Positions 1-64,000 of a stretch of DNA of 64,000 nucleotides are shown here, piece by piece. The stretch comes from Strigamia acuminata (lineage: Eukaryota): the NCBI GenBank assembly GCA_949358305.1, contig OX442314.1, positions 7,998,001 through 8,062,000 on the forward strand. The letters are read 5' to 3'. A model generated the notes under the pieces. It saw nothing but the letters and a program-made list of their open reading frames with translations. It was not told the origin of the DNA and searched no databases. Position numbers and translations under genes: made by a program. Numbering within the stretch: the first letter of the stretch is position 1; every line of letters begins with the position of its first letter.

Positions 1-2955
1 TTTTCCTTTCTTGATTTTTATTCCAGCGATAAATTCCAAATATTCGGGGAATTCCATAAAAATTTCCTCTTCGATTTCGCCGTTCAAATATGCCGTTATC
101 GCGTCCATTTGGTGTACGGTCAATCCCAACTCGGCTGCGATTGCCATCATCATTCGAATTGATCCCGGTCGTGCGACGGGCGCGTAGGTTTCAAAGTAGT
201 CGATGCCTGGCTGCTGTGCATATCCTTTGGCGACCAGTCGGGCCTTTCTGCGTTCGATTGACCCGTCTGCTTCAAATTTTGTGCGGAGGACCCATCTACA
301 TCCGATTACGTTTCTATTTTTCGGTCGGTCGCACTCCTCCCACGTTTCGTTTTCAATTAAAGCGTCGTATTCGTCCTTCATCGCTTTCATCCATTCTTGT
401 GGGTCGTTTCCATTCAAAGCTTCGGCCGCTGTCGTTGGATCGTCGAGAATTGCTATCTGTGCAATTTCGTCCAAAACTTCATTAGTTGTTGTCGGATTCT
501 TTCTGGTGTATCTCTTTCTGGGTGGGTCCCCATTTCGATTTGGGTAAGGTTTTGGCGTTCTCGAGGATCGTCGTGGAATTATTTGCGCGTTTTCATTCTG
601 ACGAGGTTCGGCTTCTTCGTGTTGCGTCTCTCTCTCGTCCTCATTGTCGGGCTCGTTCTCGCCTGCGCTCTCGACTTCGTCCTCGGAAATTTCGGTTCCA
701 TTCTCGATTTGATCTGTTCTGCAATCGGTGAGAATGTCATTAAAATTATTGTTATTATCGTTTTCTTCACATTCTTCATTCGTTTCATTTTCCGATTTTT
801 CGACAAATTTCACATCGCGACTTTTTATAATTTTGTTTTCGCTTTTTGACCACAAGCGATACGCCTTCGATCCGTCCCAATATCCGATGAGAATACATTC
901 TTTTGACTTCGGTTCGAACTTCCCCTTGTTCGGTTTCTTGTCCAACGCGAAGACTCTGCTTCCAAAAACCCGAAAATAGTCGACATTCGGTTTTCTTCCG
1001 GTCCAGACTTGATGCGGGATTTCATTTTCCAAACTTCTAGTCGGGCATTTATTTCGGATGTGGCATGCAGTGTTGATTGCTTCCGCCCAATATGAGTTAG
1101 GCAATTTTGCTTGCAGTAACATGCATCGTGCCATCTCGATCAAAGTTCTATTCATTCTTTCCGAGACGCCATTTTGTTCCGGGGTTCGTTCGACGCTGGT
1201 TTGGCGCTTTATGCCGTTTTCTTGTAAATACGTGTCGAATTTCTTATTTACATATTCCTTCCCGTTGTCCGATCGTAAAACTTTTAGTGCGCAACCAGTT
1301 TCCCTCTCGCAAAACGTTTTAAATGATTTGAATGCCTCGAAAACTTCGCTTTTGTGCTTCAGAAAATACACCTTGCACCACCTCGATTTGTCGTCGGTGA
1401 AGGTCACGAAGTATCTTGATCCGTTCATGGACTTTGTTGGCATTGGTCCGCAAACGTCCGAGTGTACAAGTTCCAGCAGTTTTTCGCTTTTTGACGTGGA
1501 GTCAGGAAATTTCGTACTTGCGTGCTTCCCCTCGATGCAAGTTTCACAAGTTGGCAGCTTGGCGTCCTTTTCCAAATTCATTCCGTCCGCCTTTTCGTTT
1601 AGTATTTTCAGACTTGACTCGTTCAGGTGCCCAAGTCTTTTGTGCCATTCTTGTATTTTCGTACTTGCTGGTTTTGCAGGTTTTGATCCGGTTCCGACTT
1701 CGATTTCCGCTGCAGTCGCAGCATCCTCGGTCTCGTCGACGATGTAATACAGTCCGTTCCTTTTTTCGGCGGTGAATACGATTTCTCCCTTCGGATTTAT
1801 CACTTCTGCTGATTTATCATCGAAAATCACCTTGTGTCCCCGTTCTGTGATCTTCCCGACTGACATCAAATTCGTTCGTAAATCTCGTACCAAAAGAGTT
1901 TCCGCCAAATCCAGCTTCACATTTCCGTTCCCGGTGTTGACGACAATTTTCGCGGTTCCTTTTCCGTCGATTTTTGTACTCGCTTTGCTGGCCAAATTCA
2001 GTTTTTGGTTTTTCAGGAATTCGATCGTCGAAAATGTTGAATCGTTCGAGCACATGTGGGAGCTGGCGCCGCTGTCCAAACACCAATTTTTCGGTCGTGA
2101 CGTCTCGCTTATCAGTGCTGTCTCGATTTGCTCGCAGAAAAATAATTCGTACTTGGATTTCTCGGCTCTTGATGCGCTTTCCTTCTTGCTTTTACTTCGA
2201 CAATCGGCGATTTTGTGGCCAATTTTTCCGCAACCGTGGCACTTGTATTTAAAAGCTGGTTTCTCGGTCGAATTCGAATTTTCGTCGCCGTATTTCTTTG
2301 GTTGCTTACGTTTTTGGAACGTTTTTCTGGCCATCATGGCGTCCGACACGTCTTCTTTTCCTTTTCCGCGGGCGATCGACTCGTCTTTGATTTTTCCCTC
2401 CAAAACTTCCAGTGAAGGCAATTTGTCTTGCGATTCTATTGCGCATCTGAAGTTGTCGTAAGAGTTTGGCAGGCTTAGTAGTAGTAGAATCGTCGTGAAG
2501 TCTTCGGGCATCTTGAAATCCATGTCTAGTAGCTTATCCACCAGCTCGAAGAATTCTTTTAAGTGATTCTCCACGTTTTCTCCGTCCGCCATTTTGTGTG
2601 TTGCGAGTCGTTTTAACAACGTGATTTTTCTTGCCGGTCCTTTGGATTGGTACACACTGTGCAACTTCTTCCATAATTCATTCGCGGTGTTGCAATTTTT
2701 GGCCATTCGAAGTTCCGATTGTTTTATATTTAGCAAAATGTCATTTTTGGCTGTTCGATCACTTTTCTCCCACGTTTCGATCTCCTTCACGCGTTTCGCG
2801 TTTCCTTCGATGGTTTCTGGTCGTTTCGACGTACCTTCCGCGTGCACGAGTAGGTCCCGTTGATCCAAAATTGCTTCCATCTGGATCTTCCATGTGTCGA
2901 AGTTTTCCTTTCCCAACGCCTCGATTCGAGCTGAATTTCCGCCGCCGTTCGCCAT
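1..2955 (-). CDS. Ty1/copia gag-pol polyprotein, running off the left edge of the window
   Basis: ATG at 2955 (MANGGGNSARIEALGKENFDTWKIQM). Motifs in copia order: CHGCGKIGHKIADC zinc knuckle, WCLDSGAS protease, WHKRLGHLN pre-integrase, and RT 'HQMDAITAYLNGEIEEEIFM' near 1-120. All segments I translated are in one frame. Probably absent from the ORF track because it has no stop in the window. Confidence 0.95.
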   Translation of the reverse strand, partial: MANGGGNSARIEALGKENFDTWKIQMEAILDQRDLLVHAEGTSKRPETIEGNAKRVKEIETWEKSDRTAKNDILLNIKQSELRMAKNCNTANELWKKLHSVYQSKGPARKITLLKRLATHKMADGENVENHLKEFFELVDKLLDMDFKMPEDFTTILLLLSLPNSYDNFRCAIESQDKLPSLEVLEGKIKDESIARGKGKEDVSDAMMARKTFQKRKQPKKYGDENSNSTEKPAFKYKCHGCGKIGHKIADCRSKSKKESASRAEKSKYELFFCEQIETALISETSRPKNWCLDSGASSHMCSNDSTFSTIEFLKNQKLNLASKASTKIDGKGTAKIVVNTGNGNVKLDLAETLLVRDLRTNLMSVGKITERGHKVIFDDKSAEVINPKGEIVFTAEKRNGLYYIVDETEDAATAAEIEVGTGSKPAKPASTKIQEWHKRLGHLNESSLKILNEKADGMNLEKDAKLPTCETCIEGKHASTKFPDSTSKSEKLLELVHSDVCGPMPTKSMNGSRYFVTFTDDKSRWCKVYFLKHKSEVFEAFKSFKTFCERETGCALKVLRSDNGKEYVNKKFDTYLQENGIKRQTSVERTPEQNGVSERMNRTLIEMARCMLLQAKLPNSYWAEAINTACHIRNKCPTRSLENEIPHQVWTGRKPNVDYFRVFGSRVFALDKKPNKGKFEPKSKECILIGYWDGSKAYRLWSKSENKIIKSRDVKFVEKSENETNEECEENDNNNNFNDILTDCRTDQIENGTEISEDEVESAGENEPDNEDERETQHEEAEPRQNENAQIIPRRSSRTPKPYPNRNGDPPRKRYTRKNPTTTNEVLDEIAQIAILDDPTTAAEALNGNDPQEWMKAMKDEYDALIENETWEECDRPKNRNVIGCRWVLRTKFEADGSIERRKARLVAKGYAQQPGIDYFETYAPVARPGSIRMMMAIAAELGLTVHQMDAITAYLNGEIEEEIFMEFPEYLEFIAGIKIKKGK

Positions 2956-3046
2956 CGTTTCTTAGTTCTGTTTTTTGTGGAATGTTCGTGTTAAATTCGT
3001 TTTTAACTTCCTCGAATGTTCCGGTACAAAACTTGATGATTTTTAA

Positions 3047-3076
3047 GCGCAGTGGAAGCGTGCTGGGCCCATAACC
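3047..3076 (-). promoter_or_regulatory. Primer-binding site complementary to nt 10-39 of tRNA-iMet
   Basis: The plus strand reads GCGCAGTGGAAGCGTGCTGGGCCCATAACC, a 30/30 match to the tRNA gene at 50643-50714. Confidence 0.92.
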
Positions 3077-3447
3077 TGTAGTTTTTGTTCTAATATGTTG
3101 GAGGCATAAAAATGGAGACGCGTGGTTGTTAGGTGAAAATATTAACAGTGATGGTTTTAATCTTAAACAGATGTTAAAAAGTGCGTGGAGCACCAAATAC
3201 AATTCGGGTCACTGATTGGTCAGTGTCAGTGACAGGTGCACAGGTGACAAAGACACCTGGCGGACAGGAATACAACATTCAATAAACAACATTCTATTTG
3301 CCTAGCTATTGCTTGAAAATGTGTTCATTTAATTCTTTTGTCATTCTAGTTATCATAAGGTATTTTGCGGTTTGCAATATATTGCGACTTACTTATATTG
3401 TAAGCTATCATGCAGTTTCTACATGATACCATGTGTTATGCACAGAT

Positions 3448-3973
3448 TAGTGAGTTTGCGGTTGCCAATTGTTCCTTATAATTATGAGTTACAAGCTCAT
3501 AATTATAATTATAATTCCTTCTTGAAATAGGCACTTGCGGTACAATAAATATATTTTATAAATTATACTTATGAATACCATGTAATGGTAGAACAAATCC
3601 CTACGCAAAAGAAAATGAGAATCTGTAATTTTACTAATTTGACAGTTTTCAGACATGAAATTTTCTTCCAGTTTATTTATTTGCTTACCTGGAATGATTT
3701 TAGTTGTTTCTATCCTTCGATGGCAGAAAGAAATTGTGATTGAGGCTGAATGTTGAAACAGGTCAGGCAGCCATTTTGAATTTCCATTAGCACCATCAGC
3801 GCCATTTGCAATAGTGGGAGGAGCTTCAAATAGTGTTAAGCGATCTGATTGGCTCCCTTATTTTACAAAATAGTGTAAAAGTTGAGGAGTTACGTTATGC
3901 TATAAGTCCATTTTTATAATTATGAGCTTGTAACTCACAATTATAAGGAACAATTGGCAACCGCAAACACAGT
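3448..3973. mobile_element. MITE with long TIRs, copy 1
   Basis: TIR GTGAGTTTGCGGTTGCCAATTGTTCCTTATAATTATGAGTTACAAGCTC at both ends, with probable TA flanks. An inverted copy lies at 6425-6975. Confidence 0.8.
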
Positions 3974-4376
3974 AAATGACAACAACAACAGTAAACAAAC
4001 GCAAACACCCTCTACCAAATACACCAGTAACCTTTTTATCCGTTTTTATCAGTTTTTTTTTTGGTTTTCTGCAGTTTTGCATTTTTCGGCGGTTTTGTGG
4101 TATTTGTGATTTTTTGCGGTTTTTTGCGGTTTGCAGTGAATTTCCATAATCGCACTGCGATTGTTATAAAAAACCGCAGTGCGATTATAGAAATTAAAAT
4201 ATTGCCGTGCGATATATCGCACTCGTGAACAACGCTAACACTCGGCATTGAAGTCAAATTAACTATAAGTAAGTTCTCTCCAACAATGCATTTTGCATTT
4301 GTATTACTGTATTAACTACTGATATTGCAATGTGAAATGAAGGGTGAATTTGAAGAAAAGAAAATCTATAAATTAC

Positions 4377-7300
4377 CTGTGTTTATTCGTGAGCAATTAC
4401 CAAAAGGAAGTGGAATAGGATGAGTTGATAAATTACGCATTGTTACATCACCCATCTACGAAAACAATACTTTTCAGTTTTGTGTTTCTTTTGGGAATAC
4501 TCTGTATAACATTAATAGTGTATACCCGTGGAAAAAAAATTCCCCTTCTGTTTAGCTGTTTTAAGTTTACTTGCATAAAAATCTATTGAGATTCGACGAC
4601 ATCACTCTTGACCTGGTCTCTTTTCTTGCCCTAACAACAGTGTTGGGCAAGGTACTCCCAATATATACCGCGGTACAAGTACGCGGTACTTCCGCCGACG
4701 CTGAAATGTACCGCGGTCCCGGTACCGGTACTTGCTGCGTCCTCAAAAAGTACCGCGGTACTGGTACCGAAACTTGCTACGTCCTCAAAAAGTACCGCGG
4801 TCCCGGTACAGTACCGGTACCGGGATTTTGCGGTACATCTCGCGGTACTCGGAAAAACGCAAGAAAACACGAGATTCTCGTGTTCTCTCCCGTTTTCCAC
4901 TTTAAAGTTAAAAACTTGATGTTTGTACTCATTCAAAGTGAGTATAAACGTCAATAAGTTGTAATATTTGTAATATTTTTTGCTAATAAATTAAAATGAA
5001 GTCTTATTTCAACCAAAATTATAGTTTTCATTAGAATAACACGTCGTGCGCACGTACATTCACCCGTTTTTTGACGGGTGCGCTGCATTGAAGCACCAGC
5101 CCATAATTTTGATTTACAGGGCGCCGAAAGTACCGCGATACAAGTACGCGGTACTACCGTGGACTACGAAAACTACCGCGGTACAAGTACGCGATACTTC
5201 CGTAGACTACGAAAAGTACCGCAGTGCAGGGCTGCGGTACAGGGCTGCGGTACAGTACCGGTACCGGTACTGTATCGTGCCCAACACTGCCTAACAATAG
5301 TATTAAAAGATAGACCGAGCAAATCATGATGTCATTAAATCTAAATGGTTGTTTACGCCTCCTTGTGAACAAACTTAAAACTGCCGTACCGGTACTGCAG
5401 AGATGTTTTTTTTCAATGGGTGTACCTTTTTTAGATTTTTACAATATTTCGAATTTTATCATGGACGTTTACTGTTTTCCAGATTTCTTCCAGTGACAAT
5501 TTGTTGCTGAACAATTGCCAGGGCGATATTTCATTGCAGGTTTTTTTGGTGTGCTTCAGTAAGTGTAATCTGGCTTCGTTCATCTTATTATTTTTTCGTT
5601 CGCCACAGATTGTGACTGACTGAAAATCGGTGTATCGACGTTGAACTATTTCAACGATCTTTGATACCGGTTCATCAATGTAGTAATTGAAACGAATGTG
5701 CAAGCAATACAACGTAAATCCTGCAGTCACAAATATTAGCAGATATTGAAGCTTTTTTAAAACTCTTGCTGTCATGGTTTGTTTTTTGCTTGCAGTGACT
5801 TTCTTCTTGCATATCTCATACAAATAGCGGATCTTATAGACGGGCTTCTTTTGATTTATGTTTGATGCAACGTAATGTAAATACCAAGTAATTTCGGGTA
5901 ATGAAAGTACTGATAGGCCAAGAAACAGGCCCAGATTGCCTCCGAAATCTGATAGTAGAGCAATAACGTCGTAGGTGTATCGTTCTACATACACGCTAAT
6001 TTTCTCATTACTTATTATTACAGATGCAAGGAATGTTTTATCATCATCTGCTATGCCTGTGTCAGTGGATGTTGCTAAAGTTATTTGTTGACATGGACGT
6101 CGACAGAGACAAAAAGATGAAGGATTTAGGTAAGTAATGAATAATGCTGCGGTGACAAATTGTTTGAATGTGTTTTCAGAACACTTGCAAAGTGGCAAAT
6201 CCACTTTCATAAAGGGAAATCTGTCAAAGATGATTATTATTTTTTTATTGCATGACACCACACCTGCATGTAATTCTTACCTGCATGTAAGATGCTTTTT
6301 CAGTTTTTTAAAGAGACAACTTTGATAGCATTCTTTGTATTCTTCATCACTGGAGCATGGATTTATAGATGAATTGAGAAATATGAACTAAAATTTAAAA
6401 CAGAATAGTGATTTATGCAGTTAATAGTGAGTTTGCGGTTGCCAATTGTTCCTTATAATTATGAGTTACAAGCTCATAATTATAAAAATGGACTTATAAC
6501 ATAACGTAACTCCTCAACTTTTACTCTATTTTGTAAAATAAGGGAGCCAATCAGATCGCTTAACACTATTTGAAGCTCCTCCCACTATTGCAAATGGCGC
6601 TGATGGTGCTAATGGAAATTCAAAATGGCTGCCCGACCTGTTTCAACATTCAGCCTCAATCACAATTTCTTTCTGCCATCGAAGGATAGAAACAACTAAA
6701 ATTATTCCAGGTAAGCAAATAAATAAACTGGAAGACAATTTCATGTCTGAAAAATGTCAAATTAGTAAAACTACAGATTTTCATTTTCTTTTGCATATGG
6801 ATTTGTTCTACCATTATATGCAAGGGATTTGTACTGTTCACGTGGTATTTATAAGTATAATTTATAAAATACATTTGTTGTACCGCAAGTGCCTAATCCA
6901 AGAAGGAATTATAATTATAATTATGAGCTTGTAACTCATAATTATAAGAAACAATTGACAACCGCAAACTCACTATTTTCTTACGTAAAATTTTACTTTG
7001 TTATAACGCAAATGAATGTTTGATGTTTCACCAGGAAATTGAATTGCTACGCAGTAGTTACTTCCAAAATCATAGAAAGCAAAGCAAAGCTATGTGCAAA
7101 AAAAAATAATTAATACAAATCATAATTAATTTTTATTTATTAAAATTACCGAATATGGCACTGTAGGGCACATATAATCATAACTTTTTTCCATTTTTAC
7201 TGTGACTACTTGTCCAACAAATGAGTCGCTTGAAGCTTTTGCTGTGTAAATGATTGATAAAATGTATTGAAGACACAGCTAAATGTTTGTTAATAGTTAC

Positions 7301-7905
7301 AAAATTTAATCGTTGAGCAAATTCCACGCGTGCTGCTGGTTTCTGTTAGAACAATTGTTTTGTTTGAATTTGGATATCTCTGCATGAAATAATTAAGTTT
7401 TTAAATAATCATTTTTTAAAAATAATTATTTTTTTACTTTTATTTTTACGCTGACCACTTCTTTTGTCAAATTAGTCGCTTTCCAAAGTTCATCCATATG
7501 GTAATCTGGGATTGTCATCATAATTTCCCATGTATTAAAACATTGGCTGGCTTTATGAGTTCTTTTCCAAAGTCTGTCCATTTCTTTTGTATTTCTATTG
7601 CAGATCATCAAGTTTGGTAGTTCTACATCTTCCGATTTACTCGTCACATCAACAACTGTTGGATAACTTAAGTAATGCTTTATTCTACCGTAAGTCTGAT
7701 AAGTGAGCATACACGTGCAAAATGAGAATAAAAGCAGCCAAAAAATGTGACGCTTGCTCCCACGATGATTGCTATTTATAAAATCATCCAAGCCGATTAA
7801 ATTGCATCTGAGGTTGTTTACATCATCCTTCAACAATTGGTGAATTGCCAAACGTAGTTTACTTAATCCTTGCCTGTTTCTTCTCATGAAAGAAGAATTC
7901 TGCAT
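4377..7905 (-). CDS. Double-domain DEG/ENaC gene copy A, exons 1-7; 3' part not resolved, possibly disrupted
   Basis: Exons 7438-7905, 7301-7379, 7150-7241, 6997-7089, 6281-6387, about 5443-6220 and 4377-4455. Exons 2-5 are the same size as in copy C. Motifs: SYPTVV, CRRPC, LLSDFGGNLGLFLGLS, then a second TM1. The exon 6 donor is shifted and a TAA follows at 5431-5433. Confidence 0.8.
4638..5289. mobile_element. hAT-type MITE rich in GGTAC/GTACC subterminal repeats
   Basis: TIR CAGTGTTGGGCA...TGCCCAACACTG; 8-bp TSD CCTAACAA at 4630-4637 and 5290-5297. Confidence 0.92.
6425..6975. mobile_element. MITE copy 2, in intron 4 of copy A
   Basis: TAGTGAGTTTGCGG...CCGCAAACTCACTA; reverse-complement match to 3448-3973; absent from the equivalent introns of copies C and D. 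Confidence 0.85.
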
Positions 7906-8639
7906 TGTATCTTATTTGCAATGGCCAGATTTCAAACTGGTTTCAACAATGTTTTTGTAACGGCAATTGATGTATTGGATTTACCTGCTTTTGGTCATGT
8001 TAAGAAGATAATGAAAAGTTATCTGATGTCTACAGTGCTGAGTTCTGAATTGTCACTTGTAGCTAAAATGCAAATGGTTTTCTAGTCGATGTCGGGTTTC
8101 TTTTGCGCTTTTCGCTTGTCCGTTGTCCCTTATTTATCTGTCGGTGAACTTGTCTTGATGAAAGACGATCAACTGCAAGATATTTGGTGTCAGATTAGTT
8201 CTGAGTCCTGAATGACTTATTTTTTATTTAATATCTTATTTCCAATAGAAGTACTTAGTGTGATTACTATCGATTTATACATTTCTTATTAATACGGTTG
8301 ATGGTTGGAAAAAGGTTTTCTTGTTTTTTTTTTATACTGTTTGTTGAATTATTCACTGCACGATCCATCCAAATCTAGAACGCCTACGCTAATTAGGGGC
8401 TAGTTGTGGTTAGTAATCAATCACACATGTCAATAATTTTCTCAAGGCACTTTTTACATCCAGAAATGATTGATCGACAGTGGAATGAAGTTTAAACAAA
8501 GAAAAAATATCGCAGATGCCCATTAAGTTTATAAGGCCGGTGGAATCATTTGGTTTGACTCAGCCAAGTTGAATTAAATTAAATGTTTGACCAAAACCTC
8601 GCACAAAACGGAACAATACTCGTATTTGTGTTATTTTAG

Positions 8640-8864
8640 ATGTGGCCGCACATTGGCCAGATTTGTACCCCAATGGCCAATCCAACTGCCGGAAAAGTGA
8701 CAAATTGTATTTACCACTTATCAATGAATTTTGGATTTCCAAGAAAAATTATATCTGATAATGGACCACAATTCCGTTGTGACTGCTTGGCCACCCACAG
8801 TGACCTGCGTCACTGCCACACACCGCCTTACGGCCCCAAGGTAGTCCCCTTTGCGGTGGACTGA
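8640..8864 (+). pseudogene. Degenerate gypsy integrase fragment
   Basis: FGFPRKIISDNGPQFR, nearly identical to the motif in the pol ORF at 56209-60240. Confidence 0.7.
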
Positions 8865-9084
8865 CCCAGTACGGGGGAGTACTGATGTCACGCTCATTAC
8901 CGACTACGAGTCGGGTCTGTTGCTCGCTAACTAGAGCATATGGCCAAATGTAAGGCACCAAGGATGCTTATTCCACTACTGCCAGGCACATTGGAGGAAG
9001 GTGCAATCGCTTGGCATGGTAACTTCGTACAAAGCAGTGCCAGAAGTGAAGAGCCTGGTGAAAAAGGCAATGGCATAACTGTTT

Positions 9085-9351
9085 TTGAAGCCCGAAGATA
9101 TTCAAGCCAGATTTGATGCGGTGTACGACGAATTTTGTACTTCAAACCTAGGTGATGTTTTTGACAGAATGATCTATCTTTTCCTTGGGTATGTAAACGA
9201 AACTTGGCTTGATGGGGTAGCAGCAGTGCAGTTGTCTGTCTTCGACCAAGTTTGCCGAACAAACAACGTCGTTGAAGCTTTCCATCCAACATTGCAACGC
9301 AAGCTGAAAGTCACCCACCTGAATGTGTGGGCTTTCATTGACACATTCTAG
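9085..9351 (+). pseudogene. Degenerate MULE/Mutator-like transposase fragment
   Basis: YVNETWL...RTNNVVEAFH...LNVWAFI resembles the C-terminal catalytic segment of MULE transposases. Confidence 0.55.
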
Positions 9352-9959
9352 TCTTTGGAGTTGGTATACTCAAGGAAATATACACAACTCCTAGGTGGTG
9401 CCTTGACGAAACGTGAGCGCCTTTAGAGTGCTTAGGGTCACGGAGAAATATCGGTCTGGTCTGCTCAGTATCCGGATGTACTGTTGAGAATGATGTGTGA
9501 ATTCACCTTAAAATTCTTAAAGCATCAGGTGTTTTAATCCATCATTCTTTTAAAATACAGTATTTTTATTTTTATTTGATTTCTGTGTTGAATATTCAAA
9601 CTTCAAAGTATGGATTCCACTGAAGGCCTAACCTTTGGATGGTAATTAAACTGTTGTAGGTTGTAGGACTGACTTTATTTGTAAATATGTGGGAACATGG
9701 ACAGTGTTTAAATCCAACATCCAATATGTCAGAAAGTGAACAATAAGTTTGTTGCTGTTCCTTATCACTATGACAACCAAAACTGTCTGCTACTTATGAT
9801 CATTTTATTGCGTTATTAATTTAAAATTACATTTAAAACACTTGTGTATAATAACAAATGGAATAGTGTGCAGAAATATAATTAATTTTTGTTTTTCAAA
9901 GGATAATTATGTAGTTTTATACATGGTGAAGTACCACTGAACGACAGTAGATAGAATTA

Positions 9960-10466
9960 CCGTATTACCCCGCTTATTGCCGCATGCCATTGGTCATGGG
10001 TTTATGACCATTTCAAATGGCGCCAAAAAAGTCTATATTGAAACATGCCGGTATAGAGCGAAACATGCCGGTATAGAGCGAAACATGCCGGTATAGAGCG
10101 AAACATGCCGGTATAGAGCGAAACATGCCGGTATAGAGCGAAACATGCCGGTATAAATAAAAAAAATTTTTTGTTTTTTTTTGTTTTAAAGAGCCCAGAT
10201 GATAAATTATGTTAAAATTTGGGCCTGAAATTTAAGTTTTCTTGATATTCTGAAGATTACTACTAATTTTTTTGAAATATTTATAGAAATTTAGGCCATT
10301 TCCTACATTTTGGACATCGAAATATGAGTTTTAAGCATGTTTTAGGCTCAAAATTAAAAAAAAATTCGTATTCAATTATACCGGCATGCCATTGAAAACG
10401 GGGTTTATTGGCATGCCGGCAATATTCGCACTTTACCGACATGTGGCAATAAGCGGGGTAATACGG
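9960..10466. mobile_element. Tc1/mariner-type MITE (TA TSD) with an internal 20-bp tandem repeat
   Basis: TA|CCGTATTACCCCGCTTATTGCC...GGCAATAAGCGGGGTAATACGG|TA. The paralogous region near 25220-25240 shows the empty site. A related end fragment lies at about 23075-23326. Confidence 0.88.
10040..10155. repeat. 20-bp tandem repeat GAAACATGCCGGTATAGAGC, about 6 units
   Basis: Directly visible in the sequence. Confidence 0.95.
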
Positions 10467-10590
10467 TATAAAATTTGATATAGAATTTTAATAAAAAATT
10501 AATTTCTAACAATTATAAACAAATTAAATAATCGCATTATTAAGATACCGACTCTTAATCTAGTAAATACAGAATAACAAATGGAATAGT

Positions 10591-11070
10591 AGGGGGTTTC
10601 ATTAAATAAGCGATTAGTTGATTACGTTGATTACTTTGATTAGTCGATTACTTGATATATCATGTGACTGAATTCAACCAATCCCAAGAATAATCATTCA
10701 TCAAATAAGCAACTCAGCAACTAATCAAGTAATCATCCCAAACCATAATTTTCTGCTGACTTTGGCCGATTATAAGTGGTCTGTCGACTGAAACCAACAT
10801 GGCGGCGCCACACCTGCTCAAACTACACAAGGTCATAATAATAAAGTCTGCTCAGTTTAGGTTAAACTGAACACATGAAATGAGTTAGGTAGTTGCAATA
10901 ATTATTTGTTGGAACTTTTTTTAAACAATTGCTACGAATTTACGCGCAATTTAAACAATTCCGCCCATCGGAACAATAATCACATAATCAGATTTTTGTT
11001 GGGCCCTCAATTATTGAGTGATTATGATTTTTGCAATAATCAACTAATCGCTCATTTAATGAAACCCTCT
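10591..11070. mobile_element. MITE with 3-bp AGT TSD, probably PIF/Harbinger-related
   Basis: TIR AGGGGGTTTCATTAAAT...ATTTAATGAAACCCTCT; empty paralogous site at about 25350-25365. Confidence 0.8.
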
Positions 11071-11682
11071 AGTGTATGGAAACACAATTAATTTAGTTTT
11101 TAAAGGATAATTAGGCAGTACATTCGTTTCGTGAAGTGCTACAGAACATTTGATAGCATTATAGAATTAAATACGTGTAATAACATTAAGGGATAATCTG
11201 GCTTATTTTGATTTTTTAAAATTTAAAATTTATATTTTTCTTGTAATAATTAAAAATAGAAGAAAAAATTAATTATGTACTACGCAAGAATTTAAATGTT
11301 TTATTATAAACAATTTTTATGTAGGCATCGTTTATTTGTGATAGCCTCACAGGCGCCCAATGAGAATAGAGCAGTGCTTTTAGATCGGAGGAATATCAGT
11401 AAATAGAAGAGCAAAATAAAAGAGCATACTTCTATAGATAGGCACCACCAGCAAGAATTCAATTGTAAACAAGTTCAACAATTACAATCTGTTGTATTTC
11501 AGTTAAAAATGTAACTTTTATACTACTATGTTTTCAACAATGTAATCAGAAAACAACATTATTTCAATGTGAGTGCATTAAAATAATTTTATGATTTTAT
11601 ATTCTTAAAATTTCAAATACGAAAATTGTTGCAACTGTGACTAAGATTTAAAAGATTTTGCATATTGATAGCTTTTCCCAAT

Positions 11683-12320
11683 TCATTTTTTATTGCTACT
11701 TTTAGAACCAAATCGAAAACTCTGATACCAATTATAAGTGTTTAAAATGCAAATATAGAACGACAGTAATGACATTCCCAAACCTAATCCTACAATGCTA
11801 CCGACATCGCTAAGCAATTGAGATACCGGGTATGCTTGTTGCTCTTCTATAATCTCTAAGTAAGTATCAGGGAATTGAAGAAGTATATGTGTTATAGATT
11901 TAAATAGAAATTTAGTCCCATGCAAACTAATTTTGTAAAAATTGTTTACGCATGGCAGTCTGCATTTGCATTGTTTTTGATTTGAGTCAAAAGCCTTTAA
12001 GTACATTAAATGAGCCGTAGTGATTTCCTTTGTTGTGTTACAAACTGGTAAATTCGATCTCCAAAAATAAGGTAATCTGAAACAAACAGCGATTTTGTGA
12101 ATAGGTTGACTGCTGAAAAGGTTAGATATTTTTTTAAATAAAGATATAGGTAGATTTTCTATTGATAAAATCGAAATTTGAGAAAAGTGAATTATATGAA
12201 CATAGCATACTTGCAGTTCAAAGTTTGGACAAAATCCTTTTTCATGCAAGCATTTTTACACTTGAAATAAGTATTTTTGTTCTCTTCACATGGATTATGC
12301 TTTGTATTTCTTCGTATAGT
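11683..12320 (-). pseudogene. DEG/ENaC copy B remnant, exons 10-11 only
   Basis: Exons 12211-12320 and 11683-12076, very similar to copy C (CKCRLPC, LLSDVGSIVGLGLGMS). Exons 1-9 were not found. The matching upstream region survives at about 23358-23575. Confidence 0.85.
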
Positions 12321-12464
12321 CTAATTCAAACAATCAAAGTGCATTAGTATAAAAGTATATACCATATTCCTTCGAAAAAGGGGCTTTTATTCAAAACTGC
12401 AATCGTCAACCGCAACTTTAATATCCGTTTTTCATAAAGAAAAATAATATTTTTGTGTATTTAA

Positions 12465-13335
12465 TGTAACGAACGTGCGAGTAGAACCTGTAGAGGGTGC
12501 CACGTGTTACAGCGCTAATAAAATCACTTCCTGTCTTACTAAGCCTAACCAAAGTCACGTTGTCATACTCAGCTACGTACAACAACTGGTGTCAGGAACA
12601 GGATTTTTTATCGCCAAGTCCCTGACACTCGAAATATCACTCACGTGAGTGATATTTCAAGTGTCAGGGACTTTGTGAACCACGATGTGGATCAGCACGA
12701 TGGCCAACGATCCAAACCAGGCGATAGGACCGAGTGGCGTGCGACTGCCAAAACCGTTAATAATCACACCGGATAACATGGCGGCTGCATGGGAGGAACG
12801 GCTAGATTCCTATGAGTGGTAAGCCATAGCGGCACAAATTAATAACCGATCGGCAGAAGTTCAAGTCTAATTATTCATGAGCAACATTGGTCCTGGAGCG
12901 AGAAAGGTATTTAACACTTTTGAACTGACTGATGTGCAGAAAAAGGACATAAAAGTGATACAGCAGAAGTTCACAGAGAAATTTGTGCCGACGGTTAACG
13001 AGAGCTTTGCGAGGTACGAATTTTTCAAACTCCGGCAGTCCGAAGGCCAATCGATTGAGGAATTCGTGACGGAAGCCTGCACAAAAATGGCAAAGTGCGA
13101 TTTCAAGGCGTTGGCTGACGGATTGTTGCGGGATAAAATCGTAATCGAAATTCGAAGCGAGCAACAGTTGTTAGAAAAGGCCGGGCTGATGCTGGAGAAA
13201 GCTGTGCAGCCTGCTCGTTCATTCGAGGCGGTCGAAAAACAGCTAAAATCGATGAAAACTACTGACAAATCGAAAGTGGATTTTGTTTAAGCGAATCGAA
13301 AGTGGATGTTGTTTGAGCGAATCGAAAGTGGATTT
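12465..13335 (+). mobile_element. Mag-like gypsy 5' fragment (short LTR, PBS, degenerate gag)
   Basis: LTR-like end ...TACAACA followed by PBS TGGTGTCAGGAACAGGAT at about 12587. Gag-like 'ARYEFFKLRQSEGQSIEEFVT...LLRDKIV' with in-frame stops upstream. The LTR start is uncertain. Confidence 0.75.
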
Positions 13336-13421
13336 TGATGCCTAATGGTAATAAATTTAGGCGACCTATTCAACGTTTGATAAAAATGGAGATTCACTCC
13401 GGTCCTGTGCCGCCGGCAGTG

Positions 13422-16400
13422 TGAAAACCGACACGGTTTTACGCGTTTTGATTATTATTGCCACTGTTTATTTGTTTTTCATGTTGATTATTAAATTTTA
13501 ATTGTTTTTATAATAATGTGAAATTTTGATATATTGCTCATTAATTGATGTGTTGTTAATTTAATTTTGACAAACTATTATTTTATTGTGTTTTATTTGA
13601 ACCCTTTTGAAATTGTATTTGTTTACTTGAAAATAACTGTTTTTCACTTTAAACCACTTATCTTTTCCATTCCAAGAATTCACCTACTTTTAAATGTGTA
13701 ACCAATTATCTTGCGCTCCCCTTTTGGAGCGCGTCATCTTTTCTCTGTGCACTTTACTTGTAGCACAGAAACATTAGTCATTTCCTTTTTGTATATTTAA
13801 TTACCGTTGTTTAAAGAAAGAATAAAACCAGTCTTGAGGAAGTTTTTGAGTAGAAAAGTCAGGCTTCTTTATTTCTCACAAAAATTACATTTTAATTTGA
13901 AATAAGCATTGTTATTCAGGGATTTAATTATTTTATCCGCAATACCTTATTGCATTTCAAATTTGGTGCCGAAACCCGGGAAAACATCTAAGTAATTCCC
14001 TACATCATACGCTCAACCACAAAATGGTGCGCGTATACGAGATAAAGAGGCGAGCGCTCACGACGGCCATTACTGCTGCCAACGCCCTGATGACCACTAT
14101 CACCACGGGAGTCAACAACGCAGCCCTATTGTCGAAGGACGAACTCGCCCTTTGGTCGCAACAACTCAACCAAAAGATGTTGAGAGCACAAAAGTCGTTT
14201 GAAGTCAGTTTGGAGCAAGCCAAGTCGGAACACGAGATCGATGAAACAATGGGCGATATGGATGCAGTGGAAAACAGAGCAGCCGCTACAAAGGCAACGA
14301 TAGACAGGTACATTCGATTAAATTACCCACCTGTTCCACCTGTAGTCGACGCTCCGCTACCCGCACCCACGCCGATTGACCACGACGCGCTCGTCGCTGC
14401 CGTGACCGCCGCTGTAACCGCCACCGCTCGAGCCACTCCGCCGCCCGTAATCCACCAAAACGTAAGAAGAAAACCGCTAGAAATTCCAAGGTTCGACGGG
14501 AAACGACCCGAGGACTGGGGGGGTTTCTGGAAGACTTTTTGCGTGCAAGTCGCGGACGACGTGACACTCGACGAGGAGCAAAAACTGCTGCACTTACGCG
14601 CTCACCTGCTCGGCGACGCGATGGAGGAAATTAGAACACTCGAAATAAACGCCGCTAACTACGCCGTGGCTGTAAACCGACTGACGAAAAAATACTGTGA
14701 TCGGGCAGTGTTGGAAAACAGGTTTTTGTCTAACCTATTAAATTTGCCAATTATTAACAGTGAACGAGACATTGTTGGACTACAAAAGCTGCACCGACAC
14801 GTGGAAATAAACGTGGAAAACCTGTCAAATATCGAGGTCCCGCTCGTAGAAATTCAGCGCATGCTGTTTCCCGTCTTAGCCGCAGCCATTCCAAGAACCG
14901 TGATGCGCAAATACGATGACGACTGCGACGGCGAACGATCGGTAATAAGATTAATGTCGTGGGTGCGAGAATTTTTGTTGAAGGAAAATCGCTACGAAAT
15001 GATGATGAGCCAACAGAAAACGATCAAAACACCCACGCCAACTGATCTACAAAAAAGCAGCGGAGATTCGAAGGGGAAGCCACATCGACGCAGAGGAGGA
15101 GCCAAGGAAAGTTCCGTCAACTCACTCTCAGTGGTAACAAATAAATGTCAATTTTGTTCTTCCAATGAACACAGCAGAAAAACATGCCCACTCACGGTGG
15201 AAGAGCGGAGGAAGAAAATTCAATCTCAAGGAACCTGCATGAGATGTTTAGGCAGAACGCCCCATAAAACAGAGGACTGCCGCACCACCATGAAGTGTTT
15301 CCGATGCGACGGGCTGCATCACACTCAAGTCTGCGATCAACCACGAGTCAACCCAATCGACAACACTGCGCCAAAAACACACGCTTCTGCCGTCGTGAGT
15401 AGAAACAATCGAAAATACGAGTTTTTAATGGTGATGATGGTGAACGTGATTGGTGAAAAAATAACGAAACCAGCCGTGTGCTACGTTGATGGCGGAGCAC
15501 AACGGACATTTATAAGAACTGACCTGTCGAGAAAACTAAATCTAAAAATTATAGGAATCGAGCAAATGACCATATCCGTGTTTGGTCGCGAGCCGACGAC
15601 TGGAGTCCACAACAAGGTGGAATTAACCCTCACTCCGACGCACGCCAAGACGCCTCGCATTACAATCGAAGCCGTGGAAATCTCACACGTGACGTCAACA
15701 CCTTGCAAAGTCCCGAACGAATATTTGAGCAAAAAATTGGAGGAGAAGGGAGTCCAAGTGGCGTGCAAACAAGTGGCTCTGCATTCCGACGAAGTGGATC
15801 TGCTGATCGGTGTCGACAATTACTGGAAAATTACAACAAAGAGAACAGAATTCATCGAAGACAACCTGATAGCAGTCAACACAAATTTTGGGTGGACGTT
15901 GCATGGACAGACAACCAATGGCGTACACATTCTGGCATCAACGGTGAGGACAAATCGAATAACCCTTGTACGTTCTGCAGATGACATCATGAAGAAGCTG
16001 TGGGAATTGGAGGCCATCGGAATTCAACACGAGTCAATGGCCGACACGGACGAAGCTGAAGTTCTGCGCAAATTTGACGAGTCGATACGATGGACAGGAA
16101 AGAATTACTCAGTAGCACTGCCATGGATCGTCGACAGCAACGAACTCGAGGACAATTTCGCAATTGCCGAACAACGCTTCTTGAACCTGCTCAGAAAATT
16201 CCGACGACAGCCCAACTTATATTTGGAGTATAAGAAGGTCATCGAGGAACAGCTAGAACAAGGCATCGTTGAAGAAGTGACTGGAGACACGTCCAACCCA
16301 ATTTATTACATGCCACACAGGCCAATAATAAAAGAAGAGCGAGTTACAACAAAACTGAGGATCGTGTTCGACGCGTCAGCCCATCGAAAGGGGCAGCTAT

Positions 16401-19400
16401 CGCTAAACGATTGCCTGTCCAAAGGTATAAACTTTTTGCCGTCCCTAATCGTTGTATTGATGAAATTTAGACTCCGAAAAATCGCTGAGACGTCGGATAT
16501 CCGCAAGGCGTTCCACATGATCGAAATTGAAGTAAAGGATCGAGACGTAACACGTTTTCTGTGGGTTTGCGCAGACTGGGACGGAACGGGACGAGCCAAA
16601 ATTCGAGTACTATGCCAAACACGCGTTCTCTTCGGCGCAGCGCCCAGCCCTTTCCTTTTAAATGCGACCATCAAACGCCACATCAAGATCTACCAAGTCA
16701 AATATTCCGCCACATACGAATTACTTTGTCGATTTCTATACGTGGACGATTTGATCACGTCGGTGGACGACATTGACCAGGCAGTGAGGACATTCGAACA
16801 AGCTCGCGAAATGCTCTCATCAGCCGGCATGCAACTGGTAAAATGGCAGACTAATTCTCCTGAACTACGCGAAATATTCAGAAAAGAAGATCCTGCAGAT
16901 GCAAAGGTGACATCAAATGAAGAATCCAAAGTGCTGGGATTGAAATGGGATCCAACTTCAGACAAACTGAGTCTACAAATCGAAAATATATCGAGCGTGG
17001 ACAGCACAACAGTGACGAAAAGAGAAGTAGTCCAAATCTCCGCACAGATATTTGACCCACTCGGATTCGTCACGCCATTCACCGTCACTGCAAGAATCTT
17101 TTTCCAATCACTTTGGCTGAGAAAATTGGAATGGGATGAAAAATTGGATGATGTTCTTAGACTCAACTGGCTTAAATGGGCAGAACAAATTCCAAAATTG
17201 AGTGAATTCCAAATTCCAAGATGGCTGGGAGTGAAAAATGAAATGAATTGCGAGATCCATATTTTTTCCGATGCAAGCCCCAAGGCGTACGGTGCTGTCG
17301 CCTACATTCAAGACACCACGGAAGACTTAATCAATTCCTTTTTTATTTTTTCTAAATGTAGGGTGGCACCAGTCAAGCCATTAACATTGCCAAAATTGGA
17401 ACTAATGGGAACTTTGGTAGCAGTCCGCATGGCCGACCAAATTAAAGAGGTGACAAGATGCCGTGAAATTTATTACTGGACCGACTCCCAAATATGCATA
17501 CATTGGATCCGCAACACAGCTAAAAGGCCGCCAACATTTATACAGAACAGAGTGCTGGAGATCCGAGAAAAGTCAAAAATCGACAATTGGCGTCACGTAC
17601 CGGGCATCGACAATCCTGCTGACCGCTTGACACGCGGCCTGATGGTCGACGAATTGATGACCGACCAGCTGTGGTGGAACGGACCAGATTGGATGCGAGG
17701 CCCTCGTGACGATTGGCCGAATTCGAATGTGGAAATTGCAGACGAGTCGGACGAGGACGACATCGAGACTTGCATCGAATCCCTCCAAATCATTAATACT
17801 GAATTTATTTTCTCCAAATTTAGCTCGTTCAGTCGATTACGACGGGTCACGGCTTGGATGCTGAGATTCGCCGCCAACACACGAACTGTCGACGTCTCAA
17901 ATAAAATTTGAGGACCATTGACCGTCGTCGAACTCAAACAGGCCGAGACGACGCTGATCCGAGCTGCACAAAGAGAATGTTACGGGATCGAGATGACACG
18001 ACTACAAAACGAAAGGTCGTTGACTGACTCGAAACTGCAAAACTTAAACGTTTATCTAGACGTTTCTGGCGTGCTCAAGTTGGACACTCGACTCAGGAAC
18101 TCCAAAGACGCCATCACTGCAAACTCCCCCGTGCTTCTCCCGTCCGATCACGCACTCACTAAATTAATTTTATCGTTTTCACATTCTCAGGTTTTCCATT
18201 GCGGTTTGACAGCCACCCTGGCATACTTCCGTCAGAATTACTGGACGCCAGCCGCGAGGAGAACCTTGAAAACGATCCTAAATAAGTGTGTGACTTGCAA
18301 GAGAATAAATGGACGATTGATGAGAGAGGTGCCCGGACAACTACCTTTTGATCGAGTGTCACAGTGCAGCCCATTCACCATTACCGGAGTCGATTTCGCA
18401 GGCCCAATCATCGTACGAGGAAGGAAGACGAAGGCGTACATCGCCCTCTTCACCTGCGCCAATATTCGAGCAGTGCACCTAGAACTGATTCCGTCACTGA
18501 CCACTTCAGACTTCGTAGGCGTGCTAGAACGCTTCATCAGCCGACGAGGGATGCCTAGGACCATCTACAGTGACAACGGGACGACGTTCCATCGTACAAA
18601 CCGTGAACTGAACGCTCTGCTGCAAAATACGAAAGACGACTCCGTGCGTAATTTCCTAACTCAAAAGGGAATTGAGTGGAAATTTATTGTTGAGAATGCT
18701 CCTTGGTGGGGGGGATTTTGGGAGAGGATGATTCAAACTGTCAAATCTTGTTTAAAAAAAACGATAGGATCAGCCTCTCTCAACTTTTTTCAATTGGAAA
18801 CTTTGCTCACTCAGGTAGAAGCTATCATCAACAAAAGACCTATCACTTACATCTATGACGCGCCAAACGAACCCGAAGCGCTCACACCGGCCCATTTTTT
18901 GACGGGGACCAACCCAACAAGTTTGCCATCTGCTGAAGACGCTGCCTCGAACGAACCGACTCAGCAGTCATTTATCCACCAATGGAAGAGACGCCAAAGC
19001 ATCTTGATGGACTTTTGGCGACGATGGTCGCGTGAGTATTTGGTCGACTTAAAGAGACAAGTGGGAAAACCAAATACTTGTCAACTTCAAACGGGAGATG
19101 TAGTGTTGGTGGAAGATTTACTAAAATCTAGAATCAATTGGAAAATGGCACGCGTCGTCAGCATACACCCCAGTAAGGATGGTGTGGCACGTTCGTGCGA
19201 ACTTTTGATGCCTAATGGTAATAAATTTAGGCGACCTATTCAACGTTTGATAAAAATGGAGATTCACTCCGGTCCTGTGCCGCCGGCAGTGTGAAAACCG
19301 ACACGGTTTTACGCGTTTTGATTATTATTGCCACTGTTTATTTGTTTTTCATGTTGATTATTAAATTTTAATTGTTTTTATAATAATGTGAAATTTTGAT

Positions 19401-19834
19401 ATATTGCTCATTAATTGATGTGTTGTTAATTTAATTTTGACAAACTATTATTTTATTGTGTTTTATTTGAACCCTTTTGAAATTGTATTTGTTTAGTTGA
19501 AAATAACTGTTTTTCACTTTAAACCACTTATCTTTTCCATTCCAAGAATTCACCTACTTTTAAATGTGTAACCAATTATCTTGCGCTCCCCTTTTGGAGC
19601 GCGTCATCTTTTCTCTGTGCACTTTACTTGTAGCACAGAAACATTAGTCATTTCCTTTTTGTATATTTACAGTAATTACCGTTGTTTAAAGAAAGAATAA
19701 AACCAGTCTTGAGGAAGTTTTTGAGTAGAAAAGTCAGGCTTCTTTATTTCTCACAAAAATTACATTTCAATTTGAAATAAGCATTGTTATTCAGGGATTT
19801 AATTATTTTATCCGCAATACCTTATTGCATTTCA
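13422..19834 (+). mobile_element. BEL/Pao LTR retrotransposon, full length
   Basis: LTRs at about 13422-13959 and 19292-19834 (TGAAA...TTTCA) differ at only a few positions. PBS TGGTGCCGAAACCCGGGA (tRNA-Phe 3' end) at 13964-13981. No matching TSD found. Confidence 0.93.
14024..19294 (+). CDS. BEL/Pao gag-pol with a single in-frame TGA at 17909-17911
   Basis: DUF1759-like gag, three Cys-His knuckles, protease, RT (LRIVFDAS, YVDD), RNase H (IFSDASPKAYG) and integrase (GVDFAGP, SDNGT, PWWGGFWER). ORFs 14024-17911 and 17918-19294 are in the same frame. Confidence 0.93.
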
Positions 19835-21255
19835 AACAGTTGCTCCTTAGTGCGGTTAAAGGCTGTTTGATGTTCCTCGCCCCAAACAAACGACGATTTT
19901 GATTTCTTCGTCAATTCGCGCAGGGGTTTCAATGTATCTGCTATGTTTCGAACAAATCGCCCGCAATAAATCACCATTCCAAGCAAACTCTTGACTTCCG
20001 ACACCGTTCTCGTGTGACCGGTATACTAGTATATACCCTGATGAGATTAATTCCTACCAATCCTGTATCACCGGAAGTGGATACAGGAAAAACGGGTTGC
20101 ATAATTCAGATTATGCTAATCCTCATTAATACCGGAACTGGATACCCAGGACCGGAAATGGATTCCATCAATCGGGTGATCGATTGATCGCTAACTCTCC
20201 TTTTCTTTAGAACGGAGGTTAAATCAGTTTCTAACAACAACATATATTCATATATAAGTTAATTATATTAATGTTTATCTAAGCTTCATTTCATCTTAAT
20301 AAATATATTCTTATATTTATTCACGAGATTCTAACTCGCATTTCGAATTTACCGCTAATGAACGATCGCTCCATCTAGTGACGGCGTAGAGCATTGACAA
20401 ATGCGGGTTTCTCTGTAAACCTTCCATAAAATGTTCGTGATATTTATAAATACCACTTTTAAACCGTCACACTCGGTATTTCCATCTTTGTCACCGCCTC
20501 CATTTTACGTGGATCCACGGAAATTCCCCTGTACGAAAAAACGTGCCCATAAAAAACCAACTCCCTTCTCTTCAACTCACATTTCGCGCCGTTTATTGTC
20601 AGTCCCCTTTCGCTCAACCGCCGTAGCACTCGGTGTAACGTTTCATCATGCGTTTTCACCGAATCTCCCACAACGAAAATGTCGTCCACTATATTTATAC
20701 ATTTCGGAATTCCAATGATGACTTGCCGTATTTTGTCTTGGAAAACCTCGGACGCCAAATTCACGCCAAAGAAAAGACGCTTGAATCGGAACAGGCCGAC
20801 GTGAGTGGCAAACAAGGTATATTTTTTCGACTCCTTATCCAACTCGACTTGATTAAAGCCATGCACCAAATCTAACTTCGAGAAAACCCTTGCCTCCTCG
20901 GCCAACGTGATTAGATCTTCCAGTCGTGGTGTCGTATGCCGCACTCTCTTTATCGCTCAATTTACTAAACGCGCGTCCACGCACAAACGAATTGCGTCGG
21001 GGTCAGCATCTTTTGGTTTGTCAACACAATGGATCGGCGAAACTCACGGTGTGGGCCCCATGTCCTTTGTAATTCGCTCGATGATATCTATCTCAACCAT
21101 GCGCTCTAACTCCTTCTCCACCTTCTTCCTAATCTTGAATGGCAGCGGTCGGTAGTATTGCGCCACCGGCACCACGCCCTCATTGACATGTAAATGGACT
21201 TGGCAATCTTTTAACTTGCCTATTCCTTTGAATAGTTCTGGGTATTGTAATAAAT
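19835..21255 (-). pseudogene. Mag-like gypsy RT fragment split by a solo LTR
   Basis: LQYPELFKGIGKLKD, FSKLDLVHGFNQ, RLFFG, NIVDDI and FVWGEEHQTAF, with stops and frameshifts. Confidence 0.85.
20013..20471. mobile_element. Solo LTR, gypsy type
   Basis: TGTGAC...GTCACA with 4-bp TSD CTCG at 20009-20012 and 20472-20475. Confidence 0.85.
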
Positions 21256-21335
21256 TTTCGGACCCAAAAATGAATTTTTGGACCCAAAAATGAATTTTTG
21301 GACCCAAAAATGAATTTTTGGACCTAAAAATGAAT
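21255..21335. repeat. 20-bp tandem repeat TTTTGGACCCAAAAATGAAT, about 4 units
   Basis: Directly visible in the sequence. Confidence 0.9.
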
Positions 21336-21735
21336 GTCGCCCCTGACCTGTGGTGTCTGTATTTTACACACTATTAACAATATGTAGGAACTGGCCTACA
21401 TGTTCAGCTTATACATTCACGAAAACTGTTTATAGAAGGCACCCTTCTCTGCATGACACCCTTCTCTGCCTGGCGCCCCTCTCTGCCCGGCGCCCCTGGG
21501 TTACAGCCCAGTTAGTCCAATGGTAAAGGTGGGCCTGTCAGCCTTGCCGTACTCTTCTCCAATTCGGGTTTTGGACTCAAGGCCAACTAGACCTCCCTGC
21601 TCAAAATATCCACTAAGGTTCCCGAATCGATAATAAAGTTTACTTTCCTTTCCTCCATCGTTAGCTGCACTTCCGGCATTCTTCCCTTTCCACCGATGTT
21701 GTCGGCACACAGCCCGACAGCAAATATTTCCTTAA

Positions 21736-21892
21736 GTGAATGACCTTGAAAATGACCTTCAAGGTCAAATTTAATGACGTCATTGAATTGCTCTCACCCA
21801 ACTTACTATACGATCGCTTCATCAAAATTGGCCTAGATGCAATTGCTCAGGAAATATTTGGAGGGGTACAGACTTTTAGAACACCCTGTATA
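21736..21892. repeat. End of a DNA-transposon-like dispersed repeat, also at about 26505-26660
   Basis: Shared ACCTTGAAAATG.CCTTCAAGGTCAAATTT...ACCCTGTATA, a Tc1/mariner-like CAGGGTG terminus flanked by TA. Confidence 0.6.
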
Positions 21893-23779
21893 TATAATAT
21901 GTGTTCAGTGGTTTCATATCCTTTGAACAAATAAAAATAAAAATTTATTTCAAAAATCATTAATTTTCACATTAATTTTTTTTTTTTTAAGTTTTTTTCT
22001 GACTTTATTTCTGAATAAGCTCCGGGCCTGCATTATCGCTTGGTTTCATATTGGCGCCAGGCGGGGCGGCTCAAAACCAGAATTAGACGCCCGGGTTATT
22101 AAACGAGGCGGAACCGTATGCACATCCAGCACACATACTGTACACTTACTGGACCATGGGAAATTAAGGATACCGAAACATGTTATACATTTGGCTTGTG
22201 TATAATCAAAGAAACAATATTTAGAAGGACCTGTCACCTGTGCATAAAACCTATTGTTTAGAGTATATAGTTGTGGACTTTGTTCCAGCGCTGGTTTCAT
22301 TCGCCTTCTAATAATTTAGGATAAAGCGGCATATGTATTTCATAGTTTGGCTGTCAGGACTTAAACGATTCATTCTTTTATCAATATTTTGATGTAATTT
22401 TGAAAATATTAGTTTTTTTCATTGGCTTTCTGTACTTACAGTTTCCAAGTTTCATTTCGTGGATCCGTAGTACTCGATCTGTTTCGTCTTGCCACTGCAT
22501 ATATTGCAGTTGTCTGTCGGGAGAATATTTTAAAATTAATGACAGCTTGAATAAATTATCACTATGGCACGAATCATTGAAAAGGTGGTTTCAACTACTA
22601 GTAATCACCAGTTGAATGTCAGGAAACCTATCATTAAAAATTTTTTGAAAGACCTATTTTCAGAAGAAATAATGATGTTTAATTACTATGTTGTGCACGT
22701 TTCTTCTCCAAACATGTTGTTGAAAATTTCTATTGACATTTTTCGTGTCAGCATATTTGACGACGCAAAATGCTATTTTGCCATTTTGTGAATTTCTGAT
22801 AAATTTATTAAATTTTGTTAAGAAATTTTGAATAAAGTATTGAAATTTTTACGCTTTTGTTAAATCTGATTTTTTTTCCAGTGTAATCAGTTCTCAAATT
22901 TTATCCTCATTCACCTCGTTGCCAATGTAAAGTTCAAACATACACGCGGTTTGGTGGCAAAGTAACAACTAACTCTTTATTCTCTTCACTCTCGTGACCA
23001 GCGCCCTGCGCCCTCTCGTGGTCACTCCTACAACTAATACTAGTACATCAAAACATTACAGGGAGAATTGGAGAATTTGGGCCTGAAATTTGAGTTTTCT
23101 TAATTTTCGGAAGATTATTATCAAAATGTGGATAAATTCATACAAATTTCAACCGATTTTCTAAATTTTTGACATCCAAAAATGGTGTTATGCTTGTTTA
23201 AGCTCAAATCTTATTGAAAAAAAATTGCAATCACTTACAGTAGTGTGCCGGTAAAAATGGTGTTTATCGGTGTGCTGTAAAAACTCACACTATAGCGGCA
23301 TGCGGCTGAAAGTGGGATAATATGGTATATTTTGAGTCTTTTATCCGGTTTTGGTTGTGCAGATTATTTGGTGACTACCAGCACTGAGTTCAGAATTGAC
23401 TCTTCTCTTTTGTTTACAATAAATTCTTAGTCCCATAGTAACACTTTGTATGATGATTACTGATTCATACATTTTCCATTAACGTGTCTCTGGTAGGTGA
23501 CAGAAAGCGAAATTGGATTTTTGCACTGTGTATAATTATCCGCAGTAAATCTTATGAAAATTTAATCAGAGTAAGTATAGAGCTTGCCATGAATTCAGTA
23601 TCTTGAACCGCCCGTATCTAGCACGCATAAACTAATTGAAGTAAAAATTCATTATTGATCTGGCCCAACTAGGAAGGCCTTTCCCTAAACAGGAAGTGCA
23701 GTCCTGACATAAAAGCCAAAGGTCTCTAGGCAACCATATTTAGGGCCGCTGCCAGATACTTGGATGTTGCCCGATGGCT

Positions 23780-24040
23780 GGTGGGTCGATTCCACATTCT
23801 TTTGATGACGATTGGATTCTGGATGATTGAGTTTCCATGGTGTAGCCACTGCATGGAGCGGTATGGCATAGTCTGCGATTGATTCGGACGTGTTTTGATA
23901 ACGTCTCTGGAATGCTCCCATACACGCGAGAAATGTGAAAATTTTCTTTTTGTTACTAGCAAATCCGTTGCTGTCAACATAGCACCCAAAATTATTGACT
24001 ACTGTGGCATTGCTGCATTGCCACAAGGACCCACAATGCA
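23780..24040 (-). pseudogene. Possible degenerate retrotransposon gag fragment
   Basis: FQRRYQNTSESIADYAIPLHAVA resembles the gag F..R.Q...ESI..Y...L..LA motif. Confidence 0.4.
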
Positions 24041-25599
24041 CAAATGGATAGCAGACGACGCGAAGCGCGAAGTATGGCTACTTCTGGGCGCTGGTCATTT
24101 CCACCAGTGGGAAAATATGCAAATCTGAAGACAATGGACTTCAGGACTGATTGATCAAGATTGATCTGGCTCGTTCATGTTCACGTGTGTTGGTCGTACC
24201 ATAACGTGTATACAAATAAACGCTGCTAAACTTGATTGAATCGATGGGAATCTCTTCCAACCAATTACAACAAAAACGCACCCCAATATCTGGTCCACTT
24301 TTCATAATAAAAAAGTGCGTCTGATAACTCGTAATATACGATACACGATAAACATTACCACAAAGTTTATCACAAAGGAACAATCAGGCTTACCGTTAAT
24401 GATTGAAAATCATAAAGAATTGTGTGTACAGGTGATTTTCAGTAAAGGAAAATTTCGAAATAGACTTTCTAGTTATATTTCTCGGTTGGTTGTGCGAATA
24501 AAAATTGTATTTGTTTTTTTTTACAATTTTCTGTTAATCGACATGTGGAAACTATGACAACAGTAATTGATAATGTTCCCTTTCAATTTTAACTCATAAA
24601 TGTTGTAATTGGTTTTACTTTCACCGCACGTTGGATCAATTTTTTCTCATTTTAATTTTATCAACATCATTCGTATATTTATGAAACAATTACGTTTTCT
24701 CTCTGAACAAGAAGAAATAGAAAAGGAATCTATACTGTATACATAATCCAACTATTGACAATTTACTAACAGGGTCACCTCCACTAGTCAAAAGTAATTT
24801 GGGTTTTGAGGTTTAAATATGTTTTCTTTCAAAGCCTGACCATTTTTGTTAGTATTGGTACTACAGACCGTTAAACCTGTTAAAATTAAAACGTGTACCG
24901 TGAATCGTTCGTTTCCATCAATGGATACACACATTCATTGAAGGAAGCGAGCGATTCAGTTTCTATAGTTGTAGATTTACGTACCGTAAAATTAAGGTGT
25001 TGACAAATGCAGCCATTTTGTATTCCTTCCTTTCCCCGCATTGGTGTTAAAAGATGACGCGGAAACGAATGAGACTCCGGGAAACCTGAAAACCTGAAAC
25101 GTAGCTCCGAAGTTGATTCAGTCGAGATTGCAGGAGAAATTGAATAAATAACCGATAACTTGGCCCAGTGGGTTCCAATAGTTAGGTACAGTGTGTTTTA
25201 TACGTTTTATACGACAGTAGATAGCATTATAAAATATGATATAGGATTTTTAATAAAATTTATTTCTAACAAGAGTTTAATTGTAAACAAATTAAATAAC
25301 TACATTATTAAAATACCGACTCTTAATCGAGTAAATACAGAATAACAAATGGAATAGTTTATGGAAACAGAATTATTTTAGTTTTAAAAGGATAATTAGG
25401 CAGTACATTCGTTTTCAACAATGTAATCAGAAAACAACATTATTTCAATGTGAGTGCAATATTAAAATGATTTTTTTTAAATTTTATATTCTTAAAATTT
25501 CAAATGTGAAATTTATTGCAACTGTGATTTTTGCATATTGATAGTTTTTCCCACAATTGATTTTTTATTGCTACTTTTAGGACCAAATCGAAAACTGAT

Positions 25600-28500
25600 T
25601 CACCAGATCCTACTCCGATACCAATTATAAGTGTTTAAAATCCAAATATACAACGACAGTAATGACATTCCCAAACCTAATCCTACAATGCTACCGACAT
25701 CGCTTAGCAAATGAGATATTGGATATGCCTGTTGCTCTTCTATAATCTCGAAGAAAGTATCAGGAAATTGAACAACTATATATGTTACAGTAGATTTAAA
25801 TAGTAATTTAGTCCCATGTAAACTAATTCTGTAAAAATTGTTTATGCACGGCAGTCTACATTTGCATTGTTTTTGATTTGCGTCAAAAGCCTTTAAGTAC
25901 ATTAAATGAGCCGTAGTGATTTCCTTTGTCGTGTTACAAACTGGTAAATTCGATCTCCAAAAATAAGGTAATCTGAAACAAACAGCAATTTTGGATTGGA
26001 ATCGGATATTGGAATTGGAATTGGAAATCTGATTAGGATGTTGGAAGTTAAGAGAGTGATTTAAGATAATTTAATGATAAACTTGTGTCTACTTCAGAAA
26101 ATTGCGATTTTTTTAAAAAATTTTAGTACAAAAGATTTGAGGAGTAGTCATTTTTAGACTAAATAAATGCTGCTCTACAAGTTTACAATTGGAAATTTCT
26201 GTCTATCTCTAATGGTTTCCAAGATAATTTTCAATGACCTTGATGGAACATCCCAAGGCCAAATTTTGGGTCATTGAAAAATTGCCCCACCCAACTTTAA
26301 TATTTCACCATCATTGGATTAAATGCATTGTCAGCACTTTCAGAAATATTTCGTAGAGTTACAGATTTTTTTAACCATCCTGTATAAAAAGAAAACATTT
26401 AACTTAAGATGACTAAGATAAGTTGGATAGTACTAATTTGATGATGCTCTACAACTTTGTAATTGACTTTTTTGCTCTAACTTGATTGGTTTAGAAGTTA
26501 GCAAGTGAATAACCTTGAAAATGGCCTTCAAGGTCAAATTTGATGACATCATTGGATTGCTCTCACCCAACTTCCTATACGATCGCTTCATCAAAGTTGG
26601 CCTAGATGCAATTGCTGAGGAAATATTTGAGGGGAACAGACTTTTGTTTCACCCTGTATAAGCTTATTTGTTTAACTTCTTATTTTTAGATAAATGTAAT
26701 CATATTATTCAGTAATTTTAAAGTTAATAAAGATGTTCATTCATTTTAAACTATTTGTTCATTATTGCTGTATTACATTTTTACCCCTAGACATTAATTT
26801 AACAGTCAAATTCAAAGTGAAATATATGAACACAGCATACCTGCAGTTTAAAGTTTTGACGAAATCCTTTTTCATGCAAGCATTTTTACACTTGAAATAA
26901 GTATTTTTGTTCTCTTCACATGGATTACGCTTTGTATTTCTTCGTATAGTCTATTTCACACAATGAAAGCACATTAGTACATATTTACCAGGCAAGTACC
27001 ACATTCCTTCGAAGAAGAGGCTTTTATTCAAAACTGCAATCGTTCACCGCAACTTTGATTTCCGTTTTTAAAAAAAAAATATAATATTTTTGTGTATTTA
27101 ATGTAACGAACGTAACGTACGTTGAACTTTTGTTGCATTACATACAAAAAAATACCGTATTGTCACAATAATACGGTATTTTGCTCTCTCAGCCGTGGAT
27201 CTTAGTCGAGGGCGACTCTTGATCGAAGGAAAAGGGTATGTACAATATCTTTAATTTACTACCTTAACTGGTCGAAGAGTAACCATGTTTCCCGATTGAT
27301 ACTCTAAAGCCAAAGGTGTCACAATGTTAACTTCTTCTTCCAGGTTATTTAGGAAAACCTGAATATTAGTATAATTTAAACTTAGGTCTGTATACTGTAC
27401 ATGGTGTCTGATTATATTGTTAGGAAACGAGGTTTAACTAAATTAAATGGTGTTGTGGTACCTTTAGATTTTGGTCACAGACTTTTGAAAGAGATATATT
27501 TCTTAATTTAAGTAGAAGCTGAGCATCTCGAATGACTGATTTTTCTGAAAAGCATTTGAAAATCATAATTTGAAATGGCTTGTGAATTCTTAGAAATTAG
27601 ATTTGTAAATTACCTGCATTTATTCGTGTGCAGTTACCAAAAGGAAGTGAAATAGGATGCTTTGATGCGTTTAATGCTAATTTATATCCATAATGATACT
27701 AGAAAAACAATAATTTTCATTCTTCTATTTTTGTAAATTTACAGTACCATACTTATGTATACTGTATACCTCATTATCGATTTCAATTTTCTCATGAATA
27801 TTCAGTGTGTCCCATATTTCTGCCAGTGACAATTTGTTGTTGAACAATTGCCAGGGCGATATTTCATTACAAGTTTTCTTGGAGTGTTTCAGTAAGTGCA
27901 ATCTGGCTTCGTCCACGCCATCATTTTGTTGTTCGCCACATAGCGTAATTGACCGAAATTCTGTGTAGCGACGTTGATCTATTCTAACCATCTTTGTAAC
28001 CGGTTCATCAATGTAGTAGTTAAAACGAATGTGCAAGCAATATAATGTGAATCCTACGATCACAAATACCAACACAAACTTAAGTTTTTTTAAGACACCA
28101 AATGTCATGGTTTGCTCTTCATTCTCAATAACTTTCTTCTTGCATGTTTCGTACAAATAGTGGATCTTATAAATGGATCTTTTTTGGTGAATGTTAGTTG
28201 CAACATAATATAAATACCAAGTGATTTCAGGTAATGAAATTAATGATAGACCGAAAAACAGACCCAAGTTGCCTCCTAAATCTGACAGTAAAGCAATAAC
28301 GTCATAGATGTACCGTTCTTCAAACACACTGATTTTCTCATTAGTTATTGCTAAAGACACAGATATACTATTTTTATTGTCGCCTGTGCCTGTATCGGTA
28401 GATGGTGTAAACGTTATTTGATGACACGGACGTCGACATGGACATGAAGAAATTGGGTGAGTGGTGTCAATTACTTCACGCGCTCTACCGTATTGCACGA

Positions 28501-29721
28501 GTGTGTTGTTTGAACATTTACATAGTGGTAAATCTGTTTTTGTAAAGGGGAATCTTGCACAAAAAAAATTAAATGACGATTTATTTGGTTCTTGGTGTAC
28601 TAGTAACACCATCATAGTCTTACCTGCATGTTAGATGCTCTTTAAATTTTTTGGTTAGACAACTCCGATAGCATTCTCTAAATTTGTCTTCACTGGAGCA
28701 TTTATTTGTAGGTGAATTAAGAAATATGAACTAAAAAATAAAAATCAAATTAAATGGTGTCTAGTGGTTTTATAATTTTGGATAAAATTTTACTTTGTTA
28801 TAACTGAAATAAATTTTTGATGTTCCACCCAAAAATTGCACTCCTGGGCAATAGTGTTTCCCAAAATTATTGAACGCAAGGAAAAGCTAAGAATGAAAAG
28901 AAAACAAAATGAATAATAATTACAACCGTAATTATTGAAATTACCCAATGTGGCGCTGTAGGACAAATGTGATCATAATTTTTTTCCATTTTTACTGTCA
29001 GTACTTGTCCAACAAATGAGTCGCTAGAAGCTTTTGCTATGTAAATCGATGATAAAGTCTATTAAGTAGAAGGTGCTAAATATTGTGTGTGTAGTTACGT
29101 AATTGAATTGTCGAGCACATTCCTAATTCATAGCCAATTTCAATCAGAACAATTGATTTGTTTGAATTTCTATATCCCTGTAAAAATAAATTAGAATTTT
29201 TTCTTTCGATTTTTAAATACTTTTTTCTTTTATCTCTTTACTTTTAATTTGACGCTCACTATGTCGTTCGTCAAATTAGTCGCTTTCCAAAGTTCGTCCA
29301 CATTGTAAGTTGGGGTTGCCAAAAAGGTTTTCATCATGTGAAAGCATTCCCTGATTTGAGGTTTGAGGTTTACATGAGTTTTATTCCAAAGACTGGCCAT
29401 TTCTTTCGTATCACTATTGCATATCATCAAGTTTGGTAGTTCGACATCTTCCGATCTACTCGTTACATCAACAACTGTTGGATAACTTAAGTAATACATT
29501 ATCCTATCGCAACTCTGATAAGTGAGCAAGCACGAGCAAAATGAGAATAAAAGTAGCCAAAAGGTGTGATGCTTTGTCCAACGTCTTCTACTGCTTACGA
29601 AATCATCCAAACCGTCTAACTTGCATCGAAGTTTATTTTCATCCTCCTCCAGCAATCGGTGAATTTCCGAACGAATTTCAAATCTTTCCCTCCATCTTTT
29701 TACCAAACAATTGTTCTGCAT
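25600..29721 (-). CDS. Double-domain DEG/ENaC (ASIC/pickpocket-like) channel, copy C, intact, about 793 aa
   Basis: 11 GT-AG exons: 29242-29721, 29099-29177, 28945-29036, 28794-28886, 28624-28730, 27770-28553, 27614-27698, 27462-27544, 27263-27358, 26841-26950, 25600-25972. They total 2382 nt in an open frame. Two TM1/Cys-rich ECD/TM2 sets. An alternative upstream ATG lies at 29745. Confidence 0.9.
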
Positions 29722-30719
29722 TGTATCTGTTACCTCCATGTACATAATTCAAACTATGGTACTAGTGGATGTCACTGTAAGGCCAATTGATATCTTGTAA
29801 ATAACTTGTACATACTTACTCCGTACGGCGACTATTCATCGCGCGACCACTCATTGCGTAGTCTTTTACCTGTGTGAAAAAGTACTGCAAATTATTTGTT
29901 GACTACCAGCACTGAGTTTAGAATTGATTTGGTGACTACCAGCACATTGACTCTTCTCTTTTGTTTGCAATTAATTTTTATTCCCATAGTAACCCTTTGT
30001 TTAATGACTATTGATTCACACATTACCCATTAACGTGTCTGATGAGTAAAAGACAGCAAAATTGGATTTTTGCACTGTGTATAATTATTCACAGCAAATC
30101 TTTTGTGCAGAAAATTTAATCAGTTAGTATTTGTAAAGGCCTTTTAATTATTTAAATGCGCATTATATGAGAAGCATTAAATATTCACTAAATAAATGTT
30201 GCAGGAATTGGCAATTATTTAAAATGATTAATAAAGGATTTTATAAATGCAAATGAGTGAATGTAAACCTATTAGCATAGACACATTTAAATGCATTATA
30301 TAAAAAGCAAGTTACTTTAATTAAATAAGTATAATTGCAAATAAACTCATATTTACAGAGCTTTACATTTGAAGCAATAATAGAACTTAAACATCAATTA
30401 ATAACTAATAATTCTATATGAGAAAATATAATCATTAAATAACTCTAAGTAGAAAAATCTAACTAAACAATTTAATGTTAAAGAATATCTGAGGAGTTAT
30501 TTCTATATCATCATACCCAAATAATAAATAATTTAATAAATTTAATAAAGTAATTTAACATGCAAGCAATAAATATAAATATAAATTAATTAAGCTAACA
30601 CAAAACTAAAATTCAAATATCGCGCACATTTCAGAGAAGCAAACATTCGTTTGTTCAACGTTTAGTGAACGTTCACAGTTCTGACCAATGTCCGTCTTCC
30701 GTATGAATTACATTTCCTG

Positions 30720-30727
30720 TATATAAG
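30720..30727 (+). promoter_or_regulatory. Candidate TATA box of the cullin copy
   Basis: TATATAAG about 85 nt upstream of the ATG at 30808. Confidence 0.45.
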
Positions 30728-30807
30728 CTGCAGATTTCAGCGTTACAATCATCAATCATCCTAGCAGCTTCGAATCGTGGTTGTAGTAACCAATTTATTC
30801 GTTTACA

Positions 30808-32160
30808 ATGCAAACTCCAGCCGAAAAGGATTTCGAATTCATTTGCGAGATAAGTTTAAAGCTTTTGCTAGGAAAATCACTTACTGTTAACGAATGGAAC
30901 GATCTATTTTCCACCGTGCACACACTCACGACACGGGACGAAAATCAAAAAGAACTAATCTACCTCGCGCTACAAAAGCAAATTTTATCGACCATCGAGC
31001 GCTTGCAAGCAAAATTACCGACGGAATGCGAACCGGACGTCTACCTAAAAGCATACACCGACGAATGGAAATCATTTTTCCTCCTTTGCCAACGTTATTC
31101 CTTACCGTTTGTAAAATTGGAATCGAAAGTACTTGACGGTTGTGACAGGTACAACGTTTGTAATCTCATGCTGCAGAGTTGGAATGAAAGTATTTTTTCG
31201 GACAAGAAGGAACACATCCACAAAAGCGTTATGAAGTTAATCGAAGCGGAGAGAAACGGCCAGACGTGTGATCCGCAGCTAATAATTGGAATCCGCGAGT
31301 CTTATGTAAATTTATGCACTACTCCCAAAGACAGTTTATCCCTTTATCGGGAGTTTTTTGAGAAAGCGTACTTCGAAGACACTCGGGCGTTTTATGGGAC
31401 CAATGCGCAGGAGTATCTGAGGGTCAACGGAGTCGAGAATTACATGAAATATGCCGATATACGACTCAGCGAAGAGATTAGGCGGGCGGAGAAATATTTG
31501 GACGCGAGTTCGCGTCAAGAATTGACTAAAATCTGCGGCGATGTTTTGGTGTTTCCGGTCAAGGAAGTCGTTTTAGCGGAGTGTGGGGCAATGATCAAGC
31601 GCAACGATATTGACAATCTTCTACGAATGTTTCATCTGTTGAATCTCGTGCCCGAATGTATTCCACCTATGCTCGTCGAGTTGGAGGAATGTATCGTCAA
31701 AGCTGGTTTGGCGGAGATGGTTGCGGGAGCTGAAACGATCGTTCAGGATTCCGAGAAATACGTGCAACAACTACTTGATCTCTTCAATCGGTCTAGCGAA
31801 TTAGTCGAGAAAGCTTTTGAAAATAATTCGAGATTTCTTTCGGCGAGAGATAAAGCGTTCAAGAGAATTGTCAACGGCACTGCGATTTTTAATTTGGAAC
31901 TTGCGTCCAGGACAAAAACTCAGCCGGAGTCGAAATGTTCCGAGTTGTTGGCCAATTTCTGCGTCAAGTTGTTGAGTAAGACGAGTGTGAGTAAGAAACT
32001 GACCTCGGAGATCGTCGAAAGCAGATTTAAAGGAGTGCTGTTATTGCTGAAGTATGTGCAAAACGAAGATGTGTCCATGATTCGCTTACAGTTGCACCTG
32101 ACGAGACGCTTGATTTTGGAAAATTTGGCGGACAACGACATGGAGAATATGGTCGGTTAG
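30808..32160 (+). CDS. CUL5: Intronless, C-terminally truncated cullin-5-like protein (probable retrocopy)
   Basis: CUL5-specific motifs: AERNGQTCDPQLIIGIRESYVNL, DSEKYVQQLLDLFNR, TQPESKCSELLANFC, HLTRRLIL. The TAG falls at the conserved W of 'MVEWLREVGMPA' and homology continues as LRDVGMPA. AATAAA at 32306. Confidence 0.88.
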   Translation: MQTPAEKDFEFICEISLKLLLGKSLTVNEWNDLFSTVHTLTTRDENQKELIYLALQKQILSTIERLQAKLPTECEPDVYLKAYTDEWKSFFLLCQRYSLPFVKLESKVLDGCDRYNVCNLMLQSWNESIFSDKKEHIHKSVMKLIEAERNGQTCDPQLIIGIRESYVNLCTTPKDSLSLYREFFEKAYFEDTRAFYGTNAQEYLRVNGVENYMKYADIRLSEEIRRAEKYLDASSRQELTKICGDVLVFPVKEVVLAECGAMIKRNDIDNLLRMFHLLNLVPECIPPMLVELEECIVKAGLAEMVAGAETIVQDSEKYVQQLLDLFNRSSELVEKAFENNSRFLSARDKAFKRIVNGTAIFNLELASRTKTQPESKCSELLANFCVKLLSKTSVSKKLTSEIVESRFKGVLLLLKYVQNEDVSMIRLQLHLTRRLILENLADNDMENMVG

Positions 32161-33403
32161 TTGAGAGATGTGGGAATGCCGGCCGGAAAGCCCAGAAAAG
32201 CCATTCAGATTTCGCCAGAAGTGAATTATTAGTAAAAATGTGTCATTTTTTTCCTAAAAAATTTTTTAAAAATTGTTTATTTTAATTGTGGTACTAATAA
32301 TTATAAATAAATAATTGATCTATTCAACACTTCTTGTCTTTTACCATAAACAATCTTTTAAGGCAAATTAAAATGTTGGTGCAAAGAACTTGTTTTTGTA
32401 ATTTTCATCGTGTTTCAAACAGTCTACAACTTTTTCTTTTAACAGTTGTATATCGTTTATTTTCCTTAGATATTTTTCGTAATTTCGAATTTTTATGCGT
32501 GCTGTGTTGCAGGGAAGTTTTTAAGGAGGAGTTTGTTATTGCAATGCGATTTTATCTTTGCGCACTGTAATAAATCTCAGAATTGACACGTGGTAAAGTC
32601 ATTACAGATTTTATATTCCCCAAAACGAAACCAAAACTATCAAAAACATCCTACAAAGCAACAAAATGCACTAAAAACACACAATAAAAAACTAACAAAA
32701 ACATCCTACACTAAAAACACCAAAGCAACAACAAAAACAAAATTGATTTTTTAAATCACATCTTTGTAGTTGCCGTTTTATGACTTTTTGCTGACATAAC
32801 ATACCGGTATTCTTGTACTTGAATAACTTTACGAAAACCATATTTAATGGTCTTCTTTGTGGTCAAATCGACAACCCATTCTCAAATTCTGACGACTCTT
32901 ATACCAACTATAACTGTTTAAAATGCAAATGTAGAATGACAGCAATGACATTCCCAGACCTAATCCTACAATGCTACCGACATCGCTTAGCAATTGAGAC
33001 AGCGGATATTTCTCTTGCTCTTCCATAGTCTCTACGAAGTCATCAGATAATCTAATAACTAGGAATGTTATAACATTTAATGCATATTTATTCCCATGCA
33101 TGGTAGTTCTGTAAAAACTGTTTTCGCAAGGTTGTTTACATTTGCATTGTTTTCGTTTTGACTCAAAATTATTGAAGTACGTTAAATGAGCAATGGTAAT
33201 TTCCTTTGTTGTGTTACAAGATGGTGTGAGAATGATTAGACAACCGTTAGGCTTGAATGTCGTAACTAGACTGCTTGATTCATGATTGTTGCATATAGAA
33301 CCGATCTTGACCAGAACTGGCCGCCAGAGGGAGCTATCGCTCACACGACCCCTCCAACAAGATTGTCGTCCCCGACAATTATTATTACAAAACACTAGAT
33401 AAA

Positions 33404-35284
33404 TTATTTTCGTAGCTCGCTGGTCCCATGTTTTCCGTCTGATTGGCTTGCGCCACCATGCCAAACTTGGTTTGTTCCCCTTCGTGAATATTCATGGCTC
33501 GATTCGAATCCATTCACCTCGATCTCATCGTATTTCTCGTCGTACTCCTCGCCTTTCTCGTCGTATTCCTCGCCTTTCTCGTAATTCGCATCAACTTCGT
33601 CTGAACTAGCATCAACTTTGTTCGAATTCGTATTAAACTCTAGTTTCATCTTGCCTTCATCCATCTTCGACCTGTCCTCTTCCAATTTCGCCTCATTCGC
33701 ATCTCGATTCGTCTTATTTCTATCTTGATTCGTTTTAGTCGCATCTCGCTTCATCTCAGTCACATCTCGATTTACTTCATCCGCATCTCGATCTACTTCG
33801 TCCGCATCTCGACCCACTTCGTCCGCATCTCGATTTATTTCGCTCTTTTCGTCAAAATCGTTTTCGTTCTTGTCATCATTAGGTGCGTTCAATCTGCTAG
33901 TCGAAAGTCACTTAACTGACTTAACTGACTTTCAGAGGGCGGAAGTGACGATAATTACGTCACATTTTCACCAAGTAAAGTCACCTAAGTGACTTTCAGA
34001 AAAGTAACTGGAAAGTTCCTTTTCCACCTTTTAAAAGTGACTTATGTGCGTGCGCATGCGCATTGCACATTTAACAAATACAGTGGCAGCCATTTTGTTC
34101 TCGATGAACACGGTAAATTCACACGTGTGGCACACGGTAAATATACGTGTGGCACACGGTAAATATACGTGTGGCACACGGTAAATATACGTGTGGCACA
34201 CGGTAAATATACGTGTGGCACACGGTAGATTCACGTGTGGCACACGGTAAATTCACACGTGTGGCACACGCTAAATTCACGTGTGGCAATGCACGGTAAA
34301 TTCACGATAAATTCACGGTAAATTCACGATAAATTCACGGTAAATTCACGGTAAATTCACGGTAAATTCACGGTAAATTTGGCAAATTCATGGTAAATTC
34401 GGCAAATTCACGGTAAATGGAAATGGAAGTCTGGTGGTAAGTAAGTGCATTCAATGAAAAGTGACTTTGAGGAAAGTAAGGAAAGTGAAAGTCACTTCTT
34501 CTAACACAGATTGAACGCACCTATTGTCTATTTCTTCTTTTTCATCTAATTCTTCGTTGTTCTCGCCAAAGTCGTTGATTCGCGCATCGTCATTGCTGCT
34601 ACACGCATCACCATCGCTATCCAACGCGTCAATTTCACCGCTCCACCCATCAAATTCTAGTTTTATTGCATTTTTAACCAATTTCGTCTTGTCCTCGTCC
34701 ACTTTCGTCTCGTCTTCGCCTACGTCCACTTTTGTCTCGTCTACGTCCACTTTCGTCTCGTCCTCATCTACGTCCACTTTCGTCTCGTCTTCGTCTACGT
34801 CCACTTTCGTCTCGTCCTCGGTCTCCTGCTGCAAAATTGCCGCGTTTCGCGCGACCATCTGCTGCGTCAACGCCGCCATTTGCTGAACCAGCGCGTCCAC
34901 CGAAAAACTCGGCCCAGCTTCAGATTTGGTGTTCTCGAACATCCGCTGCATCAACGCCGCCATTTGCTGCAAAATTGCCGCGTTTCGCGCGTCCATCTGC
35001 TGCATCAACGCCGCATGATTACGAGCGCTATCCGCTGCTTCACGTCTCTTCTCCTGCTCCTGCCGAAATTTCTCCAATGCAATTTGTTCTTCCTCCCGAT
35101 CCGCCAACTCCTGATCTTCGTTATCCAACCGCAACCATATCAAAATCGACGACCGATCCAGATCCGTCGTGTCCCAACTTCGCCGATCCGCCTCCGCCTT
35201 TAAAACTGGATACGAAAATTGCCCCAACACGTCTCTATTGCACGACCTAAGCAGCATGTTCAATTCGCCTGACATAGTCTCCAC
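33404..35284 (-). CDS. Single ORF of the short-LTR element (about 411 aa reconstructed), split by a MITE
   Basis: 34523-35284 and 33404-33877 join in frame (EEIDN|DDKNEND). Helical N-terminal part, then acidic repeats (DETKVDV, RDADEV). Confidence 0.7.
33881..34522. mobile_element. MITE with 3-bp ATT TSD and internal 22-bp and 11-bp tandem repeats
   Basis: TIR AGGTGCGTTCAATCTG...CAGATTGAACGCACCT; CACGGTAAAT-based repeats at about 34108-34420. Confidence 0.88.
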
Positions 35285-37869
35285 AGTAGCTTGATTCTTT
35301 CCAACTTTGTCAACTTCTTTCCGTTATCTCCACGTGTCTTTAACGCAAATTTCCGAAACTTCCTTCTTTCTTTGTTTCCTTCGTCTTTGTCTCCAATTCG
35401 AACGTTATCTGCACGTGTTCTACGTATAACGCACGTCGTCTCCGTCTCCAATTCTCCGAAACTTTTCTGTTTCCTTCGTCTCCGTCTCCAAATTTCTCCG
35501 CAACTCGATTTTCGACAATGTTAAGCCCACGCGCTCTTCATCCAAATCGCCGTCATCAACTTCCAACTTCAACTTGCAACTAATTTCAACTCCTCAACAA
35601 CGTTTCAACTTTTCAACTACTTCTTCCCCAAGATCCTTTTTTTCGTCGACTGTGCCATGTGAGAATGATTAGACAACCGTTAGGCTTGAATGTCGTAACT
35701 AGACTGCTTGATTCATGATTGTTGCATATAGAACCGATCTTGACCAGAACTGGCCGCCAGAGGGAGCTATCGCTCACAGATGGCAAATTAGACATCTCTG
35801 CATAAGGCAATCTGAAACAAACAGTTGTATGGTAATATTCACAAAAGCAACCTCAGTAGGAAACAGAAAAGGCTAAGTATTTTCAAACAACAAATATTAT
35901 ACTACTAGTAATATTAACATACCTACAGTTACCGGTTTGAAATAAATTCTTTTTCATGATGCAAGCATTTTTGCACATGTAATAAGTAGATTTGTTTTGT
36001 TCACATGGATTACGCTTTGTATTTCTTTGTATAGTCTATTTCATCAAATGAAGTTTAGTTTAGTATGAGCAGGTGTGTTATTTGTTTAGTTTGTTACCTT
36101 GTATGCACGAAACACTATAGAGGTCACCCATCCATAATTTATAGCCAAAGGTGCCAAAATGTTAACATCATCTTCCAGATTATTCAGGTGTGACGGTTAC
36201 ACTGTCATGCACTTTGCTATTTTTGGACGTTTATTTTATCCATAGATGGCGCTAGTACAATTTAGCGGTAATTTCGAATTTCGGTTATTTTTGAAGGAAT
36301 AAAATATAAATTATCATTTATATTTTATTCTCCCTCAAGTTTAAACAATTATTAAACATTTTTAGATGTGTTAATATTAGCTGATTTGTTTGTCACATAA
36401 TTCTATTGAATTATGTGCAAATTTCACACCTGGTGAAGTCACCATTCACCACCCACTGTGAGTTGGACTCCTTTCGGATTATAGTCAAAGGGACTTAATC
36501 CAAAGTGTGTCCTGCGTATCCAGTTCCTGTAGTGGACCTAGTAGAAGACTATGTCCTGGGTATCCACTTCCTATAGTCTAGGATTGGATGGATTTAGGTG
36601 ACCAGTGATCCCATTGGATCACTGGGCAGCCCATTCTTCACACCGAGCATATATTCCCTTGCAAAACGGATTTGGCTTGCTCTCTTGTTGGTGGTCTGTT
36701 CCTGACACCACTTGAACCGGGTTTGGTGGACTTAGGGCCACTTGGGTGAATTTAGTTCATCTTGTTGCACTTAGGGGCAATGAATAGCTGTAGCTATGGA
36801 AAAGTAACATTTATCTATTTTAATATTCATTCTCAGAATTCCAATACAGGCCGGGTACAAAATACTTGATATTTAGTGTAAGAATCTAGAGTGAGTAGAA
36901 GACTCACAGACACACTGCCCGCCTCTTCATACCAACATTCCGTTGAAGAATTAAATGTAGAATCTAGAGTGAAGCGATTCACAGACGCATTATTGGGGTA
37001 ACCGATGTGGAGTAATTTCCCGGTTACTCTCCCGCCAGCCAGAACCGACGTGGAGTAATTTCCCGGTAATGGATAACCTTTCCTGTGAGAAACTTCTGAT
37101 TCAATTCGTTGTTGGTTTGATGGAACATTTAAGTTTGACTTAGATGTTGATTGCACTCGGGGCAAAAATAGCTCGGCGCTATTTTAATATATTATTTATT
37201 TTCACAGTTTTAGTTAAGTTTGTGACTCTAAAATATCATGATTAATTTCATAGAATTAATATGAATATTTATTCTCACATTGTTACATCTCGCGGTAATT
37301 ATTGATTTCAATAATTATCTGCGATGCGATGTGTGTGACGATACAGAAAAGTCAACCGCACCTCTCGGATATAACCCACCCAGCCTAACCATTTACACGC
37401 CTTTTAGAACCAAACCCCGGACCATTTAGAAGCCAAAGCCATTCATAGATGACATCTTTTACGTCACAGCAATAAGACCGTTACAAATTCTTATTGCATG
37501 ACTGAAGCCTTCAAATGATATTATTTCAGGGCTTTTGCCAAATAACTGTATAGTTTAACTTATCGTTATTTTAGCCACTTGTAGGCATAATATTTATATA
37601 AGTTTCAAACCGGAATAAATGTTATATGTTTTGAGAAAACATCAGGTTTGCATATTTTACACTTTCACACAGATAGTTCACACTTTAGTTTAGCAATTGC
37701 TATCTCCAGAAGGTAATCGTCACACGTGGAGGTTCCACCGAGATAGGTTGCAATTTTTGAAGTGAACTCTGTGATCTAAGTGTAAATTTGAAAAGTGACT
37801 TTTAATTATTCTATGTAAATATTATAATTACAAAGTTTCCGAATTTTTTCCGCAAAAAATTTATCTATA

Positions 37870-38454
37870 CTCGAGTAGCATTCAAAAAGCAGGTTTACAA
37901 AGTCTGCTCCCATTCGTCAGTTTCAAGGTCAGCCAGTTTACTACTAACTCCAGTCTGTAGGAGAAGTAGTTTTAGTTTTTATTTATTGTTGGGCTTGTTA
38001 TGACTAGTTTTGTTAATGTTATTTTGATTTTTTTTCATAAAAAATGTTATTTCCATCATTAAAATGAAGTTTTACACATTAAAAAATGTCAAACTCATGT
38101 TTGTTGTGTTTATTGCTTACATCGTCTGGAAAAAAATATATTTTTGAACTATTTATTGGTTACTCAGTCTGGAGCCTAAACAACTTTTGAATTATTTATT
38201 GGTTACTCAGTCTGGAGCCTAAACAACTTTTGAATTATTTATTGGTTGCTTTGTTATGCCGTTTAGTAAAATATAATTATGAAGGGCAACAGATATTGCT
38301 TCAACTTGTGGGCAGACATCTTTGTTTAACCTTGACAATGTACAGACATTGTAATCGATGTGTTTTGGGTCTACTTTTCTGGATCACTACACTCAGTAAA
38401 CTGGCGACCAATGGGAGTAGACTTTCTAAACCTGCTTTTTGAATGCTACTCGAG
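37870..38454. mobile_element. Tc1/mariner-type MITE
   Basis: TA|CTCGAGTAGCATTCAAAAAGCAGGTTTA...TAAACCTGCTTTTTGAATGCTACTCGAG|TA. Confidence 0.85.
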
Positions 38455-38894
38455 TATAGTTCTTGTTCATTCGTTCTTTCAAAAAATCCTTGTTATCTTT
38501 TGAAAAATGTCTTAGTTTGAATTTTGTTGATTATTTTATGTAACTATTATAATTGGAAAATCTCGAATTCTCTACGAAAAATCTACTTCTGTTTTGATTA
38601 GATTTTTTCAAGATATTTTATTATATTTTGGAAATTTCGAAATTATGAATTTTTTTTAATCAAGAAATTTGACTTATAAAATTCTTGTTGTATTTTGAAA
38701 TTGTCTGAGACCAAATCCTCTGATTATTTTGCTAATTCATTCTAATCAAGAAAGTTACCAATTTAATTGTTTTCTAAAAATCTACTGTGGATTCTATTAA
38801 GTTTTTCAAAATATATATTTCTGTTATATTTTGAGAAATCTCGAAACTACGAATTTCGACGCTAAAATGGATAAAAAAATTTGGAAATAAAAAC

Positions 38895-40025
38895 TGTCAC
38901 GGCCCGTGTTTCCTACGCGTACAGTTTACGCATTGTTAACCCGTGTTTGTTCCTATTAAACCTAATTTGTGATTCTCCTACCTTTGTTGTTTTGTTTATG
39001 TTTGATTCGTGAGTTTTCCTCATTTTCCTTCTATCTTATCTCTTACTCTCTCCTAACTTTCTCTTCATTCTCTCACTTTTCTCTTATCTACTCCTAGTTT
39101 TTCTTCTTTAGTTTATGATTTTGATGCAAGTCTATTTGCATATCTATTCTGGTCAGTACGCGTCGGCGTTAGTCATACACTTAGTATGCACCGACTGTAC
39201 TGATTGGCTCTTGACTCTTCCGTGATTGGTCAAGCTTGGTTGAGTCCAAGTTTACCTCTCACCCTATTTTTCCTCTTTTGCTTCAGTTGATCTCAGTATC
39301 CCGAACGCGTAGGTGCTCCTTTGGAGCCGGTGCTCATGGCTGAGGTTTAACTCCGAAGCTCACTCGTAGCTTTGCATTCGCCCTGGAATTCTGCAACACG
39401 GTTTCAGGCTTTCATTTCATTTCGCGTGTTAACTCACGGTTTTACACCACTCGTTCACCATTTGTTTTCCTGCTCCTTTTTGTTCATGTTTTATCGCCGT
39501 GACGCGTTATCCAAGGCCAAACAGGATTTGTTGGCCATAAGTTCGAAGTTTGTGTCGTTTATTTCGCGTGTGCGTGCATCTAGCTTAGTTTAGCCGCCTG
39601 CCATTTGGGCTTTAGCTTTAATTAAGCATTAAGTCAGGTTTAGAGTTAGGTTTAGGGCCCGTGCGTTGTATAAGCACGAGTAAATTGCCCATCCTCGTTC
39701 AGACTCGACAGTTTGGGGTTGCTTATGAGCCACTACGAGACGTGCATTCGTTTGCCTTCGTGTGAAAACACGATTGTTGGCGGGTCACGCGTTGGGTTTT
39801 GGTTCAGACGCGACTACCGGACATTCTGTCCCCGAGTTTTACAGCGCGGGATACCCGGCCACAAATAAATATTAGTGTGGTGCACAGTATCTGAGAGTGT
39901 GTTAGCTGCCACTTCCTGCGCACATTCGATTTACGGCAGGTACGAAACTACCAGGGTGTGTGAATTTACTGTTTCGCGGCGTCTTTCAAACGCTTCTAAA
40001 CCACCTAGACTCGCGATCCATCACA
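38895..40025. mobile_element. Solo LTR
   Basis: TGTCAC...ATCACA with 4-bp TSD AAAC on both sides. Confidence 0.75.
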
Positions 40026-40629
40026 AAACAATAAAATTTTATTTTCAAGTTGGGTAAAACTTGACTAGTTTTGTTCTATTGTTCTGTTCAATGTTAGGTG
40101 TTGTAGTAAAATATGAGATCTATGAATACGCATTTAAGATGCAATTCTTGATTTCTACCTCAAGGAGGGATTTAAAGGGATGAAGGAGGAAATCACCCGA
40201 GGCAAGGCCATGGGAAAGTGCATTAAATTATTCTGCTGTTTGAATTAAAGAGTTTTAAAAGGAAGTAGGTCATTGACTTCACCTGCTTCTATCACAACTG
40301 GTTTTTTTGGAACGTTTCATTTTACTGGAGGGAAAATGAATAAATGACGTGATTTGTTTACATGTACTTTGTTGGCAAAATCACACATATTAACCATTTT
40401 TAGGAAAGTGGGAGGTAATTAAAGTGAAAGTGGGGGTAAATCGTATGGACTTCCAATGACAGTGGGCAACATTTGCCATTGTTTAAAGTTTTCTGAGGGT
40501 ATTGGAAGTGGGGGTTACGGCAAAATTAAAAGTGGGGGTAATTTTAAACGGTTTTTCTCGAGATGGTGAGTCGAATGCTATATTGCACGTATGGGTCAGG
40601 GTGTTTGATCACATGTTGAATCTGCACTT

Positions 40630-41013
40630 GGTGAAATTTTGGCTATGTCCAACACGCTTCATTGGTGAAATTTTGGCTATGTCCAACACGCTTTGTTGGT
40701 GAAATTTGGCTATGTCCAACACGCTTCGTTGGTGATATTTTGACTATGTTCCACAAGCTTGGTTTGATATTTCGGCTATGTTCCACAAGCTTGGTTTGAT
40801 ATTTTGACTATGTTCCACAAGCTTGGTTTGATATTTCGGCTATGTTCCACAAGCTTGGTTTGATATTTTGACTATGTTCCACAAGCTTGGTTTGATATTT
40901 TGACTATGTTCCACAAGCTTGGTTTGATATTTTGACTATGTTCCACAAGCTTGGTTTGATATTTCGGCTATGTTCCACAAGCTTGGTTCGATATTTTGAC
41001 TAAGTTCCACAAG
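40630..41013. repeat. Minisatellite: about three ~34-bp units, then about nine 32-bp units (GATATTTTGACTATGTTCCACAAGCTTGGTTT)
   Basis: Directly visible; there are no unique spacers. Confidence 0.93.
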
Positions 41014-43488
41014 TTTCTGTATTTATATTTGTACTTATTTCTTATTTCATGTATTTATATTTGCAATTATTTCTTATTTTAATTAAAATTCAATTCATTT
41101 GTAAATAAATGTATTAAGATTTTTTAATAAAAAATAAATAAATAGGAAATGTAAAATGTGTAATTCAATTTATTTGCAGATAAATGTATTAAGATTTTTT
41201 AATAAAAAAGTCAATTGAAATGTTTAATAGGAAATGTAAAATGTCTAATTCATTTCATTTACAAATAAATGTATTAAGAATTTTTACATTTCCTATTAAA
41301 CATTTCAATTGACTTTTTTATTAAAAATTATCTTTATTTGACCTAAAAACAATTTCATTTTAAATAAAAATTCAATTGCCCCTGGGGAAATTTTTTTTAT
41401 TCACAAATGAAATGTGACCTAGTTGAAAGACCAGTTTAATTGCAAAAGAGTTGAAATGTATTAACACAATTTAAAATGAGAATTCATTTGATTTTTTTGT
41501 CCTGTGTGTTGTTATTAATTCCTTATTTTAATTCTATTTACAAAAAAAAATAAAACTTATTTTTAAATAAGAAAAAGTTAATTGAAAGAAAGTTTTTATT
41601 TGTTAATAGATATTAAAGTTGGAATTTATTAAACCAATTTAAAAATGAAATGGAATTAGAATTAAAACTATCCATTAGAAAAAATCAAATGAATTCTCAT
41701 TTGATTCTTTTTAATTCCATTTTAACTTTTATAATTAATAATTTTCATTTACAAATAAAAATTTTATTCCTTCTAAGTAATGGAACTTTCCAAAACCAGC
41801 TGTGTTAAAAGTAAGCCATGTGACAGCATGTAATATATCTTGTAGGAAAAACGGATATGTGATCAAACAAACAAATTGATAAACATTTATCAAAACAAAA
41901 AAAAACAAAAAAAAAATGTTAAACAGTCGAATGAAAATATTTTTTTCCTCACCAGCAATTAAATTTCCCCCCCGAAGGCTTTTGCTCTTTAAAAACAAAA
42001 ATAGCCTTTAGAGATTTTTTTTAATGAGTCAGAAAAAACAGGTTTTCAAAGTGACTCAATCAGAAATAAATGAATAATAAATTGTAAAGAAAAATAATTT
42101 TATTCAGCTTTTAATTAAAAATTCTTTTACACATTTTATTTGTTTTTCAAAATTTTTTTTTTACATTGACAAACGAGTTAGCAGAACAGGGGGCACTGCA
42201 ATGATTACATACGTCACAATTAAACAAGACACTGTTAAATGAATGGCGTAAGAATGCTCTAGTATGTTCATAAAACTCCATTTTTATAAACATTCCTTCT
42301 CTTCATCAAAAAAATCTATATCCTTAATTTTCTTGCCCGGAATAATTTGATACAACTGCCTTATGTGTACTCTTGTTTCTGAGTTGAGAGAATCATGTAT
42401 TATTCTTGCTCTTCTTTTTATTATTTTGCTTAGTTCAGGAAATTGTCCATCAATGCGAAATACAAATGCAAAATTATTTATATCTGTAATTTCAGCCCCC
42501 CATCTACTTATAAGTTCAAAGATTATTTGCAGTAATATTTTCTCACTTTTTTCATAAGTTGCACAAAAAAATTCCATGTTATTCAGCTGAGAAATAATTT
42601 ATTTTTAATTGAAAATTTAATTAAAATGATGTTTACATACTATATTTTTAATTTATTTTTAATTGAAAATTTAATTAAAAGCAATTTTATTTATATTTTT
42701 AAAAATTTATTTATTTATTATGCATTGCCGGATGAGTCACGCTGCTTTAATATAATTACATGGTCACGTGTTTTGAATTAAATCAGGTGTTTATTCACAT
42801 ATTCATTTTTATTTCCAGATTTAATATGTGAAATATAATTTGTAATTACACCCAATTAATCAAAAGACTATTTCCTTATTCAGAGAAAAAACAGTAAAAC
42901 TAACAATATAAATATTATTTTAAAAACTTGTGATAATTAATTACATAATGCCGCATTATATATATATATAGAGTAGCATTTAGCCGAATAAATGACTTAT
43001 TTCAGCCAATTCCTGGATTTCGGCGATAGTTACATTGTCGTGTATGTATTTGACGTGTTCAATATTCTCACTGGAAAATCTACCAAGTTTCTCCACCAGA
43101 GTTTGAATCTTGATCTGAAATGCCACAAAAGTAACGAATCGGTTCTCTGATCTATTGAGCCTCCATAATTAACCAAAAGGAATAATGATAAATGTTTCAA
43201 AATTATTTTCCTTTCATCGGTAGTTTTGTTCTGTTGGAGTTCAAAGAGATACATTTTAATTCTTTTCTTTCTCAAATTGAAGTGAATATAATAATGTTGC
43301 TTTTTTTATATATAGAAAATTTTTGTTACGGTTTCATTTTTGATTTGATACGGACTTTAACACATGCCCGTGCTTGTTTGCAGACTTTCCGTAAGGTTTT
43401 GTGCGAATCTTTGTTGATTTCAAATTAGGATCGTTTTAACTTCTTAAATAATTTCATTTTTTTGTGAAAAATGGAAATTGGGTTTACT

Positions 43489-43908
43489 TTACAACAACTC
43501 GAGATTATTCATTCCTCGAATGATTTTAATGATTGTATTCTGCCTGAGATTAAGATTGGCTGCTAAATAGAGCGCAAAGAGGCAAAACATCCCGCAAGAA
43601 TCCTCTTTTGTCAACGAATACACTTCTTTTGTAGCATAATCTAGGGTAACGTCTCTTCCGACAAAATCAATGATCTCTTTAGGTGGAACGTTTCCCAAAT
43701 TATCAAAGTATATGCCTCTGTCATTGCAAAGATACAAGCTGACCCAATGGGTACCACCACCCGTCGATGGGTCTAAATTGATGACGAAGCTTTCATTCTT
43801 GCCCCGGTGATTCGCGAGCGGTTTCAAGCAATCGATGGGCAACACGTTGTTGAAGTGAGCGATACGTAGTTTATTCTTCGCCCAGTTGTAAATTTCCACG
43901 TTATTCAT
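43489..43908 (-). CDS. Maverick/Polinton adenain-like cysteine protease
   Basis: VINLD...GTHWV...YFD..G..PP...CGMFC. Its ATG overlaps the integrase stop (ATGA). Confidence 0.85.
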   Translation of the reverse strand: MNNVEIYNWAKNKLRIAHFNNVLPIDCLKPLANHRGKNESFVINLDPSTGGGTHWVSLYLCNDRGIYFDNLGNVPPKEIIDFVGRDVTLDYATKEVYSLTKEDSCGMFCLFALYLAANLNLRQNTIIKIIRGMNNLELL

Positions 43909-44235
43909 TTTTTAATGTCGATGAGATCATCCACCCATGAATTATGCTTCTGATTGTAGCCGACCCATTTCACTAGGTACTTCCATGATCCATCGCTGTT
44001 TTTCTTTTTTCTAATGACTTTCTCGATCAAGTAGGGATCATCTACCCTGGTTTCAGTTTTTTGGAGTTCTTCACGGTAAAAGGAACCTTCGATCGATTCT
44101 CCCAAACTGTCTTTCAATTTGAAAATTGGAGGTTCATACGTCGTGTCCACTTTATCAATTGTAAAGATTTCATTAGTCCAATTTTGCAAAAACCCTTTGT
44201 CAAATATGGATTTGGATTTGGAAATACGCACTCGG
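43905..44235 (-). pseudogene. Maverick/Polinton integrase C-terminus with chromodomain, 5' truncated by an LTR fragment
   Basis: VRISKSKSIFDKGFLQNWTNEIF...GSFYREELQK...YLIEKV...YLVKWVGY..HNSWV. Confidence 0.88.
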
Positions 44236-46798
44236 CAGTCAAATCCATCCAATCCCAGATCATAGGAAGTGGATACTCAGGACATAGTCTTCTACTAGGT
44301 CCACTACAGGAACTGGATACGCAGGACACACTTTGGATTAAGTCCCTTTGACTATAATCCAAAAGGAGTCCAACTCACAGTGGGTGATGAGGGGTGACTT
44401 CACCAGGTGTAAAGTTTGCACATAATTCAATAGAATTATGTGACAAATAAATCAACTAGCATTTAAACATCCAAAAGTATTTAAAAGTGTCTAAAGTCGC
44501 AGTGGAATAAAATATAAATAGTAATTTATATTTTATTCACTCAAAAATTGTCGAAATTTGAAATTACCGCTAAAACGTATCAGCGCCATCTATTGGTGAA
44601 ATAATCGTCCTATACTAGCAAAGTGTATGACAGTGTAACCGTCACAAGTTTCAAACCGGAATAAATGTTATATGTTTTGAGAAAACATCAGGTTTGCATA
44701 TTTTACACTTTCACACAGATAGTTCACACTTTAGTTTAGCAATTGCTATCTCCAGAAGGTAATCGTCACACAGGAATAACTGAAAATATAATATTCTTTA
44801 AAAATTTTATTCTTGGATTTTTTTTTTTTTTCATCTTAGAACCAAGATTAAGTTTTTCAATAAATAAAAATGTCTATACGTAGATTGAATTCACAAATCT
44901 GGAGTTCAAACATTTTTTTATGCCTTTGCATTTTGAAAATTTTGACTGCAAACATTTTTGTGAACTTTAAGCTTATATACTGCTATACTAGTATTACCTT
45001 TAAATGCTGGTCACATGCTGTTGGAGGGAATAAATTTTCAAATTTAATCATGAGGTAAGCGGTTAAGTCGATTGATTTTTCTGAAAAACATTGAAACAGT
45101 CAAAATTATGGCTGGCTTTTTTACGCCGCAGAAAAAAATTTCAATAACTTGTTCATTTTCATTGCAAATGAGGCACAATTAATTAATTCCTATAAATTGC
45201 CCAAATGTGTGCTCTCAGAAATTAAATGTGTTAAATACCTATGTTTATTCGTGAGCAATTACCAAAAGAAAGTGGAATCGGATGCATTGATATGTTTAGT
45301 GGTGTTTTATATCCATATATTTCCTACAAGAAAAATAATTTGATGTGATTGTTTTTGGAATATAACATACGGTAGTATACTTTATTCTCAATATCAATTG
45401 TGTCATGTATGTTGAGTGTTCTCCAGATTTCTTCCAGCGACAATTTGTTGCTGAACAATTGCCAGGGCGATATTTCATTGCACATTTTCTTGGTGTGTTT
45501 AATTAAGTGTAATCTGGCTTTGTCCATGTCATCATTTTGTTTTTCACCACAGACCGTGATCGACTGAAATTCTACAAAGCGACGTTGATCTATTCTAACG
45601 ATTTTTGTTACCAGTTCATTAATGTAGTATTTGAAACGAATTTGCAAGCAATATAAAGTGAATCCTGCAGTCACAAATACCAGCACAAACTTAAGCTTTT
45701 CTAAGATTTTATCTGTCATCGTTTTCTCTTCACCGGCCAAGACTTTCTTCTTGCATGTTTCATACAAATAGCGAATCTTATTGTCGGGCCTTTTTTGATT
45801 TGGGTTTGACGCAACATAATGTAAATACCAAGTGATTTCAGGTAATGAGATTATCGACAGACCGAGAAACAGACCCAGATTGCCTCCTAAATCCGAAAGT
45901 AGAGCAATAACATCATAGGTGTACCGTTCTTCATACACGGTGATTTTGTCATTAGGTATTTCTAAAGATATAGATACAGTATTTTTATCATCTGCTATGT
46001 CATTATCACTGAACGGTGTAAAAGTTAATTTTTGACATGAACGTTGACATAGACAATCGGAAATTGGTTTTGTATTTTCCATCAATTCAAGTGCAATATG
46101 GTATTGTTCGTGTGTGCTGTTCGAACATCTGCATAGTGGTAAATCGGTTTCCGTAAAGGGGAATCTTTTAAAGGAGATATTTAATTAATGTTTTTGTGAT
46201 ACCATCTCATATATTGTTACCTGCATTTTAGATGCTTTTTAAATAGTTTCGATAGACAATTTCTGTAGCATTCTCTGTATTCGTCTTCACTGGAGCATTG
46301 ATTTATAGGTGAATTAACAAATATAAACTAAAAATCAAAACAGAATAAAGTGATCCATACATAGTAATTTTTAAGTTATTGGGTAAAATTGTACTTTCAT
46401 ATAACTCAAATAAATTTTTGTTGTTGCACCGGGATATACTACAGTTACACCAAACTGTCTTTCAAAATTTGAGAACGCAAGGATAATCTAAGTGTAAAAA
46501 GAGAATCAATAACAGTCACACAAGTGTTGTTTATTAATATTACCTTATAATAAGCTTTAGGGCATATGTTAGACATTTTTTTCATGGTTAATGTCAGTAG
46601 TTCTCCAAATAAATATTTACTAGAAGCTTGTGCTGTAACAATAAATGATATGTATAGATAGTGCTGAGTTTTTGAATGTTTGTTTGTAGTTACGAAATTG
46701 AAATGTCGAGCATATCCCATATTTACGGATGGATTCTGTCTGAACAATCATTAAATGTGAATTTGAAAATTTCTGCAAGAAATAAAGGCCATAAATTA

Positions 46799-47596
46799 TG
46801 TTTAGACATAAAACTATGTCTAGGAGGACACAAACCATGCAGCAACACGACAATAACAACAACAAATGCCACAGTGGAAAACAATTCCCATCAATAGATG
46901 GCAACAACAACAATACCACAACAGAAAACAATTTCCCATCAAGAGATGGCAGTGACTTTGTTGGAATGATAAGGTCTAAGGTTAAATATAAGTAGAAAGT
47001 ATCTTATACCTTACTTATTTAATATTGTACGTGAAAGTCATAGGTTGTTGTGACCCCAAATGTCCTCATGATATTTGGATAAAATTTGTTAATATTATGT
47101 AATAATTTTAATGTATTTATTTCGCTCTTGCCTATGCTACAGTATCTATCGGCTATTGGCAAAAATTCATTACAGCTACCATGGTAACGATACTGCCAAA
47201 ATTAGAGGATTGCTATGGCTAGCCCCTATTGAGCACCGTTGCTAAGTACGAAGTGTGCCAGACACATCGGATAAATCCTCTACCGGACCTCCTCGACGAA
47301 GGGCTACAGACTGAACACCTACCGCCTCTGACCACGTTCGATCGAAGACCGATCCTGCTCCAGAGCTGACAGTATTTTGTGAGTTCCTGCGAACAAGAAG
47401 ACTGGATTCATCCACGGCGCTGTACTGCCGGTTGTATTCGATCTTCCACATAGAATTTCCAGCTTCAACTCGTGGTTCAAACTCACGTTTCTCCACCGGC
47501 CTAGCTCCCTATCTACCTATCTAGCCACTGTTCTGGCTCCTTAGCCAAGCAAACACCGTGAAGTCGCCAGATTTTACACCCTTTGTGTCTTACACA
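46799..47596. mobile_element. Possible solo LTR in intron 1 of copy D
   Basis: TGTTTAGACA...TGTCTTACACA termini and internal short direct repeats; the TSD is not clean. Confidence 0.4.
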
Positions 47597-47608
47597 TTGA
47601 GCGGCAAT

Positions 47609-47836
47609 CAGGGACGTCTTTACACTTTTCAGCGCCCTGGGCTAATAAAACTCAGGCGCCCTTTGCCCAGCACTTTTCTGTGGCCGGCGCCCTTCTGTAC
47701 CCATCAAGCCTCTGTGCCCATCGAGTTTCTGTGCCCGGCGCCCTTCTGTGCCCATCGAGCCTCTGTGCCCGGCGCCCCCCTGTGCCCGGCGCCCCTGGGC
47801 TGCAGCCCAGTTAGCCCAATGGTAAAGGTGGCCCTG
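47609..47836. mobile_element. hAT-type MITE
   Basis: CAGGG...CCCTG ends with 8-bp TSD GCGGCAAT; a related end lies at about 21440-21537. Confidence 0.88.
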
Positions 47837-48773
47837 GCGGCAATTCGAGGGGAAACAACACTCGTTGTTTCTTTTAAGGCCAAATAATCTATAGAAGACC
47901 TGAAACAGCATTCAACTGGTTCCGCCACTTGAATTCCGGGACTGATTTAATTTAACTCATTGTTTGGAATATCCAGGAATGCAGGAAGATGTTAAAAAAA
48001 ATTTAAAAGATGTATTTGATACATTTACACTTTTTTAACCCTATTATTTATCCTAGTGTACTGTGCTTCTTTGAATCTTTTATTGTTATAAATTTTAAAA
48101 AGACGTGTTTTTTGTTTTTACCTTTATTTTTGCGCTTACTATTTCTTTCGTCAAATTAGTCGCTTGCCAAAGTTCTTCTATCTCGTATGTTGGATTTGCC
48201 ATCAGAGTTCTTACCATGTTAAAGCAGCCGGTGTGGATTTTTCCATAAGTTTTATTCCAAAGTCTGGCCATTTCTTTCGTATTGGTACTACAAATCTCAA
48301 AGTTAGGCAGAATGACATCTTCTGATCTGCTGGTCACGTCGACAGCCGTAGGATAACTTAAGTAATGCATTATTCTGTCGTAAGTCTGATAAGTGAGCAT
48401 GCACGTACAAAATGAGAATAAAAGTAACCACAAGACGTGATGCTGTCTCTGATGTCTTCTACTGCTTACGAAATCATCCAAACCGATTAACTTGCATCGA
48501 AGTTTGTTTGCATCCTCCTCCAGCAATCGGTGAATTGCCGAACGTAGTTTTCTCATCGAATAATTATTTTGCATATCTGTGACGCTATTGGACAAAAACT
48601 TATGATCAAGGCTTCATTGGCCCCAGTGGATTACTTAGAAATGTTCAAAGTTGAGGTTGTCTTAAATTATTATCCGTCGCAAAAAGAGAACCTGTTTACT
48701 TTTCTTTTTGGTACTTTGCTTACCAACCTTATTTACACTGGTCATTATCACAGAATCATTATCTGCATACAAG

Positions 48774-49639
48774 CAGTGTTGTGCGCGGTCCCGGTCTCGG
48801 ACCGGCGATCCAGGACCGCCGGTCCGCGGTCCCGGACCGCGGACCGTGACCGCGCTCCTTTTAAAAGGCCGGTCTAGGACCGCGGACCGGGACCGCGCTC
48901 CTTTTAAGAGGCCGGTCCAGGACCGCGGACCGGGACCGCGCTCTTTTTATAAATCCGTGGACCGCGGACCGCTTTTGCGGTACATCTCGCGGTCCACGAG
49001 AAAACACGAGATCTTCTCGTATTTTCTCGTGGATCGCGAGATTATACCGCAAAATACGAGATTATCCTAGTTTTATCGCGTTTTCAACTTAAAATTTGAT
49101 ATTTAATAAACATTATATATACTTTAAAGTCCATTCTCGTTTCATTGTACGCCTATTATAAGTGCATTCGTTCCTCGCGCGTCGTACAGACGCCGTACCG
49201 TATCGCTAACGTTCGCACGGGCCGTGCGACGCCATTAGCGAACCGAACCTCGTTTTCCCAAACTTTTGCACGACTTGTCGTGCTAATTTTTCATCTCTCT
49301 GCTCTCTGCTTTTTTTAATAAATTATTAAATATCAAATTTTAAGTTGAAAACGCGATAAAACTACGATATTCTCGTATTTTGCGGTATAATCTCGCGATC
49401 CACGAGAAAACACGAGAAGATCTCGTGTTTTCTCGTGGACCGCGAGATGTACCGCAAAAACGCGGTCCCGGTCCTGGACCGGGACCGCGTTCCCGGTCCG
49501 CGATCCACAGTGGACCGCGGACCGGGAACGCGGTACCGCTCGTGGGACCGCGGACCGAGACCGCGGTTCTTTTTAGCTGCCGGAACAGGACCGCGGACCG
49601 CGACCGCGGTACCAGGACCGCGGACCGCGCACAACACTG
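48774..49639. mobile_element. hAT-type MITE rich in GGACCGC/GCGGTCC repeats
   Basis: TIR CAGTGTTGTGCGCGGTCC...GGACCGCGCACAACACTG; 8-bp TSD CATACAAG. Confidence 0.93.
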
Positions 49640-50642
49640 CATACAAGATGTCTTTCCTGATTGTGTCATTTTTATGTCTTTTTCAGTGTTGGTCATAAAT
49701 TATATCATTTTATGTATTTTTCATTTCTGGCCATAAAATATATCATTTTTATGTATTTTTCAGTTGTAGTCATAAATTTTATTATTTTTATCTTTTTAAT
49801 CGTTTGTTAAGCAAACTCAGCTAGCAAAACACATCCGTTGACTGGTCCGTTGACTGGAGGGTTATCGTCGATGTTATTATCGGGTCTACATCGGGAAACA
49901 AGGTTAGGAACAGTCTGTTTTGCTCATTAGTTTAAGAACTTTAATCAGCTTTTGTCGATTATAGGAAATTGTATTTTGTTTGTAAAAATATGATTGGTTT
50001 AGTCGATGTGTTTTTATTTGTTTATATTTTTGTAATTTTTGTAATGAGGTGTAAAATCTTATTTTTAAATTTTGTAAAACAATTATTTTGAATATAAATT
50101 GATTTTTTTAATTTTAATTGATTTGTTTTCAAAATGTTTATAATTTTTTTTATAGAAATAAGCAAAAGAATTTATTACAGCTAAAACTAATCTTAAAAAA
50201 TGAAAGTTTTCTTGGCATAAATTTAATAATAAAAATAATTGTACATTCAGAACCTGTGGCGCTAAATTCAAATTGAAAAATAAAATACACGAAATAAATA
50301 CACAAAATAAAATGGTTTTTCGTCATTATCGTTTAAAACCGAATCGGTACTCGACTTAAACGCGTTTAAAACGCGCAAAATGCATCTAGGCAGTCATCAC
50401 ATAGTTTTTCCGATTCCAGTACAGTTGTGTTTTCACAACTAGACTGGGAGGTAGCACAGGCGCCACTTTTGTTGTGAGAAAAATCATCAAAAATAAAATT
50501 TTATTTATTATAAAATATGACAATCGTAATTACTCCCTCGATGGTCAATCTGGAGGATTACAAGATCTGTTATGAAAATAATATTCCAAGTTGGAAATAT
50601 TTAATAATTAATTAATTCAGCGAAAAATAAAAAATAAAGTAT

Positions 50643-50714
50643 TAGCAGAGGGTGGTTTCGATCCACCGGCCTCTGGGTTATGGGCCCAGCACGCTTCCAC
50701 TGCGCCACTCTGCT
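50643..50714 (-). tRNA. tRNA-iMet: Initiator tRNA-Met (CAT)
   Basis: AGCAGAGTGGCGCAGTGGAAGCGTGCTGGGCCCATAACCCAGAGGCCGGTGGATCGAAACCACCCTCTGCTA, with the A1:U72 pair, ATCG T-loop and downstream T-runs (Pol III terminator). Confidence 0.97.
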
Positions 50715-50974
50715 GACGATCATTCTTTCCGCAAAAACACATTCTTATTATTGACAAATGTCTTTGTAATAAATTTTGCCGCCAGATTGTCAAATAAAAC
50801 AATAAATACATAAAATGAGAGCATACCTGACTACAAAGTCTTTTAAATACGTTTTATAACTTTAAAAAAATCCATCTAGACAGCCATTTTGATAATTTTA
50901 CCGATTCCACTATGGTTGTGCATTCACGACTGAACTGGGAGATGTCAAAAAGCGCCACCAGGGCACCACTCTCG

Positions 50975-51532
50975 TCACAATTTGCGCGCGTTTTTCAATT
51001 CGGGATCTGCGCCGTACGACATTAATTTTGATATGATAGCGCAGTTTCCGGTTTCGGCAGCTGTATGCAACGCTACGCTCAAAAACGAGAGCGAAAACCG
51101 ATAAATGCAGGCGACGTGAAGCTTCTTCGTGCCACAAAACTCGTAATAAAGTGTTTTGTCAACCGTTGCGGGTATCGAAGCGGAGTATTTTAATGGGGTG
51201 TTGATGAGAAACCCTTTTTTCAGCAAATATTCGCAATGGCGGAGGTTGTTTCGAACTATTACGTCGTGCATTACGTAACCGATGTTCTCCAAATCGCCTG
51301 GAATGATCGTTAAGGAACTAGTACGGTGGATGATGTCATTTGTGGATAGTCCATCGGCTCGAAGGCGGTTTGATAGTGTTGACACACAGCTGCTTCGTTT
51401 CCCTGTGCAAAATAAATGAAATGTAGATAAATATTTGTTTTTAAAAAATGTAAAAATGAATTTTTTTTTATTAAAATGTGTCGATTCTTCACCTTTTTTG
51501 AGTGTTTTTGGCTCGGACACACAATTTTCCAT
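50975..51532 (-). CDS. Probable small ankyrin-repeat protein or fragment
   Basis: ALHTAAETGNCAIISKLMSYGADPELKN, plus a weaker repeat (CEYLLKKGFLINTP). Possible intron at about 51403-51492. Confidence 0.55.
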   Translation of the reverse strand: MENCVSEPKTLKKGEESTHFNKKKFIFTFFKNKYLSTFHLFCTGKRSSCVSTLSNRLRADGLSTNDIIHRTSSLTIIPGDLENIGYVMHDVIVRNNLRHCEYLLKKGFLINTPLKYSASIPATVDKTLYYEFCGTKKLHVACIYRFSLSFLSVALHTAAETGNCAIISKLMSYGADPELKNARKL

Positions 51533-52996
51533 TTTAGAAAATTCAATTCTTGAGATTTTTGGATGACACGATGAAAAATGAAACAAAAACAAAACAAAAA
51601 TCGATGAAAACGAATGAATTTCTCAAATGTTCATGCTTTTATTTCCATCCTCCACTGAGAAATGACAAATGACAATGACAATGACAAAATAGAAGAAATT
51701 AACTGATAATCAGCGAAATTATAAACAACAGCCCTTGCTGAAACAAAGCATTGTTAGGAATAAGGCACCATTAATGAAATTTGCAGGTAAATTGAAATTA
51801 CTCAACTAACTATTTCACGAATCGGCGAGAAGTTAAAAAACAATACAATGAACATATTGGACATATTCCTGCCAAAAGATAAACATGACAAGGTATGCTT
51901 GACATTGCGATGTTGTATGGAGTCAGGGATGATAGATTGCAAAGAGTGGCAACCATTACAAAATTCACAAATTCAGGGCAATCATTACAAGTTATTGTTA
52001 TGGAGTATTATTTATTGTTTACTTAATTTATTTATAATTTAACTTAATTATATTAAAACCTGAAATGTATACCATAAATTGTGTGGTGACCCAGTTGGAT
52101 AAGTGTCCCCCCAGGGCGGATACTTGTCCTCTGAGTCACTATGATTGAAGAGTCGTTCCCCCCCGAGTTGGCTCCACCTCCCCATGGCAGGTGTGTGCCC
52201 CGAGGGGGAGGAAGCGGCTGGTGGTCAGCCCCCATTGGTTGATCGCCGGCCCTTCACCCCACTGCATAAAAGGCTGTGTTTCCCGCCTAAAGTAAGAACT
52301 TACACAAACGACACCAAGAACACAGCAACTACCTCACCGTCAGGCCAACTTCAACTACAAGTTAGGATTGATCGAGGATCGCTGAGTAAAGTGCAAACTG
52401 TAACTCTCACGAAGTCACTTGCGAGCTATTCCTGCGAAAGCACGAGAATAGCCCTTGTGAAATCACCCAGAATAATCGCCCAGACGATTATTCGCCGAAG
52501 TAAGTGTCCGAGTGCTTTGTAGGGAACCCCAAAGTTCCTAGACGAGGCCTCTGCGACGCTAAACCAAACCCTAGACAACAGGCACGGATAGAAGACTCGA
52601 GAGAGCATTCCACCGCGTCCGTGAAGACGAATCCGTGACGAATTAACGACAACTCGAGACGCCGCCTTTGTTCCGCCGACCACGCGGAATCGACGACGCC
52701 ATCTTGAGAAATCCTTTGTTCGACGCTGACCACGTCGACTCTAGAATTATTACTGAGTGTATTTTAAAGGCATAAAGCCTGGTGAATAAATTACCTGTTT
52801 ATTTACATACATTTAGTATTCATTTGGGTATTTGCATAATTGATCACAGGTAAAGTATTACACGTTAGCGCTATTTAAACCTATACAAAGTAGGACGCGA
52901 CACGTGGGGGCCTGTCCGGGATTTAGAAATAAATCTCAAATCTGAGCTTGTGATCTCTCAATAAGATAACCCAAATCGTAGAATTATCGAAAGAAA

Positions 52997-55900
52997 ATGT
53001 CAGACAAAGACGAACAATCCAAGTCTGAAACCGAGCAGAGAATGCCCGAGAAGGGAAAAAGCACCTCCGACTACCACCTAAGGTCGGATGGTCCCGTCCC
53101 TGAAATGTCCGCAAAGGCGAAAGCCCGAGCGAATAAAAGGAGAGCGAAGGCGCAGAAAGAGGAGCAAGCTGCATCGCTCGCGGCCCTAGACGGGCCAGAG
53201 CGAGAGCGGGTTCCCTTGAAGATGCAACCCTTCGAAGATACCGATCCGGAAGCCCAAGAAAATCGAGAAGAAATTCGCGACGTATCACCGGGACGGGTAT
53301 CGATATTAATGACCGAGGAGACGAATGAAGCTCCGAGAGAAACGGTCACGGTCGGCACAAACCCATCACCACCAACGGCTCAGACGTCCGTAGAGCAAAC
53401 CCCACGGAAAAACGACGGCGGGACCCCGATAACCCCCCGAGTTACGGCGAGTCCTGCAGTTGTTTCCGTCGAAGTATCTCACCTAATTCGGTTGACGCAG
53501 CAAGCTGCCCAACTAAAAGCGATGATAGACATCCCAGTAGGAACATCAGTCTGGGAATCAATTACTCTACTCACGGACGCTATCTGCGCGGCACAAGCCC
53601 CGACGCCGGTCGCAAGACCAGCAGCGGAGATGCCCATGCCCCAGGTAACGCCCAGTGACACCGGAGGTTTCGCGCCAGATCCCAACCGAGCACTTCACCA
53701 ATCCAGAGAGAAGGCCCGCGAAGAAGCCGGACAAGAAGCGACTAATCGCCAGCGGAGACTGAGCGCAGAGCGGCGAGAACTCTGGAAGGAAGAGGAAGAA
53801 AGGGAACAACGCGAGAGAAGAACCACCGAGAGAACAGAGAAACTGGTCCAAAAAATGAGGGAAGAACGAGAAGCTAAAATTCGAAAAGAATGGAACGCCA
53901 CAGTAGAAGGGCGACATCGAGAAGCTCAAGAGTACGAGGACCAATTTCAAGCGCTCGTAGCTCAAAGAAAAGCAGAAAAGCTACAAATGTTGCGAGAAGA
54001 AGCCATTTTACAACATCAGAAATGGGAAGAACGACATCGCGAGAGGTTAAGAGAAGAGGAAGCCAGAAAAGAAAAAGAACAGTTCCTAAAAGAGAAAGAG
54101 GAATGGGACCGAGTCAGATGGACCGAAGAGTACAAAGCAAAGAAACAAGCCATAATAGATGAGCAAAAAAGATGGGAAGCCGAAAACTGGGAGAAAGAAA
54201 CAGAAAGGTTCCAAAAAGAGTACGAACAAGGCGTCTCGGACAGGAAGAAAAGGGAAGAAAACCCGAAACGGAAGTCGGAACCCCCAAGCGGCTCTGATAC
54301 CGACACAGGAGAAGATGCAACAAAGCCGGCAAAAACGGCGAAAAGGGGGAAATCTCAAAAGAGAGACGGGTCGGTCCCAAAAACAAAAGACCGTCACCCC
54401 TCAAAAAGATCCGAGACGGGAGCAGCCATCGACGCGTTACTCGAAAAGAAAAACGCAAATAAAAACCGGGAACGCCCCGAAAGCGAAAAAAACAGCTGGC
54501 ATTCTTTTTACGAGAACAACGACGGAGAGGAGCCGCCGCCATCCGGAGGCTCGAAACAGAAGAAGGCTGGCGGAGAGAACCCCCCGAGAGGACCGAGGTT
54601 TCACCCCCAAGGAGATCCCTCCGAGCCCTCCGATTCGTCGGACGACGACCATCCGAGTCGACCGTCTACAGGGAGGAGTCAAGAAGGCAGCGATGGGCAC
54701 CGGTCGAACCGGCCGAATGCTTCAGACCGCTCCTCCCGGAGCTCCAACCCTCGTTCAGAGGAAGGGAACTTTCAGGACTCATCTGGCCGACATTACACGA
54801 TGTCTGAGCTAGGCCGAGCCCTGCTGAACTCTTTCAGAAGAGAAGGAATCGATCTAGGCCATCCAGGCGACGAACATAATCGCGCTGGAGAGAGAGTCAA
54901 GCGCAAATATGGCGTACGAAACGAACCAAGCAGTGAAGCCACGGGTAACATCCGCTGGCAACACTATATTCAAACGCGATTTGACGGTTCGTGGAAGGCC
55001 GGAGACCGCTTCCTGGACGAAGTAATGCGTATCAAGAAAGCGACAAAAGCCACCGTCGCCGACATGCTAACCCACGGGCTGGTGGAGCTAACCACGGGGT
55101 CGGCTCGAGAATGGTATCAGGGACTGAAAAACCCAACCTGGGACGATTTTCTCGTCCGTTTCGACCTCCGATACGGCGAGACTCCAGACGAGATCAGTAA
55201 CAAGTTACGTGGTCTACGACAAGCCCCAGGAGAAACATTAGCCGACTACGACGCCCGAGCGAAACTCCTGTTTGCAAGAGCGCCGTATGAAATAAACCCC
55301 GCTGGTTTTACGATGATCTTTTACGGGGGATTATCGGCCCACTCGCAAAGAATTCTGCTAGACATGCGCGCACCCCGCACCGGCGATTACCAAGATGTCA
55401 GTAACTATCTTCTAACAAACACGTTAGAAATAGAACAGCGGTATTACGCCACTTTGCCCCCGGAGGAAGCTGACGCACACGAGAAACGGTTGCAAACGAG
55501 CGCCGAGCGTCACAAGACCTCAGAGAAATTAATGAGGCCAAGTGAATATTTGAGCGGTATAATGAGTCTCACCGAAGCATCCTTCGGACGAATGCTGACG
55601 CCTAAGGCAGGCAGTATCCTTCCAGCCAACCCAATAGCTGCCCCAAAAAAGGCACCGGCAGCAACGGCGATGCAGGTGACCTCGACGGACCCCACCCAGA
55701 TGGAGAAAGTCGAAGAGACAACACCTCTCGCCACAGCTAAAGAAGAGGAGCCAGCATCGAGCGACGAGGAAGCCCTAAACGAGCACCTCGAAAACTTATC
55801 GACGGGATGCGACGATCAAGGTCCCTATTTGCACCATGCACACCGGGCCTTGGCAATCACACAATTCAGAGCACACGTGCAGGCAACCAAAGCGAGAGGA

Positions 55901-56137
55901 GCATTGGGAGGAAAAAGACGATTCCCGACGCCCTTCGTCCCGAAAAAACCGGGATTCACTCCCACAGGGGATAAAAGTAACATCAAATGTTACAGCTGTG
56001 GAGAATACGGCCACTACTCAGATAAATGTGAGAAAACCGTCAAAGAAAAAGACATCATGCAAACCATGATAAAAATGATGATGGAGTTAAAAACTGATCT
56101 AGCAAAAAACTTCCGAGCGCAGGCGTCGCCGAAATAA
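52997..56137 (+). CDS. gag: Gypsy gag, 1046 aa
   Basis: Capsid motifs (LTTGSAREWY, LRQAPGETLADY), CYSCGEYGHYSDKC knuckle and a long charged N-terminal extension. Confidence 0.92.
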   Translation: MSDKDEQSKSETEQRMPEKGKSTSDYHLRSDGPVPEMSAKAKARANKRRAKAQKEEQAASLAALDGPERERVPLKMQPFEDTDPEAQENREEIRDVSPGRVSILMTEETNEAPRETVTVGTNPSPPTAQTSVEQTPRKNDGGTPITPRVTASPAVVSVEVSHLIRLTQQAAQLKAMIDIPVGTSVWESITLLTDAICAAQAPTPVARPAAEMPMPQVTPSDTGGFAPDPNRALHQSREKAREEAGQEATNRQRRLSAERRELWKEEEEREQRERRTTERTEKLVQKMREEREAKIRKEWNATVEGRHREAQEYEDQFQALVAQRKAEKLQMLREEAILQHQKWEERHRERLREEEARKEKEQFLKEKEEWDRVRWTEEYKAKKQAIIDEQKRWEAENWEKETERFQKEYEQGVSDRKKREENPKRKSEPPSGSDTDTGEDATKPAKTAKRGKSQKRDGSVPKTKDRHPSKRSETGAAIDALLEKKNANKNRERPESEKNSWHSFYENNDGEEPPPSGGSKQKKAGGENPPRGPRFHPQGDPSEPSDSSDDDHPSRPSTGRSQEGSDGHRSNRPNASDRSSRSSNPRSEEGNFQDSSGRHYTMSELGRALLNSFRREGIDLGHPGDEHNRAGERVKRKYGVRNEPSSEATGNIRWQHYIQTRFDGSWKAGDRFLDEVMRIKKATKATVADMLTHGLVELTTGSAREWYQGLKNPTWDDFLVRFDLRYGETPDEISNKLRGLRQAPGETLADYDARAKLLFARAPYEINPAGFTMIFYGGLSAHSQRILLDMRAPRTGDYQDVSNYLLTNTLEIEQRYYATLPPEEADAHEKRLQTSAERHKTSEKLMRPSEYLSGIMSLTEASFGRMLTPKAGSILPANPIAAPKKAPAATAMQVTSTDPTQMEKVEETTPLATAKEEEPASSDEEALNEHLENLSTGCDDQGPYLHHAHRALAITQFRAHVQATKARGALGGKRRFPTPFVPKKPGFTPTGDKSNIKCYSCGEYGHYSDKCEKTVKEKDIMQTMIKMMMELKTDLAKNFRAQASPK

Positions 56138-56155
56138 ATTCAGCTTCGTCTGCGC
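56104..56155 (+). promoter_or_regulatory. -1 ribosomal frameshift signal
   Basis: A AAA AAC in the gag frame (56104-56110), a 6-nt spacer, then hairpin GCGCAGGCG...CGTCTGCGC. Confidence 0.85.
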
Positions 56156-59100
56156 CAGCCGCGGAAATTAAAAAGAAGAAATATCACACTGGACCCGCAG
56201 GTCATGCCTTGGCAGAGGCACAGATCAAAGACCGCATACAGACCGTTCCGAAGAAGGAGGAAAAAGTGACGTTAACGAGTATGCAAGTGAGAACGAAACC
56301 GGAGGTCGACATGGATTGGACGGACCTTCCGTTCAATCTGGAGGTTGAGCCCCAGACATTACGCGTATTTCACTGCAATGTCACGAAAACACATTGCGAA
56401 ACTCTGTGTATGCTGCCAGTGGAGATAGAAAACCAAAAATTGTTCGGTCTACTGGATTCAGGAGCGGACCGTTCATTCATATCCGAGGATATAGTAAAAG
56501 ACTTGGATATTGGAAAAAAGGTGGCACAAGTGAACGCGAACGTAGAATTGCTCACCGCCAACGGCTACGTCAAGCCGAAGGGCGTAGTTCGCATCATGAT
56601 CGACTGGAAGGGGGGGAACCTGTCCCACCCCTTCATAGTCTTGCCATCCCACGACAAAGTATTCCTCCTAGGGATGGATATCATGGCGAAACTGAAAATT
56701 CAGCCAAACCCGATAACCCGTTCATGGAACTGGATAAGTCCCGAGGGAGAACGGCCAGTCCCCGTGGTCCCCCAAAAATTACTGGACGAAGCCAGGGACA
56801 AAGAGGAATACGGAAGAGGATTGCGAAAATTCGTCCAAGATTACGATTTCGCAGCCTTCACTCTGGAATTACAAAGGAGTAACGTCGTGGACACCCTGGT
56901 CGAGGAGGCAGCACTGCGTGTCAACGAGGCATCGCTACTAAGGCGAGTGCTTCGAAAACATGAAAGAATTCTGACCAAGACACCTGGTCGAACGACGGAG
57001 GCAACCCACGAGATAGTCTTAACCACAGACAAGCCGATTCGAGTGCCTTACAAGGGGATGAACCCCCAGAAAAGAGACATTGTGACGCAAATGTGCCAAG
57101 ACATGCTCGACAAGGGCATAGTAACGCAAGCCCTGGGCGAATACGCCATGCGGATCGTCCTGGTAATGCGTCCAGGTTCGGAACCTCGACTATGCATCGA
57201 TTATCGCCCCCTGAACGCGATAACGGTTATAGACCCGATTCAGATGCCGTCTATAGACTCGATCCTCCGGGAACTGAGCCCATTTAAGTGGGTAACCACC
57301 ATGGACCTATCAAAGGGGTATTGGCAGGTGGAACTCAAACCCGAAGACAAACTGAAAACAGCTTTCTACTCCCCGATAGGAAGACTAATGTTCAACGTGA
57401 TGCCGTTCGGGCTTGTAAATGCCCCGAGCACGTTCCAGAAATTGATCGAAAGCGTGTTGGGAGATATGCTTCACGACTTCGTGTGGGCGTACCTCGACGA
57501 CATCATAATAACGTCGGACACATTCGAAGAGCATATAGACCACATCGACAGAGTGGTCTCTCGCCTGGCCAAGGCGGGACTCCACATCCATCCAGGGAAG
57601 AGCAAGTTTTGCAGAAAAGAGCTTGCCTTCCTGGGATACCGAATAGGAGTCGAGGGAATCGCGATTGACCCCGAAAAGGTTAAAGCAATAAACGGATTCC
57701 CCGCCCCCGAAGATATAAAAGGTGTCCAGAGATTTATGGGCATGGTCAATTTCTTCGGCCGACTGCTCTCTGGTCTGGCTGAGGTGGCCGCGCCTATAAC
57801 GGATCTCTTACGAACGGATAAAGAGTTTGAGTGGACGGTCCAGTGCGAGGCCGCATTTAGCACGATCAAGCAAATGCTGGCTGACGTCGAAAAGATGCCA
57901 TTGCCGGACCTAAACCGACCGTTCGTGTTGCACACCGACGCGAGTAAAATCGGACTGGGTGCAGCCCTTCTGCAGACCCACGTGTACAACGGAATCTCGC
58001 AGGAAGTACCCTGTATGTTTATAAGCAGAAAAATACAGGGCGCGGAGAAAAATTACACGGCAACGGAACTAGAATGCCTAGCCGTAATTTGGGCAGTGCG
58101 GAAGTTTCGCGACTATCTGGAGTACACGAACTTCGAGGTTCAGACAGATCACCAGGCACTAAGCTGGTTGATGAAACTCAAAGAACCCTCCGGCCGACTC
58201 GCACGATGGCAACTGGAATTAATGGCGTGCGATATAACAATTACGTACCGCCCCGGGAAGTACAATCATGTGGCCGACGCCCTCTCAAGAGCCCCAGCCT
58301 CTGACCCCCAAGGTCCAGACGACGACGGCGAGGATGACACCCACCTCTTGTACTGCCCGACTCCACGGAGAATATGGCGTTTGCGAAAGGCGAACGAGCT
58401 ACCAGTGATGGAGCCCGAAGATAGAACGTTTTGTGGTTTTTGGACTCGAACATACCAGCCAGCTGGGACGAACGATTCAACATCCGAAATTCAATCTCCG
58501 CCCCCCGGAGAAACCCACAAAACCCCACTACGCGCCTTCACAGCAAAAATTGAAGAAAAAACGCAATATGCTCCACCCACGAGACGTGAGTTCATCGAAC
58601 ACCAGGCAGCCGACGCAAAATGTCAAATTATAACACAATACTTGCTAAACGGCGAATTTCCGGAAGGGATGACAAACCCCCACCGCCGAAAACAGTTCGT
58701 CAAGGAAGCAACAAGCTACCTCATAGATGATGAACTCCTGGTAAAATACCACCCGACGTTTCAAGATGACCTCAGCGGAGCGGGAAACTCGGTTAAAGTG
58801 GTCGTGCCGACATCGCTGCACACCCGACTGTTGTGGCTGATGCACGGACACCCGCTCGCCAGCCATTCTGGCGTGGCGAGGACCCTTTATCGAGTAAAAC
58901 AACTTTTCTTCTGGCCGGGCGCGCGGCAAAAGATAACGAAATTTATCCGACACTGCCCCCGGTGCCAAGCGTGCAGACCGCGAGATAAAGTGGCCAGAAA
59001 CGCCATGTCTCTCGGACCCTACGCACCATTTGACTGCCTAAGCATAGACTTGATGGGCCCCAAGCCCACAACGGGAAACAAGAACATGTATATTCTCGTA

Positions 59101-60240
59101 ATTATGGATGTGGCCACCCGATGGCCGGAGCTGTACGCCCTCGCGAAGCCCTCGGCTGAAAACATAGCCGAGTGCCTTTACGACGTGGCAATGCGATTTG
59201 GGTTTCCCAGAAAACTCATTTCGGATAACGGCCCCCAATTCCGATCAAGAATATATAAGGACTTCTGTAGAAAATTTAAAATGGATACATCAAACACCTC
59301 CACGTATAATCCTCAGACAAACCCAGTCGAGAGATTAAATAAAGATATAAAATATGCGCTGACAGTATTCACCGATATTCACAATCGATGGGACGAATAC
59401 CTGCGAGAAATCGCTTTCAGCATTCGCTCAACCGTGTCAAGAACACGCGAATTCTCACCGGCGTACCTCAACTTCGCCCGCGAATTAAGGATGCCATGGG
59501 ACCCACGCGTTGCCGAAGCTGTTAACGTATTAGACCCATCGAGCCCACATGAGTACGTGTGCCGGTTGGAACAGACTATATCCGACACATACCAGCATAT
59601 GATGGCGCATATTTTCAACATGAGAGAGAGAATCGCAGATAAAGAAGGCGATCTCGCTTTCGCGAACTTTAAAGTGAATGATCTAGTGTGGAAGGAGGCA
59701 CACACGTTGTCCAATGCAGCGAGGGGCATCGCCGCCGGTTTAGCCGACAAGAGGGACGGTCCCTATGTAATTGTGGCCGAACACGGCGGCAACGCATACC
59801 AACTGCGCCGCTTAGAAGACAACAAAAATTTTCAGTCGATACATGGCCGAGATTTAAGGCCATATCTGCCAGAGTTTCCCCAAGAAATCTGGCTGGAAGG
59901 TCAGACACACAGCGGCCAAGGGGGCACCGTGGTCGACACGTTCCAAAAAACGAATGAAGCTGAAAATATAACGGAGGACGAGGACGAGTTCTTCGACGCC
60001 GAATCCCCAGCCGACGAGGCTCCAACTCAGCCGGAGCAAGCAATTTCGGAGAGGGAGGAAGCAGAAGAATGTACTTCTGAAATGGAAAATAAAAAAATAA
60101 ATAATGAGAAAAATGCCAACACATCGGAGATGAACGAGCAAGTAGAGTCACGATCTACGAGCACGTCGAAAATCAACCTTCGACCACGACGAAGCGATAA
60201 TCCGTTCATTCGGGACGGCAAAGTCGTGGGGAAGAACTAA
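56110..60240 (+). CDS. pol: Gypsy pol (PR-RT-RH-IN), in the -1 frame relative to gag
   Basis: LLDSGA, RLCIDYR, MDLSKGYWQ, YLDDII, TDAS, HPLASH...CPRC, SDNGPQF, VERLN. The frame is open from the slippery site onward. Confidence 0.95.
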   Translation, partial: LPSAGVAEINSASSAPAAEIKKKKYHTGPAGHALAEAQIKDRIQTVPKKEEKVTLTSMQVRTKPEVDMDWTDLPFNLEVEPQTLRVFHCNVTKTHCETLCMLPVEIENQKLFGLLDSGADRSFISEDIVKDLDIGKKVAQVNANVELLTANGYVKPKGVVRIMIDWKGGNLSHPFIVLPSHDKVFLLGMDIMAKLKIQPNPITRSWNWISPEGERPVPVVPQKLLDEARDKEEYGRGLRKFVQDYDFAAFTLELQRSNVVDTLVEEAALRVNEASLLRRVLRKHERILTKTPGRTTEATHEIVLTTDKPIRVPYKGMNPQKRDIVTQMCQDMLDKGIVTQALGEYAMRIVLVMRPGSEPRLCIDYRPLNAITVIDPIQMPSIDSILRELSPFKWVTTMDLSKGYWQVELKPEDKLKTAFYSPIGRLMFNVMPFGLVNAPSTFQKLIESVLGDMLHDFVWAYLDDIIITSDTFEEHIDHIDRVVSRLAKAGLHIHPGKSKFCRKELAFLGYRIGVEGIAIDPEKVKAINGFPAPEDIKGVQRFMGMVNFFGRLLSGLAEVAAPITDLLRTDKEFEWTVQCEAAFSTIKQMLADVEKMPLPDLNRPFVLHTDASKIGLGAALLQTHVYNGISQEVPCMFISRKIQGAEKNYTATELECLAVIWAVRKFRDYLEYTNFEVQTDHQALSWLMKLKEPSGRLARWQLELMACDITITYRPGKYNHVADALSRAPASDPQGPDDDGEDDTHLLYCPTPRRIWRLRKANELPVMEPEDRTFCGFWTRTYQPAGTNDSTSEIQSPPPGETHKTPLRAFTAKIEEKTQYAPPTRREFIEHQAADAKCQIITQYLLNGEFPEGMTNPHRRKQFVKEATSYLIDDELLVKYHPTFQDDLSGAGNSVKVVVPTSLHTRLLWLMHGHPLASHSGVARTLYRVKQLFFWPGARQKITKFIRHCPRCQACRPRDKVARNAMSLGPYAPFDCLSIDLMGPKPTTGNKNMYILVIMDVATRWPELYALAKPSAENIAECLYDVAMRFGFPRKLISDNGPQFRSRIYKDFCRKFKMDTSNTSTYNPQTNPVERLNKDIKYALTVFTDIHNRWDEYLREIAFSIRSTVSRTREFSPAYLNFARELRMPWDPRVAEAVNVLDPSSPHEYVCRLEQTISDTYQHMMAHIFNMRERIADKEGDLAFANFKVNDLVWKEAHTLSNAARGIAAGLADKRDGPYVIVAEHGGNAYQLRRLEDNKNFQSIHGRDLRPYLPEFPQEIWLEGQTHSGQGGTVVDTFQKTNEAENITEDEDEFFDAESPADEAPTQPEQAISEREEAEECTSEMENKKINNEKNANTSEMNEQVESRSTSTSKINLRPRRSDNPFIRDGKVVGKN

Positions 60241-60624
60241 AAATAAAAGAAAATGTGATAACATGGAGCGGAGGCCTCGTAAAATAGAAAGATTTACTTG
60301 CGAGAGCTGCTGCACATGTTGAGACGCGAAAATTTGGCTAAGTCCAAACTTCGCAACGAATTGTCGCAGTCACCACTAACAGACGAGAAGTTATGACGTA
60401 TCGGGCGACCACGTGACAACGAAACCACGCGGTCGACCCCGTAGCGTCATTGCCAGCACGGCGGATCTCGCAAAATACGAGACGCGTTCGAGACCCACAA
60501 TTCTCAGCGTCGATAGGCCCAGTTTCCGACTGTTTTTAACACGACGAGACGTGTTTTTTTTTTGCTTCTCCCCAAAGAGAAAGACAAAGACCTCTCAAAC
60601 AAAACTTCATTTTTCTAAATTGAA

Positions 60625-61944
60625 ATGGCCGATCGACGCAACCCACGATTAGAGCCGAGCGCATCGTCGAGAGACGAGAGCGACGGCCTAATCGTAAATG
60701 CAGAAGAAGATGAGAATTGGGACGAACAACCGCCGTTGCAGGTAAATTAGTGTGATTTCCCCAGAGAAATCACATAATTCTTTGAATCTGTTGCATCCAA
60801 CCCAGATTGGAGCGTGACTTGTGACTGATATATTTCTTTCTGTTTTATTGTTGATTTAAGGCTGGCTAAAAACCCGAGAGTGGACCCAGATTCACCTCGG
60901 AGTCAAGGCCGCCAAAAAACTAGAACAAAGGAAGTGTTCGCGGAATGGCGTCGTGGCAAACCAAAACCAAAACTAAAGGTTTTCTTTCTTTTAAATTTAA
61001 ACATCGTAATAAATTAAAATACGATTAGAGTTAAAATAAAAAAGTTTAACGTAAAATTAAAATTTAACGATCGGTTTTGCCTGCGACCCCTTCCTAAAAG
61101 CGGATCACCTGAGTTCAAAAGTAGTGTTGGATCAGCGCTACGACGGCGGAGATCATCGCAGAACTGCGAAACAAGAAAATAAGACCGACGGCCGCAACAA
61201 AAGAAAGGAGTTGCTGCCACCGTCGATCTTGAGCATATTTCTGATCCCCATCGTTAACTGGGATTTATTATATTAATCTTGTGATCTAAAATTATTCAGG
61301 TCGACCCGCTAGAATCGTGGGACGCCCTGCCTCCGACGGCGTCAACCGCCAACAACATCTTTCGCGGAGCCCTGCCGATTTACCTGCGGCAGGCCTATCC
61401 TGCGGAGACCAGCGCCTGGAAGATTCGATTGATGTATTCCAGGACCCTCGAAGAAAAATTCGAGCGATCGAAAACGCTGGTCGAGTGCATGACGAAGGAG
61501 ATGAGGGAGCGAGTGGGGCCGCGGATCCCACACGATTCGGATCCGCCGAGCCCCGTTTACTCCGGGTATCTGGAAGAGGCTTACCCAGGCACGGTGGCCG
61601 AGTTGCACACCTCCCACAGGTGGCGCGAGGCCCCGACCTTGGCAGCCCGCCAGAGAATAGTGGACGACGAGATCGAACGCTTAAAGCGCACCGAGACTCA
61701 CGGAGTAACGCGAGTTCTCGAGAGAAACGGTTTCTCCCCCGAAGAAATCCGTAGATGGCTTCGCGACATCGAAGAAGATCATCTGACACCCAGATGGATA
61801 CCGCCGGCGAATTTTACGGCCACGCAGTCTGAGATGTGGCAGTTATACCACGCTGGTATCCTGGGAAGTCGCCGCCATCACAGAAGATCGAAGCGTCCGG
61901 CGGAATCCGCTCCACGCGGACCCGCACGAAGAAGACAGTGTTGA
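60625..61944 (+). CDS. Putative spliced accessory gene downstream of pol
   Basis: Exon 60625-60741 (CAG|GTAAAT) joins in frame to 61300-61944 (TTCAG|GTC). Possible extra exons at 60806-60813 and 60861-60978. Confidence 0.5.
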
Positions 61945-64000
61945 TGTAGTTAACGTCATTTACTCCAGAATGCGTTCATATATCATTGTTTGATCATATT
62001 ATCCAATGTTTCATTGTTTTATAACAATATTCAAATGTATTTCGTTTCTTAATCGCGTTATATCGTGATTCCATTGTGTTTTCTGTATTTCCGTGCTTAA
62101 AGCACGATGCTGTATTTATTAGCATTAGGTACAATGCTGTTTGTATCTTTTCTGACATTGTTAATGTTTAATTCCGCCACCAGTTGGCGTTTACTTATGT
62201 ATTTTCACTCAACATGGCCGCTTACTTGGTTTGCAAGCTCCCACTGTGTTTCCCATCAAGTAATGGCTCTTTTTGTAAGTTTTATTTTGTTAATTAAATT
62301 GTTTATGGTTTTTAATTACTGTGCACGTTTGATATAAGTGCACAGCTTCGTTTGGTATCATTTTTACGGCCACGCACGTCGTGTAGACGTTGCTCCATTG
62401 CCGTTAAGTGCGTACGCACGTACGGCGTCACTACCGATCCCGAAACTTTCTTTCCGACCGTTTTTCGTCGTTTTGCACGATAATTCGTGCCTGTTTTTCG
62501 TCCTCTGCTACAGTTGGTAGCAGAGGATGGTTGGCTTTCCAACTGTGCACGCCAAACTGCGCTAATTTATCGCCAAATTTCGCGAATTTCGCGTTTTTTC
62601 GGCGAAAATTCCTATTTTTCAGGTCTCGGCGATTTACGACGACGATTTTCAAGCTGCCAACGACGTTTTCCCACGAGGATCGACGTTTTTGCGTACGAAG
62701 TGCATTTATTTGTGTTATTAATCGGAAAATCGTTGCGGGTTTCGCAGATTTTCCGGGTTTCTTTCATTTATTTGCAGATTTCGGCGATTTGAAGTGTTTG
62801 ACGACGTTTTTGAACGTGCAGCAACGTTTTCACACACCAAGTGTGATTATTTTCGCCGTTAACCGGGAAATTTACGCGGGTTTCGCGAATTTTCCGAATT
62901 TATTTTGTCTTTTTCAGATTTTCAACGATTCGACAACGTCCGAGCGACGTTCTCAACCAGAAACGGGTCCAGCCCGCTGTATTGCACCCCGGTGTGCGTA
63001 CAGTACCGACGATTTAGCAATTCGACGATTTTTGATCAATTTCCGCGTTTTCTACGCGTGGTTGCGTGTTGCGACGAGCACCGCAACAGATTCATCAATT
63101 TCGCCTTCCTATTGCTTTTCAGATTTCGTTATTATATTGTTATTTTTAAGTCCCCATTTTTGGAGTGGGTCCCTTAGTATCGATTTCACCCTTAGTCCAG
63201 TCGGGCTCGTGAAATTTGTATTCTGTGTTGAGGCTATCCCTGCGCCACCTAACGTTTCCGTGGCCCTAGGCGGTTTGCAAAGGGCGTTAGGGGGATACTC
63301 AGCACAGGTTATCAAGGCAATTGTAGCATTGCCTCCCCGTCGTGGTTTCCGCTTTGACAGTGCTTCGAGTGATTTGTGCGACGATACGTGTGTGCTTCTC
63401 CACAGTGCTTCGTTCTTCGAAAACAGACCGCCCGTACCACTTCTAAAGCCACGATATTTTTCACGTTTGTGTTTGGACACCGATCATGCAGAAGTCTTCC
63501 GAACTCTCGATGACGCGGGTGCCCATACTTGCCGTAGGGAACTACGAGATGTGGGCACGTAGCATGAAGATGCTACTCAAATCCGAATCTTTGTGGCATC
63601 ACGTCACAGAAGAAGACGAGGAGGAAATTAAGAAAACTGCCGATCCGAAGGAATTAAAGAAACATAAACGCCGCAAAGATAAGGCGCTAGGATTGATTTA
63701 CGGTTTTGTCTCCGAACCCAAGAAATCAGCGCTGGACAACTGCAATACGCCTAAAGAGGCGTGGGATACGCTGGCCAAAATCTACGCGCCCAGCTCCCGT
63801 GCCAGAAAAGCAGCTTTACGGCGTGAATTCCTCGGACTGCGATTGGAAAAGGGGGAAGAGATGGCTGATTTTCTGGGACGTGTGGATTACCACGTCCAGA
63901 AATTGAAAGACATTGGCGAGAAGACGTCAGAGGACCATCACGCGTACCAGTACCTTGATTTACTTCCCCCCGAGTACTCGCAGGTTTCCTTCTCGATCTA
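61945..64000 (+). mobile_element. Second Ty1/copia element, 5' end
   Basis: LTR at about 61945-62512 (TGTAG...CTACA; the start could be 61939). PBS TGGTAGCAGAGGATGGTT (tRNA-iMet 3' end) at 62515-62532. Confidence 0.8.
63486..64000 (+). CDS. Copia gag, running off the right edge of the window
   Basis: MQKSSELSMTRVPILAVGNYEMWARSMKMLLKSESLWHHV...KDKALGLI...TPKEAWDTLAKIYAPSSRARK; open to the window end. Confidence 0.88.
   Translation, partial: MQKSSELSMTRVPILAVGNYEMWARSMKMLLKSESLWHHVTEEDEEEIKKTADPKELKKHKRRKDKALGLIYGFVSEPKKSALDNCNTPKEAWDTLAKIYAPSSRARKAALRREFLGLRLEKGEEMADFLGRVDYHVQKLKDIGEKTSEDHHAYQYLDLLPPEYSQVSFSI

What the first reader, a model, noticed from the sequence alone, without database searches (positions are those of the whole stretch)
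25600..29721. Natural tandem-fused (two-subunit, 4-TM) DEG/ENaC channel
Seen: the spliced ORF of about 793 aa has two complete DEG/ENaC modules. The single 784-nt exon 27770-28553 encodes TM2 of module 1 (LLSDLGGNLGLFFGLS), a basic linker of about 40 aa, and then TM1 plus the 'YYIDEPV...SITLC' start of module 2, with no stop or intron. The same open junction is in copies A (5443-6220) and D (45381-46164), so this is not a gene-model merge. Established: DEG/ENaC/ASIC subunits have two TMs and assemble as trimers. Inference: a covalent dimer does not divide into a trimer, so it would need a single-domain partner (2+1), exclude one module, link neighbouring trimers, or be cleaved. I cannot tell whether this architecture has already been described.
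Basis: partly seen in the sequence, partly recalled or inferred. Interest (0 to 1): 0.92.

Follow-up and report, generated by a model that had tools for sequence, protein, structure and literature searches.

The report
Naturally fused two-subunit ENaC channel gene
This gene, likely from a soil centipede, joins two sodium-channel (DEG/ENaC) subunits into one selection-preserved reading frame, so its predicted protein likely fills two of the three places of a normally three-subunit channel; database relatives with two or three joined subunits suggest such fusions arose several times in arthropods.

Summary
Observation confirmed. Eleven GT-AG exons (29721-25600, minus strand) give a 793-aa frame with two complete DEG/ENaC modules and four hydrophobic helices. 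Intron phases repeat exactly (0,1,0,0,2 twice). The TM2-linker-TM1 junction lies inside one 784-nt exon and is open in three window copies. The 40-codon linker has no indels and dN/dS 0.15-0.36.

It is not a one-off. 27 of 85 retrieved proteins carry the junction; 18 are Strigamia maritima gene models. First and second modules form separate clades, pointing to one old fusion with position-specialised modules. Module 2 lacks the pre-TM1 loop and usually replaces a gate glycine. An AlphaFold2 model of a complete S. maritima relative has pTM 0.68 and matches the centipede channels BRTNaC1 and PDPNaC1. Separate fusions gave three-module models in S. maritima and a shrimp.

Most likely mechanism (inferred): the tandem occupies two adjacent positions of a trimer, completed by a single subunit. 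In-frame skipping of five exons could supply that subunit. No transcript, protein or assembly evidence was obtainable. Ten literature searches found no report of natural concatemeric DEG/ENaCs.

The parts
29242..29721 (-). Copy C exon 1: start codon, N-tail, pre-TM1 loop region (D-G at the HG position), TM1 of module 1 (29565-29494), start of ectodomain
28624..29177 (-). Copy C exons 2-5 (29177-29099, 29036-28945, 28886-28794, 28730-28624): module 1 ectodomain; introns 1-5 have phases 0,1,0,0,2
27770..28553 (-). Copy C exon 6, the fusion exon: module 1 thumb/palm end, TM2 (28309-28205), 40-aa linker (28204-28085), module 2 TM1 (28084-28016) and ectodomain start
28085..28204 (-). Linker, 40 codons, no indel among A/C/D, dN/dS 0.15-0.36; predicted helical at low confidence
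26841..27698 (-). Copy C exons 7-10 (27698-27614, 27544-27462, 27358-27263, 26950-26841): module 2 ectodomain; introns 6-10 repeat phases 0,1,0,0,2
25600..25972 (-). Copy C exon 11: module 2 thumb/palm end, TM2 (25725-25621), stop; AATAAA at 25569, about 30 nt after the stop
4377..7905 (-). Copy A: exons 1-7 in frame (fusion exon 6220-5443); exons 8-11 not found in the window
11530..12320 (-). Piece B: exons 10-11 only (module 2 tail), 87% aa identity to C; no front part found in the window
32845..48574 (-). Copy D: exons 1-11 (fusion exon 46164-45381); read across its two insertions it gives a stop-free 796-aa two-module frame
36189..44770 (.). 8.6-kb insertion in exon 9 of copy D, 4-bp target-site duplication, inverted repeats near its ends
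33225..35778 (.). 2.55-kb insertion in exon 11 of copy D, identical 121-bp direct repeats, 5-bp target-site duplication

Best explanation
Two neighbouring DEG/ENaC genes fused long ago into one gene whose open reading frame encodes two complete modules, and the protein is likely made as one four-helix chain that is predicted to fill two adjacent positions of a three-subunit cation channel, likely completed by one single-module subunit. Shown in the sequence: the gene structure, the single-exon junction, purifying selection on both modules and the linker, and the split of first and second modules into two clades. Inferred: the last exon of gene 1 merged with the first exon of gene 2, losing the stop and most of module 2's N-tail, including the re-entrant loop. 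Fusion would fix stoichiometry and order, so the two positions could specialise: module 1 kept a canonical pore helix, while module 2 changed the lower-gate glycine. The third subunit would be a single-module paralogue, or a 406-409-aa chimera made from the same gene by skipping five exons. By analogy with BRTNaC1 and PDPNaC1 the family is likely sensory (chemical, pH or heat); this is untested.
For: Gene model and repeated phases. ASC hits. dN/dS by NG86: linker 0.15-0.36 with all three upper bounds below 1; module 1 0.49-0.56; module 2 0.42-0.61 among A/C/D. No stop after module 1; no donor-like or acceptor-like site by my pattern scan falls in C's linker; the linker Met of A/C/D is absent from four S. 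maritima relatives. 27 of 85 stored proteins have a TM2-to-TM1 junction; 18 are named S. maritima. From the TM2 aspartate to the post-TM1 tyrosine is 88-90 residues in C and seven relatives, including one only 28% identical. IQ-TREE: M1 9 of 9 one clade (96/97), M2 9 of 9 (93/92); a separate duplication for the window's subfamily is rejected, p-AU 5.7e-8. AlphaFold2 of T1JD34 (791 aa, 31 rows, no templates): pLDDT 72.3, pTM 0.68, four TM helices. Two independently placed halves would be expected to cap pTM near 0.5 (my inference), so a defined M1-M2 packing is predicted. Fold match to BRTNaC1 (Z 21.2) and PDPNaC1 (Z 20.1); PDPNaC1 was solved as a trimer (PMC12714832 section 9). TM2 position 3' is Gly in 24 of 24 M1 rows, 15 of 17 single modules, and 1 of 9 M2 rows; that position is the lower gate of PDPNaC1. 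All five homologous skips are in frame. Engineered two-subunit ASIC1a fusions gave currents in oocytes (PMC4529235 passages).
Against: Nothing here shows a transcript, a full-length protein or an assembled channel. The S. maritima and shrimp proteins are predicted models whose exons I could not view, and some are visibly mis-joined (T1JEH2 has a duplicated N-part). The structure model is of a relative only about 25% identical to C; its linker (392-421) is below pLDDT 50, and its packing may reflect likeness to solved trimers. No single-module partner was identified, and all three copies in the window that include the junction region are of the double type. In the larger FastTree (67 rows) the position split was imperfect: T1ITL7 module 2 grouped with module 1, and one single module fell among M2; the IQ-TREE set used 33 of those 67 rows and left out the two singles involved. 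Several dN/dS intervals for short regions include 1 (N-tail, M2 TM2, comparisons with B). The engineered ASIC fusions also showed smaller bands, so their currents may come from cleaved products.
Confidence: 0.55

Rival explanations
1. Tandems assemble without a single subunit: two chains make one trimer with one module left outside, or left-over modules seed neighbouring trimers, giving linked pairs or a lattice of channels.
For: All copies with a junction region in the window are double and doubles dominate the close relatives. Module 2's pore helix is less uniform than module 1's (mean pairwise identity 0.49 vs 0.65 over 15 residues), as expected if it is sometimes outside a pore.
Against: Module 2 keeps D0', G2' and G10' in all 9 rows and is under purifying selection like module 1. 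The model predicts a defined M1-M2 packing. Single-module relatives exist in S. maritima (T1ITG4).
Confidence: 0.2
2. The chain is a polyprotein: it is cut in the cytoplasmic linker, and the two modules then act as ordinary subunits made in a 1:1 ratio.
For: The linker is basic and partly low-confidence in the models. Engineered ASIC fusions yielded single-subunit bands.
Against: No invariant cleavage-like motif across the family alignment. Linker length is held tightly in the closest relatives. A freed module 2 would lack the N-terminal loop that lines the lower pore in ASIC1 (PMC7308080 passages).
Confidence: 0.1
3. Two tandems form a four-module pseudo-tetramer, as two-pore channels do.
For: Two divides four; one paper argues for ASIC1a tetramers at the cell surface (PMC4529235).
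Against: The closest solved relatives have three chains per entry. Natural three-module relatives fit a trimer, not a tetramer.
Confidence: 0.07
4. The fused frame is not the working product: the locus makes single-module proteins by exon choice, or the fusion is an assembly or annotation artefact.
For: Five in-frame skip routes exist. Database multi-ASC models can be merges (P0060, a beetle model with repeated partial domains, looks like one).
Against: Every skip route drops exon 6, yet exon 6 and its linker are under purifying selection. The junction is in three window copies and in a DNA contig of a paralogue about 80% identical that bridges it without gaps (record 4).
Confidence: 0.05

Closest known systems
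BRTNaC1 (Scolopendra subspinipes mutilans heat receptor; PDB 8YMR/8YMW; PMC9974506)
   Same: Best sequence and fold match (profile E 4e-41; Z 21.2); compact DEG/ENaC module; centipede.
   Different: 431-aa single module with two TMs; about 18-19% identity; has an HG motif. Heat gating not tested here.
PDPNaC1 (Scolopendra proton-gated channel; PDB 9JF7; PMC12714832)
   Same: Second-best match (E 1e-40, Z 20.1). Lacks the knuckle domain; the tandem model shows strands without helices at that place in both modules.
   Different: 421-aa homotrimer subunit with Gly at the lower gate; module 2 of the tandems mostly has Ser or Asn there.
Heterotrimeric DEG/ENaCs (ENaC alpha-beta-gamma; ASIC2a/3 1:2, PMC10329638)
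   Same: Unequal subunits sharing one pore, the arrangement inferred here.
   Different: Separate genes and chains; stoichiometry is not fixed covalently.
Engineered ASIC1a concatemers (PMC4529235, PMC10329638)
   Same: Head-to-tail subunits in one chain; reported functional in oocytes.
   Different: Laboratory constructs with added flexible linkers; here the fusion is natural, old, and has a short conserved linker with module 2's N-tail deleted.
Multi-repeat tetramer-type channels (two-pore channels, K2P, Nav/Cav; from my own knowledge)
   Same: Internal duplication of a channel subunit followed by specialisation of repeats.
   Different: There the repeat number divides the symmetry; two does not divide three. 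The three-module relatives found here would be the true analogue of Nav/Cav.

Membership tests
DEG/ENaC superfamily (each module) | Pfam ASC PF00858 above cut-off | tested here: met
   Exons 1, 6 and 11 score 44.5, 57.7 and 47.4 bits against a cut-off of 23.6
DEG/ENaC superfamily (each module) | Two TM helices flanking a large ectodomain | tested here: met
   Hydropathy of C; helices 38-72, 359-411, 423-452, 755-790 in the T1JD34 model
DEG/ENaC superfamily (each module) | Palm/thumb/beta-ball fold with cysteine-rich thumb | tested here: met
   Thumb cysteines in both modules of C; relative's module 2 aligns to BRTNaC1 at Z 21.2. The listed rows covered module 2, not module 1.
DEG/ENaC superfamily (each module) | G/S-x-S filter in TM2 | tested here: met
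   G-L-S (385-387) and G-M-S (771-773) in C; some relatives have Cys or Thr at the third place in module 2
DEG/ENaC superfamily (each module) | Pre-TM1 His-Gly motif (typical, not universal: DEGT-1 lacks it, PMC8536179) | tested here: not met
   Module 1 has D/I/T-G at the aligned place; module 2 has no such segment, except in T1JF12 and T1IT41, whose longer linker keeps a similar one
Canonical DEG/ENaC subunit (whole chain) | One module, two TMs per polypeptide | tested here: not met
   Two modules, four TMs; hence filed as a variant architecture, not as an ordinary subunit
DEG/ENaC superfamily (each module) | Trimeric assembly | not testable with these tools
DEG/ENaC superfamily (each module) | Cation conduction, amiloride block | not testable with these tools
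   Needs electrophysiology
BRTNaC1/PDPNaC1-type centipede sensory channels | Closest solved relatives, knuckle-less ectodomain | tested here: met
   strands 319-332/337-355 and 714-726/733-739 with no helix between
BRTNaC1/PDPNaC1-type centipede sensory channels | Orthology, antennal expression, heat or proton gating | not tested
   Their sequences were not in my tree; no RNA data

The most novel reading that the evidence does not exclude
DEG/ENaC channels have repeatedly evolved natural concatemers, as voltage-gated channels did. Geophilomorph centipedes have a large two-module family that builds hard-wired asymmetric 2+1 channels, possibly supplying the third subunit from the same gene by five-exon skipping. 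Centipedes and shrimps independently have three-module genes that encode a whole pseudo-trimeric channel in one chain.
Probability: 0.45. Interest if true: 0.92.

Novelty: new variant of a known kind. Interest (0 to 1): 0.82.

Why it matters
DEG/ENaC, ASIC and pickpocket channels are described as trimers of separate two-helix subunits; joined subunits have been laboratory tools. A natural, old, selection-preserved two-subunit chain does not divide into three, so it gives a direct test of how these channels set stoichiometry and whether pore positions can specialise (the trimer-versus-tetramer claim of PMC4529235 included). Natural three-module chains would be ready-made single-chain channels for position-specific mutagenesis. 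It also warns annotators: multi-ASC models that pipelines tend to split as merges can be real, which changes receptor counts in centipedes and crustaceans.

Tried and rejected
Whole genome: none held. Sequencing runs: no RNA holder listed; the runs laid were contigs with introns in place, so splicing was not tested. Organisms B and C of the same study laid 0 records on exon 6 at 80% likeness (no proof of absence). Summed contig depth over TM2 reached about 10,500-11,000 in X1 against 80-170 for single contigs, with 33-34 contigs at those places; this hints at tens of paralogues but is no copy number. Fold of exon 6 alone with 7 rows was poor (pLDDT 39.5) and used only for helix hints. ESM Atlas gave only single-ASC clusters. 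The metagenome scan gave 2 loci from 59 pattern matches, both ending in a stop after TM2. Earlier scan findings: nothing by sequence or place; the word hits were tandem clusters of separate genes. Rejected: internal start at the linker Met (not conserved); hidden intron in the linker; recent lineage-specific duplication; one common origin of all multi-module proteins (p-AU 1.7e-69; long branches in play); P0060 and P0018 as junction evidence (look mis-modelled). The profile scores are circular (profile built from the same proteins); only their coverage is used. Literature: 10 searches listed no report of natural fused DEG/ENaCs; several returned mostly unrelated papers. A 2020 panarthropod chemosensory survey cited in PMC8438182 was not held, the BRTNaC1 structure paper was not read, and no supplements were opened; S. 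maritima DEG/ENaC annotations there may bear on novelty.

Full report
OBSERVATION. Comparing the three copies base by base fixed an 11-exon minus-strand gene at 29721-25600. All ten introns are GT-AG, eight are 58-103 nt, and the spliced frame is 793 aa. Retaining nine of the ten introns meets a stop inside the intron; intron 3 is 58 nt and would shift the frame. Pfam ASC passes its cut-off on exon 1, exon 6 (two stretches) and exon 11. Four hydrophobic segments are present. Exon 6 carries TM2 of module 1, a 40-aa linker, TM1 of module 2 and the next strand, with no stop; it is equally open in copies A and D. An AATAAA follows the final stop by about 30 nt.

ORIGIN. Introns 1-5 have phases 0,1,0,0,2 and introns 6-10 repeat them at matching protein positions. 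The two modules are only 20-25% identical. The simplest reading (inference) is an old tandem duplication in which the last exon of gene 1 merged with the first exon of gene 2. Copy D reads as a stop-free 796-aa double frame once two insertions with target-site duplications are passed over; the identical 121-bp repeats of one suggest it is recent. For A only exons 1-7 are in the window; B is a module 2 tail.

SELECTION. Pairwise NG86 estimates among A, C and D: module 1 0.49-0.56, module 2 0.42-0.61, module 1 TM2 0.06-0.15, linker 0.15-0.36 (upper bootstrap bounds 0.41, 0.91, 0.91). The linker has 40 codons in all three copies, while orthologous introns differ in length. Substitutions alone would keep it stop-free in under 1% of simulations. 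Intervals for the N-tail, module 2 TM2 and the comparisons with B mostly include 1. In DNA contigs of two public runs, 501 records were laid on exon 6 at 80% likeness; four indels were listed: a 6-nt deletion, a compensating -1/+1 pair, and one frameshift. One contig about 80% identical bridges the whole linker without gaps, and two more cover it with 25-26 nt to spare on one side. These runs may include the window's own source.

FAMILY. The only longer word-index hit for exon 6 was Strigamia maritima T1JEH2, 57% over 97%, so the window likely comes from a related soil centipede (inference). A full HMMER scan gave 83 hits. Of 85 stored proteins, 27 have a clear TM2-to-TM1 junction: 18 are named S. 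maritima models, one is the shrimp Halocaridina rubra, and eight were not looked up. T1JD34 (791 aa) and T1ITL7 (805 aa) are complete doubles. In an IQ-TREE of 33 modules, chosen from the 67 in a FastTree, first modules form one clade (96/97) and second modules another (93/92). A separate duplication for the window's subfamily is rejected. The 67-row FastTree agreed except for two rows, and the two singles involved were not in the smaller set. So one old fusion diversified to about 25% identity while keeping both positions.

OTHER FUSIONS. A younger S. maritima clade (T1IZL2, T1IU28, T1ITG7, T1IL99) has very similar modules, groups with a single-module protein (100/100), and includes models with at least three modules. 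H. rubra KAK7028032.1 (1244 aa) has three modules. Unnamed Logan proteins P0034 and P0086 (1029 aa on contigs of 3405 and 4541 nt) and P0069 (725 aa on 2392 nt) have three TM2 blocks with a shortened middle module; the 3405- and 2392-nt contigs leave little room for introns. Their outer modules pair with those of the shrimp protein, on long branches. One origin for all multi-module proteins is rejected. I could not view the DNA of any of these.

STRUCTURE. The spliced window protein was analysed in scripts only; the AlphaFold2 model is of T1JD34 with 31 aligned rows: pLDDT 72.3, pTM 0.68, four TM helices, linker below pLDDT 50. A pTM that high for two equal halves suggests a defined relative placement (inference; likeness to solved trimers may drive it). 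Best folds are BRTNaC1 and PDPNaC1 of Scolopendra, also the best sequence hits. PDPNaC1 is a knuckle-less trimer with gates at Asp372 and Gly375 (PMC12714832, passages and section 9). BRTNaC1 is a 431-aa antennal heat receptor (PMC9974506, parts 1-2 of 5). The modules are asymmetric. The gate glycine is kept in 24 of 24 first modules but in 1 of 9 second modules, which keep D0', G2' and G10'. Module 2 has lost the pre-TM1 segment that forms the re-entrant loop in ASIC1 (PMC7308080 passages), except in two relatives with longer linkers.

MECHANISM. Shown: a fused frame under selection, with position-specific modules. Inferred: translation as one chain (about 0.9), adjacent packing in one channel (about 0.7), completion by a single subunit (overall 0.55). 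Single-module relatives exist in S. maritima. The repeated phases also make all five homologous skips (donor n to acceptor n+6) in frame, giving 406-409-aa chimeras with module 1's TM1 and module 2's TM2. That follows automatically from the duplication and is no evidence of use. Engineered ASIC1a dimers conducted in oocytes, with smaller bands present (PMC4529235 passages); ASIC heteromers can have fixed 1:2 ratios (PMC10329638 listing and passages). Rivals are tandem-only or linked trimers (0.2), cleavage (0.1), pseudo-tetramer (0.07), and non-expression or artefact (0.05).

NOVELTY. Ten searches of the held library found no description of natural multi-module DEG/ENaCs. Passage searches in PMC8438182 and PMC5203786 found no 'fused' or 'fusion'; the ENaC passages of PMC7067487 do not mention such proteins; PMC5952958 does not treat ENaCs. 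The S. maritima models sit in UniProt as uncharacterised proteins. Subscription papers and supplements were not seen. Verdict: a real, apparently undescribed architecture of a known channel family; interest 0.82, limited mainly by the lack of transcript and assembly evidence.

Noticed in passing
P0007 (T1IU28), P0010 (T1IZL2); Strigamia maritima: Gene models with at least three DEG/ENaC modules in a young clade separate from the window's family; candidate single-chain trimers.
   Followed up: partly
P0050 (KAK7028032.1, Halocaridina rubra); P0034, P0086, P0069 (Logan contigs): Three-module DEG/ENaC proteins outside centipedes; the Logan ones nearly fill their contigs and have a shortened middle ectodomain.
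   Followed up: partly
P0033 (T1JF12), P0076 (T1IT41): Doubles whose longer linker keeps a segment resembling the pre-TM1 re-entrant loop; possible less-derived state of the fusion.
   Followed up: partly
window 30790-32160 (+): Intron-free cullin ORF covering about two thirds of the Pfam Cullin profile (E 1.5e-76), then a stop; likely a truncated retrocopy, on the opposite strand next to the channel gene's start.
   Followed up: partly
window 36189-44770: Insertion in copy D with inverted repeats near its ends; holds short ORFs with a chromodomain (43908-44276) and a weak adenovirus-type protease match (43492-43911, just under the cut-off), suggesting Polinton-like remnants; a 126-bp exact repeat at 37600 and 44646.
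   Followed up: partly
window 1-2961, 13333-19836, 20462-21370, 52982-60237, 63447-63998: Copia, Bel/Pao (634-bp repeats, 99% identical), a reverse transcriptase fragment, a Gypsy-like and another Copia retrotransposon surround the cluster.
   Followed up: partly
window 50643-50714 (-) and 50978-51622 (-): A tRNA-Met gene and an ORF with a weak ankyrin repeat match.
   Followed up: no
window 26000-26760: Intron 10 of copy C contains a very high-copy repeat (summed contig depth above 100,000), also at 21734-21892.
   Followed up: no
P0060 (Callosobruchus chinensis CAH7720558.1): Three TM2 blocks with repeated partial domains; looks like merged tandem pickpocket genes rather than a true fusion.
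   Followed up: no
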